Below, in pieces: positions 1-64,000 of a DNA stretch of 64,000 nt (positions are counted from its first letter, which is position 1; each line of letters starts with the position of its first letter). The position numbers and the translations under genes were made by a program. The stretch covers positions 163-64,162 of the forward strand of contig CAZUED010000003.1 in NCBI GenBank assembly GCA_964619545.1. The letters are read 5' to 3'. The DNA is from an uncultured Muribaculaceae bacterium (GTDB lineage Bacteria > Pseudomonadota > Alphaproteobacteria > Rs-D84). The notes beneath the pieces were generated by a model that was not told the origin of the DNA, did not search any database, and saw only the letters and a program-made list of their open reading frames with translations.

Positions 1-124
1 TTCGTTCTGGTGATTATTGAGCACCAGCCACCCTCTGATCCATTCCGAACCAGACAGGGAAACGATGTATCGCCGATGGTACTTTGGCTTAAGCCACGGA
101 AGAGTAGGTCGTCGCCAGAACGAA
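1..124 (+). rRNA. rrf: 5S ribosomal RNA; the 5' end may lie at or just before the window start
   Basis: Conserved 5S core visible by eye: ccctctgatccattccgaac...gaaacg...cgccgatggtac...agagtaggtcgtcgccag. A 5'/3' helix pairs tcgttctggtg with cgccagaacga. Confidence 0.8.
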
Positions 125-157
125 ATTCATAAAGACATGTAAAGCCGAGACAATGAA

Positions 158-190
158 ATACCGCCCCATTTTTGGGGCGTTTTTTTATCC
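158..190 (+). terminator. rho-independent terminator after the 5S rRNA
   Basis: GC hairpin ccgccccatttttggggcg followed by a T-run. Confidence 0.7.
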
Positions 191-474
191 GATGTCATTC
201 CTATCACAATAGTTATAAATTTTAGTTATAATTTTTACATGGTTCAAAATAATCCGGACTTAAATTTTCCAAATTATACGGCACAGAATATGCCGCCAAA
301 AAATCCATGTGAAACCTGTTTGTTTTGGGGAATCACATGTAATCAATTAATATGCTCGAATTTCCAAAAATATAAAGAAGATACGAAAAAATTTGCGCTG
401 AGCAATGAAATTTCTCCCTTTAACAATTTATATTGATGTGATATAATCAGATGAAAGTAGAGAAGGGGTTTTTT

Positions 475-2439
475 ATGAAAAGCCGGTTTTTAGCGTATTT
501 TGTGTTCGCATTTAGCGCTGTTTTTGTATTGCCTGGGGCGGCTGATCCAATTGCTGGATATGGCCAGACTGCGCCTGTTGCAACAACAAGCGCAACACAA
601 TCTCCGCGTGCAACAGGTCAGCGCGGCGGTCGTGCGACCCCCAGCCCCACTGCGGCAGCCAAAGTTGGCGCAACACAATCAGCGTCGCGTAGTGTGTCAT
701 CAAGAAGCGTTGGTGCGCGTGCAACCGCAACATCTGCGCAAAATATAGTTTCGCGTGGCACCAGTTCGCGTACAACAAGCAGTCGCGCGGTACGCGCTCG
801 TACAGCAAGTTCAGCAACAACGGCCAGGGTTTCGCTGACCGGTACCGCAATTCGCGGCAGCAGCACTTCGACCACAACACTTGCTAACAAGCTTTATACC
901 GGGACATATTCTAATATTATTGATCCTACAACCGGTTTAATTTCAGCAGATGCCTACAGCAACTGTCTTGAATCTTATTATGCTTGCATGGATGAAATTT
1001 GTACGGCGCGTAATCCAGGACAACGTCGTTGCGCGTGCGCCGGTCGAGTAAAAACTTTTGCTAATGTAGAAGCGCAATTGCAGACAGCACGTGAAGATTT
1101 ATTAAAAGTTTCGGGACAATTGTCATTATTAATCCTTACCAAGGGCAAGGATGTTACGTCTGCATTTACTTTGACCGAGTCAGAAAAAGTTTTGAATTGC
1201 GTTTCTTGGCGTGATGCCAAAACCGCTGGAAAGACCGATGAATGGTGCGAAAGTCATACCATGCTGTCTGGCACAACAAGTTGCACCAGCTATTCTGGGC
1301 CACCGGCGTTTGTAGCGGAATACTGCTCTAGTAACGATTTTGTTCTGGGTGGATCCGATTGGATGAATGTCTTGAATGGGGCGGATTCTGATATACTTTC
1401 CAGCTTGGAAACCTATGCCAGCACGATAAACCAAGTCAATGTTATTACCACAGATAACACAAACAGCTTGTTCAGTTCATTCATGAATGTCAGCGATATA
1501 GTTGGACAGCTGGACGGCACCGGGAATTTGTTCAGTTCAACAGAAACGGCGCCCGATACTTTGGCCCAGCTGTGGGGGTATAACTTGTTCCAGTACGCCC
1601 ATAACAATGTTTGCAATCGTGTTCTGAATTCTTGCTTTAACGGAATTTATGAAGCATGCGGAAGCAATAACGGAACAACTGGTCCATATAATTATAACAA
1701 TACAATAACTGTTAACAATGATGGATCGGACTTGAATTTTGTTGTTCCAGGATCGTCTTCTTCAACCAGCACGAATACAGCAACTTGCTTTGGTTATACA
1801 AGCAGCAGTGGCGATCCATATTCAACGTTGCGCCGGCCAGTGGCGGATTCGCGCCGCAGCATTTTGCAAAAGTATGCACTGGACGCAAATGCTGATTGCG
1901 ATACGTATGGTGAAGAGTTGAAAAAGCAAGCGACAAATATGGCATATCAAAAGATAGCCGCGACTCAGTACCTGCAGCAAAAGCGTCTTGAATTCGCAAA
2001 TGAAGATGAAACAAATACAACTGCTGAATTAGTTGCTGCCAAAGAGTCTTATCGCAGTTGCGTCAGCGAGGTTTATGATTGCTATGACCAACAGACACGG
2101 ACTAATCCAACCTGGACTGCGGCACGTGTAAAGAACTATTGCTCGCAAAGCGCGGAAGTTCCCAGCTGCTATGAAACGATGGTATGTGATCAAGAAGTTG
2201 GTCGTTTGATTGATGTCGCAGACAGCATAACATGCACAAGTACCCAAGATTGGGCAGCGAACACTTGCCGCAATGTTGTCAGATTGTCAGAAATCTTGAA
2301 TGGCACGGGCGCGGCAGCGGTTTCGACTGGTGCGAACTCGGCAGGTTTGCGCGAGTACTGCTTGCAAAGCACCCCAGGTGTATATGGCGAAGGCAGTATA
2401 CGTGATTTTGGCACCGGCTGGGGTCCAGGAAGTTTATAA
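475..2439 (+). CDS. large secreted Cys-rich protein, paralog A, function unknown
   Basis: Signal peptide MKSRFLAYFVFAFSAVFVLPGAADP. A Ser/Thr/Ala/Arg-rich low-complexity linker is followed by many Cys. Shares the motif C-x3-Y-x2-CMD-x2-C...RC-x-C-x2-R with the downstream ORF. RBS precedes the ATG at 475. Confidence 0.75.
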   Translation: MKSRFLAYFVFAFSAVFVLPGAADPIAGYGQTAPVATTSATQSPRATGQRGGRATPSPTAAAKVGATQSASRSVSSRSVGARATATSAQNIVSRGTSSRTTSSRAVRARTASSATTARVSLTGTAIRGSSTSTTTLANKLYTGTYSNIIDPTTGLISADAYSNCLESYYACMDEICTARNPGQRRCACAGRVKTFANVEAQLQTAREDLLKVSGQLSLLILTKGKDVTSAFTLTESEKVLNCVSWRDAKTAGKTDEWCESHTMLSGTTSCTSYSGPPAFVAEYCSSNDFVLGGSDWMNVLNGADSDILSSLETYASTINQVNVITTDNTNSLFSSFMNVSDIVGQLDGTGNLFSSTETAPDTLAQLWGYNLFQYAHNNVCNRVLNSCFNGIYEACGSNNGTTGPYNYNNTITVNNDGSDLNFVVPGSSSSTSTNTATCFGYTSSSGDPYSTLRRPVADSRRSILQKYALDANADCDTYGEELKKQATNMAYQKIAATQYLQQKRLEFANEDETNTTAELVAAKESYRSCVSEVYDCYDQQTRTNPTWTAARVKNYCSQSAEVPSCYETMVCDQEVGRLIDVADSITCTSTQDWAANTCRNVVRLSEILNGTGAAAVSTGANSAGLREYCLQSTPGVYGEGSIRDFGTGWGPGSL

Positions 2440-2460
2440 AGCACAAGGCGTAGATAATAA

Positions 2461-4704
2461 ATGAATAAAAATTCCAGATTTTGCAAAAAGTTTGGTGCAT
2501 GTTTATCTATGCCTTATGCTGTTTTTTTGATGTTCTGCATGGGTATAGCTGATGCAGCTGAAGTAAGTCGTGCACTTCCCGGAAAACAAGTTGCTATTTC
2601 AACGACATTCCAAAATCAGATACAATCCGAAGATGAAGTACCGGTGATAGAGCCCGGACAAGTTTCTGTACCCATATCGGTTTCACGTACGGCAGCATTG
2701 CCTGCACAAAGAAGTCAAAATGAAATAAGATCACGCACAGCGGCGACAGCTGTTCCACGCGATGCACTGAATGAAGCTGCGCGCCAAGTTGGACGCAGCG
2801 CCAAGGCCGAGGCAGCAAGTATGAATGCAACGGCACCAGTTCGTCGTGCGGGGATTTCTTTACGTCCGACAGCTGCCGAGGTTGGCGGCCGTGCAGCAGT
2901 TGTTACAGCTGGTACAACTACAGCTTCAAGTGTCAGCGCGGCAAGTCGTAGATTAACTTCACGTGCTGCAACTACAGGTCCCGATACAGCTGGGATTGAC
3001 GATACAATAGCTGTGACGGAATCATGCCAAGCGCAATATACCGACTGCATGGATCAGTTCTGCGCTGTCATTGATGCCAACCAAAAAAGATGCAGCTGCA
3101 GTAATCGTCTTTCTTCTTATTCGCGTGTAGAAACATCTGTAAAAGAAGCAAACAATCAGCTGAATGACGTCGCACAACGCATACGCTATGTGGGATTGTC
3201 TGCGGATGAAATTAGTGCGATTATGAGCGCGACCGAGGCTGAGATTGCATTACAAAATACCCGTGATACAACAGAATCACGGAATATGCTGGATGAAATT
3301 GAAAATCTTATTCGTTCGCCGGAAAATGTTGTTGCGCAAAGTTCTTCATCAACGATTGATTTGGACTTGAGTTTTGATGCAGAGGCTGATCCCATGGAGT
3401 TGTTTAATCTTTCCGGATCATCAACAGGGTCATTTTCTAATTTGCGTGGAACGGATTTGCTAAATGCCGCAAAAAAACGTTGCCAATCTGTGCTGACATC
3501 ATGCAAAGCCAAAGGTGCAAACGTCAATCAAATTACAGGTCGGTATGAAATAGAGATAGATAAAGACTGCATAACATATGAAAAAGGTCTGGAAAAGATG
3601 AATCAGACCTTGCGCACAAATGTTCGCAGTGCAACACAAATGTTGCAAAAGGCAAGACTTGCTGTGCTTGAAAATCATAACTCTTACGACGCCAAGGGTT
3701 GTGTTGGTGCTTTGGAACAATGCATGCACGACGAAATGGTTTGCGGAAGCGACTATTCTAAATGCCTTGATCCGACTAAACGCTTTATAGACGAAAGCGG
3801 AAAAGTAGTTTTGGGTCAAAATATTTCCATGATAAGAAACATTATGGCGAATTTTGATAATTCTATAATAGACGAGTCGTTTATAGGTTCAGCATGGGCA
3901 ATGTCGGGAATGTCTGGTTGTGATCAGGCACCAAATAATAATGGCAAATGCATTGTGAAGTATTTGTTGGGAAAAATCGGAATGGGCGAAGATAGCAGCT
4001 CTGGTTTGTGTCGCCCGGTTTTAGACAAGTGTCAAAAACAAACGTATGATGGCCGCGGCAAATATAATCCGAAAAACGCAATAGTCGTGGGCTATATACA
4101 GCGCGCAATGACTAATATTCGTGCTGCCCAGGAAAATATAATTTCAGATTACGCATCGACATGTATGGCGGAAATTGCAACTTGCTATTCCAAGCAGGTT
4201 ACGCAAATCAATGCATGGTCATCAAATGCCAACGTTCAGAATGTGTATTCAGTTCTGAAAGGCGCATGTCGTAATGTTGCACTGACATGCAGCTATGCGG
4301 TTTTCTCGGCCGACCAAACTGTGAATGGTTGCCCAATAACCAGCAATGATATGGCTGGAACCGATGGTGATAGGCAAAGCAAATGTATAGAAAACATTTC
4401 GGATATATTCTATCAATCAATGTTGTGTCCAGATTATTCGACATGGGTCCCGGCACAGACAGGTGCTATCGCAGGCACTATGTATCCTTATTCGCCCGAT
4501 ACACCGATCAGAGTGCATGTTAACGAGCGCTGTGTATGCCAATCAGGATATGGCGTAAATGCGGGTAGTTGTGAACAATGCCCGACCGGATACGCATTCA
4601 ATGCAAATTGCACTTATGCCAGTGCATCCCAAGGTTGTCCGATTATAGGATGCGGTTGCCCAGCGGGTACGACTTGGAATACGACTGCATCTGCGTGCCA
4701 ATAA
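2461..4704 (+). CDS. large secreted Cys-rich protein, paralog B, function unknown
   Basis: Hydrophobic N-terminus. An Ala/Thr/Ser/Arg-rich linker precedes the same CMD-containing Cys motif (ESCQAQYTDCMDQFCAVIDANQKRCSCSNR) and many further Cys. Tandem with paralog A. Confidence 0.75.
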   Translation: MNKNSRFCKKFGACLSMPYAVFLMFCMGIADAAEVSRALPGKQVAISTTFQNQIQSEDEVPVIEPGQVSVPISVSRTAALPAQRSQNEIRSRTAATAVPRDALNEAARQVGRSAKAEAASMNATAPVRRAGISLRPTAAEVGGRAAVVTAGTTTASSVSAASRRLTSRAATTGPDTAGIDDTIAVTESCQAQYTDCMDQFCAVIDANQKRCSCSNRLSSYSRVETSVKEANNQLNDVAQRIRYVGLSADEISAIMSATEAEIALQNTRDTTESRNMLDEIENLIRSPENVVAQSSSSTIDLDLSFDAEADPMELFNLSGSSTGSFSNLRGTDLLNAAKKRCQSVLTSCKAKGANVNQITGRYEIEIDKDCITYEKGLEKMNQTLRTNVRSATQMLQKARLAVLENHNSYDAKGCVGALEQCMHDEMVCGSDYSKCLDPTKRFIDESGKVVLGQNISMIRNIMANFDNSIIDESFIGSAWAMSGMSGCDQAPNNNGKCIVKYLLGKIGMGEDSSSGLCRPVLDKCQKQTYDGRGKYNPKNAIVVGYIQRAMTNIRAAQENIISDYASTCMAEIATCYSKQVTQINAWSSNANVQNVYSVLKGACRNVALTCSYAVFSADQTVNGCPITSNDMAGTDGDRQSKCIENISDIFYQSMLCPDYSTWVPAQTGAIAGTMYPYSPDTPIRVHVNERCVCQSGYGVNAGSCEQCPTGYAFNANCTYASASQGCPIIGCGCPAGTTWNTTASACQ

Positions 4705-4763
4705 AACCCTTGAAAATCGTGTGGTATTTGCTATGCTTTTCCTATTAAAAGGAAGAAAGCATA

Positions 4764-6308
4764 ATGAGTCAAGCATACGCCGTTCTGGCGCGAAAATACC
4801 GCAGTCAAGATTTTGCCAGTCTGATTGGACAGGACGTTCTTGTTAAAACCCTTACTACAGCAATCAATACAGACCGAATCGCGCATGCGTATATTTTTAC
4901 GGGCATTCGTGGAACTGGGAAAACCAGCACCGCTCGCATTCTGGCCAAGGCGCTGAATTGTTTAAGCGCAAATAAAGCAACCGCTGCCCCATGTGGTGTA
5001 TGTGAAAATTGCAAAGCGATTGCTGCCGGTCAGCATATTGATGTTTTGGAAATTGACGCAGCATCGCACACTGGTGTTGATAATATGCGCGACATTTTGG
5101 ATGCAGCCCAGTATCGTCCAACTAATGGCAGATACAAGGTTTACATTATCGACGAAGTGCATATGCTTTCAACCAGTGCATTTAATGCATTATTAAAAAC
5201 TCTGGAAGAGCCGCCCGAGCATGTTATTTTTATTCTGGCGACGACAGAAATACGAAAAGTTCCTGTAACTATTCTTTCCAGATGCCAACGATTTGATCTT
5301 GTACGTGTTTCAGTCGAAACACTTAAGAAACATTTTGCTTGGATTGCCCAGTCGGAAAAAGTGAATTTGACAGATGGTGCAAACGAATTGTTGTCGCGTG
5401 CAGCAGATGGTTCAGTTCGTGATGGTCTGTCTTTATTGGATCAAGCAATTGCGCAAACAGGCGGCAATGTGGATGAGGCTGCAGTGCTGTCCATGTTAAA
5501 ACGCGCGGACCGCGGCGTGGTCGTTGATTTTATGCAGACATTACTGTCGGGCGATGTTGCGGCCGCAATAGACAAGGCGGACTCTTTGTATGCTAATGGC
5601 GCGGATTTATCAATGTTGCTTACTGACATGATGGAATGGACGCACTGGGCGACTCGTATGCACCCCAGCTTGCATGCAGGTGATGCAGCTGCAATTCCAT
5701 ATACGGCTGATCAAAAAGAACAAATAAGAAAAATTAACGAAACGACTAGCCTGAATACTTTGTCGCGCATATGGCAAGTAATGGTTGCCAGTGTACCTGA
5801 AATGCAGACTGCTGGGAATCAAAAGCAATGCTTTGATATGCTGGTTGTTCGTTTAATGCGTGTTGCTGATATGCCGCCCATCAACGAATTAGTAAAGCAA
5901 ACAGCAACGTCTGCACCCCAAGCAAAACAGCAGATACATAAAGTTCCAGCAAAAGACAATGCATTTATAAAAATTTCAACGCCAATTGAACTTTCTGGCG
6001 CCCTTTCTGATGCCAAAGAACCTTTGTTAATGACTCATTGGGCAAATAATGTAGAGGTTGCAGAATTTTCAGATGGGCAAATTAAGTTTTTTGATCGTAA
6101 TGATGATCGTGATTTCCCTACAAAATTGCGTGATTTTTTACGTACCAAAACCGGCAAAGAATGGATTTTGGAAAAGATAGAACCAGAGCAGAAAAATCAG
6201 CCCATGCAAACCCCGACCGAGGCACAGCGCGCAGAACTTGAAGCCGATCCTGTGGTTGCAAACGCGCTGGATTTATTTGCTGGTGCCGAAATTATTTCGG
6301 TAAAATAA
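4764..6308 (+). CDS. dnaX: DNA polymerase III subunit gamma/tau
   Basis: Walker A GIRGTGKTSTARILAKALNC; a CGVCENC zinc module; clamp-loader box IIDEVHMLS; good RBS. Confidence 0.95.
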   Translation: MSQAYAVLARKYRSQDFASLIGQDVLVKTLTTAINTDRIAHAYIFTGIRGTGKTSTARILAKALNCLSANKATAAPCGVCENCKAIAAGQHIDVLEIDAASHTGVDNMRDILDAAQYRPTNGRYKVYIIDEVHMLSTSAFNALLKTLEEPPEHVIFILATTEIRKVPVTILSRCQRFDLVRVSVETLKKHFAWIAQSEKVNLTDGANELLSRAADGSVRDGLSLLDQAIAQTGGNVDEAAVLSMLKRADRGVVVDFMQTLLSGDVAAAIDKADSLYANGADLSMLLTDMMEWTHWATRMHPSLHAGDAAAIPYTADQKEQIRKINETTSLNTLSRIWQVMVASVPEMQTAGNQKQCFDMLVVRLMRVADMPPINELVKQTATSAPQAKQQIHKVPAKDNAFIKISTPIELSGALSDAKEPLLMTHWANNVEVAEFSDGQIKFFDRNDDRDFPTKLRDFLRTKTGKEWILEKIEPEQKNQPMQTPTEAQRAELEADPVVANALDLFAGAEIISVK

Positions 6309-6318
6309 GGAGAGAAAA

Positions 6319-6777
6319 ATGAGAGAGCAATGCGGACGCAGCCTGATTGAAATGCTTGGAGTGCTGGCCATCGCAGGTGTTATGACCGCTGGTGCAATTG
6401 CTATGTATAACATTGTGCGCACCCGACAGATTCGGATGGTGGCGACCCAAGATATGAAAACAATCGCAAATAATACAAAGCTGTTGTATGCCGCGCGCCG
6501 TGATTATACCGGCATATCCGCAGATTATTTGGTTAAGGCTGGCGCAATGCGCAATGAAAAATCTCCTTTGGCTGGCGCTCAGTTTTCTATTTCTGCAAGT
6601 CCAGGCCCCAAGGAATTCGCAATGGTTTTTGCAGAATTAAATTTTAATGATTGCTCTTGGCTTGCGACGCAGAATTTTGATTGGGCGGACAGAATTAGTG
6701 TGAATGGGTATTTTGAGTCCGCATCGACTTATTGTCGTCAGATGGATAAAAATGAAGTTGCGGTTTGGGTGAAATAA
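6319..6777 (+). CDS. type IV pilin / pseudopilin-like protein with a class III (prepilin) signal peptide
   Basis: N-terminus MREQCG|RSLIEMLGVLAIAGVMTAGAIAMY: a Gly, then Glu at +5 and a hydrophobic helix, typical of the prepilin peptidase cleavage and methylation motif. Size of 152 aa fits a type IVa pilin. Strong RBS. Confidence 0.65.
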   Translation: MREQCGRSLIEMLGVLAIAGVMTAGAIAMYNIVRTRQIRMVATQDMKTIANNTKLLYAARRDYTGISADYLVKAGAMRNEKSPLAGAQFSISASPGPKEFAMVFAELNFNDCSWLATQNFDWADRISVNGYFESASTYCRQMDKNEVAVWVK

Positions 6778-6826
6778 AAATTAAAGAGCAAAGAGTTCCA
6801 CGGTACATTAATATAAAAGATAAGCT

Positions 6827-7546
6827 ATGAAAGTAAAACTGAAATGTTTTTATAAAACTTCATTTGCAAATTGCTCGTTGCTCTTTTCTCTTTGCGCATT
6901 TTTAAGTGGTTGTGTCACATATCAAACGCCGCCGCGCAATGATTGGCCGATTATTTTACGTGGCGCGACCTTCTCTGAAATGACCGATACTATGAAAATT
7001 GCAAAGCGACCCGTTTTTATTGGTGGTGGTGGAAAAATAATAAACAAAGATGCCGGGCCAGAAAATATAAGTCAATATGGTAAAGAGCCCACGCCAACAG
7101 ACATTAGTCCAGCAGTATTAAAGTATATGGCTTCGCTGGAATATGAGTTATATGATTCTTTATTAAAACCGGGAATCCAGGTTCAGCGCGTGGGCACCGA
7201 TGTTGTTTTATTGCTGACACGTGATTCGTTTATGTATTTGGACGCACCAGAAGTTTCGGATGATGGTGAAGATACATTGAAAATCGTTGCAAAAATACTG
7301 AAAAAATATGATGCTACGTTTATGGAAATTTCGGGTTATACCGATGCAACAATAGACAAGAATGCGGCATCTGCACTTTCGTTGGATATGGCGCAAAGGG
7401 TTGGAATTTTTATGGCAAACCATGATATAAACCCTGCACGTATGTTTATTGTTGGTCGGGGCGCTGCACGTCCTATTGCGGCCCAAGATGATACAGGTCG
7501 GCGCATGAATCGGCGCGTTGAAATCAGATTGTCGCCAGCAAGATAG
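6827..7546 (+). CDS. OmpA-family peptidoglycan-associated lipoprotein
   Basis: Lipobox FLSGC. C-terminal OmpA-like domain (GYTDATIDKNAASALSLDMAQRVGIFMANHDINPARMFIVGRGAARPIAAQDDTGRRMNRRVEI). Confidence 0.8.
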   Translation: MKVKLKCFYKTSFANCSLLFSLCAFLSGCVTYQTPPRNDWPIILRGATFSEMTDTMKIAKRPVFIGGGGKIINKDAGPENISQYGKEPTPTDISPAVLKYMASLEYELYDSLLKPGIQVQRVGTDVVLLLTRDSFMYLDAPEVSDDGEDTLKIVAKILKKYDATFMEISGYTDATIDKNAASALSLDMAQRVGIFMANHDINPARMFIVGRGAARPIAAQDDTGRRMNRRVEIRLSPAR

Positions 7547-7613
7547 CAAATTTTCTGATTGAAATTTATTTTTTATGGATTACAATTAGCAAAGAAAACA
7601 AAAAGGAAGGAAA

Positions 7614-8273
7614 ATGAAAAACCAAAAACCGCTTCCAAAAAAAGCGAAAAACTACAAGAAAATTGGTCTTATCGCTGCTGTGGTTGTCGCCGTGGCTGCA
7701 TTGGGATTTTGGGCTGTTCGGTATTTTACCGCACCGATTTCAATTGAAAAAGCAATCGAGCATGTTTCAACTGAAGCGGTAAGCGGCAGCGACCTGCGTA
7801 TTGCGGTCGTACGTATGGATGCAATTCAGACCCAAGCAAAAGTTTTGGCCGATTTGCATAAACAACGCGAATCTTATGAGAATAAGCTGCGTGATGAATT
7901 GTCAAATCGTCAGAAAGAGCTAGAAAATGAAAAGGCAGAAATAGAAAAATCGCAAGATGTTCTTTCACGTGAAGCTTTACAAAAACGCGTTTCTGATTAT
8001 CAGCAGAAAGTTTCAAAGTTGCAGCAAGATTTGACTACTCGCGCCCAGGCAATAGATGCATCTTTCCAGAAAGCATTGGCCAAGGTACAAAGCGAACATC
8101 TGGATCCGATAATTGACGCTGTTATTACAAAAAAGAACTTGTCATTGGTTATTGATGGCCGTTTGGCTCGCACAGGCGGAGAAATCAAGAATCTGGACAT
8201 TACGGATGACATAGTGATTGCTTTGGATAAAAGAATCCCAAGCGTCAAAATGGAAACTCCAAAAGGGTTCTAA
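7614..8273 (+). CDS. skp: Skp/OmpH-family periplasmic chaperone
   Basis: N-terminal TM/signal, long coiled-coil region, and position immediately upstream of lpxD-fabZ, the conserved skp-lpxD-fabZ context. Confidence 0.7.
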   Translation: MKNQKPLPKKAKNYKKIGLIAAVVVAVAALGFWAVRYFTAPISIEKAIEHVSTEAVSGSDLRIAVVRMDAIQTQAKVLADLHKQRESYENKLRDELSNRQKELENEKAEIEKSQDVLSREALQKRVSDYQQKVSKLQQDLTTRAQAIDASFQKALAKVQSEHLDPIIDAVITKKNLSLVIDGRLARTGGEIKNLDITDDIVIALDKRIPSVKMETPKGF

Positions 8274-8285
8274 AATAGTTCTGAA

Positions 8286-8318
8286 TTAAATCGCCGCAAT
8301 CGCGGCGATTTTTTTAAT
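8286..8318 (+). terminator. rho-independent terminator
   Basis: Hairpin tcgccgcaatcgcggcga followed by a T-run. Confidence 0.7.
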
Positions 8319-8403
8319 ATAAAAATGTTTTGTAAAAAACTTTGATTTTGTTGATTTTGCCTTTCTACTTTTGCCTTTTGTTTTTTTGTGTTATAATTCA
8401 CCT

Positions 8404-9147
8404 ATGAAAAAGTTTTTTGCTTCATTGTTTGTTATTAGTTTTTCATTGCTGTTCATGGCGCCTGTGCGTGCATCAGATGCCCCGGATTTCAAGATTTACG
8501 AAGACGTTTCCATAAATAATCAGCCAAAATCCATGCCAGAAATAGAGGAATTATTTCTTAATCCCCGTGCCCAGACAGAAAATCTTTGGGCTGCCGGAAA
8601 AAATTCAATGTTAGAAATTTCTTATACTGGTTGCCCATTTCATACAATTCGTGAATGCCTGATTTGGAAGCGTAAACCAGTAATAATGGAAACAATCCCA
8701 TTGCCAACGCGGCATATTAAAAAAACTGATGATTATCAAACCGCATTGGTAAAAAGGTACGAGGCTCTGATGCAGGCAGCCAGATCTTGTTGCACTGCCG
8801 GCATGGAGAACAAGTTGATAAATTCTGGCGCATCCGCTGGTTTGATTTATAAATTTATGGTTGATGATGCAAACTTTTACGGATTTGGGGATAGATGCTT
8901 GATGATAACAGATGAAGAACTGCAAGAAAACTATTCTGGGACTGCAACCGCAAGGGCGGTGATGGGTGTTCGTGATACATGCCTGTGTCAGCGGCGGGAT
9001 TATTTTGATGCACTACTGGCGCCATTTGACGATTTTCCAGACGAAGAGTATAATTATACTTATCAAGATGGATTGAAGCGCGAGGTAAATGTTTCAATCA
9101 GCAATGATGTACGTGCAGTCAAAGAAATTTTGACACGCTGCCTATAA
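8404..9147 (+). CDS. hypothetical secreted Cys-containing protein inserted between skp and lpxD
   Basis: Signal peptide MKKFFASLFVISFSLLFMAPVRA; no recognisable family. Confidence 0.55.
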   Translation: MKKFFASLFVISFSLLFMAPVRASDAPDFKIYEDVSINNQPKSMPEIEELFLNPRAQTENLWAAGKNSMLEISYTGCPFHTIRECLIWKRKPVIMETIPLPTRHIKKTDDYQTALVKRYEALMQAARSCCTAGMENKLINSGASAGLIYKFMVDDANFYGFGDRCLMITDEELQENYSGTATARAVMGVRDTCLCQRRDYFDALLAPFDDFPDEEYNYTYQDGLKREVNVSISNDVRAVKEILTRCL

Positions 9148-9215
9148 AAAAGTTAATAATCACTACATTTCCAATAAACTTGCACTGACAATTTCTGTGT
9201 GGTATTATTTCAATC

Positions 9216-10265
9216 ATGAAAAAACTAATACAATTTTTGTTCGGCCAATGTGCTGAAAAAACTACTGCCGGTGCGCTGGCTAAGAAATTTGGCATGGAGC
9301 TGCATGGTAATGCTTCGGTTCCAGTTCGTGGTGTTGCGCCTATTGCGGATGCAAAGCCCGGTGACTTGGCATTCTATTCAACCGAGAGAAATTCCGAAGC
9401 ATTCAAGATTTTACCGATTGAAACATTAAAAAATACCAAGGCATCGGTAATATTGGTACAAAAAGAAAATGTGAAATTTGCCCCAAAATGTGCAACTTTG
9501 CTGCTGACCGACAGCCCTCGCGCAAACATTATAAAAATCATAGGTGAAATTTATAAAGAAAAACCGCGACTGGGTGTTCATTGGGCTGCTAATATAGAGC
9601 ATGGGGTATTTTTCCGTAAACGCCGAAGTGTTTATGTTAGTCAGTTTGCAACTATTGAAAAGGGTGCGGTGATAGAACAGGGGGTGAAAATTTATCCGGG
9701 GGCTTTCATCGGTCGCGGTGTGGTGCTGGGGACTGGAACAATCGTTCATACTGGTGCACATATTGAAAATGCCACCATTGGTGCGAATTGTGTAATTCAC
9801 AGCGGTGCTGTTATTGGCAAGGAAGGATTTGGATATACGCGTCAAAATGGTAAGAATGTATTTATTCCGCACGTTGGTCGCGTGGTTATCGGGGATCGCG
9901 TTTCTGTTGGTGCAAATTCTTGCATAGATCGCGGAATGATGACAGATACAACCATTGGGGCTGGAACAAAGATTGATAACTTGATTCAGATTGCGCATGG
10001 CGTTGTTATAGGTCAAGAGTGTTTTTTAGCCGCAGGCGTTGGTCTGGCCGGTGGGGTTGTAATTGGCGACAGGGCAATGATTGGCGGTCATGTTGGAATT
10101 GCCAATGGTGTTAAAGTTGGTGATGATGCTGAAATAGGCGCGCAAAGTGGTGTTTTTCGCGATATTCCAGCGGGCGAGCGTCATATGGGCTATCCCGCAG
10201 TTCCGGGGATGGAATTTATGCGCGCTCATGCATGGGTCAAGAAAAACATGAGGGATAAGAAATGA
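9216..10265 (+). CDS. lpxD: UDP-3-O-(3-hydroxyacyl)glucosamine N-acyltransferase
   Basis: Left-handed beta-helix hexapeptide repeats (GVVLGTGTIVHTGAHIENATIGANCVIHSGAVIG...). Position between skp and fabZ. Confidence 0.9.
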   Translation: MKKLIQFLFGQCAEKTTAGALAKKFGMELHGNASVPVRGVAPIADAKPGDLAFYSTERNSEAFKILPIETLKNTKASVILVQKENVKFAPKCATLLLTDSPRANIIKIIGEIYKEKPRLGVHWAANIEHGVFFRKRRSVYVSQFATIEKGAVIEQGVKIYPGAFIGRGVVLGTGTIVHTGAHIENATIGANCVIHSGAVIGKEGFGYTRQNGKNVFIPHVGRVVIGDRVSVGANSCIDRGMMTDTTIGAGTKIDNLIQIAHGVVIGQECFLAAGVGLAGGVVIGDRAMIGGHVGIANGVKVGDDAEIGAQSGVFRDIPAGERHMGYPAVPGMEFMRAHAWVKKNMRDKK

Positions 10266-10690
10266 TGGTAGATACAAAGGGTGTAGAAGCTGTAATTCCA
10301 CATCGCGGCAATATGAGATTGGTGGATGAAATTCGCGAATTTAATGAAATCAGTGGTGTTGGTATAAAACATGTCAGGGATGATGAATTTTGGTGTGCCG
10401 GACATTTTCCCGGAAATCCGATAATGCCTGGTGTTTTACAGGTCGAGGCCTTGGCGCAAACTGCATGCTTTATTGTGTTCAAGCAAATGGGTGCAACAGG
10501 TAAGGACACTTTGGGCTATTTTACCACTATGGAAAAAATCAGATTTTCGCACATGGTAAAACCTGGCGATACGCTTGAATTGCATGTAGAAATTTTGGCA
10601 AAAAAATTAAACATGTATAAATTTCATGGAATTGCAATGGTTGGCGGGAAAAAAGTTTCCGAGGCTACATTTTCCGCAATCATGAATTAA
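10262..10690 (+). CDS. fabZ: 3-hydroxyacyl-ACP dehydratase
   Basis: Hotdog-fold motif HFPGNPIMPGVLQVEALAQ; 4-nt overlap with lpxD. Confidence 0.9.
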   Translation: MMVDTKGVEAVIPHRGNMRLVDEIREFNEISGVGIKHVRDDEFWCAGHFPGNPIMPGVLQVEALAQTACFIVFKQMGATGKDTLGYFTTMEKIRFSHMVKPGDTLELHVEILAKKLNMYKFHGIAMVGGKKVSEATFSAIMN

Positions 10691-10789
10691 AATCGCTGTA
10701 CGTGCCTTTATCGGCAGTTAAATACTTGTATAAAGCATCGGGCGTCCATATAAATGGCGCCCGAATTTTTAATACGTGTTTTGCGAAAG

Positions 10790-11000
10790 AAACACAGGTT
10801 ATGTTAGAGCATAAGTTATAGGGCATAACGCATAGATATTTTTTACCTTGTGCCTTATGCTCTAAAAACACCCATCCATTTTGTTCCAGGATTTTTAGGT
10901 CGCGGGTTTGCAGCAGTATAAAGTTTATTTTCCCTGAACCGACTTGTATCATAGTGTATCTATGTCTTATGCCTTTAGCCTTATGCTCTAAAACGATTGC
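10790..11000. repeat. non-coding cluster of short direct and inverted repeats (unit ~cttatgctctaa / ttagagcataag)
   Basis: atgttagagcataag at ~10801; gccttatgctctaaaa at ~10852 and again at ~10976; surrounding partial copies (gcataacgcatagat, gtatctatgtcttatgcc). Confidence 0.6.
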
Positions 11001-11097
11001 GCAGTGTCGAAATTTTCGGCAAAAAATGCGTGGCATTATTTTCCTGGTATTATTTGTAAATCCGATAAGCATGAAAATCTCCGATTTTTATTTAATT

Positions 11098-11209
11098 TTC
11101 AAAGTGCAATTGTGGTGTCGGCTTCACCGACAACCTATAAATAATTATTTTACCTGTGAGCAACGCGAACACATTAATTGCACATTGCACTTTGCTAATT
11201 GCTCATTAG
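11098..11209. repeat. left copy of a ~110-bp repeat element, forming an inverted pair with 18612-18722
   Basis: caattgtggtgtcggcttcaccga...ataattatt...tgtgagcaacgcgaacacattaattgcac matches the reverse complement of 18620-18704 at about 80%. The copy carries caaagtgcaat / attgcactttg termini and repeated (g)caattg sub-motifs. Confidence 0.8.
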
Positions 11210-11616
11210 TTTTCCAGCCATCCTTTGATTTTTGCAGCTTGCGCGATAGTTTGCATTGCATCATTCCACAGGGCAGCTTTGGCATTTTCTGACCATTCAT
11301 GCTGATGTGGAGCGCGCCGCAAGTCTCCAAATTCTTTCAAGACTTCCAGTTGTTTGGGCGTTAGCTTGCCGGCCAGGTAAAGCCGAGTGATAAGAGTTTC
11401 AACATCAATAGCTTCACAAGGATATGGATTTCGTGCCACTGGTCTTCCGATACGCATACGCGCAATGCTGGCAGATGAAAGCGCATCCTTTTGTCGGCAA
11501 GTTAAAAACCAAAACCACATTTGATCGGCGTCTTGAAATTTTCTTTCTGGTGCGTCAAAAGCCGTAGAAGGTATATTTTTTTGTTTTAAGTTGGCGTTCA
11601 TTTTTTCTCTCTCCAT
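11206..11616 (-). CDS. hypothetical protein inside the inverted-repeat-bounded cassette
   Basis: 136-aa ORF with no recognisable motif. Its stop abuts the left inverted repeat, and it has its own upstream region. Confidence 0.45.
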   Translation of the reverse strand: MEREKMNANLKQKNIPSTAFDAPERKFQDADQMWFWFLTCRQKDALSSASIARMRIGRPVARNPYPCEAIDVETLITRLYLAGKLTPKQLEVLKEFGDLRRAPHQHEWSENAKAALWNDAMQTIAQAAKIKGWLEN

Positions 11617-11739
11617 TTTACCCCGTATAATTACTGGGTATGCATTCCTACACTAAAAATAATTGAATTATATCAAATGATACAACTACAAATAGATACT
11701 GCGGTTAGGTTTCTGACATTTTTTGTTTTTTGATAAATT

Positions 11740-11768
11740 AAAAAAATTCGCCACTTGGGCGAATCGGA
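11740..11768 (-). terminator. rho-independent terminator downstream of the Cys-rich gene
   Basis: Hairpin ttcgccacttgggcgaa with an A-run on the plus strand (T-run on the minus strand). Confidence 0.6.
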
Positions 11769-11790
11769 GAATTGTAAATACTAAATAAAA

Positions 11791-13938
11791 TTATCTATCT
11801 TGACCGATTTTGGTAGATGTTCCGGATTTCAGGTTGTCATTGGCTATACGAAGTTGTACTTGGTATGCGTTTATACAATCTGTCATACTGGAATTAGTCA
11901 TAGAATCGCCACATTTTTCAAATTGAGATTCAGATAATTTCAATGTTGTTGACATTCCTTTCAGCAAGTCAGAATCAAATTTAAGCTGCTTTCTGGCATC
12001 TGTTTTATTTGATGCGGAACGTATTACGCTCAAGTTGTTATTCAAGCAAGAAATCATATCTGATGTGCTGTAAACCTCATTACAATCACGAGCACCATTT
12101 AATCTTACATTACCTTTAGAAGATTTGCTTGCACTAGTAGAAGAATCATCAGTAGTATCGCCGCCAGCGGCCTGTAATTTTGATACCAGAATGGATTTCT
12201 CCATCTGAGTCTTTAACCGCTTCATAGTAACGTCCAAAAAGTCATACTGACGTTTCATCTGTTGAGTAATAATTGTCGTTTTCAATGCGATTGTATCCGC
12301 CATCATTTGTTTGTCAGCGGCCGAGGTTGGATTTTTTGTACTTCCAATGTTATAAGCATGGGTGCTGCACAAAGCGATGGCTGAATTGATATAATCATTT
12401 CCGCTGTCTTCTTTGCACCCGTTATCAGCTGTGCCAATGGAAAGAATTGCGTCCAGATTGTTGTTTTTGACACACAGATTGCGATCTGGCAAACGTCTTA
12501 GCTGTGCCAAATTACTTATAACAGCTAACTGATCAGAATTTGTTGCACACCATTTTATTGCGTCGGCTGCAGATTCTTCGCCGCGAATTACACTTGGTGC
12601 GTCCTGGGCAATTATTCTGCGCAAAGTTTCTATATCAATCGTCGATTGCTTTTTGCGATTTTTAAATAACACGGAATTATCAATTGCGTCAGATGCACAT
12701 GCAACGCGAATCCCGCCAGAACTGCCCGCATCCATATCCAGCCAGTTTTGTTGAATGTCCTCTTGATTATTTAACATCTTTAACAAAGTGCAATGGGGCT
12801 GTTGAGATTTTACTCGGCGGTTCCCCTGAGCATCATTTTCGTATGCTATAGGCCAGTATCCGCGGCCGGTTTTTGTATCATAATCGCAAGTTATGCTTGT
12901 CTTATCATCAATTTTTTCAGTTTGATTTTGAGAACATGTCTCGCACATATATTGCCCCCAGACATTGCAAGAGCCATTCAGCATCATGTAAATATCTGTT
13001 ATATCAACGCCCAAAGATTGCGCTAAAACCAACGCATCATACAACTCGTCCAAAACTGCATCATACGGATCAAAGAATTTATTTGCCTTATCCTTGAACG
13101 CTTTGACTCGCCGAGGACCCTGGCAATTATTTCCATTAGAATCACAACGCGCATAATCAAAAACATTTTGCATTGTGTTTTTTAAATCTTTCATCGCAAC
13201 ATCAGAATTTTCAAGCTGGGTCAGTATTTGACCACCAATTTGTTCGCGTGCCAAAACATCTGCCGATACACCCGCATTGACTGCATTAGTAATTGTTTTA
13301 TCGGGTGCTGATGCGCTTGCTGCTTGGGCCGCGGCCTGTGCTTGCTGGGCCGCCAGTTGTTTTTGCTCTTCCAATGCTTGCTGAACAGCCGCGGCGGATT
13401 GAGCAGATTGTTCTTGCATCTGTTGCTGCATCTGCATCATCTGCGCTTGCATTTGTTCTATCTGAGTGTTTGATTGCGCCGCTGCTGCATTTGCAGCCTG
13501 CGTTGTTGCAGCATTTTGCGCCTCGGTTGCTTTTGCAATAGCGGCACTTACCATCTGTGCCGCCAATGTTTGGATTAAATCGTCACCATATTGCTCGCAC
13601 GAAGGATTACTTTTCACGCAACCTTTCACAATCGGAAGCGCCAATTCCATGGTTGTGCAGCCCGCGCACTTTGGCTGGGCGCAACGCAAAATAAGTGAAT
13701 TACAATTTCCAAAATCTGCAACCGGCCTTTGTTGCCCCAGTGGATTAGGGTTTATCGCGGCATTCCACTGATTGTTGTTCAATGCGCCGGCACTGCCGGT
13801 AAATACAGTTCTGTTACCTGAAATTCCGCCAGAATTTGCAAAAGAAGGCCCTGGTCCGCCGATAGGACTGTCGCCATAGGCAGTCCCCAGTGCAAAGCAG
13901 GCGGTACAAACAGATAAAAATCTGATTAAAATCTTCAT
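11791..13938 (-). CDS. large secreted Cys-rich, Gln/Ala-rich coiled-coil protein; last gene of the VirB8/9/10-like operon
   Basis: Signal peptide MKILIRFLSVCTACFALGTAYG. Low-complexity run AQAAAQAASASAPDK with QQMQ repeats, and many Cys (CAQPKCAGC, CETCSQNQ). Starts 67 nt downstream of the VirB10-like stop. Confidence 0.7.
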   Translation of the reverse strand: MKILIRFLSVCTACFALGTAYGDSPIGGPGPSFANSGGISGNRTVFTGSAGALNNNQWNAAINPNPLGQQRPVADFGNCNSLILRCAQPKCAGCTTMELALPIVKGCVKSNPSCEQYGDDLIQTLAAQMVSAAIAKATEAQNAATTQAANAAAAQSNTQIEQMQAQMMQMQQQMQEQSAQSAAAVQQALEEQKQLAAQQAQAAAQAASASAPDKTITNAVNAGVSADVLAREQIGGQILTQLENSDVAMKDLKNTMQNVFDYARCDSNGNNCQGPRRVKAFKDKANKFFDPYDAVLDELYDALVLAQSLGVDITDIYMMLNGSCNVWGQYMCETCSQNQTEKIDDKTSITCDYDTKTGRGYWPIAYENDAQGNRRVKSQQPHCTLLKMLNNQEDIQQNWLDMDAGSSGGIRVACASDAIDNSVLFKNRKKQSTIDIETLRRIIAQDAPSVIRGEESAADAIKWCATNSDQLAVISNLAQLRRLPDRNLCVKNNNLDAILSIGTADNGCKEDSGNDYINSAIALCSTHAYNIGSTKNPTSAADKQMMADTIALKTTIITQQMKRQYDFLDVTMKRLKTQMEKSILVSKLQAAGGDTTDDSSTSASKSSKGNVRLNGARDCNEVYSTSDMISCLNNNLSVIRSASNKTDARKQLKFDSDLLKGMSTTLKLSESQFEKCGDSMTNSSMTDCINAYQVQLRIANDNLKSGTSTKIGQDR

Positions 13939-14005
13939 ATTCTCTCTTGAAGCAAGTTTATCATAAAATGCGAGGAAATGCAAGCCTCCCTTTAACAAGT
14001 GGAAG

Positions 14006-16300
14006 CTAAATTATTGGGGGAAAGCAATCACCGCCAGCTGCTGGACAGCAGTTGAATCCTTGGCTACCCATGTCTGTATAAACCTCGCCCGTGCAACAGC
14101 CGTTTAAGTCTGGCGATGTACCATCTTCGCAGGTCAGTGCCGTCGTGGTGGTGGTTGCGGGTGGTGTTTCTTTGGCAAATGGATTTTTTATTGTACCGTC
14201 CGCATTGTATTGCAGGCCCAAAACTTGCTCGTTATATTCTTTTGTTCCCTTAGTTAATTGCTGGCCATTGGTTCCGACAATACCGGTTTGCTGCTGGTTA
14301 TTCCAAATAGCCTGCTGTTGGGCATTATTTATCGCTTGATACTGAATTGCTTTACAATATGCAACAACGGTACGATAGTCATAGCCAGCCTCGGAAATAG
14401 TTTGTGCTGTTACACCCGCACTCAGCTGTCCATTAGTGCCGCAGTATTTCTGTATATCAAATCCGCGAACTTGTCCAACCCATGATGCATCATCATAATT
14501 TGGTATGGCTTCGGACGCTTTATGAGAAACATATTGCGAAGGAGTCAAATTGCAATTTTCAAGCCCATTCACCTTGTCGCAGAAGTTCACAATTAAATCC
14601 TTTGGCGAATAAACCGTTATGCGCGTACCAGCGGCAATAGAAAATGGAGGAACCGTGTTGTCCAGCATATCAACCATTAATTTTTGCGCAACTCTGTTCC
14701 ATGTTGAAATAATTTCATTTTTTGCCAGCTCGGACGAGCGAACTTGACCACTTTGTGTAACCGTATTGTTATCCAGATCAATTTGATTTACGAACTTGTC
14801 TGAAATTGGCGCAATCAAATTAACAGCGGCAGGCACAACTGCCGTTATCATCGGCATTATGAATTGCTCCATATAATCTGTGCTGCCGTGACCTGGAACG
14901 CCAACGCGACCTTGGCTGTCGCCAGCAAAGGGCTCGTCCCCGGCAAAGCTGAATTCAACTCCGTCCGGTCTAACAAAGCGATACCATTTGATTTGCATAC
15001 GACCGATGGCTTTATACGGACCCGGCATTTCACCAGTCAAATAACCCAACATCAATGTTCCGGTCGGAATTATTATAGTGCGTCCGTTATCAGAATAGAC
15101 ATGTCTATCAACTGTTGCCTGAACTGGCAACATGGATTGACGCTCTATCTTTGCATCTGCACGTATTTCATTTACGATTGTCGCAGGAATAGGCTTGTAC
15201 TGGCGCAGAACAAAAGTGCGGTCATAGGGCTCGGTCGATATAAATGCATCGCCCGCAGATGAAGGTACCAGGTTACTTTCTGGTTTATATGCAAATGCTG
15301 GATTTATCTCTGACAAACGTTTTGCACCACCCGCAGCTCTGGGTAATTCTGCCGCTGCTGCATTTACTTGTCTTGCTCGATTTTGTACGCGTGCGTTCGC
15401 CGGATTGGACAATACAGGAACATTCGCGCTTGATGCAATAAATCCGATTCGATCAAAGTCAGAGCCTATTTTTCTGCTGGGATTTTTAAGATCGGTAATA
15501 AATCCGGTATCCAAATTATATTCACCCAGTGGGCTGGTGCAGTCCAAGTCAGAAAAAGGATGAAAAAGATAATGTCCACCTTGGGGACGTATCCATCCGA
15601 TTTGCTTTCCATATGCGTCATAGCCGCCGAATGCAAATTCATAGCAGCGCTCGGTATTTAATGCTGCTGTAGTTACTGGCGCAGGCAAATTTTCTGTTGC
15701 AAATTTTGGCGCAAGGGTTTCGACCGCCTCGGCCACAGGATTAATTTCAGGGGCAGTCAAAACAGGTTCTGGTTCTGGCAATTGCACTGGTTTTTGTGGT
15801 TCTACTTTTTTTGTAGATAAAGCAACAGGAATTTCAGCAGTTTGTGCCATTTTGGCCTCGGCACTGGCGGGGTAATACTCAATAAGTACTTTAATGCCGG
15901 TTGGTTCCAAGTCTGCAGCAGGCGTCCAAGTTAATTCTGCACTGCAAGGAATGCCAAGTGTAATTTCGCCCATATTTGTACAGGTGGTATCTATGCTTAA
16001 TCCATCAATTTTTTGGGATAGTTTTACGCTGGGAATCATTGCGACTGCATTCGAAGAAATTTTAATAGTCTGTGTCTGTTTTTCGCCAACTGGAATGTTT
16101 TGCCATGCGATCTCAGATGGATCCATGGTCAGCTCCAGAACTGGTTTTGATTCGGACTTTGGTTTATCCTTGGAATCGCGACCCATCAGAATAACCAGCA
16201 AAACAACGACTACCAAAAAAGCAGCGAACATCACGATCCACAGCACATGCCGTGGCATGGACTTTTTTACATCGCTGATAGTGGTTGTTATCATCGCCAA
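14006..16300 (-). CDS. VirB10/TrbI/TraB-like T4SS core protein with an extended Gln-rich, Cys-rich C-terminal tail
   Basis: N-terminal TM (HVLWIVMFAAFLVVVVLLVILMG), a Pro-rich linker (PEPEPVLTAPEINPV), then a VirB10-like barrel region (GRTIIIPTGTLMLGYLTGEMPGPYKAIGRMQIKWYRFVRPDGVEF...AAGTRITVY). About 250 extra residues follow, ending CEDGTSPDLNGCCTG...NCCPAAGGDCF. Confidence 0.75.
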   Translation of the reverse strand: MAMITTTISDVKKSMPRHVLWIVMFAAFLVVVVLLVILMGRDSKDKPKSESKPVLELTMDPSEIAWQNIPVGEKQTQTIKISSNAVAMIPSVKLSQKIDGLSIDTTCTNMGEITLGIPCSAELTWTPAADLEPTGIKVLIEYYPASAEAKMAQTAEIPVALSTKKVEPQKPVQLPEPEPVLTAPEINPVAEAVETLAPKFATENLPAPVTTAALNTERCYEFAFGGYDAYGKQIGWIRPQGGHYLFHPFSDLDCTSPLGEYNLDTGFITDLKNPSRKIGSDFDRIGFIASSANVPVLSNPANARVQNRARQVNAAAAELPRAAGGAKRLSEINPAFAYKPESNLVPSSAGDAFISTEPYDRTFVLRQYKPIPATIVNEIRADAKIERQSMLPVQATVDRHVYSDNGRTIIIPTGTLMLGYLTGEMPGPYKAIGRMQIKWYRFVRPDGVEFSFAGDEPFAGDSQGRVGVPGHGSTDYMEQFIMPMITAVVPAAVNLIAPISDKFVNQIDLDNNTVTQSGQVRSSELAKNEIISTWNRVAQKLMVDMLDNTVPPFSIAAGTRITVYSPKDLIVNFCDKVNGLENCNLTPSQYVSHKASEAIPNYDDASWVGQVRGFDIQKYCGTNGQLSAGVTAQTISEAGYDYRTVVAYCKAIQYQAINNAQQQAIWNNQQQTGIVGTNGQQLTKGTKEYNEQVLGLQYNADGTIKNPFAKETPPATTTTTALTCEDGTSPDLNGCCTGEVYTDMGSQGFNCCPAAGGDCFPPII

Positions 16301-16321
16301 CGCAGACTCCTGAGCCTTTTA

Positions 16322-17797
16322 TTATTGAACTCTTACTACATTGCAAGCGGTCCCTTGGAACTTTGTCATTTTATCACAAAGCTTTTGTGCGCTTTCAATG
16401 TCCGACATGGGCCCAATACGCAGGCGATAAAGCCGCGCGGTTGCAGCGCCCGTACCCAGATCTCCAACTCCAGACTCGTCAACTGCGAAATAAACCATAT
16501 TACGATAAGGATTCAGCAGTCCTTGTCCATCATCACCACTGAATTTCGCCAGCAGCTTTGTCCAATAATCATTCAGTGCTTTGACAGAAGTATCGGATTT
16601 CAGCTCAACAGCGACACCTGCTTGATTAGAGGTTATAATTGGAATGTCGCTTTGCGGCAGGAACGAGCCCGCAGTATTGCGAACACTTGGCAGCATATTA
16701 ACGCCAGTCGCACCAGTTGATGCGCCATTTGTCGGCATTACCATCGGCGGTTGAAATCCATTAACCTGTTGGTCAGTGATTGGCTGCAACATTGCACCAG
16801 AATCAACCGGCATATTTCCATAACCAACATTTTGCAAGGATTGTGATGATTGCATGCTTTGCATAACGTTAGATTCAGCCAGTGCCATGACGCTGGAAGT
16901 GTCAGCAATCAAGAAGGGTTTTGCGCGACGCTTGATACAAACAATTCGCTGACCACTGCGCAATACCATATCCCCAACTGCTTCTACAATCAACAGGCGT
17001 CCGTTTTCACCATCAGTACGAAAACCGACTGGCGATTCACCACCTTCGACCAAGATAGAAACAACTGGTCTTTGAGTCATTGCGATAACCTTGTCGCCAA
17101 AATCAATATAGGTAAAGATTCTGTCGCGCCATACGCGTTCAGGCGCAATTACAAAGTCATCAGGATTCGGGACAAAAATGTCTAAATCAAAGCGGAACTC
17201 TGACGGATCAATTTTCATTGTTTTTATCCAGCCGTAATCTTCGCCGTCAACGCCCAAGGTAGAAGTTGAATTTTTCTTTGGGAAAATAGAGTTCATACCA
17301 GAAGTTTGACCAGCAGAAGAGCTGGTTGCATTTGGTATGCTAGAACGCCCATCCAGAACAACATCAACCTGGGAATAAGAAATTTCGCTGGAATTAGCAG
17401 GTTCGGAACGCAGATAGAATAAATATTTATTTCCTGATTTGCCAGTAATAATCAAATTTGTGTCGCTGCCCTGATTTGTTGCAACCGGTGTCATATAAAT
17501 TGTTCTGCCACCTTTTTGCGGATCCATTTGGAACAAACCTTCGTTACCAATGACGCCATCTTCGATAATTTCGCCTTCGGGCAAATTTATCATGGTTACC
17601 ATTCCATTACGCAAACGAATCGGAAGAACTGCGCCTGGCGCCCATGTCAGTTGGGCAAAGCCAGGTTTAGAACTGCCTGTGGCCATATTTGCCTCTGGGT
17701 TATCCCACGCATCCTGGACACCATAATCTTCGGCACTTGCCCCGCCAATACAAAAGGCAAAAATCAAAGGGCAAAGAGCAAATAATTTTATATTCAT
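16322..17797 (-). CDS. VirB9/TraK/CagX-like T4SS outer-membrane core protein, about twice the usual VirB9 size
   Basis: Signal peptide MNIKLFALCPLIFAFCIGGASA. N-terminal VirB9 signature GMVTMINLPEGEIIEDGVIGNEGLFQMDPQKGGRTIYMTPVATNQGSDTNLIITGKSGNKYLFYLRSEP (TNL...T...Y.F.L pattern). Confidence 0.75.
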   Translation of the reverse strand: MNIKLFALCPLIFAFCIGGASAEDYGVQDAWDNPEANMATGSSKPGFAQLTWAPGAVLPIRLRNGMVTMINLPEGEIIEDGVIGNEGLFQMDPQKGGRTIYMTPVATNQGSDTNLIITGKSGNKYLFYLRSEPANSSEISYSQVDVVLDGRSSIPNATSSSAGQTSGMNSIFPKKNSTSTLGVDGEDYGWIKTMKIDPSEFRFDLDIFVPNPDDFVIAPERVWRDRIFTYIDFGDKVIAMTQRPVVSILVEGGESPVGFRTDGENGRLLIVEAVGDMVLRSGQRIVCIKRRAKPFLIADTSSVMALAESNVMQSMQSSQSLQNVGYGNMPVDSGAMLQPITDQQVNGFQPPMVMPTNGASTGATGVNMLPSVRNTAGSFLPQSDIPIITSNQAGVAVELKSDTSVKALNDYWTKLLAKFSGDDGQGLLNPYRNMVYFAVDESGVGDLGTGAATARLYRLRIGPMSDIESAQKLCDKMTKFQGTACNVVRVQ

Positions 17798-17876
17798 TTC
17801 ACATCCTTCCTAATTTTTTTCTCAAGCGAATTCAGCTGTGACATTTGCCACTTGCCGTTTGCTATTTAAGTTTATG

Positions 17877-18530
17877 CTATTGCATAAAATCGAGCGGATC
17901 ACTTCCCCCTGATTCCACCCGGTATTCCGAGACTTGCAGCCCCAGCGGATTTTCCTGTCTGTTGCCCCATTTCAATTCTGGCGTGTAGGTCAATCCTATT
18001 ACAATAGTAAAATCTTTTGGCGGGGTATGTCCAGCGCTTTCTGATGTGCAAAACCATCTGAATTTTACAGCGAATTTATCACTTCCGCGTGGCTCAATTG
18101 CGGGCGATTGAAACTCTACAGGGCACGAAAACTGAACGTTCGGAGAATCCTGCATGAAAGCAGACCATAACTGAGTTGTTGCAAATCTGGCATAAACCTC
18201 TCTAGATGACCAGATATAAACTGGGCCGTCTGGGCTGCGCCACTTGTACCGCATGGTATTTACATTGGGTGTTATTTCGTTGCGCGCGCGAATATATTCC
18301 TTGATGAAGCTTTCCTTGTAATCGATCATAGTTTTGTTATTTACTGGCAGTTGTTGAATTTCGATTATTTGACCCTCGACACGGCGCGCATTCAGCAAGA
18401 AAACCTGGGTCCTATTCAATGGGAACATGTTAGAGACTGCGAAAATCATGGCCAAAGCAGTTGCAATTGCTGCGGCCAGCACGAAAGACATCATGCGCGC
18501 GGTAAAAGCATTGGGTGTGACAACTGCCAT
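17877..18530 (-). CDS. VirB8/TraE-like bitopic inner-membrane T4SS protein
   Basis: Single N-terminal TM (MMSFVLAAAIATALAMIFAVSNMF), a ~180-aa periplasmic domain, and the near-C-terminal motif NPLGLQVSEYRVE, matching the conserved VirB8 NPxG(F/L)xV...Y signature. Confidence 0.75.
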   Translation of the reverse strand: MAVVTPNAFTARMMSFVLAAAIATALAMIFAVSNMFPLNRTQVFLLNARRVEGQIIEIQQLPVNNKTMIDYKESFIKEYIRARNEITPNVNTMRYKWRSPDGPVYIWSSREVYARFATTQLWSAFMQDSPNVQFSCPVEFQSPAIEPRGSDKFAVKFRWFCTSESAGHTPPKDFTIVIGLTYTPELKWGNRQENPLGLQVSEYRVESGGSDPLDFMQ

Positions 18531-18611
18531 TTTCTTCAGAATTCTCCCTTCTTTGCGCGATTGTAGTAAATTTCCAGATTACTATGCAAGGGAAAAGTTC
18601 AATTTTCAATT

Positions 18612-18722
18612 ATCAAAGTGCAATTAACGTGTTCGCTGCGCTCACAATTAAATAATTATAAAAGCATCGGTGAATGCCGACACCACAATTGCTAATTGAA
18701 TTTTGTACATTGCACATTAAAC
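18612..18722. repeat. right copy of the ~110-bp repeat element, in inverted orientation relative to 11098-11209
   Basis: Reverse complement reads caattgtggtgtcggcattcaccga...ataattatt...tgtgagcgcagcgaacacgttaattgcactttga, aligning with the left copy. Confidence 0.8.
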
Positions 18723-18873
18723 TTTTCCCTTGCCTTAAAAAAACTAATAGGGTAGAATACTTTTCGCTTGATTTTGGTAATAAATGTGTTATTGTGCGCG
18801 AACGAAAATAAGATAAACTGGGGTGGAGTTCGCACGATTCCTGCGGTGCAGGCGCGTGGCAGACAAGAGTTTT

Positions 18874-18947
18874 AGGGGCATAGTTCAACGGTAGAATAGA
18901 GGTCTCCAAAACCTTTGGTGTGGGTTCGATTCCTACTGCCCCTGCCA
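18874..18947 (+). tRNA. trnW: tRNA-Trp (CCA)
   Basis: aggggcatagttcaacggtagaatagaggtctCCAaaacc...ggttcgattcctactgcccctgcca; cloverleaf with anticodon CCA; canonical position before secE. Confidence 0.9.
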
Positions 18948-19018
18948 AAAAGCTTTTGTGATGGGTATAAAAATGTCCACCAAAAGCCAAGCGACCAGTT
19001 AAAAAGTTTGGAACACGT

Positions 19019-19198
19019 ATGAAGAAATTTCTTGATTACATCAAAGCAGTTCGCCAGGAATGGTTTAAAATTGTGTGGCCATCACGCGATGCGGTTATTC
19101 GCGCGACCATAATGATTTTGGTGTTTTCAGGACTTGCAGCGCTGTTCTTTTTTATCACCGATAGTGCATTGAATGCGCTGGTGGAGTGGATTTTTTAG
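19019..19198 (+). CDS. secE: preprotein translocase subunit SecE
   Basis: 59-aa single-TM protein MKKFLDYIKAVRQEWFKIVWPSRDAVIRATIMILVF..., upstream of nusG. Confidence 0.85.
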   Translation: MKKFLDYIKAVRQEWFKIVWPSRDAVIRATIMILVFSGLAALFFFITDSALNALVEWIF

Positions 19199-19241
19199 AA
19201 AATGTGCAATCTGCACATAAAACGAATTGAGTGGAGCAATT

Positions 19242-19763
19242 ATGAATTGGTATGTCGTGAATGTTCATACAGGATGCGAGGATAAAGTAGCGCGTGAATT
19301 GCGTGAGCAAATCAATACGCGAAAATTAAATCCTTTATTCGGCGAGATACTGGTACCAACTCGCGAAGTATCCGAGGTAAAGGGCGGCAAACGCGTAAAA
19401 ACGGAAAGAAAATTTTTCCCTGGATATATCGTTGTTCAAATGCAAATGACTAACGAGACTTTTTCGTTGGTAAAGTTGCACCCTCAGGTTGTTATGTTCT
19501 TGGGACAAAAGCAAAAACCTGTAGCGATAACAGAGGATGAAGCCCGCCGTCTGATGAAACAGATGGAAGAGGGTTCGGCAAGTTTGGACGAGTCTGAATA
19601 CGAAGTCGGTCAAGAAATTCACATTATTGATGGTCCATTCATGAACTTTAACGGAATTGCCGCCGAGGTTGATAATTTGAAACAGAAAATGGTTGTGAAC
19701 GTTTTAGTGTTCGGCCGTGAAACCAGCGTCAGCTTAGACTTTAACCAGGTGGAAAAAGTTTAG
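19242..19763 (+). CDS. nusG: transcription termination/antitermination factor NusG
   Basis: MNWYVVNVHTGCEDKV NGN domain and a KOW-containing C-terminus. RBS before the ATG at 19242. Confidence 0.9.
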   Translation: MNWYVVNVHTGCEDKVARELREQINTRKLNPLFGEILVPTREVSEVKGGKRVKTERKFFPGYIVVQMQMTNETFSLVKLHPQVVMFLGQKQKPVAITEDEARRLMKQMEEGSASLDESEYEVGQEIHIIDGPFMNFNGIAAEVDNLKQKMVVNVLVFGRETSVSLDFNQVEKV

Positions 19764-19896
19764 TTAAATCGAGTGGTTTAATTATAGGGATTTTTATGGT
19801 TTAGGAATGTTCTGAAAACCATATCCTGGAAACGGGAAATAAACGCGGAAGCAGTAGCCACTGCGCACCGCAAACTCTAAAACAACGGAGAAAAAA

Positions 19897-20328
19897 ATGG
19901 CAAAGAAAGAGTTCAAGGGGCTGGTAAAGCTTGTTGCCCCTGCAAAACAGGCGAACCCATCGCCTCCGATTGGCCCAATTTTGGGCGCTAACGGCGTTAA
20001 CATCGCCGAATTCTGCAAACAATTTAATGATGCAACCAAGGACATGGAAGCAGGTATGCCTGTTCCAGTCATTATTACTGTTTATACTGACCGCAGTTTC
20101 GAATTTATTATGAAATTGCCACCAGTGTCGTACTTTATTAAAAAGGCGTTGAAATTGAAATCTGGTTCTAAAAAGCCAGGTCGTGATTTTGTCGGAACTT
20201 TATCAATGGCCGAAGTTCGCAAAATTGCCGAAGGTAAAATGCCAGACTTGAATTGCTCTACCATTGATGCGGCCGCAAAAATCGTTGCCGGACAATGCCG
20301 TTCTATGGGCGTAAAGGTGGAGGAATAA
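19897..20328 (+). CDS. rplK: 50S ribosomal protein L11
   Basis: MAKKEFKGLVKLVAPAKQANPSPPIGPILG and conserved order. Confidence 0.95.
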   Translation: MAKKEFKGLVKLVAPAKQANPSPPIGPILGANGVNIAEFCKQFNDATKDMEAGMPVPVIITVYTDRSFEFIMKLPPVSYFIKKALKLKSGSKKPGRDFVGTLSMAEVRKIAEGKMPDLNCSTIDAAAKIVAGQCRSMGVKVEE

Positions 20329-20331
20329 GAT

Positions 20332-21003
20332 ATGAAAACGACAAAAAGAATGAAAGCTTGGGAAGCATTGGATACAAAAAAAATATATGGTCTGAACGAA
20401 GCTATCGAAGTTTTGCGCGGCTATGCCAGCAAAAAATTCGATGAAAGTCTGGAAGTTGCGGTTCGCTTGGGTATTGATGTTACCAAGGCTGACCAAAACA
20501 TTCGCTTGATGTTGGCATTGCCAAATGGCACCGGGAAAAAAGTTCGTGTCGCGGTTATCACCAATGACAAACAAGATGAAGCCAAAAAAGCAGGTGCAGA
20601 TTTGGTTGGTGCAGACGACTTGATTGATAAAATCGCAGCTGGCGAAATGAATTTTGATCGAGTAATTGCATCCCCAGACATGATGCCAAAAATGTCAAAG
20701 GTTGCCCGTGTATTGGGCCCCAAGGGTTTAATGCCGAATCCAAAATTGGGTACAGTTACAAATAATGTTGCCGAAGCAATTAAAACGGCTAAGGCCGGTC
20801 AGGTTGAGCTGCGCGCCGAAAAGAAAGGCATAATTCACGCAGGCTGTGGCAAAATGTCGTTCAAGAATGAAGAATTATCCCAGAACGTTTTGGCGATAAT
20901 TGATACATTGAAAAAGGCAAAGCCAGCCAGCAGCAAAGGCCAGTATATTATTGGTGTTTGTGTGTCCACGACACAGGGGCCTGGGTTAAAGGTAAATATA
21001 TAA
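20332..21003 (+). CDS. rplA: 50S ribosomal protein L1
   Basis: FDESLEVAVRLGIDVTKADQNIR and conserved order. Confidence 0.95.
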   Translation: MKTTKRMKAWEALDTKKIYGLNEAIEVLRGYASKKFDESLEVAVRLGIDVTKADQNIRLMLALPNGTGKKVRVAVITNDKQDEAKKAGADLVGADDLIDKIAAGEMNFDRVIASPDMMPKMSKVARVLGPKGLMPNPKLGTVTNNVAEAIKTAKAGQVELRAEKKGIIHAGCGKMSFKNEELSQNVLAIIDTLKKAKPASSKGQYIIGVCVSTTQGPGLKVNI

Positions 21004-21174
21004 AGAATTCTTGTCCAAGACTGATGGGGGAGAAATCCTTAAAAAAATAACCCCTCAATAGACAAAAGAGATGAATACTCTTTTGGGACAGAATGAAAGG
21101 GTGGAAAAATCCACCCTCCAAAAGAGCCCCAATCGAAAGATTGGAAAAAAGAAACGAAAGCAAAAGGATAAAGC

Positions 21175-21651
21175 GTGAAAAGAGATGAAAAATCCGCGCT
21201 GGTATCGTCTTTGCAGGAAAACATCAAATCCGCGAATGGTATTTTCGTTATAGAAAACCATGGAACAAGCGTGAAAGATTTCGAGGCTTTGCGTCGCGAA
21301 CTTGCGCCTGTTACTTCGGTATTCAAGGTCGTGAAAAATCGTTTGTTCAAGTTGGCATTGAAAGATTCCGGCTTTGTTGATGTTGAAAAGCTGATGAAGC
21401 GTCCAACGGCGGTTGCTATTGCAACTGACGGCTTGGCTGTGACCAAAGTTTTGGCAAAATTTGCTGAAACTCACCCAACAATAACAATTGTTGGTGGCCA
21501 AATGGATGCTGGTTTGCTGGATGCAAAAGCGGTAGAGCAATTGTCCAAACTTCCGTCATTGCTTGAAATTCGTGGCACGATTGCACGCATACTGATAGAG
21601 CCTGCGTCTCGTATCGCCCGTGTTTCTGCAGAATACGGAAAAAAGAATTAA
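21175..21651 (+). CDS. rplJ: 50S ribosomal protein L10 (GTG start)
   Basis: Position between rplA and rplL; family-typical length and composition. Confidence 0.85.
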   Translation: MKRDEKSALVSSLQENIKSANGIFVIENHGTSVKDFEALRRELAPVTSVFKVVKNRLFKLALKDSGFVDVEKLMKRPTAVAIATDGLAVTKVLAKFAETHPTITIVGGQMDAGLLDAKAVEQLSKLPSLLEIRGTIARILIEPASRIARVSAEYGKKN

Positions 21652-21669
21652 AATCAAAAGGAAACTAAA

Positions 21670-22032
21670 ATGGCAGATATTCAGAAAATTGTAGAAGACT
21701 TGTCAAAATTGAGTGTTTTAGAAGCAGTTGAATTGTCCAAAGCTTTGGAAGAAGCTTGGGGCGTTTCTGCGGCAGCGGCAGTTGCAGTTGCAGCTGGTCC
21801 AGCAGCCGTAGCAGAAGAAAAAACCGAATTTGATGTTGTGTTGGCAGATGCTGGCAGCAATAAATTGGGTGTTATTAAAGCTGTGAAAGACGCAACTGGT
21901 TTGGGTTTGGGCGATGCAAAAGCGTTCGTCGAATCCGCACCAAAAGTTGTGAAAGAAGGATTGTCCAAGGACGATGCTGAAAAATTGAAAGCAACACTGG
22001 AAGCCGCAGGCGCTAAGGTGGAGCTGAAATAA
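21670..22032 (+). CDS. rplL: 50S ribosomal protein L7/L12
   Basis: Ala-rich hinge [21 protein letters not shown] and C-terminal domain [43 protein letters not shown]. Confidence 0.95.
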
Positions 22033-22039
22033 AAAAAAG

Positions 22040-22085
22040 TAAACAGCAAAGTGCAAAGTGCAAGTACGCGCTTTGCCTTTGCTTT
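22040..22085 (+). promoter_or_regulatory. rplL-rpoB intergenic hairpin (attenuator/terminator)
   Basis: gcaaagtgcaaagtgcaagtacgcgctttgcctttgcttttgc forms an extended inverted repeat in the classic attenuator position. Confidence 0.5.
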
Positions 22086-22208
22086 TGCGGATAATTCTGA
22101 GATTGCTTTGCAATTTTTGAGTTATTCAATTGCATCTTGCACCCTGCAAAATGCAAATTTTGCAAAAATCGACAGGCGATTTTTGATATGCGACTAAGGA
22201 GCGAACAT

Positions 22209-25200
22209 ATGGCTGTTATCCAAAAATTCAGAAAGTATTTCGGAAAAAGTTTCTTGAAAACACCCCTGCGTGATTTAGTGGAAATTCAATATGATTCTTA
22301 TAGAGATTTTCTGCAAGAAAATGTTGCACCAAATGCGCGTCGCAATGTCGGCTTGCAAAATGTTTTCAAGTCTGCATTCCCGATAAAGGATTATGCGGGT
22401 ATTGCTGATTTAGAGTTTGTTGAATATACTTTGGACAAGCCTTTGTATAATGTCAAAGAATGCATGCTGCGTAATATGACATATAGCGCGCGTTTAAAAT
22501 TAAAGTTGAAACTTATAATTTGGGATGTTGCGGAAAATGGAAAGAAAACACTTCGCGACATCAAAGATCAAGAAATTTTTATGGGCGAAGTTCCATTGAT
22601 GACCGAACGCGGAACCTTTGTTTCGTCTGGTGTTGAACGTGTTATCGTTTCGCAAATGCATCGTGCACAGGGTGTGGTTTTTGGTCTGACCAAGGAAGCG
22701 AAAACTGCTGATGCGACAAACGCAACATATACTGCCCGTATTATTCCAGAACGCGGATCTTGGATTGATTTCGAAGAAGCCAAGGGCGTTATCTATGTTC
22801 GCATAGATCGCAAACGCAAAATCCCTGCATCTGTTTTGTTGCGCGCATTACCAGCTGCAAGTGATGAAAAAAAGTTTGAATCTGATCCCCGTCGCGCAGC
22901 TGTTTCCGGCATGACTGATGTGGAAATTTTGTCAGAATTTTATAAAAAGATTTCTTTATCGTTTGATGGAAAATTCTGGATTGGCGAAACAGCCGATTTT
23001 ATCGAACTTGGAAATTATCGTCTGAATTACGATCTTTTGGACGTTAAATCTAAAAAGCCGATTGCTGAAAAAGGCGAGCGTATTACCGCAAAAAAATGGG
23101 AAAAGCTGGTCGCGGCTAACAAAGAATTTGCAATAACAAAAGAAAGTGTAATCGGAGAATATTTATTTGATCCACTGGCCAATGGCGGCGAAACATTGTT
23201 CCCATCAGCCACAGAAATCACAGAAGAAATACTGGCGGATTTTGAAAAGCTGGATGTTAAAAATATATCAATTATCTCTATAGATAATATGTTTTATGGC
23301 GCACACATGCGTAATACTTTGGCAGCAAGCAAAACCACAACGCGCGACGAAGCATTAATTGAAATTTACAATGTAATTCGTCCGGGAGAGCGCCCAACAC
23401 CAGAAGCCGCTGCAGCATTGTTCGCGCATCAGGGATTTGATTCTTCTTATTATGATTTGTCAGCAGTTGGTCGATTCAAGATGAACAAGCGCTTGAAAAT
23501 TGATTCTGGCAAAAAACCAGAAGATGAAAGATTGTTAAGCAAACAAGATTTTCTGGCGACATTAAAAACTTTGGCAAACATTATTGATCGCAAAGATGTT
23601 ATTGATGACATTGATAACCTGTCGAACCGCCGTGTGCGTACGGTTGGAGAATTGCTGGAACAGCAATTCCGTATTGGTATGGCGCGTATCGAAAGATTAG
23701 TTCGCGAGCATTTGGCATCACCAAACATTTCAAACATGAAGCCCCAGGATGTTATCAATGTAAAGCCTTTGACGGCTTTGGTTGCTGAATTCTTTGGCAC
23801 ATCACAATTGTCGCAGTTTATGGATGCGTATAATCCATTGGCGGAATTAGAACATAAACGTTTGATTTCTGCAATGGGTCCTGGCGGCCTTAATCGCGAC
23901 CGCGCAGGCATTGATGTCCGTGACGTACATCCGACTCACTATGGTCGCTTGTGCCCGATACACACGCCCGAAGGCGCAAACATTGGTTTGATTAACCATC
24001 TTGCATCATATGCCCGTGTTAATCCGTATGGATTTATTGAAACTCCTTACTACATCGTTAAAAACGGAAAAATTACGGAAGAAATTGTCTATTTGACAGC
24101 TGACGAAGAAACTGGTCATCGTATTGCCCAGGGTAATACTGCGACAAACTCGGATGGAAAAATTTCCGAAGAAGTTGTGACTGCACGTGTTGATGGCGAA
24201 TTCGTAAAAATCCCGCGTGAAGAAATTGACCTTATCGACGTTGCACCGCGTCAGGTTGTGTCTATTGCGCCAGGACTGATACCATTTATTGAAAATGACG
24301 ACGCAAACCGCGCACTGATGGGATCAAACATGCAGCGCCAGGCAATTCCGTTAATGCGCGTTGATGCGCCAACAATCGGAACAGGTATTGAACGCGAAGT
24401 TGCACGTGATTCCAGAACTGGCAAAGTTGCAAAGCACAGCGGTGTTGTTGAATCTGTTGATGCAAATCGTATTGTGGTGAAGTGTATGAACAGCCGCAAT
24501 GTTGTAACCGGTGTTGACATCTATAATTTGGAAAAATTCCAGAAATCAAATTCAGAAACAATGATACACCAAAAACCATTGGTAAAGGTTGGCGATCGTA
24601 TTTCTGCCGGTGACATTATTGCCGATGGTGCCAGTATGAATTATGGCGAACTTGCACTGGGTAAGAATGTGTTGGTTGCCTTTGTGCCTTGGCGTGGTTA
24701 TAACTTTGAAGACTCTATAGTTATTTCTGAAAAGATTTCACGCGATGACGTATTTACTAGCATCAAGATTGTTGAAAAAGAGTTCAAGGCTCGTGATACT
24801 CAACTGGGCCCAGAAAGCTTTACACGCGATATTCCAAACGTTGGCGAAGAAGCACTGAAAAATCTGGACGAGTCTGGAATTATCTATATCGGCAGCCATG
24901 TGAAGCAAGGCGACATCTTGGTTGGTCGTGTATCACCTAAATCTGAAAGCTTGCTGACCCCAGAGGAAGCATTGCTACGCAGCATCTTTGGTGAAAAGGC
25001 TTTATCTGTAAAAGATACATCAATGCGCGTTGGTCCGAACGAGGAAGGCGTTGTTATTGGTGTGAACATCTTGACCCGTCATGGTGTGAAGAAAGACGAA
25101 CGCACGCAGATGATAGAGCTGCAAAAGATCGAACAGATAAACAAAAACCGCGAAGAAGAGATTGCAATTTTGGAGCGTGGATTTGCAGCCCAAGCATTCC

Positions 25201-26348
25201 AGATCGCTGAAGGCCTGACAATCGAAGGCGGTATTGGCAGCGTAAAGCCATTTATTGGTAAAAAGCTGACAGCCGAAGTTTTTGAAGGTATCCGCCCATC
25301 TGATATGAAAAAGATTCAGGTCAAAAGCAAAGAAGCCGCAGAAAAATTGGAAGAGTTGCGTGAACAAAATGCAATAACTTTGAAAAACTTGAACGAAAAG
25401 GCCGACGGGGAAGTTGCGCGCGTGACCGAAAGCAACTCGCTTAATGCAGGTGTATTGAAAGAAGTCAAAGTTTATATCGCGCATAAAATGAAACTGCAAC
25501 CCGGCGATAAAATGGCTGGCCGTCACGGAAACAAGGGTATCGTTTCCAAGGTTGTGCCGATTGAAGATATGCCACACATGGAAGATGGAACGCCGGTTGA
25601 TATAGTTTTGAATCCATTGGGTGTGCCCAGCCGTATGAACATTGGTCAGGTATTAGAAGTTCACTTGGGTATGGCCGCACGTGAATTAGGTAAACAAATC
25701 GGCGAAGTGCTGGATGAAGTAAAGGCAAAGCGCGCCGTGACCGATGACTTGCGCACAATGATTGGCAAAATCTATGGCAAGGATGTTACTCAGCAACTTG
25801 AAAAGATGACTGACACTGATGTTCGCGCCCAGGCTGCATTATTGCGCAGTGGTGTATCAATGGCAACACCGACATTTGACGGGGCTATGCCGGAAGACAT
25901 CAAAAAAATGTTAAAGATGGCAAAGCTTCCAGAGAGCGGACAATTCACTTTGTATGATGGAATGACCGGTGAAAAATTTGCACGACCAGTAACAGTTGGT
26001 GTTATGCATATGTTAAAGCTGCATCACTTGGTGGATGAAAAAATCCATGCGCGTTCAGTAGGCAGCTATTCTTTGGTTACACAACAGCCTTTGTCCGGTA
26101 AAGCGCACAATGGTGGACAGCGTTTGGGTGAAATGGAAGTCTGGGCGCTGGAAGCGCACGGCGCGGCCCACCTGATTAAAGAAATGCTGACCGTTAAATC
26201 GGACGACATTGCGGGCAAAAACAAGATGTATGAAACCATAATCAGCGGAAGCTATGACATTCAAACAGGCACGCCCGAGGCATTTAATGTCTTGACCCGT
26301 GAACTGCGCGGACTGGGCTTGGCTATGACACCGCGAAAGCTAGATTAA
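22209..26348 (+). CDS. rpoB: DNA-directed RNA polymerase subunit beta
   Basis: RBS aggagcgaacatATG. Start MAVIQKFRKYFGK. Conserved blocks (GEMEVWALEAHGAAH etc.). Confidence 0.97.
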   Translation: MAVIQKFRKYFGKSFLKTPLRDLVEIQYDSYRDFLQENVAPNARRNVGLQNVFKSAFPIKDYAGIADLEFVEYTLDKPLYNVKECMLRNMTYSARLKLKLKLIIWDVAENGKKTLRDIKDQEIFMGEVPLMTERGTFVSSGVERVIVSQMHRAQGVVFGLTKEAKTADATNATYTARIIPERGSWIDFEEAKGVIYVRIDRKRKIPASVLLRALPAASDEKKFESDPRRAAVSGMTDVEILSEFYKKISLSFDGKFWIGETADFIELGNYRLNYDLLDVKSKKPIAEKGERITAKKWEKLVAANKEFAITKESVIGEYLFDPLANGGETLFPSATEITEEILADFEKLDVKNISIISIDNMFYGAHMRNTLAASKTTTRDEALIEIYNVIRPGERPTPEAAAALFAHQGFDSSYYDLSAVGRFKMNKRLKIDSGKKPEDERLLSKQDFLATLKTLANIIDRKDVIDDIDNLSNRRVRTVGELLEQQFRIGMARIERLVREHLASPNISNMKPQDVINVKPLTALVAEFFGTSQLSQFMDAYNPLAELEHKRLISAMGPGGLNRDRAGIDVRDVHPTHYGRLCPIHTPEGANIGLINHLASYARVNPYGFIETPYYIVKNGKITEEIVYLTADEETGHRIAQGNTATNSDGKISEEVVTARVDGEFVKIPREEIDLIDVAPRQVVSIAPGLIPFIENDDANRALMGSNMQRQAIPLMRVDAPTIGTGIEREVARDSRTGKVAKHSGVVESVDANRIVVKCMNSRNVVTGVDIYNLEKFQKSNSETMIHQKPLVKVGDRISAGDIIADGASMNYGELALGKNVLVAFVPWRGYNFEDSIVISEKISRDDVFTSIKIVEKEFKARDTQLGPESFTRDIPNVGEEALKNLDESGIIYIGSHVKQGDILVGRVSPKSESLLTPEEALLRSIFGEKALSVKDTSMRVGPNEEGVVIGVNILTRHGVKKDERTQMIELQKIEQINKNREEEIAILERGFAAQAFQIAEGLTIEGGIGSVKPFIGKKLTAEVFEGIRPSDMKKIQVKSKEAAEKLEELREQNAITLKNLNEKADGEVARVTESNSLNAGVLKEVKVYIAHKMKLQPGDKMAGRHGNKGIVSKVVPIEDMPHMEDGTPVDIVLNPLGVPSRMNIGQVLEVHLGMAARELGKQIGEVLDEVKAKRAVTDDLRTMIGKIYGKDVTQQLEKMTDTDVRAQAALLRSGVSMATPTFDGAMPEDIKKMLKMAKLPESGQFTLYDGMTGEKFARPVTVGVMHMLKLHHLVDEKIHARSVGSYSLVTQQPLSGKAHNGGQRLGEMEVWALEAHGAAHLIKEMLTVKSDDIAGKNKMYETIISGSYDIQTGTPEAFNVLTRELRGLGLAMTPRKLD

Positions 26349-26426
26349 ATGATAAATGGCGAAAGATGAGTGTTTGCATTCATCTTTCATCACATATCAT
26401 TCATCATTATTCAAGGAGCAAAATAA

Positions 26427-29400
26427 ATGACTAACATGCTGCAAAAGATTTTTGGCCAGATTGAAACGAAGGAGCAGTTTGATGCGCTGCAAATAAAAAT
26501 TGCGTCACCAGAAGAAATTCTGTCTTGGTCTCATGGCGAAGTTAAAAAGCCTGAAACCATCAACTATCATTCGTTAAAGCCGGAATCAGATGGATTGTTT
26601 TGCCAGCAGATTTTTGGCCCCAGCAAAGATTACGAATGCGCATGTGGAAAATACAAACGTGTTAAGTTCCGCGGTGTAGTATGCGAGCGTTGTGGTGTCG
26701 AAGTCGGATCAAGCAGTGTTCGTCGTGAGCGTATGGGACATATTAAATTGGCGACACCCGTATCTCACTTTTGGTTCATGCGCGAAGGAAAAATTGCTAC
26801 TCTTTTGAACAATATGCCGCAAAAAAAGTTAGAGCAGGTTATTTATTATGACGCTTATATTGTGACCGAGCCAGGTCTGACCAAGCTGAAACTTTATGAT
26901 GTTATTTCCGAAGATGAATACCAAGAAGCACTGACTGAATTCGGCGATGGAGCATTCCATGTTGGAATTGGTGCAGACGGCGTACGCAGTGTTATTGCAA
27001 ATTTGGATATGGGGGATGAGCGGACTCGTTTGCGTCAAGAGTTGTCGGAAACAAAATCCGAAGCAAAACGCAAAGGAATTATCAAACATCTGAAATTAGT
27101 TGAAGCATTCATGGATTCTAAAACAGAACCTGCATGGATGTTGCCGGATGTTTTGCCGGTTATTCCACCAGATATGCGTCCTTTGGTTACGCTCGAGGCT
27201 GGACATGTCGCTTCATCTGACTTGAACGATTTGTATCGCCGCGTAATTATTCGCAACAATCGTCTGAAAAAATTGATAGACTTGCGTGCACCAGAAATCA
27301 TCGTGCGCAACGAAAAACGTATGTTACAGGAAGCGGTTGATGCCTTGTTCGATAACGGACACAAAAGCCGCCCATTGGTTTCGCAAAATCGTCAAAAGTT
27401 AAAGTCTTTGTCAGATTCATTGTTGGGGAAGCAGGGTCGCTTCCGTATGAATATGTTAGGTAAACGTGTGGATTATTCTGGACGCAGTGTTATCGTGTCG
27501 GGCCCCAGCTTGAAATTACACCAGGTTGGTTTGCCGAAATCCATGGCACTGGAGCTGTTTAAACCTTTTGTTTATGCACGTTTATTGGCTGGCGACTATG
27601 CTAATACATTAAAGACCGCAAGAAAGATGGTCGAAGCCGGTGAAGACATTGTGTGGGAAATGTTGGAAAAGGTTATTTATCAGCATCCGGTCTTGTTAAA
27701 CCGCGCGCCATCTTTGCATCGTCTTTCAATGCTTGCGTTCGAGCCCATCTTAATCGAAGGTAAAGCAATTCGTCTACATCCGTTGGTTACCAAGGGATTT
27801 AATGCTGACTTTGACGGCGACCAAATGTCTGTCTATGTCCCTATTTCATTGGAAGCACAATTAGAAGCGCGTACATTAATGTTGTCTTCTAATAACGTGT
27901 TGTTACCTGCGAACGGCGAACCGGTTATAGTTCCATCACAAGACATGGTTTTAGGTGTTTATTATTTATCATTGGTAAATGGTGAACATAACGAAAAATC
28001 ACCACGTTTTGCATCAATGGATGAAATTTATATGGCATTGAATGCAAAGACAATTACTTTGCACACTCCAATCATTGCGCGTTATCACGCGGCCGAGGGG
28101 ACTCAAACCGTAAAGACGACTGCTGGTCGTATGATTTTGGGCGAATTGCTGCCGAAAAAACCTGGCATGCCATTTGACTTGGTAAATCAGGAAATGCCAG
28201 TCGGAAAGATAAAATCATTGTTGGCAACTACTTACGAACGTTGTGGCGACAAGGATATGATTGCTTTGGCGGATAATCTGAAAAATACAGGTTTCGAGCA
28301 AGCTGCACGCAGCGGAATTTCCATTGGCTTTGACGATATAAAAATTCCAGAAGAAAAACAGGAAATTATCGCCAATGCAACAACTCAGACAGAAGAAATT
28401 GAAACCCAGTATCAAAATGGATTGATTTCACGCAAAGAAAAATATAACAAAATTGTCGATATGTGGCATGGGGTTACAAACAGACTGGCGGATTTGGCTT
28501 TCTCGAACTTGCGTAAGTCCGAAGGCGATAACTGGAACAGCATCTCGATGATGCAGGCATCTGGTGCCCGTGGATCTAAAACCCAAATTCAGCAGCTGGC
28601 AGGTATGCGTGGAATGATGATGAAGCCGGACGGATCTATTATCGAGGTTCCGATTATCTCGAACTTTAAAGAAGGTCTGTCAATGGCGGAATACTTTACC
28701 AGTACGCACGGCGCGCGCAAAGGTATGTCCGATACAGCATTAAAGACTGCGAACGCGGGTTATCTGACACGCAGAATGGTTATCTTGGCTCAGAATACAT
28801 TTATTACCGAACATGATTGCGGTACAGATGAATCCATAACTGCAAAACCAGTATTTGATGGCTCTATGTTGTCTATTTCACTGGGCGATGTAGTTTTGGG
28901 CAGAACCGCAGCGCAAGATGTTGTGAATCCTGGAACTGGTGAATTAATCGTTAAAAGGGGCGACTTGATTACAAAGGCGGATTCAAAGAAAATTAATGAT
29001 TCCGGTTTGGGCAGTATTGAAATTCGCAGTGGTTTGACATGCAAATCTAATGGTTTGTGCGCAAAATGTTATGGTATGGATTTGTCGCGCGGTACTTTGG
29101 TGCATGTTGGTGAAGCAGTTGGTGTTATCGCTGGACAATCTATTGGTGAGCCCGGAACTCAGTTGACCCTTAGAACCTTCCACGTTGGTGGAATTGCGTC
29201 CTCTGGCAGCGGCAGCAACTTTATCGAAGCGCCAATGAATGGTCGCCTGGAACTGATTGATGCCGACTTGGTCACAAACAGCGCAGGCAAAAACATAGTT
29301 GTATCGCGCAACTCGAAAATAGCGGTCACCGATAACAAAGGTAATCATTTATTTACCGCAAAATTGCCGTATGCTTCGTGGCTGATTGTAAAAGATGGGG

Positions 29401-30551
29401 CAATGGTTGAAAAGGGAACAAAGATTGCAGAATGGGATGCGTACGCTAATCTGATTATTGCTGAAAAAGATGGAAAAGTTCAGTTGTCAGATATGATTGA
29501 GAATATTTCATTCTCGGAAAGTATTGATCCTATGACTGGAATAACCAGTCGCAAAATCTTGAACTGGAAAAACCAGACCAAGAAAGCATTGCAGCCGAAA
29601 GTATCGCTTTTGGGTGCAAATGGCGCAGTGGTTTCTTTGGGTGGTAAGAAATTGGCAGAATATATGTTGCCGATATACTCGGTTCTGAACGTTGCCGAAG
29701 GTGCATCCGTTCGTGCTGGCGATGTCTTGGCGCGTATTCCAATTGAAAGCAAAAAAGTTCATGACATTACCGGCGGATTGCCACGAATCAATGAACTGCT
29801 GGAAGTTCGTCATCCAAAGAATCCAGCGATACTGGCCGAAATTGATGGCGAGATTGAAATCGAAGACAGCGGAAAGAATAAAGTTGTTGTCCGTATTGTT
29901 CCTACCGAGGGAACGCCAGTGGAATATATGATTCCAAAGGGCGAACCACTATTAGTTCGCAGCGGTGACATTGTGAAAAAAGCCGATATGTTGGTCAGTG
30001 GTGATCCAGTCGCACAAGACATCTTGCGCATATTGGGTCAAAAAGCATTGGCGACATTTATGGTGAATCAAATCCAACAAGTTTATCGCTTGCAGGGCGT
30101 GGTTATCAACAATAAGCACATCGAAATCTTGATACGTGAAATGACCAGACGTGTAGAGGTCTCGGAACCGGGCGACACCCAGTTCTTGATGGGACAGGTT
30201 GTTGATCGTGTTGATTTCGAAGAAGAAAACGAACGCGTAGCACGTGAAAATGGGCGCCAAGCCGAAGCCAGCCAAATTTTGGTTGGATTGACCCGTGCCA
30301 GCTTGACCAGCCGTTCATTTATATCTAACGCGGCTTTCCAACAGACAACAAAGATCTTGGTGGATGCAGCGATAAATGGTGCAACCGATAAATTGGCAGG
30401 TATAAACGAAAACCTTATTGTTGGTCGCTTGATACCAGTTGGTACGGGCTCTTATGTTCGTCGAGTTCGCGAAATTGCCAAAGAGGAAGAGCGTCAGGAA
30501 AAACTGGCCAGCGAAAACTCTGGTGGTGAACAGCAAATGTTGGGAATATAA
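26427..30551 (+). CDS. rpoC: DNA-directed RNA polymerase subunit beta'
   Basis: Catalytic NADFDGDQM motif; zinc-binding Cys near the N-terminus; 1374 aa. Confidence 0.97.
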   Translation: MTNMLQKIFGQIETKEQFDALQIKIASPEEILSWSHGEVKKPETINYHSLKPESDGLFCQQIFGPSKDYECACGKYKRVKFRGVVCERCGVEVGSSSVRRERMGHIKLATPVSHFWFMREGKIATLLNNMPQKKLEQVIYYDAYIVTEPGLTKLKLYDVISEDEYQEALTEFGDGAFHVGIGADGVRSVIANLDMGDERTRLRQELSETKSEAKRKGIIKHLKLVEAFMDSKTEPAWMLPDVLPVIPPDMRPLVTLEAGHVASSDLNDLYRRVIIRNNRLKKLIDLRAPEIIVRNEKRMLQEAVDALFDNGHKSRPLVSQNRQKLKSLSDSLLGKQGRFRMNMLGKRVDYSGRSVIVSGPSLKLHQVGLPKSMALELFKPFVYARLLAGDYANTLKTARKMVEAGEDIVWEMLEKVIYQHPVLLNRAPSLHRLSMLAFEPILIEGKAIRLHPLVTKGFNADFDGDQMSVYVPISLEAQLEARTLMLSSNNVLLPANGEPVIVPSQDMVLGVYYLSLVNGEHNEKSPRFASMDEIYMALNAKTITLHTPIIARYHAAEGTQTVKTTAGRMILGELLPKKPGMPFDLVNQEMPVGKIKSLLATTYERCGDKDMIALADNLKNTGFEQAARSGISIGFDDIKIPEEKQEIIANATTQTEEIETQYQNGLISRKEKYNKIVDMWHGVTNRLADLAFSNLRKSEGDNWNSISMMQASGARGSKTQIQQLAGMRGMMMKPDGSIIEVPIISNFKEGLSMAEYFTSTHGARKGMSDTALKTANAGYLTRRMVILAQNTFITEHDCGTDESITAKPVFDGSMLSISLGDVVLGRTAAQDVVNPGTGELIVKRGDLITKADSKKINDSGLGSIEIRSGLTCKSNGLCAKCYGMDLSRGTLVHVGEAVGVIAGQSIGEPGTQLTLRTFHVGGIASSGSGSNFIEAPMNGRLELIDADLVTNSAGKNIVVSRNSKIAVTDNKGNHLFTAKLPYASWLIVKDGAMVEKGTKIAEWDAYANLIIAEKDGKVQLSDMIENISFSESIDPMTGITSRKILNWKNQTKKALQPKVSLLGANGAVVSLGGKKLAEYMLPIYSVLNVAEGASVRAGDVLARIPIESKKVHDITGGLPRINELLEVRHPKNPAILAEIDGEIEIEDSGKNKVVVRIVPTEGTPVEYMIPKGEPLLVRSGDIVKKADMLVSGDPVAQDILRILGQKALATFMVNQIQQVYRLQGVVINNKHIEILIREMTRRVEVSEPGDTQFLMGQVVDRVDFEEENERVARENGRQAEASQILVGLTRASLTSRSFISNAAFQQTTKILVDAAINGATDKLAGINENLIVGRLIPVGTGSYVRRVREIAKEEERQEKLASENSGGEQQMLGI

Positions 30552-30571
30552 AACCCCAAGGGTAAATAAAA

Positions 30572-30600
30572 AGGGCGCGAAATGCGCCTTTTTATTTTTT
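30572..30600 (+). terminator. rho-independent terminator after rpoC
   Basis: Hairpin ggcgcgaaatgcgcc followed by a T-run. Confidence 0.75.
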
Positions 30601-30881
30601 TAATTATTATTTAATTAGTATGTAAAAATTATACATCCGAATCAAACCGCGCCTGTGCGCGGTTTTTGTATAGGCCTTTGTATGTAAAAAAATTGAACAA
30701 AAAATAAAAAAATTACAAAAAAAGGTCGTGCCGATTCGAAAAATAGGCAGATTTCTGGTAAAAATAAAGTTTCTTAAAAATCCTCTTGACGGGCGATTCG
30801 TTTTTGTTCTATGATTCGTGTGTAGACAAGAGTATAGGCGATAAAAACCGCAGAAAATAGGGAAAAACAAAGGAGGGCGAT

Positions 30882-31211
30882 GTGCCGAAAAACATTAAAG
30901 AAATAATGATTGCGCTGGACAGCGTTCTCACCACAAGTGTTTGGGTAAATGGCGATCGCCAAATAGTTTCATTGGCTGACGAATTGCACATTGGGGTAGG
31001 AACAGCGCCACGTAGTATCGAGGATTTGCCTCGTGCGTCATTGGTGGGTGCATATGTATCTTTGCAAATTCGCACAGATAATTTTGACATTGCAGCAGAA
31101 AGTCTGGAAACAGAGGTTTTGGCATGCAAGGTCAAAGAAATGGTATTTGCGGAAGCAAAAAAGATAATGGACGCATCCGAGACAGAAGAAAAAATTGCCA
31201 AGGCTGCATAA
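30882..31211 (+). CDS. hypothetical protein (GTG start)
   Basis: RBS aaggaggg; 109-aa ORF with no recognisable motif; followed by a strong terminator. Confidence 0.4.
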   Translation: MPKNIKEIMIALDSVLTTSVWVNGDRQIVSLADELHIGVGTAPRSIEDLPRASLVGAYVSLQIRTDNFDIAAESLETEVLACKVKEMVFAEAKKIMDASETEEKIAKAA

Positions 31212-31262
31212 GTAAAAAGCGCCAAAGCGAATAAAGTTTCCGGTATCCGGAAGGAAGGGAGA

Positions 31263-31292
31263 GGCCGCGGGCAATTTGCCCGCGGTTTTTTG
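31263..31292 (+). terminator. rho-independent terminator
   Basis: Hairpin ccgcgggcaatttgcccgcgg followed by a T-run. Confidence 0.75.
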
Positions 31293-31344
31293 TTTAATTA
31301 CTGATTAATAAAAATAAATAGGCGGTAAGAATTTTTTAGAATTT

Positions 31345-31920
31345 TTAATGTTCAAAGCCAAGTGCGTGTGCCAGCTCTTTTGCAAATAAAGTTCGATAAT
31401 TTACATAAAATGCAAGATTGTCTGCACTATCTTCGCGCGTGTAATCTGGTGAATACCAGTGACCCACTATTTTTACAATGCCATACCATTTACCGCGAAC
31501 TTTCATAAAGCCGTATGCATGACGGCTGTTTTTACTATCTTTCTCTTGAAAATAAAATTTTGATATATCTACGTCTCGCATACATTTCATTTTATTCCAA
31601 AGCGTTCGAACAGCAGAAAAATTTTTATCGTGATTAGTAACAGCAATAGATTCAATTTCCTTTGGATTCACACCAATCATGTTTGCCATTATTTTCTGAA
31701 AGTTTTTCCAACAAGCAGCATCATAGCAAATAGTTGTTTGTTTGCGCGCTTTGCCATGATACTTATATTCCCAAGCCCAACCATTCGCAATGGCTTTTTC
31801 AACAAGTTCGGTCATTTCATGTTGAGATATATTGGTAACGGCCATGGGATTTTGTATATTATATTCGCATTGATGTTTTTTTTGATTTTTTAACACAGGA
31901 ATAGTTATAGACTCACTCAT
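31345..31920 (-). CDS. hypothetical protein
   Basis: 191-aa ORF with Trp/Tyr/Lys-rich composition and a C-terminal HALGFEH. No confident family. Confidence 0.45.
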   Translation of the reverse strand: MSESITIPVLKNQKKHQCEYNIQNPMAVTNISQHEMTELVEKAIANGWAWEYKYHGKARKQTTICYDAACWKNFQKIMANMIGVNPKEIESIAVTNHDKNFSAVRTLWNKMKCMRDVDISKFYFQEKDSKNSRHAYGFMKVRGKWYGIVKIVGHWYSPDYTREDSADNLAFYVNYRTLFAKELAHALGFEH

Positions 31921-32053
31921 AATACTCAGTCCTTATTTATTTTGGTCAAGATTATAGTCGTATATTATATTTCGTCAAGAGTTTTATAAATTGTTGCAAT
32001 ATGTAAATGTTAAAAAAATCGCCGCGTTTGCGGCGATTTTTTTCTTTTACAAT

Positions 32054-32308
32054 TTATTCAGCAACAACTGAAACTGTTTTACGATCGCGAACGCCACGTT
32101 TGAATTCTACGTGTCCGTTAACTTTCGCAAACAATGTGTGATCTTTGCCCATGCCGACATTTAATCCCGGATGAACAGTTGTTCCACGTTGTCTGACAAT
32201 AATGTTGCCAGCAATTACTTTCTGACCGCCGCCTTTTTTGACGCCCAACCGACGTCCGGCCGAGTCGCGTCCATTCGTAGATGCTGAACCTGCTTTCTTA
32301 TGTGCCAT
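32054..32308 (-). CDS. rpmA: 50S ribosomal protein L27
   Basis: [29 protein letters not shown], canonical. Confidence 0.95.
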
Positions 32309-32342
32309 AATTTGCTCCTTTCAGTCGCAAATAGTCTATAGA

Positions 32343-32645
32343 CTATCCCTTGATTTCTGTTATCTTCAAGACCGTGATGTTTTGGCGGTGGCCTTTGGTT
32401 CTGCGATAGTTGTGACGACGTTTTTTCTTGAAAACCAAGATTTTGTCCGCACGTTCTTGCGCAATAACCTGGGCGGATACTTTCGCGCCTGAAACCAACG
32501 GATTTCCAATTTTATCGCCGACCATCAAAACCTGGTCAAAGTCAATTTTTTCATCAGCTTTCAGCTTTTCTACCTTTATGGTATCACCGGTTTTAACACG
32601 GTATTGCTTTCCACCGGTCTGAAATATTGCATAAATTTCTGCCAT
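32343..32645 (-). CDS. rplU: 50S ribosomal protein L21
   Basis: [28 protein letters not shown], canonical; pairs with rpmA. Confidence 0.95.
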
Positions 32646-33076
32646 ATTTTTACCCTTTTTTGCTCAGTTTGTAAAAAACTTTATGCAATAATAGCGTTTT
32701 TATAGCAAAAGTCAAGCTAAAATTCGTCGACTATAAAATTGTAAATATATTTTTTATTTATAGGTTTTAAGACAAAAATACCAATAATTTCGGTTATAAC
32801 AGATGGTCAAGGGCCATCGTATGTTTACTTATACATTTTTTGTGCAAAAAACTAACGAATCGCCAAAGGAAAAAATGCCCGAAAACGAGGCTATTCATAA
32901 AATCAAGCACCAAATACACATAATTGTAAAAAAAATTATCGCCCGGTACGCTAAAATACTATATCTTGTGTCTTAGAGGCTGGTTTGGCCACTACCTGTT
33001 GATTTTTTGTGATTCTGGGGAGGGCGCAAAAACAATAGTAAATATGTTTAAAAAGTAATATAAAGGGCCGATAATA

Positions 33077-34948
33077 ATGAACGAATCATTGAAACTTTTA
33101 TCCGATTTGGTTTATTACATGAAATACAGCCGGTATTTGCCAGATTTAAAGCGCCGTGAAACATGGAAAGAAACAGTTTTGCGTAATAAAGAAATGATGA
33201 TGGCTAAATATGCCCATATCCCCAATGTTTTTCCATATATTGATAAAGCTTTTGATCTTGTGTTGGAAAAAAAGATTTTGCCATCTGGCCGTTCTTTGCA
33301 ATTTGGTGGCGAAGGCATTCTGAAAAACAACAATAAAATTTATAATTGTTCTGCCATAGGGATTGATTCCATCAAGGCTTTTACTGATTTGATGTTTTTG
33401 TTGCTTTGTGGGTGTGGTGCTGGAATTTCTGTGCGTCATGTTTTCATAGATAAACTGCCATTATTGATACCAAAGTCTGGTAAAAAAGTAAAATTTAAAC
33501 CGGACGATTCTATCGAAGGTTGGGCGGATTGTTTGAACGAACTTTTGCATGCTTCGTTTGAAACCGGTGCGGATGTAGAGTTTGATTTTTCAGCTGTTCG
33601 GCCAAAGGGTGCATTAATTAGATCTTCGTTGTGCAGCGCACCAGGACCAGAGCCGTTGGCAGAAATGTTGAAAAACATCAAAACATTTATAGATAAAAAA
33701 ATTGCGGCCGAAGATTACAAAATGACATCGCTTGATTGCTTTGACATTTGTTGTTTGGCGGCCGATGCAGTTTTGTCTGGTGGAATTCGCCGTAGCGCAT
33801 TGATTACCCTGTTTGACAAGGATGATGAATTAATGCTGCATGCGAAAGAAGGTAAGTGGTGGGAAACTGCTCCTTGGCGTGGAAATTCTAATAACTCGGT
33901 TCAATTTGATCGTGCGACCACGACCAAGGAAGAGTTTGATAAGATTTTTGAACAATGCAAAAAATCCGAATGTGGCGAACCTGGATTCGTTTGGACCAAT
34001 AATCCAGAGTGGTGTGTGAATCCGTGCTGTGAAATTTCAATGCCCAGCCATGGTTTTTGCAATCTTTCATCTATAAATTTGGGCAGTGTTGAATCCCAGG
34101 AAGATTTTAATGATCGTGCTTATTGGTGTTCGGTCCTTGGGACTTTGCAGGCTGGATTTACAGATCTGAAATACATTGATTCTAAATGGAAAGAAACTGC
34201 CGAAGACATGTCTTTAATTGGCGTTTCCATAACTGGTATTGCATCTCATCCTGACATTACGCAACTCAGCTTTGAAGAAGCAGTATCGCATGTAAAAAAG
34301 GCAAATGAAGAAGTTGCAAAAATTTTGGGCATAAAACCGGCTGACAGATTAACCAATGTAAAGCCTGATGGAACTGGTGCACCAGTATTGGGAACCAGCA
34401 GCGGAATTCACAGCTGGCATGCAAAGCATTACTATCGTCGTATTCGCGTGAACAAGCTGGAGCCGATATATGAATACATGGTCAAAAATTTCCCAGACTT
34501 GGTAGAAGATGACAAGCGTAAATCCACAGACGGGGTTATAACTTTGGTTATTCGTGCACCCGAGGGAGCAGTTACTCGTCGTAATGAAACAGCCATAGAA
34601 TTTTTGGAACGTGTGAAGTATATTTTTGAACATTGGGTAAAGCCTGGACACATCCGCGGCGACAATTACAACAATGTTTCATGCACATGCAATGTAAAGA
34701 ATCACGAATGGGACGAGGTTCGCGAATGGATGTGGGAAAATCGTGAAAACTATACTGGAATTTCTTTATTGCCTTATTCGGATGCCAGTTATGAACAAGC
34801 CCCATTCGAAGATACTAATGAAGATGTATACAGAGAGTTTGCTGCAAAAAATTATAATTTCGAATTTGATAAGATAAAAGAAGAAAAAAATTGGGTGAAC
34901 TTTGGCGCAGCGATGGCATGTTCGGGCGGCGGATGCGAGGTTTTCTGA
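33077..34948 (+). CDS. nrdJ: adenosylcobalamin-dependent (class II, monomeric-type) ribonucleotide reductase
   Basis: Active-site loop NPCCEISMPSHGFCNLSSINL. N-terminal LVYYMKYSRYLPDLKRRETWKETVLR block typical of monomeric class II and phage RNRs. C-terminal redox Cys tail CSGGGCEVF. Confidence 0.75.
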   Translation: MNESLKLLSDLVYYMKYSRYLPDLKRRETWKETVLRNKEMMMAKYAHIPNVFPYIDKAFDLVLEKKILPSGRSLQFGGEGILKNNNKIYNCSAIGIDSIKAFTDLMFLLLCGCGAGISVRHVFIDKLPLLIPKSGKKVKFKPDDSIEGWADCLNELLHASFETGADVEFDFSAVRPKGALIRSSLCSAPGPEPLAEMLKNIKTFIDKKIAAEDYKMTSLDCFDICCLAADAVLSGGIRRSALITLFDKDDELMLHAKEGKWWETAPWRGNSNNSVQFDRATTTKEEFDKIFEQCKKSECGEPGFVWTNNPEWCVNPCCEISMPSHGFCNLSSINLGSVESQEDFNDRAYWCSVLGTLQAGFTDLKYIDSKWKETAEDMSLIGVSITGIASHPDITQLSFEEAVSHVKKANEEVAKILGIKPADRLTNVKPDGTGAPVLGTSSGIHSWHAKHYYRRIRVNKLEPIYEYMVKNFPDLVEDDKRKSTDGVITLVIRAPEGAVTRRNETAIEFLERVKYIFEHWVKPGHIRGDNYNNVSCTCNVKNHEWDEVREWMWENRENYTGISLLPYSDASYEQAPFEDTNEDVYREFAAKNYNFEFDKIKEEKNWVNFGAAMACSGGGCEVF

Positions 34949-34949
34949 T

Positions 34950-35405
34950 ATGAAGCTGAAAATCGTATTTGAATCTGAAAAAATCCGCGATGCATATCTG
35001 AATGGTCAGAAAAAATTCGCTTGGGCTAATGGGGATTCAGGAATTGATTTGCGCAGCGCAGAAGATGCATTTGATTTGCAGCCAGGGGAAAGAAAGTTGG
35101 TCAGTTCGGGGGTTCGAACTCAACTGATTGCGGAAAATGATTTGTGGGAGATTCAGCTTCGCCCAAGATCAGGAATGAATGCCAATGGTATTTATGTGGC
35201 ATTTGGAACGATAGATTATTCTTATACTGGTGTTATCGGGGCTGTGATGACGAATCAAACTTTACAGCCAGTCAGGGTCGAGTTTGGTGATCGTATCGCG
35301 CAAATCGTGGTATGTCCAATAGCAAAGCCAGAAATAGAATTTGTTGAAAACTTGAATAAAACAGACAGAAGCGGCAATGGATTTGGGTCAACAGGGATAA
35401 AATGA
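34950..35405 (+). CDS. dut: dUTP diphosphatase
   Basis: GDSGIDLRS..., GTIDYSYTGVIGAVMTNQT, GDRIAQIVV, and C-terminal RSGNGFGSTG motifs. Starts 2 nt after the nrdJ stop. Confidence 0.85.
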   Translation: MKLKIVFESEKIRDAYLNGQKKFAWANGDSGIDLRSAEDAFDLQPGERKLVSSGVRTQLIAENDLWEIQLRPRSGMNANGIYVAFGTIDYSYTGVIGAVMTNQTLQPVRVEFGDRIAQIVVCPIAKPEIEFVENLNKTDRSGNGFGSTGIK

Positions 35406-35432
35406 ACCATTAAAAAAATTAAAGGGTTTGTC

Positions 35433-35975
35433 ATGGCACAAATTACAACCAAGAAAGGTGATTACGGAATGACTCAGCTGAATCCAGACAGGATTGCCAG
35501 CAAGACTCATCCTGTGATTGAAATTATGGGGTCCGTGGACGAGCTTTCATGCGCCCTGGGATTGTGTGATGACAAGTATGATGGTATACAGACCTTTTTG
35601 TCGGAAATGATGGGATACCTGTATTATAAAACGATTGATGAAAGACGTGTTGCGCAACAGATTTGGCAACTGGAAGATTATATTACGACTCACAATAATT
35701 CTATACCTCCGTTTTTTGTAAATCCACGTGGCTATGTCAGCTTGGCGCGCGCAATATGCCGTCGCGCAGAAAGACGTGTTGTGGAATTTATGGAGGCCGA
35801 GCGTAATGCATCCCTGGAAGAAAGATATGGATTGAATTTGCAGCCTATCCAGCAATACCTGAACAGATTGAGTGATTATCTGTTTGTAAAAAGCTTTGAA
35901 CGTGTCGTTGCTGAACCCAGCCTGTTCCAAGATGAGCTGGCGACAAATCCACAAGTATTTGCAGCTGTTGCATAA
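35433..35975 (+). CDS. PduO-type ATP:cob(I)alamin adenosyltransferase
   Basis: ITTKKGDYGMTQL...IEIMGSVDELSCALGL matches the PduO-family N-terminal signature (TxxGDxGxTxL...GxxDElns). Confidence 0.7.
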   Translation: MAQITTKKGDYGMTQLNPDRIASKTHPVIEIMGSVDELSCALGLCDDKYDGIQTFLSEMMGYLYYKTIDERRVAQQIWQLEDYITTHNNSIPPFFVNPRGYVSLARAICRRAERRVVEFMEAERNASLEERYGLNLQPIQQYLNRLSDYLFVKSFERVVAEPSLFQDELATNPQVFAAVA

Positions 35976-36000
35976 AAAATCCGCCAATTTGGCGGATTTT

Positions 36001-36117
36001 TTATTCTGTTGGATAATTTCGTGGGAACTGGTCACCACCTGGGTGTTTCAGGTTGGATTTTACACCACAACCACCCAGCACAATAACCAGCATTAAAAAT
36101 AAAATTACTTTCTTCAT
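36001..36117 (-). CDS. candidate small lipoprotein (38 aa)
   Basis: MKKVILFLMLVIVLGGCGVKSNLKHPGGDQFPRNYPTE, lipobox LGGC. Below the ORF-track cut-off, so read manually. Confidence 0.35.
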   Translation of the reverse strand: MKKVILFLMLVIVLGGCGVKSNLKHPGGDQFPRNYPTE

Positions 36118-36237
36118 ATCCCGATTATACATTAGAAAAGTGAAAAATAAACAAAAAATGTCACTTGCACGGCATTCGCAATTAAGTTATTATTCGCATG
36201 CTATAACAGATTATCAAATTATAAAAAAGGAAGGAAA

Positions 36238-36744
36238 ATGAGATTTGGAAAAGTTCTTATTGGATTGGGCTTTGCGGTTATTACTCAGGGCGCAATCGCC
36301 GGACAAAATATTGAAATTTATTATTCGCCATCATGCCCCCATTGTCACCATGCAATGGAGTTTATTGATAAAACTTTGAGCGTGCAGTACAAAGATTTGC
36401 AGGTCAACAAGGTAAATGTTGTCGAACAAAAAAATCGTGATGCATTCATGAATGTTTTGAAAAAATGTGAATACAAATCTGGTGGTGTTCCAGTGATGGT
36501 CGTAAATGGTAAATGCTTCCAAGGTTATGCCGAATTCATGAATACAGAAATAATGCAGGCAATGGGCCCGGCCGATGTTGCTAGTGATAAAGCTGTCGCA
36601 ACAGAAAAATCTGAATCTGTTGCCCAGCTTCCGCCCGAACAAATACAGCCGGCAGACAAGGGAACATCAACAATGCTTTATGTTTTGCTGGGTTTGTTGG
36701 TAGCAGCGCTGGGCGTAGTATTGTTCGTTAAGAAGAAAAAATAA
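36238..36744 (+). CDS. DsbA-like thiol:disulfide oxidoreductase (CPHC) with a C-terminal membrane anchor
   Basis: Signal peptide; CPHC active site identical to DsbA; C-terminal TM MLYVLLGLLVAALGVVLFVKKKK. Confidence 0.6.
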   Translation: MRFGKVLIGLGFAVITQGAIAGQNIEIYYSPSCPHCHHAMEFIDKTLSVQYKDLQVNKVNVVEQKNRDAFMNVLKKCEYKSGGVPVMVVNGKCFQGYAEFMNTEIMQAMGPADVASDKAVATEKSESVAQLPPEQIQPADKGTSTMLYVLLGLLVAALGVVLFVKKKK

Positions 36745-36806
36745 ATAAATAGGGGATAGGATTAGAATGCAGAAATTTTTCTGTTTATTAACTATTACTT
36801 ACAAAA

Positions 36807-37562
36807 ATGTTTGACTTAACTACTCTTGATTATATTTACATAGGATTGTTGTTGGTATCGACAATTTGGGCGTCGATTCGCGGTGGTGTGTATGAAACTG
36901 TGGCGACGATTTCTTGGATTGTTGCGGCATTGGCGGCGCGTTTTATATCACCCTTACTGGATGGATTGCTGCAAGGCTGGTTCAATCTGAATGAATCTAC
37001 GATTGGAACATTGGTTACTTCGTATTTTATCGTCTTTTTTGTAATTTTGGTCATATTTGGGCTGTTTAATCAAAAGCTGCGTGACCGCGTGCAAGATAGT
37101 ATGCTGAATGTAACCGACCATGCATTTGGAATTATTTTCGGCATTATTCGCGGTATAGCGGTAATGGGTTTGGTTTATTGGGTTTTACTTTGGTATTATT
37201 CAGACACAAAATTGCCTTCTTATATTACGACTTCGCGGACGCGACCAGTTATGCAGCTGACTACAAAGAAAATACATGACTGGTTTATCCCGGGTGACAA
37301 TAAATTATTAGAACGTGATATACAGGGCGAGCAAGAGGCACAAAAGATATATGAAAATCTGATAAATCCAGCAGTAAGCCCAAAAACCACATCACAACAA
37401 AATGCACAAACATCCAATGAAAAACCTGTGAAAGCTGAACCAGTTGCCAATACCACGAATGCTTCTGCTGAAATAAATTTGGATAAACCTGCCGAGGTTG
37501 GATATAAGGATTCCGAGCGCCAAGCCCTGGATAACCAGTTAATCCAAATTGAATCAAAGTAA
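36807..37562 (+). CDS. cvpA: CvpA-family membrane protein
   Basis: Multi-TM N-terminal half with CvpA-like spacing; hydrophilic C-terminal tail. Confidence 0.5.
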   Translation: MFDLTTLDYIYIGLLLVSTIWASIRGGVYETVATISWIVAALAARFISPLLDGLLQGWFNLNESTIGTLVTSYFIVFFVILVIFGLFNQKLRDRVQDSMLNVTDHAFGIIFGIIRGIAVMGLVYWVLLWYYSDTKLPSYITTSRTRPVMQLTTKKIHDWFIPGDNKLLERDIQGEQEAQKIYENLINPAVSPKTTSQQNAQTSNEKPVKAEPVANTTNASAEINLDKPAEVGYKDSERQALDNQLIQIESK

Positions 37563-37601
37563 TAATAAATAAAAAAAAATCGCGCTGTTTAGCGCGATTT
37601 T

Positions 37602-38162
37602 TTATACACTCATTATATCTTGTTCTTTTTGTTTGGCCAGTTTATCTACTTCGGCCGCGCGCGCATCAAAAACTTTTTGTAAATCTTCTTCGTATCTGTG
37701 CTGATCGTCTTCGGAAATGTCTTTATCGTCTTTGGCGCGTTTTATTTTACCCATAGCATCCTGGCGGATGTTTCGCATAGAAATTTTTGCATCCTCGGCA
37801 TATTTTCCAGCAACTTTCACCAGTTCTTTGCGGCGTTCTTCTGTCAAAGGCGGCAGATTCAGGCGAATTACTCCGCCGGCGGTCATTGGGTTCAGTCCCA
37901 GGCCAGATTCACGAATTGCCTTTTCAACAGCAGCAGCGTTTGATAAATCCCACACGGAAATGGATAAAACCTGGGATTCGGGTGCGGAAACGGTTGCCAG
38001 CTGATCAACAGGCATTTCAGTTCCATATACGGGTACGCGAATACCATCCAGTAAATGTACGGACGCACGGCCTGTGCGCAGTCCTGCGAATTCTGTTTTT
38101 AATACTTCTATAGTTTGCAGCGTTTTTACCTCTGCTTCGGATTTTAAATTATCGTAATCCAT
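37602..38162 (-). CDS. frr: ribosome recycling factor
   Basis: VKTLQTIEVLKTEFAGLRTGRASVHLLDGIRVPVYG, canonical RRF. Confidence 0.95.
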   Translation of the reverse strand: MDYDNLKSEAEVKTLQTIEVLKTEFAGLRTGRASVHLLDGIRVPVYGTEMPVDQLATVSAPESQVLSISVWDLSNAAAVEKAIRESGLGLNPMTAGGVIRLNLPPLTEERRKELVKVAGKYAEDAKISMRNIRQDAMGKIKRAKDDKDISEDDQHRYEEDLQKVFDARAAEVDKLAKQKEQDIMSV

Positions 38163-38240
38163 TAAAGCTCCTTTTGGACTATAATCTTAGCAAAATCGTT
38201 TGACTTTTGGCAAGTGTAAATATAGAATGCGCAGATGTTC

Positions 38241-38316
38241 GGGGTTGTAGCTCAGTTGGTAGAGCACTTGCATGGCATGCAAGGGGTCGTCGGTTCGAGT
38301 CCGATCAGCTCCACCA
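38241..38316 (+). tRNA. tRNA-Ala (GGC)
   Basis: ggggttgtagctcagttggtagagcacttgcatGGCatgcaag...ggttcgagtccgatcagctccacca; G3:U70-compatible acceptor; anticodon GGC. Confidence 0.85.
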
Positions 38317-38355
38317 TGTTTTTTGAAAGACAAAAAATAATAAAAAGGTTCAGCT

Positions 38356-39048
38356 ATGAAAATAACGTCTTTATTTGATGTTCTTTCGCAGATTGGTAAA
38401 CCTGATTCAGGAAATCAAGATTATTTTTTTGCAAAACAAAGCTTTAATAGTTTCGACAGTTTTATAGTCGTAGGTGTTGGTCATAAATCAAGAATTTCCA
38501 ACATAGATAATTTCCGTACTTTTGATAATTATGTTTTAGATCATTTATATAAGTTTAACTTGGATTCATACGAATTAGTCGAAGAAATAGAAAAACATAA
38601 AATACATAAAAGAAGCATTTGTAAATCGCCAGAGAAAGAAGATACGTATTTCATGGGTGCGATAGAGGTTAAGGCTTTTAAGCAGCATCTTGAGATGGGA
38701 AATGGATTGTTAAGAAAATTCCCACAGATAGATAAAAAAATCATTCCTAATGGAATTGGTAAAAAATTTCATTTTTTTACGGATTTCCCAACTGATGATT
38801 ATTTAAGCGAAATGCCGTTCTTCCCAGGAATTGGGAAGGGTACTTTTGCATATTTTCAACCAGAAAACAAAGAAGAGTTACTTAATCAAATGCGCAATCT
38901 GGATGAATGGGTAGGGCGAAAGAAATCCATAACAGAAGAAGAGTTTGCATACGTAAAAAATTATAAAGAGTATTTGAATAAACGTGGCAAGAATTTACAA
39001 CAAAATGTAAATATGCCGGGAATGTTGGATGGACGTAGGGAAAAGTAA
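38356..39048 (+). CDS. hypothetical protein, AT-rich gene in a tRNA-flanked islet
   Basis: 230-aa Lys/Asn/Phe-rich ORF with no motif; lower GC than neighbours by eye. Confidence 0.5.
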   Translation: MKITSLFDVLSQIGKPDSGNQDYFFAKQSFNSFDSFIVVGVGHKSRISNIDNFRTFDNYVLDHLYKFNLDSYELVEEIEKHKIHKRSICKSPEKEDTYFMGAIEVKAFKQHLEMGNGLLRKFPQIDKKIIPNGIGKKFHFFTDFPTDDYLSEMPFFPGIGKGTFAYFQPENKEELLNQMRNLDEWVGRKKSITEEEFAYVKNYKEYLNKRGKNLQQNVNMPGMLDGRREK

Positions 39049-39114
39049 GATTGGACTTTTATATATTTTCCTTGAAAATCTAAATTTTGGATGCTAGGCT
39101 TGCAAAGCTTCGAC

Positions 39115-39191
39115 GGCGGATGTAGCTCAGTTGGTAGAGCGCCGGTTTGTGGTACCGGTTGTCGCGGGTTCGAACCCCGTCATTCGCCCCA
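39115..39191 (+). tRNA. tRNA-His (GTG) with G-1
   Basis: g-gcggatgtagctcagttggtagagcgccggtttGTGgtaccgg...ggttcgaaccccgtcattcgcccca. Confidence 0.85.
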
Positions 39192-39198
39192 TTATTAA

Positions 39199-39236
39199 AA
39201 AAAACCGCCGCAATTCGCGGCGGTTTTTATTTTTTA
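39199..39236 (+). terminator. rho-independent terminator
   Basis: aaaaaaccgccgcaattcgcggcggttttt; near-identical copy at 39603. Confidence 0.75.
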
Positions 39237-39311
39237 CTAGATTTATCATATTTCAAGGGTTAATATGCTCGACCCAATAATTATAAGAAATAAAAAATAA
39301 AAGAGATAGAA

Positions 39312-39587
39312 ATGGCAAAAAATAAAAAAATAGATGGTTTTCGTATGCTTGTGTTAAAGAATGGACTTATAGATTTTAGTTCTACAATGAGTTTTATTTG
39401 TTTAAATTGTTCAAAGGGACAATGCGCAGGTGAATGTGAAAAAATAAAAGAGATTAAAAAAATTGAAGATATTAAAATTCAAGAAAATGATGAATTGAGT
39501 AAGGGCGATATTATATTTGATAATAGTGGTCGACTTATGAGTGTTATGAATAAGCTTTTAAATGAAAAATTACAAAATCAAAAGTAA
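39312..39587 (+). CDS. small hypothetical protein (91 aa) with a CxxC...CxxxC cluster
   Basis: ORF with RBS, AT-rich; flanked by two near-identical terminators. Confidence 0.4.
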   Translation: MAKNKKIDGFRMLVLKNGLIDFSSTMSFICLNCSKGQCAGECEKIKEIKKIEDIKIQENDELSKGDIIFDNSGRLMSVMNKLLNEKLQNQK

Positions 39588-39602
39588 TAAATAACAGCTA
39601 TT

Positions 39603-39636
39603 AAAAAACCGCCGCAATCCGCGGCGGTTTTTATTT
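39603..39636. terminator. bidirectional rho-independent terminator between the small ORF and ispA
   Basis: aaaaaccgccgcaatccgcggcggttttt. Confidence 0.75.
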
Positions 39637-40519
39637 ATGACTCTCGGGTAATCATATAATCCATCAACTCTCGCAAATCGTCTGCGCGGTTATCAAAAAT
39701 GCTTAAGGCTGACTTTGCATCAACCGCAAATTGCCGGGCGTACTTTCTTGCGCCGTCCAATCCGTACAGCGAAATGTATGTTGCTTTGCCCGCCGCATCA
39801 TCTTTGCGCAAAGTTTTACCCACCTTTGATTCGTCGCCAATTGCGTCCAGAATGTCATCGGTAATCTGAAAGCACAATCCCATTGCGTCGGTGAATTTCT
39901 TTAATGCTGCGCGCTGCACATCACTTGCATTTCCCAATGTTGCACCAAACATGGTGCAAGCGTTAAAGATACAACCTGTTTTCAATGATTGAATTTCATT
40001 TACTTCTTCCAATGTTTGAAAGCTTCCCGTTTCAGCCTGAACATCCATCCATTCACCTAACAGCATTCCTTCGGTCATTTGCGAAAGTATACGGGCAAGT
40101 TCCATCCGAGTTTTAAAATTATCAGAAATCTTTTCATCAGTTGCCAGGATAAAGTAAGGACGATTTAACAAATAATCGCCGCCCAGCATTCCATCACACT
40201 CTCCGAATTTAGCCCAAGCAGATGCGCGCCCACGGCGCAGCCGGTCATTATCAATGCAAGGCATATCATCGTGTATTAATGAAAAGTTATGCACCATTTC
40301 AATGCATGCACCAGCCCGCAATGCAGGTTCATAATCAACACCAAACAATTTTGCAGATTGAATACACAAGAAAGTACGCAAACGTTTACCAGCGTCCAAT
40401 GCGGAATAGCGCGCGACATTAGCGGGCGCACCAGTCCAATCGGCACGAGAACTTGGAATCATTTCATCCAATACTTTATCAACATCATTTGCTATGCGTG
40501 AAAGTTCGGTTTTAAGCAT
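39635..40519 (-). CDS. ispA: polyprenyl (farnesyl/geranyl) diphosphate synthase
   Basis: First Asp-rich motif LIHDDMPCIDNDRLRRG; second motif FQITDDILD. Confidence 0.9.
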   Translation of the reverse strand: MLKTELSRIANDVDKVLDEMIPSSRADWTGAPANVARYSALDAGKRLRTFLCIQSAKLFGVDYEPALRAGACIEMVHNFSLIHDDMPCIDNDRLRRGRASAWAKFGECDGMLGGDYLLNRPYFILATDEKISDNFKTRMELARILSQMTEGMLLGEWMDVQAETGSFQTLEEVNEIQSLKTGCIFNACTMFGATLGNASDVQRAALKKFTDAMGLCFQITDDILDAIGDESKVGKTLRKDDAAGKATYISLYGLDGARKYARQFAVDAKSALSIFDNRADDLRELMDYMITRES

Positions 40520-40536
40520 TTGCCCCCCCTATAATT

Positions 40537-41595
40537 TTAATTCCATCCAAATACTCGTGCAAAATCATTCCACATCGTGAATGCGAACAAAGCCATTATT
40601 AAAATCCAGCCAAATAAAATCACAAAGTCCATACCGCGACCTTGCAATTTTTTACGAATCACACCCTCGACCCCCAGAATTAAAAGATAGCCACCATCCA
40701 AAACCGGCAAAGGCAACAGATTGATGATTGCCAAGTTAACCGACAAAAGTCCGATTATTGACAGCAATGCGAAAATGCCAGAGCTCATGGCTTTGCCGCT
40801 GACCTCGGCAATAGTAATAAAGCTGCCCAATTGTTTGGAAGAACGTTCGCCAGTTATTATTTGCTTTAATACACGGACAAGGGTTTTGCTTTGCACCCAT
40901 GTTTCGCGTGCGCCGCTGTATGCGGCCTGGAAAATGTTTTTCTTTTGTAATTCAGATCTTGTTCCATCCGCGACCAAACCCCATCTGTCACCCGGTGCAA
41001 TTTTAACCTGGACCAGTGATTCGCCGCGAATCAAGACTACATCCGCATCGCGTTTACCAGCCAGTTCTTTACCTAAAATAATTTCACCCCAGTTGGTAAT
41101 TTTCGCACCATCAATTCTTGCAATAGTATCACCTGCACGCACGCCTGCAATAAATGCAGGGCTGCCCTGGATAACCTGACCAACAACTGGCAATTGTACC
41201 ATACGTGGTTTTGCTGCAAACATTGCCGTATAAATTCCCCATGCCAGAAGGAAATTCATGATAACGCCGGCCGCAACAATCAATGCTTGTTTCCAAGCTG
41301 GGACAGAAAGGTAATGACCTTTCTTTTTTGCGGCGGAAAGTTTGGCGTATTTTTTACGATCAAACATATCTTCTTGGCCATATGCCGCGCAATACCCACC
41401 AAGTGGCAAAACAGAAATTTTCCACAATGTGCCATGCTTGTCATGCCATTTAATCAGTGCAGGTCCGAATCCGATAGAAAAAGTATTAACACGAACACCC
41501 GCCCAGCGCGCGGCCAGAAAGTGTCCCAGCTCGTGAATAAATACCACGACACCCAGAACAATCAATAAAGCAATAATCATTAAAAAAATATTCAT
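40537..41595 (-). CDS. rseP: RIP site-2 zinc metalloprotease
   Basis: HELGHFLAAR HExxH in TM1; PDZ region; C-terminal TM segments. Confidence 0.9.
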   Translation of the reverse strand: MNIFLMIIALLIVLGVVVFIHELGHFLAARWAGVRVNTFSIGFGPALIKWHDKHGTLWKISVLPLGGYCAAYGQEDMFDRKKYAKLSAAKKKGHYLSVPAWKQALIVAAGVIMNFLLAWGIYTAMFAAKPRMVQLPVVGQVIQGSPAFIAGVRAGDTIARIDGAKITNWGEIILGKELAGKRDADVVLIRGESLVQVKIAPGDRWGLVADGTRSELQKKNIFQAAYSGARETWVQSKTLVRVLKQIITGERSSKQLGSFITIAEVSGKAMSSGIFALLSIIGLLSVNLAIINLLPLPVLDGGYLLILGVEGVIRKKLQGRGMDFVILFGWILIMALFAFTMWNDFARVFGWN

Positions 41596-41617
41596 TAAAT
41601 TTTTCCTTACTTATTAT

Positions 41618-42247
41618 TTACAGCATAACCAACCAGACCAATGGCAAAACCAAAATCCAGCCATCAAAGCGATCTATAAATCCACCATGTCCCGGCAGAG
41701 ATTTTCCAAAATCATCAATGCCAATTTTACGTTTCAAAGTACTGGCAATCATTCCTCCGTATTGTGACAGCAAGGAAATTGAAATTCCAATCCACATCAG
41801 CTGGGGCATAAAAGTATCTGTTCCCAGCAAACCATAAAGTACTGCAGCGGCTGTTCCGCATGCGATACCTGCGATTTGTCCGGACCATGTTTTGTTCGGA
41901 GAAACTTTTGGCCACATTTTATCACCGCCTATTTTGCGTCCAAAAAACCAAGCACCTATGTCAGCTGCAGATATAATCAACAACAGCAGTAAAATTATCC
42001 AAGGCCGAGTACCCACAAAATAAGCACTGACACCAACCAAAATCAGCCAAGCGCCAAATGCTACGCGCAATGTGCACAACTTTTTATCCTTTATCTTCAG
42101 CATCATGGTTTCAAGAATCATAATTGCAACAACCAATGGCGCCAAATAACGTACAACAGGAATTCCATAGTGTTCGGCAATCCCCGCGCCCAATGCAGCC
42201 AAGAACATTGCACCGCCGGTTAAAATTCTTTTCAAGGTATTAGTCAT
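41618..42247 (-). CDS. cdsA: phosphatidate cytidylyltransferase
   Basis: Multi-TM protein with the C-terminal CdsA signature SxLKRxxGxKDxGxxxPGHGGxxDRxD (STLKRKIGIDDFGKSLPGHGGFIDRFD). Confidence 0.9.
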   Translation of the reverse strand: MTNTLKRILTGGAMFLAALGAGIAEHYGIPVVRYLAPLVVAIMILETMMLKIKDKKLCTLRVAFGAWLILVGVSAYFVGTRPWIILLLLLIISAADIGAWFFGRKIGGDKMWPKVSPNKTWSGQIAGIACGTAAAVLYGLLGTDTFMPQLMWIGISISLLSQYGGMIASTLKRKIGIDDFGKSLPGHGGFIDRFDGWILVLPLVWLVML

Positions 42248-42259
42248 TATATTTTCTCC

Positions 42260-42958
42260 TTATTTTCCAAATCTTCTTTGTCTGTCAGAGTATTCATCCA
42301 GCATTTTCTGAAAATCGCGTTTACCCAGTGCAGGCCAGTATTTTGGATAAAACATCAGCTCGGCATATGCCAGCTTCCACAGCATGAAATTAGAAATGCG
42401 TTGTTCATGACTGGTTCGGACAACCAAATCAATTGGCAATAATTCGCCCGAATCCATAAAACACTCCAAGTCATCTATATTAACAGAATTTCCATCAGCA
42501 ATCGCAGCATTCACAGCGCGTAAAATTTCGTCTTGGCCACCATAATCCAGTGCCATTACGATTGTGCCTGCTGTATTTTCAGATGTTTGTTTTTCTATTT
42601 TCTCAAAAATTTTGATGACTTTCGCAGAAAACCTGTCACGACGCCCTATAATTTTGACACGAATGTTTTTTTTATCAGCGCGGTCCGCATGCTGCTGCAA
42701 TTCTGCCGCTAGTAAATTCATCAAGTATTCTACTTCATTTTTTGGGCGCAGCCAATTTTCCGTAGAAAATAAAAAATAGCTGACCGTTGAAACGCCGCAT
42801 CCAATAAAAAACTCGGCCGACTTATCAACAATGTCAGCGCCCACTTTATATCCTGCAACAGCTGGTATTCCGCGATGCTTTGCCCAGCGGCGATTACCAT
42901 CGCATATAAACGCGATATGCTGTGGTATTTTGAGTTTTTTCTTTTTTATAAAAAACAT
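42260..42958 (-). CDS. uppS: undecaprenyl diphosphate synthase
   Basis: HIAFICDGNRRWA signature. Confidence 0.9.
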   Translation of the reverse strand: MFFIKKKKLKIPQHIAFICDGNRRWAKHRGIPAVAGYKVGADIVDKSAEFFIGCGVSTVSYFLFSTENWLRPKNEVEYLMNLLAAELQQHADRADKKNIRVKIIGRRDRFSAKVIKIFEKIEKQTSENTAGTIVMALDYGGQDEILRAVNAAIADGNSVNIDDLECFMDSGELLPIDLVVRTSHEQRISNFMLWKLAYAELMFYPKYWPALGKRDFQKMLDEYSDRQRRFGK

Positions 42959-43057
42959 GAACTTTCCTTACTCCGGCAATTTTATATTGTCAAATGGCAA
43001 AAAACAAGTTCTTTTAATCCTTGAAAAGCAAACTATAAATTGCTAGATTGCACAGCG

Positions 43058-45364
43058 ATGAAAAAACCATTATTTGTTATTCTGGGTATATTATCCTTTA
43101 TACCTGTATCTCACGCTGAAATAATTTCGCGGGTGGATGTCGTCGGCAATCGCCGAATGGACGCAGAATCCGTGCGATTACTTGCCGATGTCAAGACTGG
43201 TCAGAACTTGACCACCGAGGGCGTAAATCAGGCTGTAAAGCGTCTGCAGCAGTCTGGCTATTTTTCCAGTGTTCGTGCGCAAATAGATAATGGAGTTCTT
43301 AAAATAAATGTATCGGAATCACCAACTATAGACAAAGTAACAATCGAGGGTAATGACGATATTTCAACAGATGATTTACGAAAAGAACTGCGATTGAAAG
43401 AGCGTGGCACATTCGATGAATCGGTAATTGGCGCAGATGTTCAACGGATTTTGATGGTCTATCAACGTAAGGGATTTTTCGGAACACGTGTAAATCCACA
43501 AAAAATAGAGCAGGCTGATGGCCGCGTAAATGTTGTCTATGAAATTACCGAGGGGCATCCGACTTATGTGAAAGAAATTGATTTTAATGGGAATAAAAAG
43601 TTTTCATCAAGAACACTAAGGGGTGAGTTGCTATCGCGTGAGCATGCTTGGTGGCGCTTTATGTCACAATTTGATGTGTATGACGAAGATCGGATTCAAT
43701 ACGATGCCCAGTTGTTGCGGCAGTTTTACATGCGTAATGGATTTGCCGATGTTCAAGTTAAAATAGCAAGGGGGGCATTTACACCAGATCGTCAGTATTA
43801 TTCTGTTGTTTTCCAAGTAGAAGAGGGTGCGCGTTACAAGGTTGGAACACTGAAAATAGAAAATCCGTTCAAAGATGTTGATAACGAAGATTTGTATGAT
43901 GCATTGAAAATTGGCAAAGGTGACATTTATAATGTTGATCAGGTCGAGGCAACTATCGCTGCATTACGTGGTGTTGTTGCGGGCAGTGGATACTCTTTCA
44001 TAAACGTTGATGTTGTGCCAGAAAAAGATGATTTTGCGCGGACAATTTCTATGACTTTCAAGATTCAGAAAACGAATCGAATTTATTTGGACAGCATAAA
44101 CATACTGGGAAATGTCCGAACATTTGACAGCGTCATAGATCAACAGCTGGGTATTCGTGCAGGCGACCCGTTTTCATTACAGGAAATAGAGGCTGGTCGC
44201 CAAAGAATGATGCGTTCTCGTTATTATAAAGACGTCCAGATGATTCCATCACGCGTTGCAGATGCAAACTTGATGAATTTGGATGTTCAGATTGAAGAAC
44301 AGCCGACCGGTGAATTATCCGGCGGAGTTGGTTGGTCCAGCATCAATGGCTTTATGGTTGATGCAGGAATTACTGAAACTAACTTTATGGGTCGTGGTCA
44401 GATAGTTCAGTTAAAGGGAAGTCTTGCGCAATATACAAAACAAGCCACTTTTAGCTTTACCGAGCCATATCTATTTGGGCGTGAACTTTCCGCCGGATTT
44501 GATGTAAATTACACGGTTTATAATTATGGTAAATTGGGCAGCTATGGATACGATCGGGACAGCATCAGTGTAGCTGGAAGACTGGGGTGGAAACTGACAG
44601 ATCACTGGACCCAGGGATTGCGTTTGTCTGCAATGTATGATCAGAACTATGATTTGCATGCAACCAATGGTTGGCAACAAGCAAATCTGTATACTTTGGG
44701 GACAAATTTCAAGTATCAAAATTTGGATACGGATTTTACGCAAAATACTCATACTGGTGTGGTTGCAAATTTGGGAGTTGCTTATACTGGATTTGGTATC
44801 AGTACAGAACCATTTATGCGATATAACGGCGACATTACTGGTCTGTTGAATTTCTTTGATAACAGGTGGCAGTTAAAATCAAGTTTGGAATTTGGATATG
44901 TTCAACCACTGGATGGCGATTATATCAGTCGCGTGTATCGTTATTTCTTGGGCGGTGAATCTTTACGTGGTTTCCAAATTGCCGGGATGGGTTCCAGAAA
45001 TTGGGCTTATCAGAATTATGCGCTGGGTGGATTATGGAAGGCAAATGGCAGTACCCAATTAAATTTCCCGGTATTTATTCCTGATGAATACCAGGTTAAG
45101 GGTTTTGTCTTTGCGGACTATGGTATGGTTGGCAAGCCACCAAAAGATGAGTATAAATACCGTCCAACAATAGGGTATTCCTGTCCAGCATCAAACCCAG
45201 GATGTGATAACTTTATCGATCAGGATTTACGCACTAGCGTTGGTGTTGGCGTGTATTGGAATACACCGATGGGGCCGATGAATTTTTCATGGGGTTGGCC
45301 GCTGAAGCTGAATGAATACGACCGAGAACAAAGATTTTTGCTATCATTTGAAACTCAGTTTTAA
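43058..45364 (+). CDS. bamA: outer membrane protein assembly factor BamA
   Basis: Signal peptide, POTRA repeats and a C-terminal Omp85 barrel; position after uppS-cdsA-rseP. Confidence 0.9.
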   Translation: MKKPLFVILGILSFIPVSHAEIISRVDVVGNRRMDAESVRLLADVKTGQNLTTEGVNQAVKRLQQSGYFSSVRAQIDNGVLKINVSESPTIDKVTIEGNDDISTDDLRKELRLKERGTFDESVIGADVQRILMVYQRKGFFGTRVNPQKIEQADGRVNVVYEITEGHPTYVKEIDFNGNKKFSSRTLRGELLSREHAWWRFMSQFDVYDEDRIQYDAQLLRQFYMRNGFADVQVKIARGAFTPDRQYYSVVFQVEEGARYKVGTLKIENPFKDVDNEDLYDALKIGKGDIYNVDQVEATIAALRGVVAGSGYSFINVDVVPEKDDFARTISMTFKIQKTNRIYLDSINILGNVRTFDSVIDQQLGIRAGDPFSLQEIEAGRQRMMRSRYYKDVQMIPSRVADANLMNLDVQIEEQPTGELSGGVGWSSINGFMVDAGITETNFMGRGQIVQLKGSLAQYTKQATFSFTEPYLFGRELSAGFDVNYTVYNYGKLGSYGYDRDSISVAGRLGWKLTDHWTQGLRLSAMYDQNYDLHATNGWQQANLYTLGTNFKYQNLDTDFTQNTHTGVVANLGVAYTGFGISTEPFMRYNGDITGLLNFFDNRWQLKSSLEFGYVQPLDGDYISRVYRYFLGGESLRGFQIAGMGSRNWAYQNYALGGLWKANGSTQLNFPVFIPDEYQVKGFVFADYGMVGKPPKDEYKYRPTIGYSCPASNPGCDNFIDQDLRTSVGVGVYWNTPMGPMNFSWGWPLKLNEYDREQRFLLSFETQF

Positions 45365-45423
45365 GCTTGACTATCCGCGTTAAAATTCTTTATAATTTTT
45401 GATGAAAAGATAAAGGTGGGAAG

Positions 45424-45570
45424 ATGAAAAAAATTCTTTTGGGTTTGTTGGTTGTTTTCGCATTGGCTGGATGCGGGCAAGTTTATGATCGTGAACCAGT
45501 TGGTGTCGGATTTGACAATAATGAATTAAAATTATCTCCTTGCGCATGCATGCAGGTCTATCGCGCATAA
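45424..45570 (+). CDS. small lipoprotein (48 aa), candidate VirB7-like
   Basis: MKKILLGLLVVFALAGCGQ..., lipobox LAGC. First gene of a four-gene membrane/secreted operon. Read manually; overlaps a spurious minus-strand ORF in the track. Confidence 0.4.
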   Translation: MKKILLGLLVVFALAGCGQVYDREPVGVGFDNNELKLSPCACMQVYRA

Positions 45571-45582
45571 AGGCGCGAACTG

Positions 45583-46275
45583 GTGAGCGTCATGGATTTT
45601 CCGGCAGATTATGATACAAAGATGTTTCCGGAAACACGCTACCTTGGGATGGCGCGGGCTTTTGCGATTTGGTCCGCGATTTTGTTTTTATTAATTGCTG
45701 GACTTTCTTGGGCATTGGTTTGGACGATGCGTGCCAGCAGGGTAGAACCTGTTTTGGTTTCAATTTCTGCCGATGGTGCAACTTGGACGGCAGTATTGGA
45801 CGGAACAGGTCGCTTAAATTATTCTGTATCGCGCGCAATGCAAGAGGCAACAGTCGGAAAATTCACAAAACTTTGGTTCAGTATTTCGCGTGATGCAAAA
45901 GAAAATGAATCTAACTGGTGTCAATGCGAACAAACAAAATGTTGGGATGACGATGCGGCTGCGCCGCAGTGCAAAGTTTGTTGCGCTTCGGGCACCAGTT
46001 TATTTTCTAATTTCTTACAAGTTGTGAATGGTGACTTTCGTGAGCGGGCCGCGGCCGGCGAAGAATGGTCGATTGTTTCTGATTCGATTCGTGCAACACC
46101 TGTGGGTGAAATCTCTGACAATGGTGGATTATGGCGTGTTACTGCCAGTGTGAAAATGGGCGCGGGTCGGACGCAAAAGATAGAGGCGTTTGCACGTATC
46201 ATCAAAGCATCCGAAGGCTATCCATCAACAATGGGTTATTATGTCGCAGATTTTCATGCATATCCCGGGGAATAA
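45583..46275 (+). CDS. bitopic membrane protein with a Cys-cluster periplasmic domain (VirB8-like topology)
   Basis: Short cytoplasmic N-terminus, one TM (AFAIWSAILFLLIAGLSWALVW), a ~180-aa C-terminal domain and a CQCEQTKCWDD...CKVCC cluster. Confidence 0.5.
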   Translation: MSVMDFPADYDTKMFPETRYLGMARAFAIWSAILFLLIAGLSWALVWTMRASRVEPVLVSISADGATWTAVLDGTGRLNYSVSRAMQEATVGKFTKLWFSISRDAKENESNWCQCEQTKCWDDDAAAPQCKVCCASGTSLFSNFLQVVNGDFRERAAAGEEWSIVSDSIRATPVGEISDNGGLWRVTASVKMGAGRTQKIEAFARIIKASEGYPSTMGYYVADFHAYPGE

Positions 46276-46283
46276 AAAATTAA

Positions 46284-46934
46284 ATGAAAACACTAGTATC
46301 ATTTTTTTTCGGAATTATTTTGATGGCTTTGGTCTTGGCTATTGCACTAACGGGCGGCAAGTCATTTGATGCCAGTCGAAATTTTTCTATAAATTCTGTA
46401 ATTTTTCAGCCTGCGGATTTATCGCGAGATCGGATTGAAAAGCCAATACCACTGGATGTTTTATCAGACGAGTTTGTGCGCGACAGCCTGATAAAAAAAT
46501 TTGTGAACGAGTATTTTTACATAGCGCCAGATAGCTTTGATATGGCGCGTCGTAGAAGAACAGACAGCACACTTGCAAGAATGTCCGATCCCGCAGTATT
46601 TGATCAATGGAATGAAAAGTTTGCCGAAGATATGGAAAATCTGGCAGATCAAAATGTAATGCGTCGGGTTATTGTAAATAGCATTAATCTGCCAGCTAAC
46701 AGCGAGTATTTCCAAGTGTCATATGACTTGCTGACATGGGATGTTGCGAACGACATCACTCGTCAGCCATTAATCCAAAAAAACAAATCAATGTCTGTTC
46801 GATTGGATTTCGAAAAAGGGGTTCGGCAACAGCAAACAAACGGCGCACGTTTTGATGTAAAAAAATATTTGGTTGATGGTGGTGATCCTGCTACAATTTT
46901 CAGATTCCGAGTGTTGGAAGTAGTTGTGAAATAA
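46284..46934 (+). CDS. bitopic membrane protein (VirB8/DotI-like size and topology)
   Basis: N-terminal TM (LVSFFFGIILMALVLAIALTG) and a ~190-aa periplasmic domain; 216 aa. Confidence 0.5.
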   Translation: MKTLVSFFFGIILMALVLAIALTGGKSFDASRNFSINSVIFQPADLSRDRIEKPIPLDVLSDEFVRDSLIKKFVNEYFYIAPDSFDMARRRRTDSTLARMSDPAVFDQWNEKFAEDMENLADQNVMRRVIVNSINLPANSEYFQVSYDLLTWDVANDITRQPLIQKNKSMSVRLDFEKGVRQQQTNGARFDVKKYLVDGGDPATIFRFRVLEVVVK

Positions 46935-46944
46935 GGGATAAATA

Positions 46945-47805
46945 ATGATGGTTGAAGTAAAAATACTTTTTAGAAAATTAATTAAATCGCTGGTGATAAT
47001 TGGTGTTGCCTTCATCCTTAATCCCTCATCCTTCATCCTTTCTGCGCAAGCTGCGGAAGAGGCGGATCCATTCATAATAAATGCGGCGCTGGGCGAAGAT
47101 GCGAAATTGCCAGATGCAAAAATTTCCGCACCCGAGCCAGTTCAGTTTGATACAGCGCCATTACCACTTAATGATGGCGCAGGCTTTTATGATGTTTCTG
47201 ACTTTGACATTTCGGGCATATATTTGGGTATGCCTTTCGAGGATGTTCAAACTTTGTTTTTCAAAAGCCATTCTCTTTATACGCCACTGAAAAATAATTC
47301 TATAATTTATACATTGGCAGGTGATTGGCGTATTAATTTGGACTATGAATGTCGCCAGCAAGGTATAGTTGTTCCAGCTGGTTTGGAAAATTGCATTTTG
47401 TCTGCGGCGCGAAAACGCGGATTGTTGTACCCGGCCCAGCTTCGTCTGATACGTGAATCCACTGGTGAAACGATAGACATTTATTTTACTAGCAATGCTA
47501 CAGATAACGTGGTTTGGCGGGTAGTATATAAAAATGATGTAAATGATTTAGAAGGCGCGGCAGAAAAGTTTTCGCGTCAACGGGATAATAAAATTTTGTC
47601 TTTTTGGCAGGATGTTGTCGATAAATACGGCCAGCCAAACAGCGGAAATGATAAATGGGCATCCAGTGATAATTCTTTTGATCCGATGCTGACGGCATAC
47701 TATGGCATGCTGGATTTGACCGACCAAGGCTTGATGGCGTCTGATGCAGCAAAGAATGTATCCGATGCGCGTGAAAATTTCCGGGCAAAACCTTATGCGT
47801 TCTAA
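46945..47805 (+). CDS. hypothetical secreted protein
   Basis: Signal peptide ...VIIGVAFILNPSSFILSAQA; no motif. Confidence 0.5.
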   Translation: MMVEVKILFRKLIKSLVIIGVAFILNPSSFILSAQAAEEADPFIINAALGEDAKLPDAKISAPEPVQFDTAPLPLNDGAGFYDVSDFDISGIYLGMPFEDVQTLFFKSHSLYTPLKNNSIIYTLAGDWRINLDYECRQQGIVVPAGLENCILSAARKRGLLYPAQLRLIRESTGETIDIYFTSNATDNVVWRVVYKNDVNDLEGAAEKFSRQRDNKILSFWQDVVDKYGQPNSGNDKWASSDNSFDPMLTAYYGMLDLTDQGLMASDAAKNVSDARENFRAKPYAF

Positions 47806-48145
47806 AAACACTTATCGCGCGGGACTTTTTGCTGAGTTTTTGGCACGAGTTTATTTGCGTATTCATGGATTCAGTATTGTAAAATCCAGATACATAACGG
47901 GTCAACATACCAAACGTGCAGAAATTGATATAATTGCAATACGCGGAAATTTAATTGCGTTTATAGAGGTTAAAAATCGACCAAATGTCCGCACTGCATT
48001 TGATGCGATCGGTCATACCCAGGCGTTAAGGTTGCGACGTGCCGCCGAAACATGGATTGCAAAAAATCGTTGGCATGGTGATGCCAGATTTGATGTAATA
48101 GTTGTAACCCGTTTACATATTCGGTGGTTTAAAAACGCTTTGTAA
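47795..48145 (+). CDS. yraN: YraN/UPF0102-family endonuclease
   Basis: GLFAEFLARVYLRIHGFSIV...RAEIDIIAIRGNLIAFIEVKNR, typical YraN; overlaps the previous stop. Confidence 0.8.
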   Translation: MRSKNTYRAGLFAEFLARVYLRIHGFSIVKSRYITGQHTKRAEIDIIAIRGNLIAFIEVKNRPNVRTAFDAIGHTQALRLRRAAETWIAKNRWHGDARFDVIVVTRLHIRWFKNAL

Positions 48146-48228
48146 AATAAAATTTACATAATGGGTTTTTTAGTTTATAATTGCCCTGTTCTGCCAAGGC
48201 AGTTCTAAACCAATAAAGGAGAAAATAA

Positions 48229-48378
48229 ATGAAAAAAGCATTATTGTTGGGATTTGCAGTTTTAACATTGGCTGCTTGCACAGGTTCTTATAAATCTGGA
48301 AATTGCGAATATGATTTCTTGCTGCACAAAGACATCTCGATTTCCAAAGTAATTGGCAACGCAACAGGCGGCTGCTAA
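48229..48378 (+). CDS. small lipoprotein (49 aa)
   Basis: RBS aaggagaaaataaATG; MKKALLLGFAVLTLAACTG..., lipobox LAAC; followed by a terminator. Confidence 0.45.
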   Translation: MKKALLLGFAVLTLAACTGSYKSGNCEYDFLLHKDISISKVIGNATGGC

Positions 48379-48391
48379 AAATTAGAATAAA

Positions 48392-48422
48392 TAAAACGCG
48401 GCGGTTGCCGCGTTTTATTTTA
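48392..48422. terminator. bidirectional rho-independent terminator
   Basis: aaaacgcggcggttgccgcgttttatttt. Confidence 0.75.
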
Positions 48423-48519
48423 TCACTGCTGATTTTATCAAGGATAAGTCTTCTTTAATTCCGTCTATTTTTAATTGCAGCTGACCAATACCCGATTCCA
48501 GAATTGTTGTTCTGTTTTC

Positions 48520-48745
48520 CAGCGTGGTTATGCGGGCATCAGATTTTTTATTTTTTCCATCTCTTCGTTTGACAGCATAGATTGCATATCAAATGCAGCT
48601 GCAATAAAAGATTGTTCTTGAATATCGTATGGGTTGGAAGTTTTTTTGTCAGCCAATTTCTTTTCAACAACTGCTATCAATTCTTTTTTATGTTTTTCAA
48701 ACATCCGAGTGGCATTTATAGATTCTGCAACTTTTTTTCAATCAT
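48520..48745 (-). pseudogene. small minus-strand ORF interrupted at an A7/T7 homopolymer
   Basis: MPLVLTDD then a stop at tgattgaaaaaaag. The downstream frame continues KKVAESINATRMFEKHKKELIAVVEKKLADKK...NLMPA, so a 1-nt indel would fuse them. Confidence 0.3.
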
Positions 48746-48819
48746 CTGTAAGCACTAATGGCATAATTCATCCTTTGTAGTACAGGTCAATTATACTTTT
48801 AAATAATGAGTTTTCAATA

Positions 48820-49656
48820 TTAAATCCTAAACTCGGTTTTTGCCTGGACGGGACGCAAAGTTTGACCAAGTGGACGAACCGGGGCTGCGTTCAGGTCCAG
48901 CGCCCCAGCAATCGCGTCCAGACCGTCATCGTGCCCCGAATCGCCCATCGGCGTCCAACCCAGCATTTCAGACAGCAATGGAGTCGCCTGAATTCTTTGG
49001 TGGGCCCAAATACGACCCGTCGTCAGTAGTGGCTCTACCGCGTTCAGAATCCGAGATTCCTTGCGCGTGTGATTTATGATTTTTTGGATAACAACAGATT
49101 GGTCGTGTTTTTTTGCGACTTCGCGCAAAATCTCGGGCAAGGCGTTTCCCAGCCCATTTACTTCTATCCCGATTATATGCGCGCCATGTATTTTCATAAA
49201 TCCCAAAACTTTCTCGCACTGAGTCGCCAGTGGATGCAAATCATTGTCATCCACAATCAAGTACCGAACATCATGAATAAATGCGCGCCGATTTTTATCG
49301 TCTCGGTAAAGCAAGACACATACACTGGAATCGGCCCCTTTACGCCCGCCTGATGGATCCCAATAGCACGATACGCCCGTTATCAAAAATTCTTTATCAA
49401 TTCCCAGTTTCGCTGTGCGAGCATCAAACTCTCCGTCATAAAAATAAAGCGCGCCTGGATCCAGCCGCGCTTTATCTTCCGAAATATATTCCAGCATCAT
49501 TTGACTGGAAAAATGACGTGGTCCGACCGTTTCCCTTAATTCTTCTATTTTTTCCAGTGGAAAAATATCTGGCCATGCAGGTATGCCGCCAGAATCAATT
49601 ATCGGTAGGCGGAATAATTGGTATCCGCGTAAAAATGGCAAGGTCTGTTCATTCAT
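48820..49656 (-). CDS. phage terminase large subunit, C-terminal nuclease domain fragment
   Basis: RNase-H-like terminase nuclease pattern VSCYWDPSGGRKGADSSVCVLLYRDD...IHDVRYLIVDD...HIIGIEVNGLGNALPEILRE. Only 278 aa and no ATPase domain. Confidence 0.65.
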   Translation of the reverse strand: MNEQTLPFLRGYQLFRLPIIDSGGIPAWPDIFPLEKIEELRETVGPRHFSSQMMLEYISEDKARLDPGALYFYDGEFDARTAKLGIDKEFLITGVSCYWDPSGGRKGADSSVCVLLYRDDKNRRAFIHDVRYLIVDDNDLHPLATQCEKVLGFMKIHGAHIIGIEVNGLGNALPEILREVAKKHDQSVVIQKIINHTRKESRILNAVEPLLTTGRIWAHQRIQATPLLSEMLGWTPMGDSGHDDGLDAIAGALDLNAAPVRPLGQTLRPVQAKTEFRI

Positions 49657-49726
49657 GGGAAAATAAAAAAAACGCGCTATGCGCGTCTGTTTGATGCCTC
49701 AATTATATCAAATTTTTCATAAAAAA

Positions 49727-51268
49727 TCAATCTAAAAATGGAACGTCAGCCATATCAGGCACTTCGGCATTACCATTGCTTGCGCTAGCAGGTGCAGAAT
49801 AAGATGGTTCTTCCGATTGATAACCTTCATCCAAATCATCAAACAAAGAATATTCCCCACTGAATTTCAGTTTAATCGTTTCTGGTTTTCCATGACGATT
49901 TTTACCGATAATCAATTCGGCCTTACCGCGTGATGCGTCCAGACGCTTGCGCCAATTGTCTGCCTTGTTGGTTGTAAATTTTTCGGAATGGTCACCGACA
50001 ACATCAGATGGATCGCGACCCTGCAAGTAATACTCTTCACGATAAGTGAACATAACAATGTCGGCATCTTGTTCAATAGACCCAGATTCGCGCAAGTCCG
50101 ACAGCAATGGTCGTTTGTCATCGCGTGATTCGACTGCGCGGGAAAGCTGAGACAGCGCGATAACCGGCGCATCCAATTCCTTGGCCAACATTTTCAGACC
50201 CCGGGTGATTTCTGATAATTCATTAACACGGCTGTCGTTTTTACGAAGAGTTGGTGACTGCATCAACTGCAAATAATCGATAACGATAAGTGCAATACCG
50301 CCATGCTTACGGGCAATACGGCGTGCGCGTGCGCGCATCATAGGGACACTCATCCCCGGGGTATCATCAACCAGCAAAGGAACATTAGATAGTGCATCAG
50401 AATACTGCGACATCCGCAGAAACTCTTGATCATTCAGGCTGCCGTTACGCATAGAACTGGATGGAATTTTCGCCTGGGACGACAGAACGCGAGCCGCCAG
50501 TTGAGATGCTGACATTTCAAGGCTGAAAAACACGACCGCGCCACGATACTTTTTATTTGCGCGATTTGCCATAATTGCGCTGGCCGCGTTAAAGGCAATA
50601 TTCATCGCAACCGTGGTCTTTCCCATAGCAGGACGACCAGCAATTATTACCAAATCAGACTTGTGCAATCCGCTGATAGATTTATCCAAATCACGCAGAC
50701 CTGTGGTCAGACCCGATAATTTTCCATCGGCCTTATAAGCAATTTCGGCTTCTTCTAATGCAACGCGAAGTGCCGCCCCCAGTGGAGATGCCCCGCGGTC
50801 GGACGATCCGGTGGTGGATAAATCAAACAGTTTTTGTTCGGCTATTTCTATTTGTCTGTCTACCGGATTGTCTAAATCTTCGACAAATGCCGAATCGGTA
50901 ATGTTTTGACCTATATTAATCAGGTGACGCCGCAAAGCATTATCATAAACTATTTTGGCATAGCTTTCTATATTTACAACAGATGCGCCGGCACTCGCCA
51001 GTTCTGACAAATACTCGACCCCGCCGACAGAATCAAGAACACCTTGTTGTGTCAGATAGTTTTTTGCCGTAATGATGTCAAATGGGATTCCGGCGGCGAA
51101 TTGCTTTTCGGCAAGTTTAAAAATCTCTTGGTGGGCGGGATGAGTAAAATGTTCAGAGTGTAAAAAATCGCTGACTTTTTCCAGTGCGCGGTTGTTCATC
51201 AAGACTGCTGCCAGCACGGCTTGCTCAGCTTCCAAATTAGTCGGTAAAGACTTGGGAGTAAAATCCAT
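49727..51268 (-). CDS. dnaB: replicative DNA helicase DnaB
   Basis: N-terminal DnaB domain (EAEQAVLAAVLMNNRALEKV); Walker A GRPAMGKTTVAMN; RecA-like core; acidic C-terminal tail. Confidence 0.9.
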   Translation of the reverse strand: MDFTPKSLPTNLEAEQAVLAAVLMNNRALEKVSDFLHSEHFTHPAHQEIFKLAEKQFAAGIPFDIITAKNYLTQQGVLDSVGGVEYLSELASAGASVVNIESYAKIVYDNALRRHLINIGQNITDSAFVEDLDNPVDRQIEIAEQKLFDLSTTGSSDRGASPLGAALRVALEEAEIAYKADGKLSGLTTGLRDLDKSISGLHKSDLVIIAGRPAMGKTTVAMNIAFNAASAIMANRANKKYRGAVVFFSLEMSASQLAARVLSSQAKIPSSSMRNGSLNDQEFLRMSQYSDALSNVPLLVDDTPGMSVPMMRARARRIARKHGGIALIVIDYLQLMQSPTLRKNDSRVNELSEITRGLKMLAKELDAPVIALSQLSRAVESRDDKRPLLSDLRESGSIEQDADIVMFTYREEYYLQGRDPSDVVGDHSEKFTTNKADNWRKRLDASRGKAELIIGKNRHGKPETIKLKFSGEYSLFDDLDEGYQSEEPSYSAPASASNGNAEVPDMADVPFLD

Positions 51269-51371
51269 GTCTCAAACCATACAACACGAATTTTAATTTG
51301 CAATGATTTTTCTTGCTTTGTTATAAAAAAAAAACTACTCTGTTTGTCAATAAGAACAAGAGGATTCAGTC

Positions 51372-52388
51372 ATGGCATGGGAAGAAATCTGTTTTCCAAA
51401 TAACCTTAGAAATATAAGGTTGTCGCGCGGAATGCGTATGACCGAAGTCGCCAAAAAATCCGGCCTTTCGCTGTCAGCAATGTCCAAGGTTGAAAAGGGG
51501 GTGCGCCGGTTAAAACAAAGTCAACTGATGCAGCTTTGCACAATTCTGGACTGCAAGTTGGCCGACATCTTTATAAAGGCTGACGATGAAAAGGCTACCA
51601 AATGGCAATCTGAAATGCAACGTCGCTTGACTGAAAATGAAACCGCTGGTTTGAAGGTATTTGGTGCGGGGATACGGGTTTTACGCCGTGAAGTTGGTAA
51701 GACTATCGCCCAGGCGGCCCATGATGCTAAGATGACGCTAAGCGTATATCACAAGATAGAAACTGGCCAGCGAGAGGTTTATGAAAACGAAATAGAAAAT
51801 TTGGCAAAGGCAATGGGTAAATCGATTGATGAAATGTTCAAGGCAATCGCAGGACTTTATAATTCTGGTGCGCTGAACAGACAAATCGACAAGGCCGAAG
51901 AACGTGTTCGCGAAGCGCTGAAAGTTGGTAAGTCCGAATCTAATTTAGATATGGGCAGCGCGATTTATGGCGCAACGGTTTATGATTCTGTGCGGAAAAA
52001 TTTGGTTCCGGTATATGGAACCGCGAATGGAAAAAATATAGTATTTATGAAATCTGATGACAATATGCTGCCACCATTGCCAAAGATAAAAAGCGGCAGT
52101 GGGATATATGCTGTTCAGGCACCTGCTGGTCGGTTGGGACCGCTGTTTCCGCACAAATCACATTTGCTTGCAAATCCTGGTATAATGCCTGTGGCTGGTG
52201 ATTTAGCGGTTTTGTTTGATGATGATTACGAAAATATCGAGCCTCGTACCCAGGCGACCGCACGGATTGTCATGCTGAAAGAGGATAAAAATGGCACGCT
52301 AATCGGTGTTCAGTCTTATCCAGAAGAGAAAATACAGATAAAGAACGGCAAAAAGCGACTGCATAAAATTGTGCAGATTGTCTGTTAA
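51372..52388 (+). CDS. XRE-family transcriptional regulator with two HTH domains and a LexA/CI-like S24 peptidase C-terminus
   Basis: Two HTH_XRE blocks (LRNIRLSRGMRMTEVAKKSGLSLSAMSKVEKG; LRREVGKTIAQAAHDAKMTLSVYHKIETG). The C-terminal region FMKSDDNMLP...AGDLAVLFDD...IVMLKEDKNGTLIGV resembles the LexA Ser/Lys autoprotease fold. Confidence 0.6.
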   Translation: MAWEEICFPNNLRNIRLSRGMRMTEVAKKSGLSLSAMSKVEKGVRRLKQSQLMQLCTILDCKLADIFIKADDEKATKWQSEMQRRLTENETAGLKVFGAGIRVLRREVGKTIAQAAHDAKMTLSVYHKIETGQREVYENEIENLAKAMGKSIDEMFKAIAGLYNSGALNRQIDKAEERVREALKVGKSESNLDMGSAIYGATVYDSVRKNLVPVYGTANGKNIVFMKSDDNMLPPLPKIKSGSGIYAVQAPAGRLGPLFPHKSHLLANPGIMPVAGDLAVLFDDDYENIEPRTQATARIVMLKEDKNGTLIGVQSYPEEKIQIKNGKKRLHKIVQIVC

Positions 52389-52411
52389 TAATTTGTAAAA
52401 TAGAGAGAGAA

Positions 52412-53047
52412 ATGAGAGAACTGACTTCCATAATAGCGCAGCGCTTGTTGAACTTGTATCGCCAGGCTCATGTGATTGATGGCGGCTGGGCAGCTGTTAA
52501 TAAGGCATTGTTGGCCGAGGCAGATAATGAAGTTCTGGCCGATTTGCAAAAATTGCCGAACGGGGGAAAGTTGGTTCAGCATATAAAAAATTTGCAATCT
52601 GGAAAAACGGAAGTCAGCGGAATAGAACGCGAAGTTATACCATATGGTGGTAAGATGGACAGCGCGGTAAAGGCAACGCAAATTTCCAACAAGGATTTGA
52701 AAGAGTTAGAATCTGCGCTGGCAGAATTTCAATCAGACGAAGAACATATTGAAAAAATTAAAAATTTATCATTTGTTCAATCTTTTGGTGAAAAGTGGAT
52801 TTCCGGGGTTCGGTCATCATTATCTGGCAAGCCAGAGTTAGAGAAAAAATGGCTTGAAGTTTCCAGATCCGCACGGGCATATGATTTATGGAATAAAGCC
52901 TATGCCGTTTTAATTCCGCCAGTTTCGGACAGAGCACGTGCCGAGATTCAGGCAGAATTATCTGAATATGAAACTTATCTGCCGATGTTTGGCGAAGACG
53001 GAACGCAACTTTTATCGCGACTCCGCTCATTTGTAAGCAGTTTGTAA
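52412..53047 (+). CDS. hypothetical protein
   Basis: 211-aa ORF with no motif; followed by terminator aaaaaaacgcggtggttccccgcgtttttt. Confidence 0.45.
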   Translation: MRELTSIIAQRLLNLYRQAHVIDGGWAAVNKALLAEADNEVLADLQKLPNGGKLVQHIKNLQSGKTEVSGIEREVIPYGGKMDSAVKATQISNKDLKELESALAEFQSDEEHIEKIKNLSFVQSFGEKWISGVRSSLSGKPELEKKWLEVSRSARAYDLWNKAYAVLIPPVSDRARAEIQAELSEYETYLPMFGEDGTQLLSRLRSFVSSL

Positions 53048-53074
53048 AAAAAACGCGGTGGTTCCCCGCGTTTT

Positions 53075-53731
53075 TTAATTTTCAACCTTATAAATTGTGT
53101 CAACTGCATGTGGTGTGCCGATATAAATCATGGTGCCGCTAGGGGAAAGAATAAAGTCCAGTTCCCGCAGACGCATGCGTAACATTTCTCGTTTTTGAGA
53201 AGTATTGCTGGTGTTGGGAACTTCCACGTCATCGCAGATAATCATATCGGCGCGCTGACCTGTTATATTTCCATGAATACCTTGGCAGACTACAGAAGGT
53301 TCCCGAATTCCAACTTGGCGCGAGATTGTAATTTTATGCATTCCCCATTCTTTTTTAACGTTTGGCAATAAATCTCGGCATTCTGGATGATTTTCCAGAA
53401 TATGTTTTATATGTGACACCATTCTTGATGCCAGATTGGATTCTGCAGAAAGAATAAGTATACGTGTTTGTGGTCTTATAGAAAGTACCCATGCGGCGAA
53501 AATGCCAACAACTGATGATTTTCCTGAATGTCTAAATGCCAATAAAAGCGCCCGACGGGGCGGATTTTCAAGGCTGTTTACCAGAAATCTCAAAATGTTT
53601 TTATGATGTGTTGGTGTTTCCATTCCCAGTATCTGGTTCCATGCATCTAAAAAATTTTTCGCGGATTCATAAAGTTCCATAATCATCAATACTTTCACTG
53701 GGGCCTGTATCTGCCGGGGTTCCATAATCAT
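53075..53731 (-). CDS. phage terminase large subunit, N-terminal ATPase domain fragment
   Basis: Walker A-like RHSGKSSVVG; Walker B/catalytic ADMIICDDVE; coupling motif IYIGTPH. Only 218 aa and no nuclease domain. Confidence 0.65.
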   Translation of the reverse strand: MIMEPRQIQAPVKVLMIMELYESAKNFLDAWNQILGMETPTHHKNILRFLVNSLENPPRRALLLAFRHSGKSSVVGIFAAWVLSIRPQTRILILSAESNLASRMVSHIKHILENHPECRDLLPNVKKEWGMHKITISRQVGIREPSVVCQGIHGNITGQRADMIICDDVEVPNTSNTSQKREMLRMRLRELDFILSPSGTMIYIGTPHAVDTIYKVEN

Positions 53732-54215
53732 TTATCATTCGCGGCATGGCAGTACTCAGCACTGATAAAAGATTATTATAAAGCCCCAGTGCAGCGCCTC
53801 CACCAGTTTTATCTTCTATTAATTCTTTAATGACATCCATCTGATGCACGACATTGTCATGAATATTTTGCCACTGGGCAATACTGATTTCAACTGAGTT
53901 TAAATCTCGGAAAGCCTCTAGTATAAAATTAAAATCTGCGTTCAGGTTTTCGGGATCAATTTTTGCAGCTGGCTGATAATCGATAAAGCGGGATAGACTT
54001 ATCTTGCGAAATATATCTATACGAGAATTTTGCACGGGTGGATTTGCAAAAGAAATTATTCCACCAATCATATTCTCATCATATTGCAAATTATATTCAG
54101 TAGAATCCAAAATAACTTCATTGATTGCCACATGAACGTCTAATGGCTGAAAAAAAGGAAAAGCAAAGGCAAAGCAATATGCTTCGCCGTCACCGACATA
54201 AGAAATCTTGTACAT
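53667..54215 (-). CDS. T7 gp17-like tail-fibre N-terminal (tail-attachment) domain only
   Basis: KISYVGDGEAYCFAFAFPF...VHVAINEV...YNLQYDE...ISLSRFIDYQPAAKI...LNADFNFILEAFRD parallels T7 gp17 residues ~10-150 (YQLDGSNRDFNIPFEY...VVVTLIG...DYRF...LRRVTSTTDRLVDFTDGSIL...LNVAQIQTMHVAEEARD). No distal fibre. Confidence 0.5.
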   Translation of the reverse strand: MYKISYVGDGEAYCFAFAFPFFQPLDVHVAINEVILDSTEYNLQYDENMIGGIISFANPPVQNSRIDIFRKISLSRFIDYQPAAKIDPENLNADFNFILEAFRDLNSVEISIAQWQNIHDNVVHQMDVIKELIEDKTGGGAALGLYNNLLSVLSTAMPRMINDYGTPADTGPSESIDDYGTL

Positions 54216-54232
54216 TTTATAACCTTTGTTTG

Positions 54233-54580
54233 TCAGGCAATCAATCCATCCAGTCTGGAAATGAATGATTTCAACAGATTGGATTTTGGTGTTTTTATTT
54301 TATAAAGCTTGTCCAGATTGGATTTCTTTTTTTCATCAAATGGTTCTTCGGTTTCTTCACGCAGTCTTTTCAGAACAGCCTCTTCGGTCATTCCTTTATT
54401 TGTCATTCCTGCGCTGCCGTATTTTGCACGTTGTGCGGCTAATGTTTTTTTTACCAGATTGATTTTTGCTTTTTCATCCGCCGCAATTTTTTCTAAAATT
54501 CTTTTTCGTTCTGACACGTTTTCTTTTTTGTCTTGTTTTTGATTTAAGATGTCTGTGACATCTGATACAAGTTGTCCCAT
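54233..54580 (-). CDS. hypothetical Lys/Glu-rich protein in the phage module
   Basis: 115-aa charged ORF; no motif. Confidence 0.4.
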   Translation of the reverse strand: MGQLVSDVTDILNQKQDKKENVSERKRILEKIAADEKAKINLVKKTLAAQRAKYGSAGMTNKGMTEEAVLKRLREETEEPFDEKKKSNLDKLYKIKTPKSNLLKSFISRLDGLIA

Positions 54581-54590
54581 TTTTTTCTCC

Positions 54591-56315
54591 TTAGATTAAA
54601 TACCAGCCTTCTACTGATATGCCCAGTATGCTTACAGGTAATGGTTCGCTACCCGATATAGTCCAAAGAGGACAGGTAGTATCGTCAATTGTTCCCAATG
54701 AACCTACAGAAACATCTCCGCAGTATCCAGGCGAGTCTACACCAAGTGCATCATTTGGAAGTTGTGCACGAACTGCATTTATAAATAAAGATTTGGTATT
54801 CAGGCATCGTGCGGAAATTTTATGCACTCGAATTTTTTTCGGAGCTCGTCCACTGGCGAATAAAGGCATCGCAGCAGCCGTATGTGAAAATCCGAATTGA
54901 CCAGAATCAAGAGTTTCTGCTGCTGAAAATTTTTCTATGAATACGCCTGATTCGCGCGCGACTATTACAAATGTTTCACCATTCAGCACAGCGACAGATT
55001 TGAATGATCCCAGTGTTTTGTAGATGCCCCAGGCAGAAATTTCCAATGCCGAGTTTTTATTCAGTACTGCCATGGAACCATCTGTCATCACCACAAACAA
55101 CTGGCGTGTTTTATCATTATATGCCAGATCCACGGGATGCTTCATCAAGTGACCGGAAATCGCGCACAAGTTTGGTGCATTGTAGTTTTCACCTAACTCA
55201 TCCATAATCATTTCTCTGATTTCGTTGCCACCTTTGGAAACAAAAATAGTGCTGCGGTCTATCTTTTGTGGCTGCAGATAAATCGAAGAAATACTTCCTG
55301 CATTGGTATGTTGTCTGATGTCCATGGATGATGGAGTTAATGGTTTTGCGCTGATTGCCCATTCGCCTGCTGTGGTTAAAATTTGTAAATTATCGCTGGA
55401 TACAACCGTGCAAATTTGTTGGCGTGCAGATGAAAGCAGTGTCAGAAAAATGGCTTGGTCATCCAATCCTGTTTCAGCATTAAAGTTTTGATGATCACCA
55501 ACGCATGACATCCAAACCCCACATGGCCACGCGCGCGAACCCCCAAATACCAATCGGTCCTGATGAAAAGTGATGCTGCGTGGCCATCCGCGGCGGACAC
55601 CAAATGCGGCTTCGCGCCAATCAGAAATTGCCGCACTGGGCAGCGAGTAAGTTCCATTAGTGTATGCAACGATAGTGGTAGAATTTACATACTCGTAAAT
55701 GACCCATTGCTTACCCATCAAGTAAAGTCTGCCATTGAGATTTTCAGGTGTCCAAAAAGCGGCACTGGCAGTAAAAGTAGCATAGTTATTCCCATTCGCA
55801 TTACTTGATACAGAAATTTTTATACCAGCTGCATCGTCAAATTTCATAAATGGCATATTTCGTGACATATCATCGTTTGTTGAAAAATCAAATGTGGACA
55901 GATAAAACGCGCCACCTGTTTTTTTCAGAACTCGTGGCTGAAAATCCTGATGCACGAAAATCATGGTATCAAAACGTTGCGCATATTGCATGTTACACAA
56001 TGCATCCGCGCCCCAAGGCGAGATCAAGGCCTGGACCATATTCTGACCATCATAAATTTTCATCTGACCATCAGAAATAGCCAGCATATAATTTTCTGAA
56101 TCGGAAATAGAAAAAGGAATCAAAATTGCACCATTTTTTGTCGCAGCAATCCGAATTGTTCCATTCCGCCGTGAAATAGCCCCCGATGCCAAGACATCCA
56201 TATTTTCCATACGCGACAAGCCGCGGGATGAAACATCCAAATCACCACGCGCAAAAAATTCTGGCGATACTTCCCCCAATGCGAAAGAGTTCTGATTGTG
56301 AATAAATTTTCCCAT
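54591..56315 (-). CDS. T7 gp12-like tail tubular protein B (nozzle), shorter than T7 gp12
   Basis: N-terminus MGKFIHNQNSFALGEVSPEFFARGDLDVSSRGLSRMENM parallels T7 gp12 MALISQSIKNLKGGISQQPDILRYPDQGSRQVNGWSSETEGL. Position immediately after the gp11-like gene. Confidence 0.5.
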   Translation of the reverse strand: MGKFIHNQNSFALGEVSPEFFARGDLDVSSRGLSRMENMDVLASGAISRRNGTIRIAATKNGAILIPFSISDSENYMLAISDGQMKIYDGQNMVQALISPWGADALCNMQYAQRFDTMIFVHQDFQPRVLKKTGGAFYLSTFDFSTNDDMSRNMPFMKFDDAAGIKISVSSNANGNNYATFTASAAFWTPENLNGRLYLMGKQWVIYEYVNSTTIVAYTNGTYSLPSAAISDWREAAFGVRRGWPRSITFHQDRLVFGGSRAWPCGVWMSCVGDHQNFNAETGLDDQAIFLTLLSSARQQICTVVSSDNLQILTTAGEWAISAKPLTPSSMDIRQHTNAGSISSIYLQPQKIDRSTIFVSKGGNEIREMIMDELGENYNAPNLCAISGHLMKHPVDLAYNDKTRQLFVVMTDGSMAVLNKNSALEISAWGIYKTLGSFKSVAVLNGETFVIVARESGVFIEKFSAAETLDSGQFGFSHTAAAMPLFASGRAPKKIRVHKISARCLNTKSLFINAVRAQLPNDALGVDSPGYCGDVSVGSLGTIDDTTCPLWTISGSEPLPVSILGISVEGWYLI

Positions 56316-56842
56316 TAGAACCTCGTTGATATAAGTGAAAAGTCAGGTATGTCATTGCTGGGTGACACAGTGCTGTCTATGAATTTTGCCGCGCGCAGCT
56401 CGGATTCAAACAATGCTGCAATGGTGCGTAATAAATTCTGGTCGCCGGTCAATGGCATACAGAATTCCCGTGCAAGTTGCAATGCAGCGACATTTGAAAA
56501 ATATGAAGGATAATTTTCTGGTCCCATTCGCACAACAGCAGTGATTGAAATTTTATCGGCCGGTGCAGAAATTCTGTTCCCGCTAGTTTGATAAAGCAAG
56601 CAATCACAATCCAAAACACGAAGAATTTCTACTGGCAAAAGAAAATCACCATCTGTGGTCTTGCTTAAATTGAATTTTTTCTGGGCAAATTTCCACGGAT
56701 GCGACGCCAGCAAAGAATCAATCGTAGTATCAAATAGGGTCTTTGCGACTTTGGCTGCAGCACTATCGTCGTTAAAAGACTGAATGGGATTTTCACCAAT
56801 TTTCAATAAAGCAATAGAACACAGATCAATTTTAGTAAGCAT
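56315..56842 (-). CDS. T7 gp11-like tail tubular protein A (gatekeeper/adaptor)
   Basis: DLCSIALLKIGENPIQSFNDDSAAAKVAKTLFDTTIDSLLASHPWKFA parallels T7 gp11 [50 protein letters not shown]. Confidence 0.6.
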   Translation of the reverse strand: MLTKIDLCSIALLKIGENPIQSFNDDSAAAKVAKTLFDTTIDSLLASHPWKFAQKKFNLSKTTDGDFLLPVEILRVLDCDCLLYQTSGNRISAPADKISITAVVRMGPENYPSYFSNVAALQLAREFCMPLTGDQNLLRTIAALFESELRAAKFIDSTVSPSNDIPDFSLISTRF

Positions 56843-56865
56843 GGGGAACTCCTGACTTTTAACTT

Positions 56866-57150
56866 TTATGCCAAAGCACTGGTTGTTACATTCTGGGATG
56901 TGATGTTAATTTTTTTGATTACGGTGTTGTCGGAAGCATTGATAATTACAATGTCGCCAATATTCATCAAAGTGCGGACCGGATTAAAAAAACCAGTAGT
57001 ACTGATGGTCGCAATACTTTCTTGGGCGGCATAGTGCCACAGAGTAAATCCATTTGCATACGCAATAACGGACAAGTTTTTGTTTTGGAAATACATGAAA
57101 AACTCCATTGTTTGAGGGATGAAGGAGGAAGTTTGAGGTAAAAAAATCAA
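56866..57150 (-). CDS. hypothetical small protein between the capsid and tail-tube genes
   Basis: 94-aa ORF; no motif. Confidence 0.35.
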   Translation of the reverse strand: MIFLPQTSSFIPQTMEFFMYFQNKNLSVIAYANGFTLWHYAAQESIATISTTGFFNPVRTLMNIGDIVIINASDNTVIKKINITSQNVTTSALA

Positions 57151-57188
57151 TAAAACTAAAACCTAATCCTTCATCCCTCATTCTTTAA

Positions 57189-58004
57189 TTATTCGGCGCA
57201 ATTGATTTTGACGATCCCGTCCTGATCAATCAGCACGCTGCCCTGGGACATGCTGTTGCTGATAAAGTGCGCAGCGCGTTCGCCATTCCAAAAGATGTCA
57301 GATTTGACTTCTTGGCCACATGCATGACCGATAGCGGACGAGTGATACATAAAGCACTTACGCATATTGGTACCGGTTGGCAGGCCGTTATGCATAATCC
57401 AATTGATGCCCAACCACTTACGCAGTTCGAATCCACCAATCAAAGGTGTTTCGTTGCCGACGTATTCAGCCGAAACGAATTCATCCATAGACAAAAGCTC
57501 ATTCCACTGATGAACACCGACGACGCAGAATCTGCGACCATCGTCAGGAACGTCTTTAGAGTTCAATGCTTCGACCGCGGACAAAATAATTTCTTTGGTC
57601 AAAGCGGCAGTTCCATCTCCGACAGCGGTTGTTGCATTGGCCATAGATGTTATAATCAGCTCGTCAGTCTTGCGACCCAATGCATATGCACCTGCGCTTG
57701 CGACAACCCGACGTTCATCAATGTTGATTTTTAATTCATCCAAAGCATCAACCCAATCGCCCGCATAATAGTCCTGCAATACGCATTCAACAGGCTCGTG
57801 GTCCAAGTTCATGACAGGAACTAATCCGTGGCGAGATTTGGTAGTGGCAGTACCACGACCAACTTTTTGGAAAGTTGTACTGCTGCCTATAACGCCGGAT
57901 TTACTGCGTATTGTGTTGCGAAGCTTTGTCCCCATTTGTTGATAAGCAAGATGAACATCGGCCTCGAATTGTTTTACGAATATCTGGTCTATTGATTCAG
58001 ACAT
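57189..58004 (-). CDS. T7 gp10-like major capsid protein, short form
   Basis: FVKQFEADVHLAYQQ...FQKVGRGTA parallels T7 gp10 FLKVFGGEVLTAFAR...FPVLGRTQA. RKCFMYHSSAIGHA parallels IGLFMHRSAVGTV. Position after the scaffold-like gene. Confidence 0.55.
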   Translation of the reverse strand: MSESIDQIFVKQFEADVHLAYQQMGTKLRNTIRSKSGVIGSSTTFQKVGRGTATTKSRHGLVPVMNLDHEPVECVLQDYYAGDWVDALDELKINIDERRVVASAGAYALGRKTDELIITSMANATTAVGDGTAALTKEIILSAVEALNSKDVPDDGRRFCVVGVHQWNELLSMDEFVSAEYVGNETPLIGGFELRKWLGINWIMHNGLPTGTNMRKCFMYHSSAIGHACGQEVKSDIFWNGERAAHFISNSMSQGSVLIDQDGIVKINCAE

Positions 58005-58311
58005 AGTTTCTCCTTTTTGATTGAAAAAAACCGGACATTATTGTCCGGTCATAAATAATTTGTTTTTCAGGTTCCGCGCAAAAGCGCGCCGTAAAAACAA
58101 ATATGCGGGTTCGTCAGAATTGTATGTCTTTTTCTGATGCTATGTTTTGCCTTATTATATACCAATTGTCCTTAAATCCGTTTTAGTGGTAGTTGCGAGA
58201 AAACAGCACATTACAGCACTTCATAGGTTGTAATGGGGCATTTTAGCACTAGAAAAGCGGTAATAAAAAATCCCGCTTTGCGGGATTTTTTATTTCAATA
58301 ATGTAATTACA

Positions 58312-58764
58312 TTATTTCTTTTTAGCAACTGGCTTTTTCGCCGGGGCTTTCTTAGCAACAGGCTTTTTAGCAGCTGGTTTTTTCGCAGCTGGCTTTTTCG
58401 CCGGGGCTTTCTTAGCGACAGGCTTTTTGGCAACCGGCTTTTTAACCGCAACTTTCTTAGCAGCAGGTTTTTTAGCAGCAGGTTTTTTAGCAGCAGGTTT
58501 CTTTGCCATTGGCTTTTTAGCAACAGGTGCTTTTACTGCCAATTTCATAACTTTTTTTGCAGCTGGTTTTTTTGCTGGAGCTTTCTTAGCAACAGGCTTT
58601 TTAGCGGCAACTTTTTTTACAGCTGGTTTTTTTGCAACTGCTTTTTTCACAGCTGGTTTTTTAGCAGCAGGTTTTTTAGCAGCTGGTTTTTTTACAACGG
58701 GCTTTTTAGCAGCTGGTTTTGCAGTTGCTTTCTTTGCCGCTGGTTTCAAGAATGAAAATGCCAT
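58312..58764 (-). CDS. histone H1-like Lys/Ala/Pro-repeat DNA-binding protein (AKKPAAKK repeats)
   Basis: About 20 tandem KKPAAKK-type repeats across the whole protein, with a tandem DNA repeat underneath. Strong terminator downstream at ~58266-58292. Confidence 0.65.
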   Translation of the reverse strand: MAFSFLKPAAKKATAKPAAKKPVVKKPAAKKPAAKKPAVKKAVAKKPAVKKVAAKKPVAKKAPAKKPAAKKVMKLAVKAPVAKKPMAKKPAAKKPAAKKPAAKKVAVKKPVAKKPVAKKAPAKKPAAKKPAAKKPVAKKAPAKKPVAKKK

Positions 58765-58876
58765 TCTCTTCTCCTTCCTTTTTTTGTTTTTATAGAACAA
58801 AAAATTTTTGTTCTTGATTACATTTTATCTGAAACAAAAAAATTAGTAAAGCGAAAAGAAAAAAATTACATAAAAT

Positions 58877-59530
58877 TTATGAATATAATTTTTTGAAACC
58901 AGTTTCTATTTTACGAATATATTCTGAATCATGATCACGCCAATATTTTGGATCTTTCATCATGTTGCGTAATTCATTATCAGATAGTTTTTCTGATGCA
59001 TGATTTCCAGTTGCAACATCTGGTTCCATTGATTGCATCATTTTATAAATGCTTTGGATTCCCTGGGGTGTAGAGCACAATGACTCAAATGCATCAGATG
59101 GTAAAAACTTTTCACCGAATGCATTGATAGCCTGCATGGCATCTTTCATCTTTTCTTCGCTACCGAAAAAATTTTGTAATGTGGCGATTGATTCTGACTG
59201 GGCGCGCAAAGAGAAAATTTCTGACAATGCTGGGGATAAAAATTCTTCAGCTATCGAATAAATTTTTTCAACTTGCTTTGGAGTCAATCCTGCATCAAAA
59301 AATTTTTTGCGAATCGTTTCATCATCAAACATCGGATTTGATGGATATTCGTCAGCAGTCTTTGGAACCCCCAATGTGCGCATAAATTTTTCACGTGAAT
59401 TTTCGTCGGCATCTTCGCCTGGGATGGATACCATGGTCCCGATTTTCTTTTCCAGTTCGGAATAAGACTTAATCAAAGCATCGCTGTTTAATGTTCCATC
59501 ATCGTTTTGGAATTTTTCTGGAATTTGCAT
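58877..59530 (-). CDS. T7 gp9-like capsid scaffolding protein
   Basis: Acidic helical protein. C-terminus NELRNMMKDPKYWRDHDSEYIRKIETGF parallels the T7 gp9 C-terminus EMIKAMSDPRYRTDANYRRQVEQKV. Confidence 0.55.
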   Translation of the reverse strand: MQIPEKFQNDDGTLNSDALIKSYSELEKKIGTMVSIPGEDADENSREKFMRTLGVPKTADEYPSNPMFDDETIRKKFFDAGLTPKQVEKIYSIAEEFLSPALSEIFSLRAQSESIATLQNFFGSEEKMKDAMQAINAFGEKFLPSDAFESLCSTPQGIQSIYKMMQSMEPDVATGNHASEKLSDNELRNMMKDPKYWRDHDSEYIRKIETGFKKLYS

Positions 59531-59720
59531 TCTTTCCCCTTTGAGTTGATTTGCGTAAGAAATATATCCCCGCAAGAGTAAAAATTGAATTCATAGTCGT
59601 AAAAACATTTTCATCACCAACAAGATATGCCGTGATTGCGGATAAAATTCCAACGCCGGAAATTATGTAAGTCCGTTGTCCTGCAAAGAATCCGCCACTT
59701 AAAATTTTTGACATTCGCAT
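59499..59720 (-). CDS. small membrane protein, candidate holin
   Basis: 73 aa; two hydrophobic segments (GGFFAGQRTYIISGVGILSAITAYLV; IFTLAGIYFL) and a basic C-terminus. Immediately downstream of the lysin gene. Confidence 0.4.
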   Translation of the reverse strand: MRMSKILSGGFFAGQRTYIISGVGILSAITAYLVGDENVFTTMNSIFTLAGIYFLRKSTQRGKNANSRKIPKR

Positions 59721-59737
59721 AAAAAACTCCGTTCAGG

Positions 59738-60190
59738 TTATTTATAGAAAAGCAGCCCATCAATATCTGCAATACTTCCTTTATCTGTTGCCCAATCTGG
59801 CAAAATGTCTTCGCGATGAAATCGAACTGCGCTACGAACAGAATCAGGCAGTTTCCCATTAATCATTCTTTTTAAGACACGCAAACACATTTGGAATTTT
59901 GGGTCATCTTCGGAAATTAAAAGATCGCTGTGGCGGGAAGATTCTTTTTGCAAACATTCAAATAAAGATTCGTCCGCTGCAATACAAGAAAAAGGCTGCA
60001 TAGATTGTTGATAAATATTTCCAATCATAGACGCCATGGCTTCAACCGCTGGCAAACTTGACGTGCGCGTTTCGGCATAAATAATTTTTCCCAGTTGGAC
60101 AAGTATTGTTTTTTCATCCTGAAACTCATTACGAGGCATTGTTTGCATTCGGACTTCCTTTGTATAAGAAAGACCCGCGCAGCAATGCAC
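59738..60190 (-). CDS. SleB/CwlJ-family cell-wall hydrolase (phage-type lysin)
   Basis: LGKIIYAETRTSSLPAVEAMASMIGNI matches the Hydrolase_2 (SleB) signature. Confidence 0.55.
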   Translation of the reverse strand: MHCCAGLSYTKEVRMQTMPRNEFQDEKTILVQLGKIIYAETRTSSLPAVEAMASMIGNIYQQSMQPFSCIAADESLFECLQKESSRHSDLLISEDDPKFQMCLRVLKRMINGKLPDSVRSAVRFHREDILPDWATDKGSIADIDGLLFYK

Positions 60191-60292
60191 GGGTCAAAAT
60201 AACATAAAAAAAACGCGCATGGGCGCGATTAAATTTTTATTGTTTGATAGATTAATCATATCACAAAATCACAAAAAAAGCAACAAGAAAAA

Positions 60293-60976
60293 TTAAATGC
60301 TGATCTCGTCCCCATATGCCATTATGTATTCTTGTCCAGCGCGCAGCACCAATGCGCCATCATCATTCAGTCCGCATAAAACTGCCTGGCGTCCACGATA
60401 GGTAATAGTTTCGTTCAGATTTGCTGCCAAATCCATCCATCTATTTTTAACAATGACGAAGCCGCGAGATAACCAAATATCCATCTGTTTTGCCAAGGTT
60501 GCCAATAATTCGTCGCGAGAAATCTGGTTTGTATAATCTGAAACTTTAGTTGTTTGGTAATCAGCTCTTACACTGGGATTTGATTTAATGTTTATTCCAA
60601 TTCCGATTATTACAAATTCTTTGGCATATTCGATTAAAATCCCACTAATTTTTTTGCCATCTATTAAAATGTCATTAGGCCATTTTATTTGTGGCTGTAT
60701 ACCGAAAGAAATTAAAGTTTCTGCAACAGCAACGGCAACAGCGTATGAAAGTCTGGGCTCGCGATTTTCGATTTTATAAATAAAGCTGGCATACAGATTG
60801 CCATGATGAGAAACCCAAGTGCGACGATAGCGTCCGCGACCATTACTTTGTGAATCAGCTAAAATAATGGTGCGATCGGTTGCGTTTCCCAAACGAATCA
60901 AGTCCTGGGCATACGATTGAGTGCTGGGAATTTTATCAAAAGAGATAAGTTTATAATTTATATTTTCCACCTTCAT
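60293..60976 (-). CDS. birA: biotin--[acetyl-CoA-carboxylase] ligase, catalytic and C-terminal domains only
   Basis: GRGRYRRTWVSHHG and KWPNDILIDGKKISGILIE motifs. Confidence 0.85.
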   Translation of the reverse strand: MKVENINYKLISFDKIPSTQSYAQDLIRLGNATDRTIILADSQSNGRGRYRRTWVSHHGNLYASFIYKIENREPRLSYAVAVAVAETLISFGIQPQIKWPNDILIDGKKISGILIEYAKEFVIIGIGINIKSNPSVRADYQTTKVSDYTNQISRDELLATLAKQMDIWLSRGFVIVKNRWMDLAANLNETITYRGRQAVLCGLNDDGALVLRAGQEYIMAYGDEISI

Positions 60977-61358
60977 TTTTTATAAATTCTTTTCCAAAGA
61001 TTTTACGCAGCTGATAGATTGTCGTGCCCACCGCGTTTGTTGCGGCGCCTGGTGCATAGCCTAACTGCTGTTGCAGTTCACCGGCGTTTGCACCAAATGC
61101 GCCCGCGTGGTGCAGTGCAATAATTATTTTTTTCTGCGAACCTGAAAGAGTTGTAACACCGCAGATTTTTTTAATAATTGATACTTCGCGTGCATCACGC
61201 AGACGCAAAATTTCGGCTTTTAATTCAGCGGGAGAAAGTTTTTTATTTGCGGAAAAAATTACATCAGCAGATTCGCGTGCAGCAAACCCCGCGCCCAGGT
61301 CGGTCAGAATCCCGCGCCAAACCATATCATCAGTCCAAATCGTAATTCCATTAAACAC
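60951..61358 (-). CDS. hypothetical protein with a C-terminal winged-helix-like segment, overlapping the birA start
   Basis: 135-aa ORF; no confident family. Confidence 0.4.
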   Translation of the reverse strand: MFNGITIWTDDMVWRGILTDLGAGFAARESADVIFSANKKLSPAELKAEILRLRDAREVSIIKKICGVTTLSGSQKKIIIALHHAGAFGANAGELQQQLGYAPGAATNAVGTTIYQLRKIFGKEFIKNEGGKYKL

Positions 61359-61382
61359 TGATTAGATTATAGACTAAAAAAT

Positions 61383-61420
61383 CCCGCTGCCGCAAATAAA
61401 AATCGCCCATACGGGCGACT
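61383..61420. terminator. bidirectional terminator, two hairpins
   Basis: tcccgctgccgcaaataaaaatcgcccatacgggcgacttttatttttt. Confidence 0.6.
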
Positions 61421-61421
61421 T

Positions 61422-64000
61422 TTATTTTTTGCCATATTTGACAGCTGCTTGGGCAGCGGCCAGTCTTGCAATTGGCACTCGGAATGGACTGCAAGAAACA
61501 TAGTCCAAACCAGCTTTGTGGAAGAATTCCACAGATTCTGGGTCTCCGCCGTGTTCTCCGCAAACGCCCAAGTGTATTTCATGACCTTTGGCTTCACGTG
61601 CCATTTTAACTGCGCCTGCAACCAGTTGTCCAACACCTGCTTGATCAATGCTGGCAAATGGGTCTGCAACATAGACTCCACGAGCGCGATACTCGTCCAA
61701 GATTGCGCCAGTGTCATCACGAGACATTCCAAGAGTTGTTTGAGTTAAATCGTTTGTTCCAAAACCGAAAAACTCTGCGCTTTGGGCAATTTCATTTGCC
61801 AATAAAGCAGCGCGTGGCAATTCAATCATGCATCCGACCTTGTATTTAACCCTTTCACCGGATTCAGCAAAAATCTGTGCAGCGGTTGAATCAATAATGG
61901 CCTTTACAATGTCTTGTTCTTTTTTCGAGCCTATCAAAGGAACTTCGATTTCAGGCAAAACTTTTACGCCAGATTTTACGCACTCGATAGCTGCGCCCAA
62001 GATAGCGCGGGTCTGCATTTCGCAAATTTCTGGATAAGTGATCGCCAAGCGGCAACCACGATGTCCCAGCATTGGATTTTGTTCATGCAACGCTGCGGTG
62101 CGCTCTTTAACGAACGACGCAGGCTTTCCAATATGATCGGCCAACAATTTGATGTCTTCTTCTGTATGTGGCAAGAATTCATGAAGTGGTGGATCGATCA
62201 AGCGGATAACGACAGGCAATCCATCCATAATTTTGAACAATTCAACAAAGTCCGCACGTTGATAAGGTAACAACTTGTTTAGTGCATTACGGCGACCTTC
62301 GGTTGTTTCTGCCAAAATCATTTCGCGCATATCCATAATACGTGAAGGATCAAAGAACATGTGCTCGGTACGAGCCAAACCAATTCCTTCGGCGCCGAAT
62401 TCCAATGCTTGTTTTGCATCACGTGGAGTTTCAGCGTTTGCACGAACTTCCAAAGTTTTGATTGAATCAACCCACTCCATCAACTTACCAAAGTTTCCAG
62501 TCATTTCGACAGAAACTGTTGGAACCTGACCCAAGATGATTTCACCCTTTGCGCCATCAATAGAAATCCAATCACCTTCGTTGATAACGTCGCCCTTGGT
62601 GGTTTTCATAGTTTTTGAAGCATAGTCAATTTTGATGTCTGCGCTACCTGAAACGCAAGGAGTCCCCATACCGCGTGCAACGACAGCAGCGTGAGAAGTC
62701 ATTCCACCACGAGCAGTGATAACGCCCTGGGCTGCGTCCATTCCAGCAATGTCTTCAGGGGAAGTTTCAATACGGACAAGGATAACTTTTTCACCACGAC
62801 CTGCCCATTCAACAGCGTCTTCGGCATTGAAAACTGCGCGTCCAACAGCCGCACCAGGGGATGCAGGCAAACCAGTTGCAATTACATTCTTGTTTGCTTT
62901 TGGATCAAGCATAGGATGCAACAAGTGATTTAATTGATCTGCACCAACGCGCAGTATTGCTTCTTCTTTATTCAGCAATCCTTCGCTAACCATTTCAACA
63001 GCGATACGAACTGCGGCGGCGGCGGTACGCTTTCCATTACGAGTTTGCAGCATCCACAATTTTCCATGCTCGATAGTAAATTCCATATCTTGCATGTCTT
63101 TGTAATGCTGTTCCAGTTTGTTGCGAGCAGCAACCAGTTCGGTATAAACAGCAGGCATAGCTTCTTCCAAAGACAAGCGTCCGCTGTCATCTTTCGCCAT
63201 AGGCTGTGGAGTGCGAATTCCAGCAACAACGTCTTCACCTTGGGCATTGATTAAGTATTCTCCGTAAAAGCGATTTTCGCCGGTCGCCGGATCGCGCGAA
63301 AAACATACGCCAGTTGCGCAATCATCACCGGCGTTTCCAAAGACCATCGCTTGAACATTGACGGCAGTTCCCCAATCGCCCGGAATGTTGTTTAATTTAC
63401 GATAAGTGATTGCTTTCTTTGACATCCAAGAACCGAACACTGCGCCAATACCGGCTTTTAATTGAGCCCATGGATCTTGTGGAAATTCTTTACCAATGTT
63501 TTTTCCAATTTCTTTGAATTTTTCAACCAACTCTTTCAAGTCATTGGCGGTCAGTTCGTTATCAAATTTGTATCCTTTGGATTCTTTCATGTGTTCCAAG
63601 GCATGCTCGAACAAGTCAATGTCTGCGCCCAAAACTACGTCAGAAAACATCATGATAAAACGACGATAAGAATCATAAGCAAAACGTTCATCGTTTGCAG
63701 CAGCGGCCAAAGCCTGTACCGTTTCGTCATTCAAACCCAAATTCAAAACCGTATCCATCATGCCCGGCATAGAAACGCGAGCTCCACTGCGAACAGAAAC
63801 TAACAAAGGATTAGTTTTATCAGCGAATTTTTTACCCATAACTTTTTCAATGTGGGAAATGCCCTCGCGAACTTGGTCATCTAAATCAGCAGGGTAAGAA
63901 TTGTTGTTTTCGTAATAGTACGTGCAAACTTCAGTAGTAACTGAAAAACCGGCAGGGACAGGCAGTCCAACAAGATTCATCTCGGCCAGGTTAGCGCCTT
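61422..64000 (-). CDS. ppdK: pyruvate, phosphate dikinase; N-terminus lies beyond the window end
   Basis: Phospho-His domain GGMTSHAAVVARGMGTPCVSG. The reading frame stays open upstream of the in-window Met (GANLAEM). Confidence 0.9.
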   Translation of the reverse strand, partial: GANLAEMNLVGLPVPAGFSVTTEVCTYYYENNNSYPADLDDQVREGISHIEKVMGKKFADKTNPLLVSVRSGARVSMPGMMDTVLNLGLNDETVQALAAAANDERFAYDSYRRFIMMFSDVVLGADIDLFEHALEHMKESKGYKFDNELTANDLKELVEKFKEIGKNIGKEFPQDPWAQLKAGIGAVFGSWMSKKAITYRKLNNIPGDWGTAVNVQAMVFGNAGDDCATGVCFSRDPATGENRFYGEYLINAQGEDVVAGIRTPQPMAKDDSGRLSLEEAMPAVYTELVAARNKLEQHYKDMQDMEFTIEHGKLWMLQTRNGKRTAAAAVRIAVEMVSEGLLNKEEAILRVGADQLNHLLHPMLDPKANKNVIATGLPASPGAAVGRAVFNAEDAVEWAGRGEKVILVRIETSPEDIAGMDAAQGVITARGGMTSHAAVVARGMGTPCVSGSADIKIDYASKTMKTTKGDVINEGDWISIDGAKGEIILGQVPTVSVEMTGNFGKLMEWVDSIKTLEVRANAETPRDAKQALEFGAEGIGLARTEHMFFDPSRIMDMREMILAETTEGRRNALNKLLPYQRADFVELFKIMDGLPVVIRLIDPPLHEFLPHTEEDIKLLADHIGKPASFVKERTAALHEQNPMLGHRGCRLAITYPEICEMQTRAILGAAIECVKSGVKVLPEIEVPLIGSKKEQDIVKAIIDSTAAQIFAESGERVKYKVGCMIELPRAALLANEIAQSAEFFGFGTNDLTQTTLGMSRDDTGAILDEYRARGVYVADPFASIDQAGVGQLVAGAVKMAREAKGHEIHLGVCGEHGGDPESVEFFHKAGLDYVSCSPFRVPIARLAAAQAAVKYGKK

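Follow-up and report, generated by a model that had tools for sequence, protein, structure and literature searches.

What are the two large cysteine-rich proteins encoded in tandem after the 5S rRNA near the start of the window (the whole stretch of DNA that was analysed, 64,000 nucleotides), and does a third such protein, encoded beside type IV secretion system (T4SS) genes, belong with them? The features needed to pose the question are the following.

420-447, + strand: promoter-like site 5' of A, TTAACA, 16-nt spacer and TG-n-TATAAT (consensus match only)
475-2439, + strand: gene of protein A, open reading frame and translation, 654 aa
2461-4704, + strand: gene of protein B, open reading frame and translation, 747 aa, sequence paralogue of A
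11791-13938, - strand: gene of protein C, open reading frame and translation, 715 aa

The sequence-only reading, which had placed a tandem gene pair after the 5S rRNA, was correct on this point: the 5S rRNA lies at 6-120, is followed by a terminator-like hairpin at 162-179, and the genes of A and B are separated by 21 nt. The promoter-like site matches the consensus at 11/12 positions, carries an extended -10 element, and has the top score within positions 1-19000; a Shine-Dalgarno sequence, GAAGGGG, can be read before the ATG of A at 475. Codon adaptation and GC content of A, B and C are the same as those of the neighbouring genes, with no sign of horizontal transfer or very high expression. 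The genes close to A and B include envelope genes, namely those of OmpA, Skp and LpxD in the clade of the window, and a PagL-like gene in the Enterousia clade.

The two proteins can be divided as follows.

A, about aa 1-23: signal peptide
A, about aa 24-155: basic linker rich in R, S, T and A
A, about aa 157-245 (nt 943-1209): conserved cysteine domain, here called the CMD domain
A, aa 246-654: Cys-rich core
B, about aa 1-31: signal peptide
B, aa 32-177: linker, including a conserved 30-residue Arg motif at aa 121-150
B, aa 178-270 (nt 2992-3270): CMD domain
B, aa 271-655: helical Cys-rich core
B, aa 656-747 (nt 4426-4701, + strand): C-terminal beta-rich Cys module (DSSP strands 660-706 in the model)

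Hydrophobicity and composition confirmed the signal peptide and the Ser/Thr/Ala/Arg-rich linker that had been described for both A and B. The signal peptide, which lacks a twin-arginine motif, is the only strongly hydrophobic segment in each of A, B and C. Residues 25-150 of A contain 10% R, 17% S, 19% T and 17% A, with a net charge of +14, and the linker of B is similar. The cysteine framework said to be common to the two proteins, C-x3-Y-x2-CMD-x2-C-x9-[RK]RC-x-C, was found exactly as described, as CLESYYACMDEICTARNPGQRRCACAGR in A and CQAQYTDCMDQFCAVIDANQKRCSCSNR in B. The further claim of more than 20 additional cysteines in each protein holds for B, which has 27 beyond the framework, and fails for A, which has 22 in total and 17 beyond the framework.

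In an AlphaFold2 model of B, the core is predicted with pLDDT 80-94 and consists mostly of long helices, the model overall being of moderate confidence (pLDDT 66.9, pTM 0.47); no beta-barrel is predicted in the models of B or C. Conservation is unevenly distributed along the proteins. The CMD domain is 71-77% identical and free of indels among A and B homologues (77% in A, where its length is fixed at 89 residues), while the C-terminal module of B shows 37% identity and ranges from 48 to 325 aa among homologues, a difference which points to a conserved base and a variable tip. The core is well conserved (64%), unlike fast-evolving adhesins, and this speaks against an adhesin role. The C-terminal module of B resembles the ephrin-receptor or TNFR type of Cys repeat: when each member of the B alignment was scanned against Pfam, 5/29 homologues matched PF07699, the best with an E of 3.5e-6. 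The B of the window itself has no Pfam match, and its profile searched against the PDB retrieved EphA2 at E 0.22.

The comparison of A with B showed that they are paralogues at the level of sequence (BLASTP E 3e-12; hhalign probability 98% and E 1e-13 over about 400 columns, with 98% for the N-terminal domain alone). About 1000 or more homologues were found for each of A, B and C, all labelled hypothetical. An exhaustive HMM search for the relatives of A and B produced 309 representatives at E up to 1e-3, including families of about 650-1370 aa in which signal peptide, linker and CMD motif all recur. The N-terminal module of A and B stands at the head of at least three other families, which makes at least five sequence groups in all, with several paralogues per genome; on one contig, A and B occur together with an E-type member. 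We define the CMD superfamily as proteins in which a signal peptide is followed by a basic R/S/T/A linker and by the motif C-x3-[YF]-x2-C-[ML]-D-x2-C-x9-[RK]-R-C-x-C. This arrangement is present in A, in B and in all the full-length superfamily representatives listed, and absent from C. By motif and profile, A and B thus belong to a multi-paralogue, lineage-restricted superfamily. The pair picked out by the sequence-only reading is a small part of this much larger family.

A and B do make up, as had been proposed, a genuine family of large, secreted and Cys-rich proteins without known relatives. Scans of A, B, C and the small neighbouring ORFs against Pfam, NCBIfam, PHROGs and PADLOC returned low-complexity noise only. 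Pfam scans of all members of the B and C alignments gave PF07699 for B, Q-rich TFIIA noise for C and nothing else, and PDB profile searches with A, B and C gave nothing at E <0.1. Nothing was found in the literature on these proteins; a genomic description of the lineage is available (PMC12306168).

All the examined contigs with superfamily members look like Ca. Enterousia (order Rs-D84), i.e. gut Alphaproteobacteria with genomes of about 1 Mb or smaller. A collection in which each species is represented by one genome contained relatives of B at 324 places, including several Ca. Enterousia MAGs as well as circular genomes of 0.72 and 0.96 Mb. Rs-D84 and Ca. Enterousia, whose genomes measure about 0.7-1 Mb, are widespread in the guts of humans, livestock, birds and termites, lack respiration and most biosynthesis, and are portrayed as metabolically dependent bacteria with many hypothetical proteins of the membrane and surface (PMC12306168).

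Of the loci of B, 72 extend far enough upstream to be judged, and in 42 of these A immediately precedes B, a count that includes one locus (L012) where the open reading frames overlap. In 27/72 no A is present within 10 kb of B, and the pairing is therefore not obligatory. It nonetheless persists in clades whose flanking genes are not the same. Compared with their counterparts in the Enterousia clade, A and B show 48-55% identity, the corresponding values being 45-50% for OmpA, 71% for DnaX and 72% for LpxD. Five tandem polytopic paralogues near A-B in the Enterousia clade were considered as VirB6/TrbL proteins, and this identity was rejected, as Pfam gave no support even at E up to 5.

A resemblance to F-type TraN mating-pair stabilisers or to chlamydial OmcB had been suggested, and did not survive the comparison, as there are no Pfam matches and the folds are predicted to be mainly alpha-helical, with no beta-barrel. 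F-type TraN is a Sec-exported, T4SS-associated protein of about 600 aa with some 22 conserved cysteines. A and C do resemble it in having 22 mature cysteines each, nearly all invariant, but this feature is not specific. The TraN profile PF06986 gave no hmmscan match to A, B or C at E up to 1, and none at E up to 0.01 in 29 B and 24 C homologues; in addition, there are no F-type tra genes among the window ORFs scanned, the neighbours being VirB8, CagX/VirB9, TrbI/VirB10 and housekeeping genes. The likeness to chlamydial OmcB and OmcA is one of concept, that of abundant disulphide cross-linked envelope proteins in a host-dependent bacterium, and makes them candidates only for how A and B might work. 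OmcB consists of beta-rich repeats, while helices are predicted for A, B and C, which have no Pfam or NCBIfam match and come from unrelated taxa. No autotransporter (type V secretion) match was found in Pfam, and the C-termini are modelled as a small Cys-rich beta module in B and as helices in C, with no barrel. Helicobacter Hcp and Legionella EnhC, Cys-rich Sel1-repeat proteins of host-associated bacteria, are exported, helical and disulphide-bridged; A and B are likewise exported, Cys-rich and predicted to be helical. TraN, OmcB, autotransporter, Sel1-type Hcp/EnhC and metal-cluster protein were all rejected as identities. Close known systems include the CHCH-fold proteins (twin Cx9C, e.g. 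COA6) and disulphide-stapled helical hairpins such as RAMP ectodomains. Like the ephrin-receptor and TNFR repeats of PF07699, the C-terminal module of B is rich in beta structure and dense in cysteine; unlike the proteins of that family, B in the window falls below significance and has such a module in only about 90 of its 747 residues.

The cysteines themselves offer the best indication of chemistry. Mature A, B and C contain 22, 32 and 22 cysteines, and their Cys content is 3.4-4.7%, compared with 0.9% in 16 other genes of the window. These residues are nearly all invariant in the three proteins (21/22 in 29 homologues of A). The mature number is even in 118/118 A, 115/119 B and 93/94 C homologues, or 326/331 together, although the counts among those homologues span 20-57. 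Near-invariance, even parity and an excess of Cx6C pairs point to disulphides, and we infer that essentially all the cysteines of A and B are engaged in them, so that the requirement for extracytoplasmic disulphide formation envisaged earlier is most likely real. It might be argued that the conserved cysteines bind metals or cofactors (e.g. Zn or Fe-S) in redox or electron-transfer proteins, given the many invariant residues, among them close C-x-C and C-x4-C motifs, and given that the organism is an anaerobe and the window contains no obvious DsbB. We regard this as extremely improbable. An even number maintained across varying counts is the signature of paired disulphides, no His/Cys metal-site motifs or cofactor-binding families were detected, and the ephrin-receptor-like module of some B homologues is disulphide-laddered in known proteins. 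Moreover, cofactor-loaded proteins are usually exported folded, by Tat, and the signal peptides lack the motif for that route. A protein of interest for the oxidation is encoded elsewhere in the window.

36238-36744, + strand: exported, membrane-anchored CPHC thioredoxin-fold protein (signal peptide and C-terminal membrane anchor read from the translation)

The protein had been called DsbA-like. Its signal peptide, CPHC motif and small thioredoxin fold are real; the kinship with DsbA is less secure, since its Pfam matches to glutaredoxin, thioredoxin and DSBA are weak, only Glutaredoxin exceeds the cut-off (DSBA scores 17 bits against 25.6), and the domain is too short for the DsbA helical insert. 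We put it forward as a candidate for oxidizing the Cys-rich proteins. Against this, the lineage is reported to have no respiratory chains (PMC12306168), and the ORFs of the window that were scanned include no DsbB or VKOR.

The third protein, C, and the genes that precede it are organized as follows.

17877-18530, - strand: VirB8-like gene (Pfam/NCBIfam matches)
16322-17797, - strand: VirB9/CagX-like gene (Pfam/NCBIfam matches)
14006-16300, - strand: VirB10/TrbI-like gene (Pfam/NCBIfam matches)
C, aa 1-22: signal peptide
C, aa 76-114: N-terminal Cys cluster
C, aa 115-262: long Gln/Ala-rich helical region
C, aa 263-500: alpha/beta domain
C, aa 504-715 (nt 11794-12429): C-terminal helical module, which in relatives is a separate 238-aa secreted protein (47% identity, E 2e-55)

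The design attributed to C, with a signal peptide, a long Gln/Ala-rich helix and many cysteines, is indeed present, and it is this overall likeness that had led to A, B and C being grouped as a three-member family. If they were one family, C would be a highly diverged CMD superfamily member, and two details could be cited in favour: the spacing C-x6-C-x4-C of the first three mature cysteines is the same in C and in A/B (chance about 0.02 by shuffles of C), and Cx6C pairs are enriched in all three proteins (9 observed in B, 1.4 expected). The alignments, however, revealed no conserved Cys framework common to C and A/B. BLASTP of C against A/B gave E above 1; hhalign gave 1.8% for A with C, 15% for B with C, over the signal peptide only, and 0.1-0.2% for the N-terminal domains alone. 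The CMD signature, RC-x-C and an Arg-rich linker are also missing from C, whose profile matches none of the A/B ORFs in 89 loci. A common family is thus very unlikely; judged by its sequence, C is a separate orphan family and not a member of the CMD superfamily.

The position of C raises the question of whether the proteins belong to the T4SS, either as periplasmic substrates that it exports, as pertussis toxin is exported by Ptl, or as extracellular adhesin or pilus-tip components for contact with a partner. The genes virB8, virB9 and virB10 precede C and are read in the same direction; C begins 67 nt downstream of the VirB10-like gene, and the first terminator-like site comes after C. The genomes carry VirB/VirD4-type genes, one locus (L087) has a D-family member at a distance of about 5 kb from VirB10 and VirB9, and Sec signal peptides would fit a two-step, periplasm-first route. 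The adjacency of VirB10 and C recurs in four loci of the close clade (L006, L007, L009 and L010), but is absent from four others (L004, L005, L011 and L053), so that the description of C as cargo of a T4SS operon is not supported. A and B were never adjacent to T4SS genes in the loci examined. We consider membership of A, B and C in the T4SS improbable. The VirB8/9/10 genes are the context of C, and their functional link to it is putative: C would be an exported disulphide-rich protein, similarly built but unrelated to A/B, and co-transcribed with virB8-10 in the clade of the window. A somewhat less remote alternative, in our opinion still rather unlikely, is that A and B are strictly periplasmic structural or scaffold proteins with no surface or partner-contact role, possibly long helical disulphide-braced spacers or chaperone-like factors that stabilize the envelope in a cell with a reduced genome. 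For A/B, neither an outer-membrane anchor nor a lipobox nor a dedicated secretion route was identified.

The reading that we prefer, tentatively and at a little under an even chance, is that A and B are Sec-exported, disulphide-rich structural or adhesive components of the envelope or surface, acting together and belonging to the lineage-restricted CMD superfamily. Each would be exported by the Sec pathway via a cleavable signal peptide and oxidized outside the cytoplasm, with essentially all cysteines converted to disulphides, possibly by the CPHC protein. The products would consist of a positively charged, disordered Arg/Ser/Thr/Ala-rich tether, the conserved CMD domain and a disulphide-stapled, mainly alpha-helical core, B ending in its variable, Cys-rich beta module, which is of the ephrin-receptor or TNFR type. 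The two proteins probably work together, and may do so as a structural or adhesive hetero-complex at the envelope or surface, in which anchoring or assembly would fall to the conserved tether and CMD domain, and the end that is exposed would be the variable C-terminus of B.

For genomes this small, keeping several conserved genes of 2 kb, all for exported disulphide-rich proteins, is a large investment, and A/B-type proteins are obvious candidates for envelope or partner-contact machinery. The superfamily definition provides a diagnostic motif, domain boundaries and Cys-parity evidence for disulphides, which can guide antibodies, localization, structure determination and comparative genomics, and it corrects the assignment of protein C, beside the T4SS genes, to the A/B family. 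It is also conceivable, although we think it unlikely, that the CMD superfamily, perhaps with C, builds a lineage-specific, disulphide-braced helical surface structure, an interface for attachment or feeding with which these metabolically deficient bacteria would dock to partner cells, perhaps together with a VirB-type system. If true, the structure would represent a novel type of bacterial apparatus for cell contact, and its fold would be one that has not been seen before.

The window opens with a 5S rRNA gene, followed by two of its three open reading frames (ORFs) for large exported cysteine-rich proteins, here called A, B and C:

Features at the start of the window and position of C
6-120: 5S rRNA, first feature of the window
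162-179: terminator-like hairpin after the 5S rRNA
420-447: promoter-like site (TTAACA, 16 nt, TG-n-TATAAT), the top-ranked such site in the first 19 kb
Ahead of ATG 475: Shine-Dalgarno sequence of A, GAAGGGG
475-2439: A, 654 aa
2461-4704: B, 747 aa, 21 nt behind A
11791-13938, minus strand: C, 715 aa

C starts 67 nt past the stop of a TrbI/VirB10-like gene, upstream of which are CagX/VirB9-like and VirB8-like genes, and the only terminator-like site near these genes is located downstream of C. In A, B and C, the sole strongly hydrophobic segment is the N-terminal signal peptide, and cysteine accounts for 3.4-4.7% of the residues, the figure for 16 other window genes being 0.9%. The low-complexity linkers described in the sequence-only reading were found as stated (residues 25-150 of A: 10% Arg, 17% Ser, 19% Thr and 17% Ala, net charge +14). 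That reading was largely correct in what it observed, but its grouping of A, B and C in one family and its view of C as cargo of a type IV secretion system (T4SS) operon were not supported. In addition, the figure of more than 20 cysteines beyond the common framework is wrong for A, which has 22 cysteines in total and therefore 17 beyond it.

A and B are homologs. BLASTP aligned them with 26% identity (E 3e-12), and profile-profile comparison of 29-member alignments gave 98% probability (E 1e-13) over about 400 columns, the N-terminal domain by itself also reaching 98%. C showed no detectable relation to either in these comparisons: BLASTP gave E > 1 against both, hhalign probabilities were 1.8% with A and 15% with B (here spanning the signal peptide only), and profile-profile comparison of the N-domains gave 0.1-0.2%. 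It should be noted that C matches the A/B framework in the spacing of its first three mature cysteines (C-x6-C-x4-C; chance probability about 0.02 from shuffles), and that Cx6C pairs are enriched in A, B and C alike. This is taken as a common building principle, with heptad-spaced cysteines on helices, or as a hint at most, and is no evidence of membership in the A/B family; that C is a very remote member is most improbable. C is an unrelated orphan protein beside T4SS genes.

The N-terminal Cys domain of A and B (CMD domain; C-x3-Y-x2-CMD-x2-C-x9-[RK]RC-x-C) extends beyond the pair. An exhaustive HMM search of 1.84 billion representatives with the A profile (cut-off E 1e-3) retrieved 309 proteins, of which only about 40 matched at E 1e-30 or better; these appear to constitute the A family. 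The remaining matches cover profile positions ~20-275, that is, the linker and the N-terminal Cys domain. The matches can be sorted into several groups that differ in their version of the motif:

Groups of proteins matching the A profile (length; motif)
Group A: ~650-800 aa, some to ~1200 aa; CMESYYxCMDEICTARNPGQRRCAC
Group B: ~700-870 aa; CQxQYNDCMDQFCAVIDANQKRCSC
Group D: ~1000-1100 aa; CMDEFCANKD..KRCAC
Group E: ~700-800 aa; CMDNFCNVLDDNQGRCSC
Group F: ~640-830 aa; CMDQFCAKANETYRRC

From these motif groups, and from a single 184-kb contig that holds an A, a B and an E member, the A-B pair is assigned to a multi-paralog superfamily, here named the CMD-domain superfamily.

For each of A, B and C, the 8000 candidates scored contained at least 1000 homolog clusters (90% identity), every one unnamed or "hypothetical" and from uncultured Alphaproteobacteria or "Rickettsiales" metagenome-assembled genomes (MAGs) from guts. 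In a collection with one genome per species, 324 places were confirmed to carry relatives of B; among the genomes concerned are several Candidatus Enterousia MAGs as well as circular genomes of 716,531 and 958,618 bp. With Enterousia proteins, A and B share 47-55% identity, and gene order is shared as well. Candidatus Enterousia belongs to the order Rs-D84, which has been described as a gut lineage with genomes smaller than 1 Mb, no respiration, almost no biosynthesis and a presumably partner-dependent lifestyle (PMC12306168). The CMD-domain superfamily, made up of exported, predicted helical and presumably disulfide-rich proteins, is real, well conserved and orphan, so far seen only in Enterousia-like genomes; as a protein family it is new, and in kind broadly familiar. 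Several records (loci L007, L008, L009, L023, L028 and L045, and protein P0355) have unmistakably alphaproteobacterial gene content under the titles "uncultured Muribaculaceae bacterium", "Bacteroides fragilis" or "Lachnospiraceae bacterium", and the MAGs behind them are probably mislabelled or mis-binned.

In the clade of the window, the gene order is rRNA, A, B, dnaX, a prepilin-like gene, OmpA, Skp, a 258-aa Cys protein, LpxD and FabZ, and then, on the opposite strand, two small ORFs, C, VirB10, VirB9 and VirB8. In the Enterousia clade, it is PPDK, a PagL-like gene, A, B, DnaQ, UvrD and five tandem polytopic membrane paralogs, for which no Pfam match was found even at E up to 5. Pairing was judged on 72 loci with enough upstream sequence. 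A is directly upstream of B in 42 of them (including L012, where the ORFs overlap), elsewhere within 10 kb in 3, and absent within 10 kb in 27. The survival of the pair through changes of neighbourhood suggests that A and B are functionally coupled, although pairing is not obligatory. The five paralogs at locus L028 (14789-21383, beside A-B-DnaQ-UvrD) are 400-480 aa long with 6-7 predicted membrane spans each, and the array recurs at the corresponding region of ~40 Enterousia-clade loci; in layout it resembles the VirB6 paralog arrays of Rickettsiales, to which it may correspond.

C adjoins VirB10 only in the closest relatives and has other neighbours at L004, L005, L011 and L053, which gives its description as T4SS-operon cargo no support. 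Its C-terminal 212 residues (window 11794-12429, minus strand) match a separate 238-aa secreted protein of relatives (47% identity, E 2e-55; for example, L006 11714-12430). Therefore, either C of the window was fused from two adjacent genes or the relatives have split it; fused and split forms are both common among C homologs.

The VirB10/TrbI-like protein (14006-16300, minus strand, 764 aa) has a short Cys-dense C-terminal tail (...TALTCEDGTSPDLNGCCTGEVYTDMGSQGFNCCPAAGGDCFPPII), an oddity among VirB10 proteins that is in keeping with the Cys-rich character of its surroundings, and the CagX/VirB9-like protein (16322-17797, minus strand) has a weak C-terminal match to SPOR (peptidoglycan-binding; E 4.9e-4, just under the Pfam cut-off). 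Between skp (OmpH) and lpxD, 8404-9147 (plus strand) encodes a ~250-aa secreted protein with 9 cysteines, kept in relatives and without a family match, whose ~500-aa relatives adjoin C homologs at L004 and L053. Upstream of the C homolog, L004 also encodes a large secreted Cys-rich protein (5057-8164; 1035 aa, 41 Cys) with an internal repeat C-x3-Y-x-S-C-x6-C-x4-FE-x-C, C-terminal hydrophobic segments and no CMD motif; the exported Cys-rich proteins in these genomes belong to several unrelated families. Directly behind dnaX, in a position kept in relatives, a small protein (6319-6777, plus strand) carries a prepilin-type N-terminal methylation motif (N_methyl, E 1.3e-3). The CPHC protein at 36238-36744 (plus strand) combines a signal peptide, a ~90-residue thioredoxin/glutaredoxin-like domain and, at its C-terminus, a membrane anchor that ends with KKKK; it is a candidate minimal membrane-tethered DsbA-like protein. 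The window ORFs that were scanned include neither DsbB nor VKOR. At 43040-47805 (plus strand), BamA (five POTRA domains and Omp85) precedes a second, weakly matching VirB8-like ORF (45583-46275, E 5.3e-4) and a pair of unassigned ORFs, possibly a second cluster of scattered T4SS genes like those of Rickettsiales. A 218-aa ORF (53075-53731, minus strand) with a weak Terminase_6N match (phage terminase large-subunit N-terminal, E 2.6e-5) may be a prophage remnant.

The cysteines of these proteins are strongly conserved: 21 of 22 are invariant in A; in B, 29 of the 32 mature cysteines occur in 82% or more of the homologs (28 of these in 94% or more); and of the 22 mature cysteines of C, 15 occur in 96% or more and 21 in 76% or more. 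The number of mature cysteines is even in 118/118 A, 115/119 B and 93/94 C homologs, raw proportions that overstate the independent events because the homologs are phylogenetically related. With numbers this regularly even over counts from 20 to 57, cysteines are gained and lost pairwise, the signature expected of disulfides. The most conserved part is the CMD domain (71-77% identity to the window protein, fixed length of 89 or 93 residues), followed by the helical core (64%). Apart from a 30-residue Arg motif in B (58%), the linker varies, and most variable of all is the C-terminal module of B (37%, 48-325 residues). Overall, A and B diverge about as OmpA does (45-50%) and faster than DnaX or LpxD (71-72%).

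The AlphaFold2 model of B (83-sequence alignment; mean pLDDT 66.9) is disordered at residues 1-177, forms a helix-loop-helix in the CMD region (pLDDT ~84 at its start) and is mostly at 80-94 over residues 330-747, with long helices (e.g. 355-404 and 540-584) and a small beta-rich Cys module (656-747) closing the protein. The model of C (pLDDT 73.5) comprises a Cys-rich helical N-domain, a ~150-residue helical region, an alpha/beta domain and a helical C-terminal module. Foldseek against solved structures returned nothing for C at E < 3, and PDB sequence-profile searches were empty. A lead at the level of domains comes only from the C-terminal module of B, which in 5 of 29 B homologs matches PF07699 (Ephrin_rec_like; E down to 3.5e-6). 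The resemblance to TraN and OmcB, raised in the sequence-only reading, fails both by sequence and by predicted fold, and autotransporters and Sel1-type Cys-rich proteins were rejected on the same two grounds.

The signal peptides are of Sec type, the cysteines are conserved and parity-constrained, the predicted architecture is helical without barrel or membrane anchor, B combines a conserved base with a variable C-terminal end, and an exported, membrane-anchored CPHC thioredoxin-fold protein is encoded in the window. That the proteins form a purely periplasmic scaffold is rather unlikely, and a role as T4SS substrate or accessory is less likely still. Cysteines in such numbers might also bind metal; their even parity being what disulfides would leave, this is highly improbable.

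The reading tentatively favoured is that, by oxidation outside the cytoplasm, A and B would become disulfide-stapled helical assemblies, in which anchoring or assembly, possibly on anionic envelope polymers, would be the task of the basic tether and the CMD domain. The two proteins would act together, and the assembly would be an envelope or surface component, plausibly involved in partner-cell contact.

What the first reader, a model, noticed from the sequence alone, without database searches (positions are those of the whole stretch)
14006..18530. Orphan T4SS core-complex trio (VirB8-, VirB9-, VirB10-like) with atypically large subunits and no ATPases, pilin or VirB3/4/6 nearby
The 217-aa protein has VirB8 topology and the hallmark NPLG(L)QV..Y motif. 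The 491-aa protein carries the VirB9/TraK/CagX N-domain pattern (TNLIITGKSGNKYLFYL) but is about twice VirB9 length. The 764-aa protein has a TM, a Pro-rich linker and a VirB10/TrbI barrel region, then ~250 extra residues ending in a Cys-rich tail (CEDGTSPDLNGCCTG...NCCPAAGGDCF). No VirB4, VirB11 or VirD4 ATPase, VirB2 pilin or VirB6 occurs in the 64-kb window. The order B8-B9-B10 matches the first three genes of the Rickettsiales rvh B8-B9-B10-B11-D4 operon and icmL-icmK-icmE of Dot/Icm. Here the operon instead continues into a large secreted Cys-rich protein. This may be a fragment of a scattered T4SS, or an outer-membrane core complex repurposed for something other than canonical conjugation or effector secretion.
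Basis: partly seen in the sequence, partly recalled or inferred. Interest (0 to 1): 0.75.

Follow-up and report, generated by a model that had tools for sequence, protein, structure and literature searches.

The report
Conserved, elaborated T4SS core trio
Three adjacent genes encode enlarged versions of the VirB8, VirB9 and VirB10 scaffold of a type IV secretion machine; they are a conserved chromosomal feature of a whole order of tiny-genome gut bacteria (Rs-D84/"Enterousia"), no motor ATPase lies anywhere near them, and they are a concrete lead to how these partner-dependent bacteria interact with other cells.

Summary
ORFs 17877-18530, 16322-17797 and 14006-16300 (minus strand) pass the Pfam thresholds for VirB8, CagX/VirB9 and TrbI/VirB10. 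Predicted folds match solved VirB9 N-domains and VirB10 barrels. The trio is not a stray island: it keeps the same place beside tRNA-Trp/secE-nusG in at least 80 species (280 species representatives matched) of the uncultured order Rs-D84 ("Ca. Enterousia", genomes 0.7-1 Mb), with dN/dS about 0.05-0.07. The extra size comes from added modules. VirB9 carries a C-terminal SPOR domain. VirB10 carries a PapD/ASH-like Ig domain, a small beta domain and a 193-residue extension that ends in a near-invariant six-Cys tail. That tail also ends unrelated periplasmic proteins. HMMs built from seven plasmid virB operons found VirB8/9/10 throughout but no VirB1-6, B11 or D4 in 2.7 Mb of held Rs-D84 DNA. That DNA covers only a few genomic regions, so I could not settle whether the ATPases lie elsewhere (as in rvh or ComB) or are absent. 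The window also holds a probable VirB8 paralogue. The Cys-rich downstream gene is specific to one subclade. Verdict: a new variant of a known kind, of moderate-to-high interest.

The parts
17877..18530 (-). VirB8-like protein, 217 aa: short cytoplasmic N-terminus, one TM segment (about aa 13-35), periplasmic domain ending in an NPLG motif
   Evidence: Pfam VirB8 6.6e-14, above the cut-off; custom VirB8 HMM 2e-10; present upstream of virB9 in 80 related loci; dN/dS 0.07
16322..17797 (-). VirB9-like protein fused to a SPOR domain, 491 aa: signal peptide, VirB9 N- and C-domains (aa 49-290 = 16928-17653), low-complexity linker, SPOR-like beta-alpha-beta-beta-alpha-beta unit (aa 394-490 = 16328-16618)
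   Evidence: Pfam CagX 1.6e-21; NTD fold matches TrwF/VirB9 NTD at TM 0.8; SPOR Pfam 4.9e-4 here and detected in 53 of 57 homologues, best 3.6e-6; SPOR topology in the model; mean family identity 65-69%
14006..16300 (-). VirB10-like protein, 764 aa: TM aa 17-39 (16184-16252); PapD/ASH-like Ig domain aa 57-164 (15809-16132); Pro-rich linker; small beta domain aa 219-289 (15434-15646); barrel with two antenna helices aa 352-571 (14588-15247); C-terminal extension aa 572-764 (14009-14587)
   Evidence: Pfam TrbI 2.6e-18; AF2 model; Foldseek hits to CagY/TrwE/VirB10/TraF/ComB10 for the barrel and to MSP/ASH/PapD-like domains for the N-domain; hundreds of full-length homologues at 47-93% identity
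14024..14131 (-). Six-Cys tail module of VirB10 (C724-C759; CEDGTxPDxNGCCTGExYTDMGxQGFNCCPxxGGDC, followed by FPP)
   Evidence: Near-invariant in 63 homologues; one copy per locus, always at the VirB10 C-terminus; the same module ends unrelated bitopic and secreted proteins; no Pfam family
11791..13998 (-). Secreted Cys-rich, Gln-rich coiled-coil protein (735-aa ORF; the likely start is MKILIRF at residue 21), 7 bp after virB10 and followed by a terminator-like hairpin at 11745-11765
   Evidence: No Pfam or NCBIfam family; present in only 9 of 86 loci, i.e. the window's subclade; unrelated to the other Cys-rich family; hairpin
11206..11616 (-). Conserved soluble protein of about 115 aa (motifs WFWF, RRAPHQ); a syntenic neighbour, probably a separate transcription unit
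   Evidence: Next to virB10 in about 60 of 86 loci; no hit in Pfam, PDB or PHROGs; separated from the upstream gene by a 175-240 bp gap
10680..11072 (-). Conserved soluble protein of about 115 aa (invariant C18, H23, C93); a syntenic neighbour paired with the previous one
   Evidence: In about 64 of 86 loci; no hit in Pfam, PDB or PHROGs
46284..46934 (+). Probable VirB8-fold paralogue, 216 aa (N-terminal TM segment plus periplasmic domain)
   Evidence: hhalign against the Rs-D84 VirB8 family: prob 82%, E 1e-5, 133 columns; not detected by Pfam or by the canonical VirB8 HMM
45424..45570 (+). 48-aa lipoprotein (LAGC lipobox) heading the second locus: lipoprotein, 230-aa TM protein (45583-46275), VirB8-like (46284-46934), 286-aa secreted protein (46945-47805). 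It is VirB7-like in size and position only
   Evidence: synteny bamA-lipoprotein-230-216-283-yraN is conserved in relatives; only signal-peptide-level matches in NCBIfam; the 230-aa protein has a sub-threshold Pfam VirB8 hit of 5.3e-4 that profiles do not confirm

Best explanation
The trio encodes the envelope-spanning scaffold of a chromosomal, vertically inherited P-type (VirB/Trb-like) type IV secretion machine that belongs to the core genome of the order Rs-D84 ('Ca. Enterousia' and relatives). Shown: VirB8-, VirB9- and VirB10-family membership; the added domains; order-wide synteny; strong purifying selection. Inferred from the known pKM101, R388 and Xanthomonas structures: VirB10 is anchored in the inner membrane by its N-terminal TM helix and crosses the periplasm, and its C-terminal barrel and two antenna helices form the outer-membrane pore. 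Sec-exported VirB9 builds the rings around it, and here it is additionally pinned to peptidoglycan by its SPOR domain. VirB8 forms the periplasmic/inner-membrane collar. The lineage-specific Ig-like domain and the six-Cys tail add periplasmic contact surfaces. Because the same tail ends other periplasmic proteins, it probably docks several proteins at one common site. Also inferred, and not shown: the motor and inner-membrane channel (at least VirB4, VirB6 and VirB3/B2) are encoded elsewhere in the 0.7-1 Mb genome, as in the Rickettsiales rvh 'archipelago' and the split comB2-4/comB6-10 operons of Helicobacter. The machine would move macromolecules (proteins or DNA, outward or inward) between these biosynthetically crippled bacteria and their partner cells or surroundings.
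For: Family and fold membership. Closest relatives are MPF_T plasmid VirB10s at about 31% identity. Conserved in 280 species representatives, with 80 loci inspected, always beside secE-nusG/tRNA-Trp. dN/dS is 0.05-0.07. The antenna helices and the cytoplasmic N-terminus/TM of VirB10 are conserved. Retention of VirB8, an inner-membrane-complex component with no known role in a stand-alone outer-membrane ring, plus a probable VirB8 paralogue, argues for an inner-membrane partner. Published precedents for scattered T4SS genes: rvh islets with duplicated virB4/8/9 (PMC2653234) and split comB operons with comEC elsewhere (PMC7366825). Rs-D84 is predicted to depend on partners and to lack standard transporters (PMC12306168).
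Against: No VirB4, B11, D4, B6, B3, B2, B1 or B5 homologue was found, even at E<=1, in the 64-kb window, within +-10 kb of the trio in 80 species, around the bamA-linked second locus, or around 80 loci of the tail-bearing family (2.72 Mb in all). In rvh and in canonical operons, virB11 and virD4 follow virB10 directly; here they never do. The only genome-level study of Rs-D84 discusses flagella and type IV pili but never mentions a T4SS, which is weak evidence that the easily annotated ATPases are missing. The held DNA samples only a few genomic regions, so genome-wide absence or presence is untested.
Confidence: 0.55

Rival explanations
1. A truly ATPase-less, repurposed core complex. VirB8/9/10 would form a stand-alone trans-envelope structure, either a peptidoglycan-anchored outer-membrane channel or tether. 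It could let Sec-exported, Cys-rich proteins or small molecules cross the outer membrane, or staple the envelope together in a genome that has lost other systems, without a T4SS motor.
For: No ATPase or channel gene lies near the trio in 80 species or anywhere in 2.72 Mb of held Rs-D84 DNA. The lineage-specific additions (SPOR anchor, Ig domain, shared Cys tail) are what a change of function could look like. Many Sec-dependent Cys-rich proteins are encoded nearby. The published genome reconstruction reports no T4SS.
Against: No precedent is known to me for a functional VirB8/9/10 set without VirB4 (own knowledge). VirB8 and the conserved cytoplasmic/TM end of VirB10 imply an inner-membrane partner. 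Scattered T4SS loci are well documented in reduced alphaproteobacterial genomes. Only a small part of each genome was sampled.
Confidence: 0.25
2. A ComB-like DNA-uptake T4SS (a functional sub-case of the best explanation). The complex would import environmental DNA across the outer membrane and ComEC would carry it across the inner membrane. That would supply nucleotides and genetic material to cells that cannot make nucleotides. It would need only a VirB4-type ATPase elsewhere, with no VirB11 or VirD4.
For: The ComEC N-terminus lies about 10 kb from the trio in at least 12 species (Pfam Competence in L003). Rs-D84 lacks nucleotide biosynthesis. ComB lacks VirB11, VirD4, VirB1 and VirB5 and is split into two operons with B8-B9-B10 together, which fits the absence of B11/D4 after virB10. 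NCBIfam ComB10 scores 7.9e-13.
Against: The VirB10 model scores higher than the ComB10 model, and the barrel is closest to rhizobial plasmid VirB10. No comB6/comB7 lies upstream of virB8. A type IV pilin-like gene (window 6319-6777) and an A24 prepilin peptidase occur in the lineage, so a conventional pilus-based uptake route may exist.
Confidence: 0.2
3. A decaying remnant of an integrated conjugative element or plasmid T4SS that has lost its other genes.
For: Only three of about eleven T4SS genes are present locally.
Against: The ORFs are intact and full-length in hundreds of lineages, with dN/dS 0.05-0.07. The chromosomal position among housekeeping genes is fixed, with no integrase, relaxase or repeats, and GC content (0.44-0.45) is close to the surroundings. 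The genomes are streamlined, with 89-91% coding density in the nine Enterousia MAGs.
Confidence: 0.02

Closest known systems
P-type (VirB/Trb, MPF-T) T4SS outer-membrane core complex: VirB7/VirB9/VirB10 of Agrobacterium, TraN/O/F of pKM101, TrwH/F/E of R388, Xanthomonas VirB7/9/10
   Same: Gene order B8-B9-B10. Pfam families match. The VirB9 N-domain fold and the VirB10 barrel with its two-helix antenna match. VirB10 has an N-terminal TM segment and a Pro-rich region. The best sequence matches are rhizobial MPF_T plasmid VirB10s at about 31% identity.
   Different: The locus is chromosomal and vertically inherited. No B1-B7, B11 or D4 lies alongside. VirB9 is nearly twice the usual size, with a SPOR domain. 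VirB10 carries an Ig-like domain, an extra beta domain and a 193-aa Cys-rich extension. No VirB7 is adjacent to virB9.
Rickettsiales vir homolog (rvh) T4SS
   Same: An alphaproteobacterial, reduced-genome, vertically inherited T4SS whose genes are scattered in islets. virB8 is duplicated, and a small lipoprotein lies beside a virB8 paralogue.
   Different: In rvh, virB11 and virD4 follow virB10 directly; here they never do (80 species). No VirB4 or VirB6 expansions were seen in the DNA held. The SPOR, Ig and Cys-tail additions are not rvh features to my knowledge. The paralogue evidence here is only moderate.
Helicobacter/Campylobacter ComB DNA-uptake T4SS
   Same: Split operons with B8-B9-B10 together, the ATPase elsewhere and no VirB11/VirD4; it works with ComEC, which these genomes retain.
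   Different: comB6 and comB7 precede comB8 in ComB, and nothing comparable does here. Sequence affinity is no closer to ComB10 than to VirB10. The function is untested.
Cag T4SS (CagX/CagY)
   Same: Enlarged VirB9 and VirB10 homologues with lineage-specific additions. CagY is the best PDB sequence hit for the barrel (1e-7).
   Different: There are no CagY-type repeat regions and no Cag3, CagM or CagT. The added domains are different and the genomic context is different.

Membership tests
VirB8 (PF04335) | Profile match above the curated threshold over nearly the full length | tested here: met
   52.7 bits against a cut-off of 23.2, profile positions 17-210 of 213; custom HMM 2e-10
VirB8 (PF04335) | Bitopic topology (N-terminal TM segment, periplasmic NTF2-like domain) and a C-terminal NPxG motif | tested here: met
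   The sequence shows a hydrophobic segment at aa 13-35 and NPLG near the C-terminus. The fold itself was not modelled.
VirB9/CagX (PF03524) | Profile match above threshold, a signal peptide and the VirB9 N-domain beta-sandwich | tested here: met
   77.5 bits against 34.2; signal peptide visible in the sequence; Foldseek to the TrwF NTD at TM 0.79-0.83, rmsd 2.2 A
VirB9/CagX (PF03524) | C-terminal domain fold that pairs with VirB7 and VirB10 in the O-layer | tested here: inconclusive
   Pfam covers the region, but the monomer model has pLDDT of about 30 there. No complex was modelled.
VirB10/TrbI (PF03743) | Profile match above threshold, a beta-barrel with a two-helix antenna, an N-terminal TM segment and a Pro-rich region | tested here: met
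   67 bits against 35; barrel and helices 473-505/521-548 in the model; Foldseek to CagY, TrwE, VirB10, TraF and ComB10
SPOR domain (PF05036) on VirB9 | Profile match and beta-alpha-beta-beta-alpha-beta fold | tested here: met
   The window protein scores 20.8 bits against a cut-off of 21 (just below), but 53 of 57 homologues match, best 3.6e-6. The topology is present in the model.
Complete P-type T4SS (MPF-T) | A VirB4-family ATPase in the same locus | tested here: not met
   No hit at E<=1 in the window, within +-10 kb in 80 species, or in 2.72 Mb in all
Complete P-type T4SS (MPF-T) | VirB4, VirB6, VirB3 and VirB2 anywhere in the genome | not testable with these tools
   Whole Rs-D84 genomes could not be retrieved. 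The complete chromosomes OZ246409.1 and OZ007020.1 exist.
Rickettsiales rvh T4SS | A contiguous virB8-virB9-virB10-virB11-virD4 islet | tested here: not met
   virB10 is followed by small unknown genes, by yidC or by a Cys-rich gene in all 80 loci. There are no VirB11 or VirD4 HMM hits.
Rickettsiales rvh T4SS | Duplicated virB8, virB9 and virB4 and multiple virB6 | tested here: inconclusive
   One probable VirB8 paralogue. No VirB9, B4 or B6 copies were seen in the DNA held.
ComB DNA-uptake T4SS | A comB6-comB7-comB8-comB9-comB10 operon plus comB2-4, working with ComEC | tested here: inconclusive
   No B6 or B7 lies upstream of virB8. ComEC is present in at least 12 species. ComB4 and ComB2-3 are not testable.
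Dot/Icm type IVB (IcmL-IcmK-IcmE) | IcmL/DotI, DotH and DotG family matches | tested here: not met
   Pfam assigns VirB8, CagX and TrbI rather than type IVB families. DotH appears only as a weaker fold hit to the shared VirB9-like N-domain.

The most novel reading that the evidence does not exclude
Rs-D84 bacteria have no VirB4-family motor at all. The VirB8/9/10 complex, remodelled with a SPOR anchor, an Ig domain and a shared Cys-tail docking module, would work as an autonomous or differently powered trans-envelope conduit. For example, it could be the outer-membrane gate for Sec-exported Cys-rich surface proteins, or for the lineage's type IV pilin/prepilin-peptidase system. That would be the first T4SS core complex co-opted by another machine.
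Probability: 0.2. Interest if true: 0.85.

Novelty: new variant of a known kind. Interest (0 to 1): 0.58.

Why it matters
Rs-D84/"Enterousia" is a widespread, uncultured order of animal- and human-gut Alphaproteobacteria with genomes under 1 Mb. It has no respiration, has incomplete glycolysis, has no amino-acid or nucleotide synthesis and has no standard transporters. How it obtains what it needs is an open question (PMC12306168). The papers I could search say nothing about an envelope-spanning, strongly conserved, structurally elaborated T4SS scaffold in these genomes. Such a scaffold is the most concrete candidate so far for their cell-cell or DNA-uptake interface, and it makes the question testable by whole-genome HMM census, metatranscriptomics, cryo-ET and FISH. 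For T4SS biology it offers new accessory modules: a VirB9-SPOR fusion, a VirB10 Ig domain, and a six-Cys tail shared between VirB10 and unrelated periplasmic proteins. It may also be a natural case of a core complex uncoupled from its ATPases.

Tried and rejected
1. Whole-genome search for VirB4/B11/D4. No tool returns more than +-10 kb around a hit. I tried extending past both window ends through other assemblies: three look-ups found nothing, and one gave about 7 kb beyond the right end with no T4SS genes.
2. The 230-aa ORF at 45583-46275 as a VirB8 paralogue. Its Pfam hit (5.3e-4) is sub-threshold, and neither pairwise BLAST, hhalign nor a PDB profile search confirms it. I do not claim it.
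3. The 48-aa lipoprotein as VirB7. Only its size, lipobox and position fit, and it has no PxNK-type motif. I left it as a possibility.
4. The two conserved proteins of about 115 aa after virB10 as T4SS parts. They have no match in Pfam, PDB or PHROGs. A 175-240 bp gap and a terminator-like hairpin separate them from the operon, so they count as syntenic neighbours only.
5. Using the tail-bearing bitopic family to reach other T4SS genes. Its 80 loci hold gcrA, housekeeping genes, secreted proteins and an A24 peptidase, but no T4SS genes.
I redid it with admissible homologues.
7. Literature searches for Rs-D84 or Enterousia together with T4SS returned nothing relevant. The 2023 Enterousia paper is not held.
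8. The promoter and terminator scans gave counts no higher than shuffled sequence. I used them only as positional hints.


Full report
OBSERVATION. Each passes Pfam's curated threshold for the expected family: VirB8 6.6e-14, CagX/VirB9 1.6e-21, TrbI/VirB10 2.6e-18. NCBIfam gives the same names at scores far below equivalog level, so the proteins are divergent members. HMMs I built from seven annotated plasmid virB operons recover the same ORFs at 2e-10, 3.7e-21 and 1.9e-22. Direct sequence matches to solved structures are weak: CagY 1e-7, Xanthomonas VirB10 1e-4, TrwF 8e-4, VirB8 0.05.

The predicted folds settle the identifications. The VirB10-like model (mean pLDDT 67, with domains at 75-90) has a barrel with two long antenna helices. 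It matches CagY, TrwE, Xanthomonas VirB10, pKM101 TraF and ComB10. The VirB9-like N-domain superposes on the TrwF/VirB9 NTD at TM 0.8 and rmsd 2.2 A, with weaker hits to DotH, CagX and TraK. The barrel is about 31% identical to VirB10 of Sinorhizobium and Agrobacterium MPF_T plasmids, so the nearest known class is the P-type VirB/Trb system rather than Dot/Icm.

WHERE IT COMES FROM. The window is chromosomal. tRNA-Trp, secE-nusG-rplKAJL-rpoBC lie to the right. fabZ-lpxD-skp, an OmpA-like gene and dnaX lie to the left. bamA, rseP, cdsA, uppS, frr, dnaB and ppdK lie further on. Full-length homologues of the VirB10-like protein (47-93% identity, 100% coverage) number in the hundreds. They come from MAGs named Alphaproteobacteria or 'Rickettsiales' bacterium from termite, rumen, mouse, chicken, horse and human gut. 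A scan of GTDB species representatives found relatives in 280 genomes. The 80 best include Candidatus Enterousia species and two closed chromosomes of 716,531 and 958,618 bp.

The one genome-level paper on this order (Rs-D84) describes genomes under 1 Mb. They lack respiration, the TCA cycle, upper glycolysis, amino-acid, nucleotide and lipid synthesis, and standard transporters. The paper proposes an obligate partner-dependent life. It mentions flagella and type IV pili but not T4SS (PMC12306168). I found no paper that links Rs-D84 or Enterousia with a T4SS.

CONSERVATION AND CONTEXT. I called and clustered ORFs in the window and 85 related loci. The order nusG/secE | virB8-virB9-virB10 | two small genes | yidC-lspA-nhaP-ksgA-recR... 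recurs across the order. dN/dS between the window and relatives is 0.05-0.07 for all three genes. VirB9 is the most conserved (mean column identity 65-69%) and VirB10 less so (about 50%).

The 735-aa secreted Cys-rich protein that follows virB10 by 7 bp occurs in only 9 of 86 loci, the window's subclade. A terminator-like hairpin follows it at 11745-11765. It is unrelated to the other Cys-rich family in the window.

The two soluble proteins of about 115 aa that usually follow virB10 (window 11206-11616 and 10680-11072) are strongly conserved. They match nothing in Pfam, PDB or PHROGs, and a 175-240 bp gap separates them from the operon. I treat them as syntenic neighbours, not as parts of the machine.

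WHY THE SUBUNITS ARE LARGE. VirB9 has a normal VirB9 portion (aa 49-290), then a low-complexity linker and a C-terminal beta-alpha-beta-beta-alpha-beta unit. Pfam SPOR scores 20.8 bits in the window protein, just under the cut-off of 21. It is detected in 53 of 57 homologues, best 3.6e-6. This is therefore a VirB9-SPOR fusion, that is, a peptidoglycan-binding anchor on the core complex.

VirB10 reads as follows: a cytoplasmic peptide and a TM segment (17-39); a confident Ig-like domain (57-164) whose fold matches MSP/ASH/PapD-like domains; a Pro-rich linker; a small conserved beta domain (219-289); the barrel (352-571); and a 193-residue extension. The last 40 or so residues (C724-P762, six Cys) are almost invariant across the family, more so than the barrel.

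I searched residues 572-764 against 1.84 billion representatives and got 208 hits. Many of them match only that tail. They fall into three groups. The first is bitopic proteins of about 630-850 aa, with a conserved cytoplasmic N-domain, a coiled coil, one TM segment and a periplasmic linker. The second is signal-peptide proteins of about 200-270 aa with two or three tandem tails. The third is short proteins. None has a Pfam family. The tail is thus a lineage-specific periplasmic module shared by VirB10 and unrelated proteins. My inference is that it docks them at a common site.

THE MISSING PARTS. The Pfam scans of the window covered every ORF of at least 110 aa except obvious housekeeping genes and ORFs that overlap longer ones. 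They found DnaX, DnaB and phage terminase as the only P-loop proteins. No neighbour of the trio in 80 species is a T4SS ATPase; the unusual neighbours are an ABC transporter, NrdD, a PBP, SurA and glycosyltransferases.

The strongest test used the custom HMMs for VirB1-B11 and VirD4 against all 34,474 six-frame ORFs of at least 40 aa in 2.72 Mb of Rs-D84 DNA. At E<=1e-3 they gave 68, 84 and 86 hits for VirB8, VirB9 and VirB10. For VirB1, B2, B3, B4, B5, B6, B11 and VirD4 they gave none, even at E<=1.

That DNA covers only a few regions of each genome: the trio locus, the bamA-linked locus, the locus of the tail-bearing family, and this window plus about 7 kb beyond it. Genome-wide presence or absence is therefore untested, and no available tool could test it.

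OTHER T4SS-LIKE PIECES. Downstream of bamA the window has a 48-aa lipoprotein (LAGC lipobox), a 230-aa TM protein, a 216-aa TM protein and a 286-aa secreted protein (45424-47805). This set is syntenic in relatives. The 216-aa protein aligns with the Rs-D84 VirB8 family at profile level (hhalign prob 82%, E 1e-5, 133 columns), so it is a probable VirB8-fold paralogue. The 230-aa protein's sub-threshold Pfam hit is not confirmed. The lipoprotein resembles VirB7 only in size and position.

MECHANISM. I commit to the following. The trio is the scaffold of a chromosomal P-type T4SS that is part of the Rs-D84 core genome. By analogy with the pKM101, R388 and Xanthomonas complexes, VirB10 spans from the inner membrane to an antenna-lined outer-membrane pore. 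VirB9 forms the surrounding rings and is tied to peptidoglycan by SPOR. VirB8 forms the inner collar. The motor and inner channel would be encoded elsewhere, as in the rvh 'archipelago' (virB4/8/9 duplicated, five islets; PMC2653234) and the split comB2-4/comB6-10 operons (PMC7366825). I give this 0.55.

Family membership, the added domains, synteny and selection are shown. The assembly geometry, the location of the ATPases and the cargo are inferred.

The main rival (0.25) is that there is no motor and the complex has been repurposed. In its favour are the consistent local absence, the remodelling of the subunits and the silence of the published genome reconstruction. Against it are the retention of VirB8 and of the conserved cytoplasmic end of VirB10.

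A functional sub-case (0.2) is ComB-like DNA uptake. ComEC lies about 10 kb away in at least 12 species, and the cells cannot make nucleotides. However, a type IV pilin-like gene (window 6319-6777) and an A24 prepilin peptidase (Pfam 1.4e-12) exist in the lineage, so a pilus route is also possible.

A decaying remnant is excluded by the conservation data.

NOVELTY AND SCORE. The proteins belong to known families, so this is not categorically new. The combination appears undescribed: order-wide chromosomal conservation in a lineage with genomes under 1 Mb, a VirB9-SPOR fusion, a VirB10 Ig domain, a shared six-Cys tail, and no ATPase nearby in 80 species. I rate it a new variant of a known kind, with interest 0.58. 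It would rise to about 0.85 if closed genomes prove to lack VirB4.

Noticed in passing
window 14024-14131 (-); proteins P0275, P0291, P0296, P0299, P0302, P0303, P0326, P0335; loci L090-L169: The six-Cys C-terminal tail of VirB10 also ends an unrelated family of bitopic proteins of about 700 aa (conserved cytoplasmic N-domain, coiled coil, one TM segment, motif IASKPAYNVSQNE) that is encoded just after gcrA. It also occurs in 2-3 tandem copies in small secreted proteins. None has a Pfam or PDB match.
   Followed up: partly
window 6319-6777 (+); L092:8789-9277 (-): A 152-aa ORF has a type IV pilin-like N-terminus (G|RSLIEMLGVLAIAGV, Glu at +5; NCBIfam prepilin domain 15.3 bits against a cut-off of 16.3). 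An A24 prepilin peptidase (Pfam 1.4e-12) is encoded in relatives, next to a cluster of secreted proteins. The published Rs-D84 analysis does not report type IV pili for this order.
   Followed up: partly
window 45424-47805 (+): A second envelope-protein cluster lies directly after bamA: a 48-aa lipoprotein, a 230-aa TM protein with conserved Cys, a 216-aa probable VirB8-fold paralogue and a 286-aa secreted protein. The 230-aa family was found only in the window's subclade (18 homologues).
   Followed up: partly
window 451-2439 (+), 2461-4704 (+); L143:1906-4659 (-): A paralogous family of large secreted Cys-rich proteins (3-5% Cys; motif C..Y/F.CMD.FC......RC.C after a Ser/Thr/Ala-rich region) is spread across Rs-D84 (BLAST E 1e-15 to 1e-41 between members). 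It has no Pfam family and could be surface-coat or adhesin proteins. The 258-aa Cys-rich protein at 8371-9147, wedged between skp and lpxD, is also conserved.
   Followed up: partly
window 48820-59575 (-); L086-L089, L170: T7-like phage structural genes (capsid, scaffold, tail tube, split terminase; a head-tail connector in relatives) are interleaved with dnaB and an HTH regulator. They are conserved in gene order in relatives whose nearby 230-aa protein is only 59-65% identical. This looks more like a domesticated element (GTA-like?) than a recent prophage.
   Followed up: no
window 10680-11616 (-): Two strongly conserved soluble proteins of about 115 aa (one with WFWF and RRAPHQ motifs, one with invariant Cys/His/Cys) follow virB10 in about 60 of 86 loci. 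Neither has a detectable homologue in Pfam, PDB or PHROGs.
   Followed up: partly
L003:22049-22382 and the edges of 11 other trio loci: The ComEC (competence channel) gene lies about 10 kb downstream of the trio in at least 12 Rs-D84 species, so these minimal genomes retain the inner-membrane DNA-uptake channel.
   Followed up: partly
window 7614-10690 and 40537-45364: The usual uppS-cdsA-rseP-bamA-skp-lpxD-fabZ cluster is broken here. skp-lpxD-fabZ abuts the trio locus and bamA abuts the second VirB8-like locus, so both T4SS-like loci sit at the break points of the outer-membrane biogenesis cluster.
   Followed up: no
L006, L007, L009, L019, L070 (record titles): Several public records that carry this alphaproteobacterial locus are titled 'uncultured Muribaculaceae bacterium', including the closed 716,531-bp chromosome OZ246409.1. 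This is probably a taxonomic mislabel.
   Followed up: no
window 58312-58800 (-): A Lys/Ala-rich histone H1-like (HC2, Pfam 2.1e-21) protein is encoded among the phage-like genes.
   Followed up: no

What the first reader, a model, noticed from the sequence alone, without database searches (positions are those of the whole stretch)
14006..14800. VirB10-like protein with a unique Gln-rich, Cys-clustered C-terminal extension
After the VirB10 barrel region the protein continues about 250 residues (QQQAIWNNQQQTGIVGTNGQQ..., then CEDGTSPDLNGCCTGEVYTDMGSQGFNCCPAAGGDCFPPII). Canonical VirB10/TrbI ends shortly after the barrel. In assembled core complexes the VirB10 C-terminus forms the outer-membrane channel and cap, so a large extra domain there would sit on the cell surface. 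It could be a built-in adhesin or cap, possibly disulfide-linked to the co-encoded Cys-rich protein.
Basis: partly seen in the sequence, partly recalled or inferred. Interest (0 to 1): 0.55.

Follow-up and report, generated by a model that had tools for sequence, protein, structure and literature searches.

The report
VirB10 with conserved cysteine-knob tail
A secretion-channel protein (VirB10) of tiny-genome gut alphaproteobacteria carries a real, strongly conserved 195-residue extra tail ending in a small six-cysteine knob that these bacteria also attach to other envelope proteins; the tail is a new domain, but it is not unique to this protein and is probably periplasmic rather than a surface adhesin.

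Summary
The ORF at 14006-16300 (minus strand, 764 aa) is one uninterrupted VirB10 gene in a chromosomal virB8-virB9-virB10 cluster. The TrbI/VirB10 barrel ends at aa 569, so the extension is about 195 aa (nt 14009-14590), not about 250. It is not unique. At least 325 species-level genomes of the uncultured gut clade Rs-D84 / Candidatus Enterousia encode it, under strong purifying selection (dN/dS about 0.07-0.09) and with 10 near-invariant cysteines. Plasmid VirB10s stop 24 residues after the barrel, and none of 72,556 plasmids carries the extension.

The last 41 residues (C-x10-CC-x14-CC-x6-C-F-P-P) form a separate module. It also ends a conserved bitopic inner-membrane protein of about 700 aa, occurs in one to three copies in small secreted proteins, and follows the N-terminal hydrophobic helix of an 84-aa protein. 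It matches no Pfam, NCBIfam, PDB or Foldseek entry.

The co-encoded Cys-rich protein sits next to virB10 in only 8 of 80 related loci, and both proteins have even cysteine counts, so a dedicated intermolecular disulfide is unsupported. Surface exposure is also unsupported, because the outer membrane is crossed by the internal antenna hairpin, not the C-terminus.

My best reading is a disulfide-stabilised periplasmic docking appendage on the outer-membrane core complex. It is a new variant of a known kind.

The parts
14006..16300 (-). virB10-like gene, 764 aa (the listed start is TTG; the likely true start is the ATG two codons downstream, as in homologue P0001); TAG stop at 14006-14008
   Evidence: Single ORF. 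Pfam TrbI 67 bits against a cut-off of 35. Foldseek hits to CagY, X. citri VirB10, TrwE, ComB10 and TraF at E 1e-9 to 1e-6. More than 100 full-length homologues. Stop codon.
16184..16252 (-). N-terminal transmembrane helix (aa 17-39), the inner-membrane anchor
   Evidence: Hydrophobic stretch HVLWIVMFAAFLVVVVLLVILMG in the translation; AF2 helix 17-39.
15806..16138 (-). Periplasmic PapD/ASH-like Ig beta-sandwich (aa 55-165) with invariant C107 and C119; an unusual N-terminal accessory domain
   Evidence: AF2 pLDDT about 90. Foldseek hits to MSP, CEP192 ASH and PapD at E 1e-4 to 1e-5. Invariant Cys.
15428..15655 (-). Small conserved beta domain (aa 216-291) with invariant C219 and C254, following a Pro-rich linker (aa 166-215)
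   Evidence: AF2 pLDDT about 86; column conservation 0.76.
14591..15250 (-). VirB10/TrbI beta-barrel (aa 351-570), including the two-helix antenna (aa 474-547, nt 14660-14881)
   Evidence: Pfam aa 365-569. NCBIfam VirB10 and ComB10 domain hits end at aa 569. AF2 helices 474-505 and 522-547. Conservation 0.81-0.91. dN/dS 0.003-0.006.
14009..14590 (-). C-terminal extension (aa 571-764, 194 aa), the corrected extent of the finding
   Evidence: Lies beyond the end of every VirB10 profile or structure match. Conserved in 325 genomes. 10 Cys in 106 of 110 homologues and 12 in the other four. dN/dS 0.065-0.094. No Pfam, NCBIfam or PDB match.
14174..14482 (-). Core of the extension (aa 607-709): SWVGQVRSF motif, a helical subdomain with invariant C620 and C649 (long helix aa 642-670 ending in the conserved N-Q-Q), a variable Q/N-rich loop (aa 670-686), and the conserved YNEQVLGLxYNxDGxIxNPF motif
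   Evidence: AF2 extension-only model: pLDDT 86-91 over aa 615-665, with a long helix at model residues 77-108, i.e. aa 642-673; the full-length model places the helix at aa 642-670. Conservation 0.66-0.78, dropping to 0.46 in the loop.
14132..14173 (-). Pro/Thr/Ala-rich flexible linker (aa 710-723)
   Evidence: pLDDT below 50; conservation 0.41.
14009..14131 (-). Terminal 41-aa six-cysteine module (aa 724-764): C-E-D-G-x2-P-D-x-N-G-C-C-x-G-E-x-Y-T-D-M-G-x-Q-G-F-N-C-C-P-x2-G-G-D-C-F-P-P-I-I. It is shared with other envelope proteins.
   Evidence: Conservation 0.89. AF2 pLDDT 87-90 with a beta-hairpin. The same module ends or repeats in other architectures. hhalign gives 98.5% probability over the module only.
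16322..17797 (-). virB9 (CagX domain aa 49-290) with its own C-terminal extension ending in a weak SPOR-like domain; invariant unpaired Cys287
   Evidence: Pfam; Cys analysis over 74 orthologues.
17877..18530 (-). virB8
   Evidence: Pfam VirB8, E 6.6e-14; the virB8-virB9-virB10 order is conserved in 73 of 80 related loci.
11791..13998 (-). Co-encoded Cys/Gln-rich secreted protein (likely true start is the ATG at 13938). It is a sub-clade-specific insertion, not a general partner of the extension.
   Evidence: No Pfam or NCBIfam hit. Present next to virB10 in 8 of 80 loci. 22 Cys in the mature part.

Best explanation
The extension is a clade-specific, disulfide-stabilised periplasmic appendage on the VirB10 subunit of the outer-membrane core complex of Rs-D84 / Candidatus Enterousia, a group of uncultured animal-gut alphaproteobacteria with genomes below 1 Mb.

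Shown:
- The extension is translated in frame after a complete barrel.
- It consists of a short Cys loop (C574, C583), a helical subdomain with a second invariant Cys pair (C620, C649), a flexible Pro/Thr linker, and a terminal 41-residue six-Cys module.
- It is under purifying selection.
- The terminal module is an autonomous domain that the same clade places at the extracytoplasmic C-terminus of other envelope proteins.

Inferred:
- The 10 cysteines form five intramolecular disulfides. An exported DsbA-like CPHC protein is encoded in the same window.
- VirB10 is exported with its N-terminus anchored in the inner membrane, and only the antenna hairpin crosses the outer membrane. The 14 or so copies of the extension per machine would therefore hang from the O-layer in the periplasm.
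- The linker-tethered knob works as a docking module. It would bind a common envelope ligand: another module-bearing protein, an outer-membrane component or a cell-wall glycan.
- This would anchor or decorate the core complex, much as extra subunits or domains (X. citri VirB7 N0 domain, Cag3/CagT/CagM) decorate other expanded T4SS core complexes, and as small modular domains such as LysM or SPOR tether diverse envelope proteins to one ligand.
For: Anatomy: single ORF; barrel ends at aa 569. AF2 gives confident sub-structures at aa 615-665 and 725-764, separated by low-confidence linkers.

Selection and conservation: 325 genomes; per-region conservation of the module is 0.89, as high as the barrel; dN/dS 0.065-0.094.

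Disulfides: Cys counts are even. The extension has 10 Cys in 106 of 110 homologues and 12 in the other four. All 14 VirB10 Cys are invariant or nearly so, and they fall in domain-local pairs. Other exported proteins of the window also have even counts. An exported, C-terminally anchored thioredoxin-fold protein with the DsbA motif CPHC is at 36238-36744.

Modularity and extracytoplasmic location of the module:
- A profile search of 1.84 billion representatives finds the last 46 or so positions at the C-terminus of bitopic proteins of about 700-850 aa (cytoplasmic coiled coil, one TM helix, a Pro/Glu-rich linker of about 200 aa, then the module).
- It also finds the module in 1-3 copies in signal-peptide proteins of 200-330 aa.
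- It also finds it about 12 residues after the N-terminal hydrophobic helix (membrane anchor or signal peptide) of an 84-aa protein.
- Only the module is shared.
- The bitopic family has 754 homologues in Alphaproteobacteria MAGs, on contigs of up to about 0.9 Mb, next to gcrA.

Diderm envelope: bamA, lpxD, skp and ompA are in the window.

Precedents: C-terminal extensions on X. citri VirB7 and VirB8 (PMC6536674; PMC3093366); VirB10 as the subunit that bridges the inner and outer membranes (PMC12857230).
Against: - No experiment or coordinate-level analysis places the extension. I could not inspect where the last barrel residue points in solved core complexes (outside, lumen or membrane side).
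- AF2 models are monomeric with low pTM (0.33-0.37), so the position of the extension relative to the barrel and ring is unknown.
- The ligand of the module is unknown, and no fold match gives a hint. The best Foldseek hits (bovine antibody knob, granulin) have E above 1.
- The clade is fermentative and lacks respiratory chains (PMC12306168). Such organisms often lack a DsbB-type reoxidation route. Only a DsbA-like candidate was seen, so disulfide formation is inferred, not shown.
- The remaining T4SS genes (virB4, virB6, virB11, virD4) are not in the window or within 10 kb of the cluster in a complete related chromosome. Even the function of the machine is unknown.
Confidence: 0.45

Rival explanations
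1. Surface-exposed adhesin or cap. The extension, or at least its knob, reaches the cell surface and binds a partner or host cell, making VirB10 itself the contact organ of a partner-dependent bacterium.
For: Published metabolic reconstruction suggests that the clade depends on other cells (PMC12306168), so an adhesin would make sense. Small disulfide-rich knobs with conserved aromatic residues (Y741, F749, F760) are typical of extracellular binding modules. The window encodes several other large Cys-rich secreted proteins. The CagY precedent shows that a VirB10 homologue can carry host-interacting accessory regions (own knowledge; bioRxiv 10.1101/294769, listed).
Against: The outer membrane is crossed by the internal antenna hairpin, not by the C-terminus. 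No outer-membrane translocation element was found in the extension: no Pfam or NCBIfam hit, including no autotransporter or sorting-signal model. The same module occurs about 12 residues after the N-terminal hydrophobic helix of an 84-aa protein and at the end of inner-membrane-anchored proteins, which fits a periplasmic site more naturally. Fourteen or so 21-kDa disulfide-bonded domains could not pass a pore of about 35-45 A (dimensions in PMC6536674).
Confidence: 0.15
2. Internal plug or gate. The 14 or so extensions fold back into the chamber of the core complex and regulate opening of the channel.
For: The C-terminal direction of the barrel's last strand was not determined, so a lumen-facing exit is not excluded. 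Plug densities exist in expanded T4SSs such as Dot/Icm (bioRxiv 10.1101/312009). Flexible linkers would allow movement.
Against: The terminal module is shared with proteins that are not T4SS subunits, and it occurs as tandem repeats in secreted proteins. That argues for a general binding function rather than a channel-specific plug. There is no structural evidence.
Confidence: 0.1
3. Metal-binding or redox-sensing cysteine cluster. The CC pairs bind Zn, Fe or Cu, or act as a thiol switch, instead of forming structural disulfides.
For: Two invariant vicinal CC pairs. The gut habitat is anaerobic and the clade has no respiratory chain, so a reoxidation route for a Dsb system is uncertain.
Against: Cys numbers stay even when extra Cys appear (12 instead of 10). 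Every extracytoplasmic domain of VirB10 has its own Cys pair. Other exported proteins in the window have even counts. An exported CPHC (DsbA-type) protein is encoded nearby. No His, Asp or Cys spacing typical of known zinc ribbons was seen, and no such family was hit.
Confidence: 0.1
4. Covalent partner of the co-encoded Cys-rich 735-aa protein through intermolecular disulfides (the second part of the first reader's idea).
For: The two genes are nearly contiguous: the listed ORF start of the 735-aa gene lies 8 nt after the virB10 stop, and its likely ATG lies 68 nt after it. There is a precedent for an intermolecular disulfide in a core complex, VirB7-VirB9 in A. tumefaciens (Anderson et al. 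1996, cited in PMC2653234).
Against: A homologue of the 735-aa gene is adjacent to virB10 in only 8 of 80 related loci, whereas the extension and its 10 Cys are in all 80. Both proteins have even Cys counts, 14 and 22. The conserved unpaired Cys of the cluster is VirB9 C287.
Confidence: 0.04
5. Artefact: a fused or frameshifted ORF, or chance low-complexity sequence.
For: None found.
Against: Continuous ORF. More than 100 homologues at 100% coverage. 325 genomes. dN/dS below 0.1.
Confidence: 0.01

Closest known systems
Canonical VirB10 / TrbI (A. tumefaciens VirB10, pKM101 TraF, R388 TrwE, X. citri VirB10)
   Same: N-terminal TM anchor, Pro-rich periplasmic linker and a C-terminal beta-barrel with a two-helix antenna; gene order virB8-virB9-virB10.
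   Different: Canonical proteins are about 380-410 aa and end about 24 residues after the barrel, and their genes are followed by virB11 and virD4. Here another 195 residues follow the barrel, there are two extra N-terminal periplasmic domains, and no virB11 or virD4 is adjacent. The NCBIfam VirB10 equivalog score is 59 bits against a cut-off of 220.
Helicobacter pylori CagY (expanded VirB10 homologue)
   Same: Best sequence and fold match for the barrel. It is the known example of a VirB10 homologue with large, cysteine-containing accessory regions (own knowledge).
   Different: CagY's accessory repeats lie N-terminal to the barrel, and the barrel is near its C-terminus (by extrapolation about 40 residues remain). 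There is no sequence similarity to the extension.
Xanthomonas citri VirB7 with a C-terminal N0 domain, and VirB8 with an AQGP-rich tail
   Same: Core T4SS subunits that gained C-terminal extensions in the periplasm. The VirB7 extension is a globular domain that decorates the core complex (PMC3093366; PMC6536674).
   Different: Different subunit and a different fold (N0 against a helical subdomain plus a Cys knob). N0 is a known, widespread domain, whereas the module here has no known relatives.
A. tumefaciens VirB7-VirB9 disulfide-linked heterodimer
   Same: Shows that disulfides can stabilise the outer-membrane core complex (Anderson et al. 1996, via PMC2653234). VirB9 here has an invariant unpaired Cys near the end of its VirB9 domain.
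   Different: That bond involves VirB9 and a lipoprotein, not VirB10. The VirB10 extension has an even Cys count, which is compatible with purely internal disulfides.
Small modular envelope-binding domains (LysM, SPOR) and TonB/TolA-type architecture; functional analogy only
   Same: A short autonomous domain found singly or in tandem, at protein termini, joined by flexible linkers to unrelated envelope proteins, including bitopic inner-membrane proteins with long Pro-rich spacers.
   Different: No sequence or fold similarity. The module is cysteine-rich and its ligand is unknown. This is a 'works like' proposal, not family membership.
Granulin-type and antibody-knob-type disulfide mini-domains
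   Same: Size (about 40 aa), CC pairs and a beta-hairpin core. These are the top, non-significant Foldseek hits.
   Different: E-values of 2.8-3.6 and TM-scores of at most 0.26, so no membership can be claimed.

Membership tests
VirB10 / TrbI (PF03743) | C-terminal TrbI/VirB10 beta-barrel domain above the family threshold | tested here: met
   Pfam 67 bits against a cut-off of 35, aa 365-569, profile positions 2-186 of 188. Foldseek E 2.5e-9 to 6e-6 against CagY, VirB10, TrwE, ComB10 and TraF.
VirB10 / TrbI (PF03743) | Two-helix antenna projection inserted in the barrel | tested here: met
   AF2 helices 474-505 and 522-547 with a conserved loop between them; conservation 0.91. This is a prediction, not an experimental result.
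VirB10 / TrbI (PF03743) | Bitopic topology: short cytoplasmic N-terminus, one TM helix, Pro-rich periplasmic linker | tested here: met
   Hydrophobic helix aa 17-39 and the PEPEP-type stretch within aa 166-215, seen in the sequence and in the AF2 model.
VirB10 / TrbI (PF03743) | Encoded with virB8 and virB9 | tested here: met
   Pfam VirB8 and CagX/VirB9 hits immediately upstream; order conserved in 73-78 of 80 loci.
VirB10 equivalog (NCBIfam NF038091) | Score above the equivalog cut-off (220 bits) | tested here: not met
   59.3 bits. This is a divergent family member, not an equivalog of the canonical VirB10.
Complete VirB/D4-type T4SS | Presence of the VirB4, VirB6, VirB11 and VirD4 genes | not testable with these tools
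   None found among the ORFs scanned in the window or within 10 kb downstream in the complete related chromosome L037. The rest of the genome is not available. In Rickettsiales the genes are scattered (PMC2653234).
Known C-terminal sorting or anchor signals and cell-wall-binding domains (T9SS CTD, PEP-CTERM, LysM, SPOR, OmpA-like and others) | Match to the corresponding Pfam or NCBIfam model | tested here: not met
   No family matched the extension in Pfam at E up to 10. In NCBIfam at E up to 1, no family matched the extension or the module of three other module-bearing proteins.
Granulin / knottin-like disulfide mini-domains | Significant fold or sequence similarity | tested here: not met
New 'six-Cys C-terminal module' (proposed here) | Motif C-x(5-10)-G-C-C-x-G-E-x(12-16)-C-C-x(3-8)-C-[FY]-P-P at or near the C-terminus of an extracytoplasmic segment | tested here: met
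   VirB10 aa 724-764. The same motif is present in VirB10 of 79 of 80 loci, ending 2-4 residues before the stop codon, and in other architectures.

The most novel reading that the evidence does not exclude
The 41-residue six-Cys module could be an undescribed envelope 'address' domain of the Rs-D84 gut alphaproteobacteria. In this reading it brings VirB10, a conserved bitopic coiled-coil protein and several small secreted proteins to one common site. That site would be either a shared docking partner that builds an expanded, clade-specific T4SS outer complex, or, if the knob does reach the surface, a glycan- or cell-binding adhesin that makes the T4SS core itself the attachment organ of an obligate partner-dependent bacterium.
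Probability: 0.15. Interest if true: 0.75.

Novelty: new variant of a known kind. Interest (0 to 1): 0.45.

Why it matters
VirB10 is the only T4SS subunit that spans both membranes. Known elaborations of it (CagY, DotG, F-type TraB) are N-terminal to the barrel. A conserved C-terminal globular appendage would add a new way in which 'expanded' core complexes are built.

The system sits in a widespread but uncultured animal- and human-gut lineage with genomes below 1 Mb, whose published metabolic reconstruction suggests that it lives off other cells. The paper that describes this lineage's genomes does not mention a secretion system (PMC12306168).

The terminal six-Cys module is a candidate new domain family. 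It links VirB10 to other envelope proteins of the clade, which gives an entry point for finding out what these bacteria attach their T4SS to. If the module binds a partner-cell or cell-wall ligand, it would be a direct handle on the lifestyle of the clade.

Tried and rejected
- Frameshift or separate ORF: rejected.
- Barrel at the true C-terminus: rejected.
- Other copies of the module: none elsewhere in the window or within 10 kb of virB10 in 80 related loci. Only the VirB10 copy was found.
- Homology between the helical part of the extension and the Cys-paired helical hairpin of the small secreted module proteins: hhalign supports only the module.
- Homology between the 735-aa neighbour and the two other large Cys-rich ORFs of the window: none.
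- 'orf125' upstream of virB8 as a possible VirB7-like gene: rejected. Its conservation is due to tRNA-Trp on the other strand.
- Presence of the extension on plasmids: none in 72,556 records.
- Literature on C-terminal extensions of VirB10, on the position of the VirB10 C-terminus, and on T4SS in Enterousia or Rs-D84: nothing relevant found. I did not use the X. citri VirB10-msfGFP chimera as evidence for the location of the C-terminus, because the text read does not say where GFP is inserted.
Full report
**What is at the coordinates**

The minus-strand ORF 14006-16300 encodes 764 residues without interruption and ends at a TAG stop.

Pfam places the TrbI/VirB10 domain at aa 365-569, covering positions 2-186 of the 188-position profile (67 bits, cut-off 35). 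The NCBIfam VirB10 and ComB10 domain models also end at aa 569. PDB sequence matches (CagY, X. citri VirB10, ComB10, TrwE) cover only the barrel.

A full-length AlphaFold2 model built on 118 homologues has these parts:
- a TM helix at aa 17-39;
- a confident Ig-like sandwich at aa 55-165;
- a Pro-rich linker;
- a small beta domain at aa 216-291;
- a disordered stretch;
- the barrel at aa 352-570, with antenna helices 474-505 and 522-547.

Foldseek matches the barrel to CagY, VirB10, TrwE, ComB10 and TraF (E 2.5e-9 to 6e-6) and the N-terminal domain to PapD/ASH-type folds.

The extension is therefore aa 571-764 (nt 14009-14590, 194 aa).

**Is it more than chance or an artefact?**

Yes. A protein search returned 894 homologues. 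More than 100 of them are 760-810 aa long, align over the full length at 48-93% identity, and come from uncultured Alphaproteobacteria or 'Rickettsiales' MAGs.

A search of one genome per species with an extension-only alignment confirmed the extension in 325 genomes. Their record titles are Candidatus Enterousia, uncultured Alphaproteobacteria and similar, from termite, ruminant, horse, chicken, mouse and human guts. Candidatus Enterousia is an alphaproteobacterial genus of uncertain placement in the NCBI taxonomy. A published study assigns it to the GTDB order Rs-D84. That study describes genomes below 1 Mb, fermentative metabolism without respiration and a proposed partner-dependent lifestyle, and does not mention secretion systems (PMC12306168).

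Against the two closest loci, dN/dS is 0.065-0.066 for aa 571-723 and 0.091-0.094 for aa 724-764. The barrel gives 0.003-0.006 and the N-terminal periplasmic region 0.06-0.08.

Column conservation across 118 sequences is 0.89 for the terminal module, as high as the barrel (0.81-0.91). It is 0.66-0.78 for the core of the extension and about 0.4 for three variable or linker segments.

**Are canonical VirB10s shorter?**

The barrel (aa 351-570) finds virB10 genes on 134 plasmids. In the two inspected, the CDS (403 aa) ends 24 residues after the residue aligned to aa 569, and virB11 and a virD4-type gene follow. The extension itself finds nothing in 72,556 plasmids. Rickettsia typhi VirB10 is 481 aa (PMC2653234).

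**Anatomy of the extension**

From the alignments and an extension-only AF2 model (48 sequences):
- aa 571-606: a short loop between C574 and C583, then a variable stretch of low confidence.
- aa 607-669: the SWVGQVRSF motif and a helical subdomain (pLDDT 86-91) containing invariant C620 and C649. Its long helix ends in the conserved N-Q-Q.
- aa 670-686: a variable Q/N-rich loop.
- aa 687-709: the conserved motif YNEQVLGLxYNxDGxIxNPF.
- aa 710-723: a Pro/Thr/Ala linker (pLDDT below 50).
- aa 724-764: a six-Cys module (pLDDT 87-90, one beta-hairpin) with the near-invariant pattern C-E-D-G-x2-P-D-x-N-G-C-C-x-G-E-x-Y-T-D-M-G-x-Q-G-F-N-C-C-P-x2-G-G-D-C-F-P-P.

The extension has 10 Cys in 106 of 110 homologues and 12 in the other four. 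In 79 of 80 loci the motif ends 2-4 residues before the stop codon.

**The terminal module is not specific to VirB10**

A profile of the extension was scored against 1.84 billion representative proteins and gave 255 hits. The whole extension matches only VirB10-sized proteins and fragments of them. The last 46 or so profile positions also match the extreme C-terminus of other architectures (sequences):
- Proteins of about 700-850 aa with an N-terminal cytoplasmic coiled-coil region, one central TM helix and a Pro/Glu-rich spacer of about 200 residues. One of them carries two modules.
- Signal-peptide proteins of 200-330 aa with one to three modules.
- An 84-aa protein in which the module follows the N-terminal hydrophobic helix after about 12 residues.

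tblastn of these proteins against the window hits only nt 14009-14131. hhalign of the extension profile against one small secreted member aligns only the module, at 98.5% probability.

The bitopic family has 754 homologues. The few named ones are from Alphaproteobacteria MAGs, on contigs of up to about 0.9 Mb, and the gene sits next to gcrA, a regulator typical of Alphaproteobacteria. Two of the small module proteins lie at the end of a MacB/FtsX-type ABC transporter operon.

The module matches nothing in Pfam, NCBIfam, PDB sequences, or Foldseek against PDB and BFVD. The best Foldseek hits, a bovine antibody knob and granulin, have E above 1.

**Genomic context**

The window is chromosomal. 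It carries dnaX, ompA, skp, lpxD and fabZ to one side, tRNA-Trp, nusG, rplK, rplA, rpoB and rpoC immediately beyond virB8, and bamA, dnaB and ppdK further on.

Across 80 related loci the order nusG / tRNA-Trp / virB8 / virB9 / virB10 / orf136 is conserved: virB8 in 73, virB9 in 78 and orf136 in 73. The 735-aa Cys/Gln-rich gene that follows virB10 here is found next to virB10 in only 8 of 80 loci, all from the window's sub-clade. In a complete related chromosome the genes after the cluster are housekeeping genes (yidC, lspA and others), not virB11 or virD4. As in Rickettsiales, the other T4SS genes, if present, are elsewhere (PMC2653234).

**Disulfides or something else?**

All 14 Cys of VirB10 are invariant or nearly so, and they occur as domain-local pairs: 107/119, 219/254, 574/583 and 620/649, plus six in the module. 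Mature Cys counts are even in VirB10 (14), the 735-aa neighbour (22), two other large Cys-rich secreted ORFs (22 and 32) and VirB8 (2). Lineages with extra Cys in the extension gained two.

The window also encodes an exported thioredoxin-fold protein with a signal peptide, a C-terminal membrane anchor and the DsbA-type active site CPHC (36238-36744). Together these favour intramolecular disulfides, but this remains an inference.

The one conserved unpaired Cys in the cluster is VirB9 C287. It is invariant in 74 orthologues and lies at the end of the VirB9 domain. This recalls the VirB9 Cys that bonds VirB7 in A. tumefaciens (Anderson et al. 1996, cited in PMC2653234).

**Interpretation**

Shown:
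- A complete VirB10 is followed by a conserved, selected, multi-part extension.
- The last part of the extension is an autonomous module that the clade re-uses at extracytoplasmic C-termini.

Inferred:
- VirB10 is anchored in the inner membrane by its N-terminus, and its outer-membrane-spanning element is the internal antenna hairpin. The extension is therefore delivered to the periplasm and has no evident route across the outer membrane.
- The module's other carriers are inner-membrane-anchored proteins with long spacers, secreted proteins with tandem copies, and a protein with almost no spacer. This is the distribution expected of a small periplasmic binding module such as LysM or SPOR, although there is no homology to these.

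I therefore favour a disulfide-stabilised periplasmic appendage that docks the VirB10 ring to a shared envelope ligand or partner (confidence 0.45). It would be analogous to the extra domains and subunits that decorate other expanded core complexes, such as the X. citri VirB7 N0 domain (PMC3093366 and PMC6536674).

The rivals are surface adhesin or cap (0.15), chamber plug (0.10), metal or redox site (0.10), disulfide link to the 735-aa neighbour (0.04) and artefact (0.01).

The main gaps are these:
- I could not examine coordinates to see where the VirB10 C-terminus points in solved complexes.
- The models are monomeric, with pTM 0.33-0.37.
- The ligand is unknown.
- The rest of the T4SS in this genome was not seen.

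**Comparison and novelty**

The protein passes the Pfam VirB10/TrbI tests but not the NCBIfam equivalog threshold (59 against 220 bits). It is a divergent VirB10. Known large VirB10 elaborations (CagY, DotG) are N-terminal to the barrel. I found no report of a C-terminal domain on VirB10 or of the T4SS of this clade in the searchable literature. The extension, and especially its six-Cys module, appear to be undescribed. The finding is best filed as a new variant of a known kind, of moderate interest (0.45).

Noticed in passing
window 16322-17797 (-), Cys287 codon at 16937-16939: VirB9 also has a long C-terminal extension ending in a weak SPOR-like domain (aa 455-489). It has three invariant Cys in the mature protein, so C287, at the end of the VirB9 domain, is a conserved unpaired Cys in 74 orthologues. 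That makes it a candidate for an intermolecular disulfide like VirB7-VirB9 in Agrobacterium.
   Followed up: partly
window 36238-36744 (+): An exported thioredoxin-fold protein with a signal peptide, the DsbA-type active site CPHC and a C-terminal TM anchor. It is followed by a CvpA-family gene and is a candidate periplasmic disulfide oxidase in a lineage without respiratory chains.
   Followed up: partly
window 15806-16138 (-), VirB10 aa 55-165: VirB10 carries a confidently predicted PapD/ASH/MSP-like Ig domain with an invariant Cys pair directly after its TM helix, and a second small beta domain at aa 216-291. Both are unusual for VirB10 and are conserved across the clade.
   Followed up: partly
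window 11791-13998 (-); 451-2439 (+); 2461-4704 (+): Three large (660-750 aa) signal-peptide proteins with 22-32 Cys and no Pfam or NCBIfam hit, and no detectable similarity of the first to the other two. The one after virB10 is present at that position in only 8 of 80 related loci, and its likely true start is the ATG at 13938.
   Followed up: partly
window 11206-11616 (-): A 136-aa ORF with no Pfam hit is the gene actually conserved downstream of virB10 (73 of 80 related loci). Its function is unknown; it may belong to the cluster.
   Followed up: no
window 18613-18990 (-) / 18874-18947 (+): The 125-aa ORF upstream of virB8 is spurious. Its apparent conservation across loci is tRNA-Trp on the opposite strand, which precedes nusG-rplK-rplA...rpoB-rpoC. 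The virB8-10 cluster abuts this core region in most related genomes.
   Followed up: yes
window 48820-60190: A run of phage-like genes: T7-type terminase RNaseH-like domain, Terminase_6N, tail tubular protein, Phage_capsid_2, T7 capsid assembly protein and a weak cell-wall hydrolase hit. This could be a prophage remnant or GTA-like element in a genome of about 0.9 Mb.
   Followed up: no
window 45583-46275 (+): A second, weak VirB8-like ORF (Pfam E 5e-4, below the gathering score) directly after bamA, followed by two ORFs with no hits (46284-46934, 46945-47805). This may be a duplicated or divergent T4SS piece, as in Rickettsiales.
   Followed up: no
L001, L002, L006, L037, L044, L059, L073: Several public MAGs that carry this alphaproteobacterial locus, including a complete 716-kb chromosome (OZ246409.1), are titled 'uncultured Muribaculaceae bacterium'. 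These are probably mislabelled records.
   Followed up: no
P0001 (93% identical homologue); window 14006-14008: In the closest protein cluster the stop codon is replaced by Gln and the protein runs on for 13 residues (QPLLVKGRLAFPRIL). This matches the window's downstream reading frame, so the strict C-terminal position of the module is not absolute, or that sequence carries an error.
   Followed up: no
L081 5584-6336; L087 6001-6255; L082 6001-8220: Small module-bearing proteins (250 aa and 84 aa) lie at the end of a conserved MacB/FtsX-type ABC transporter operon. The bitopic module protein of about 740 aa lies next to gcrA and a prepilin-peptidase-like gene.
   Followed up: partly
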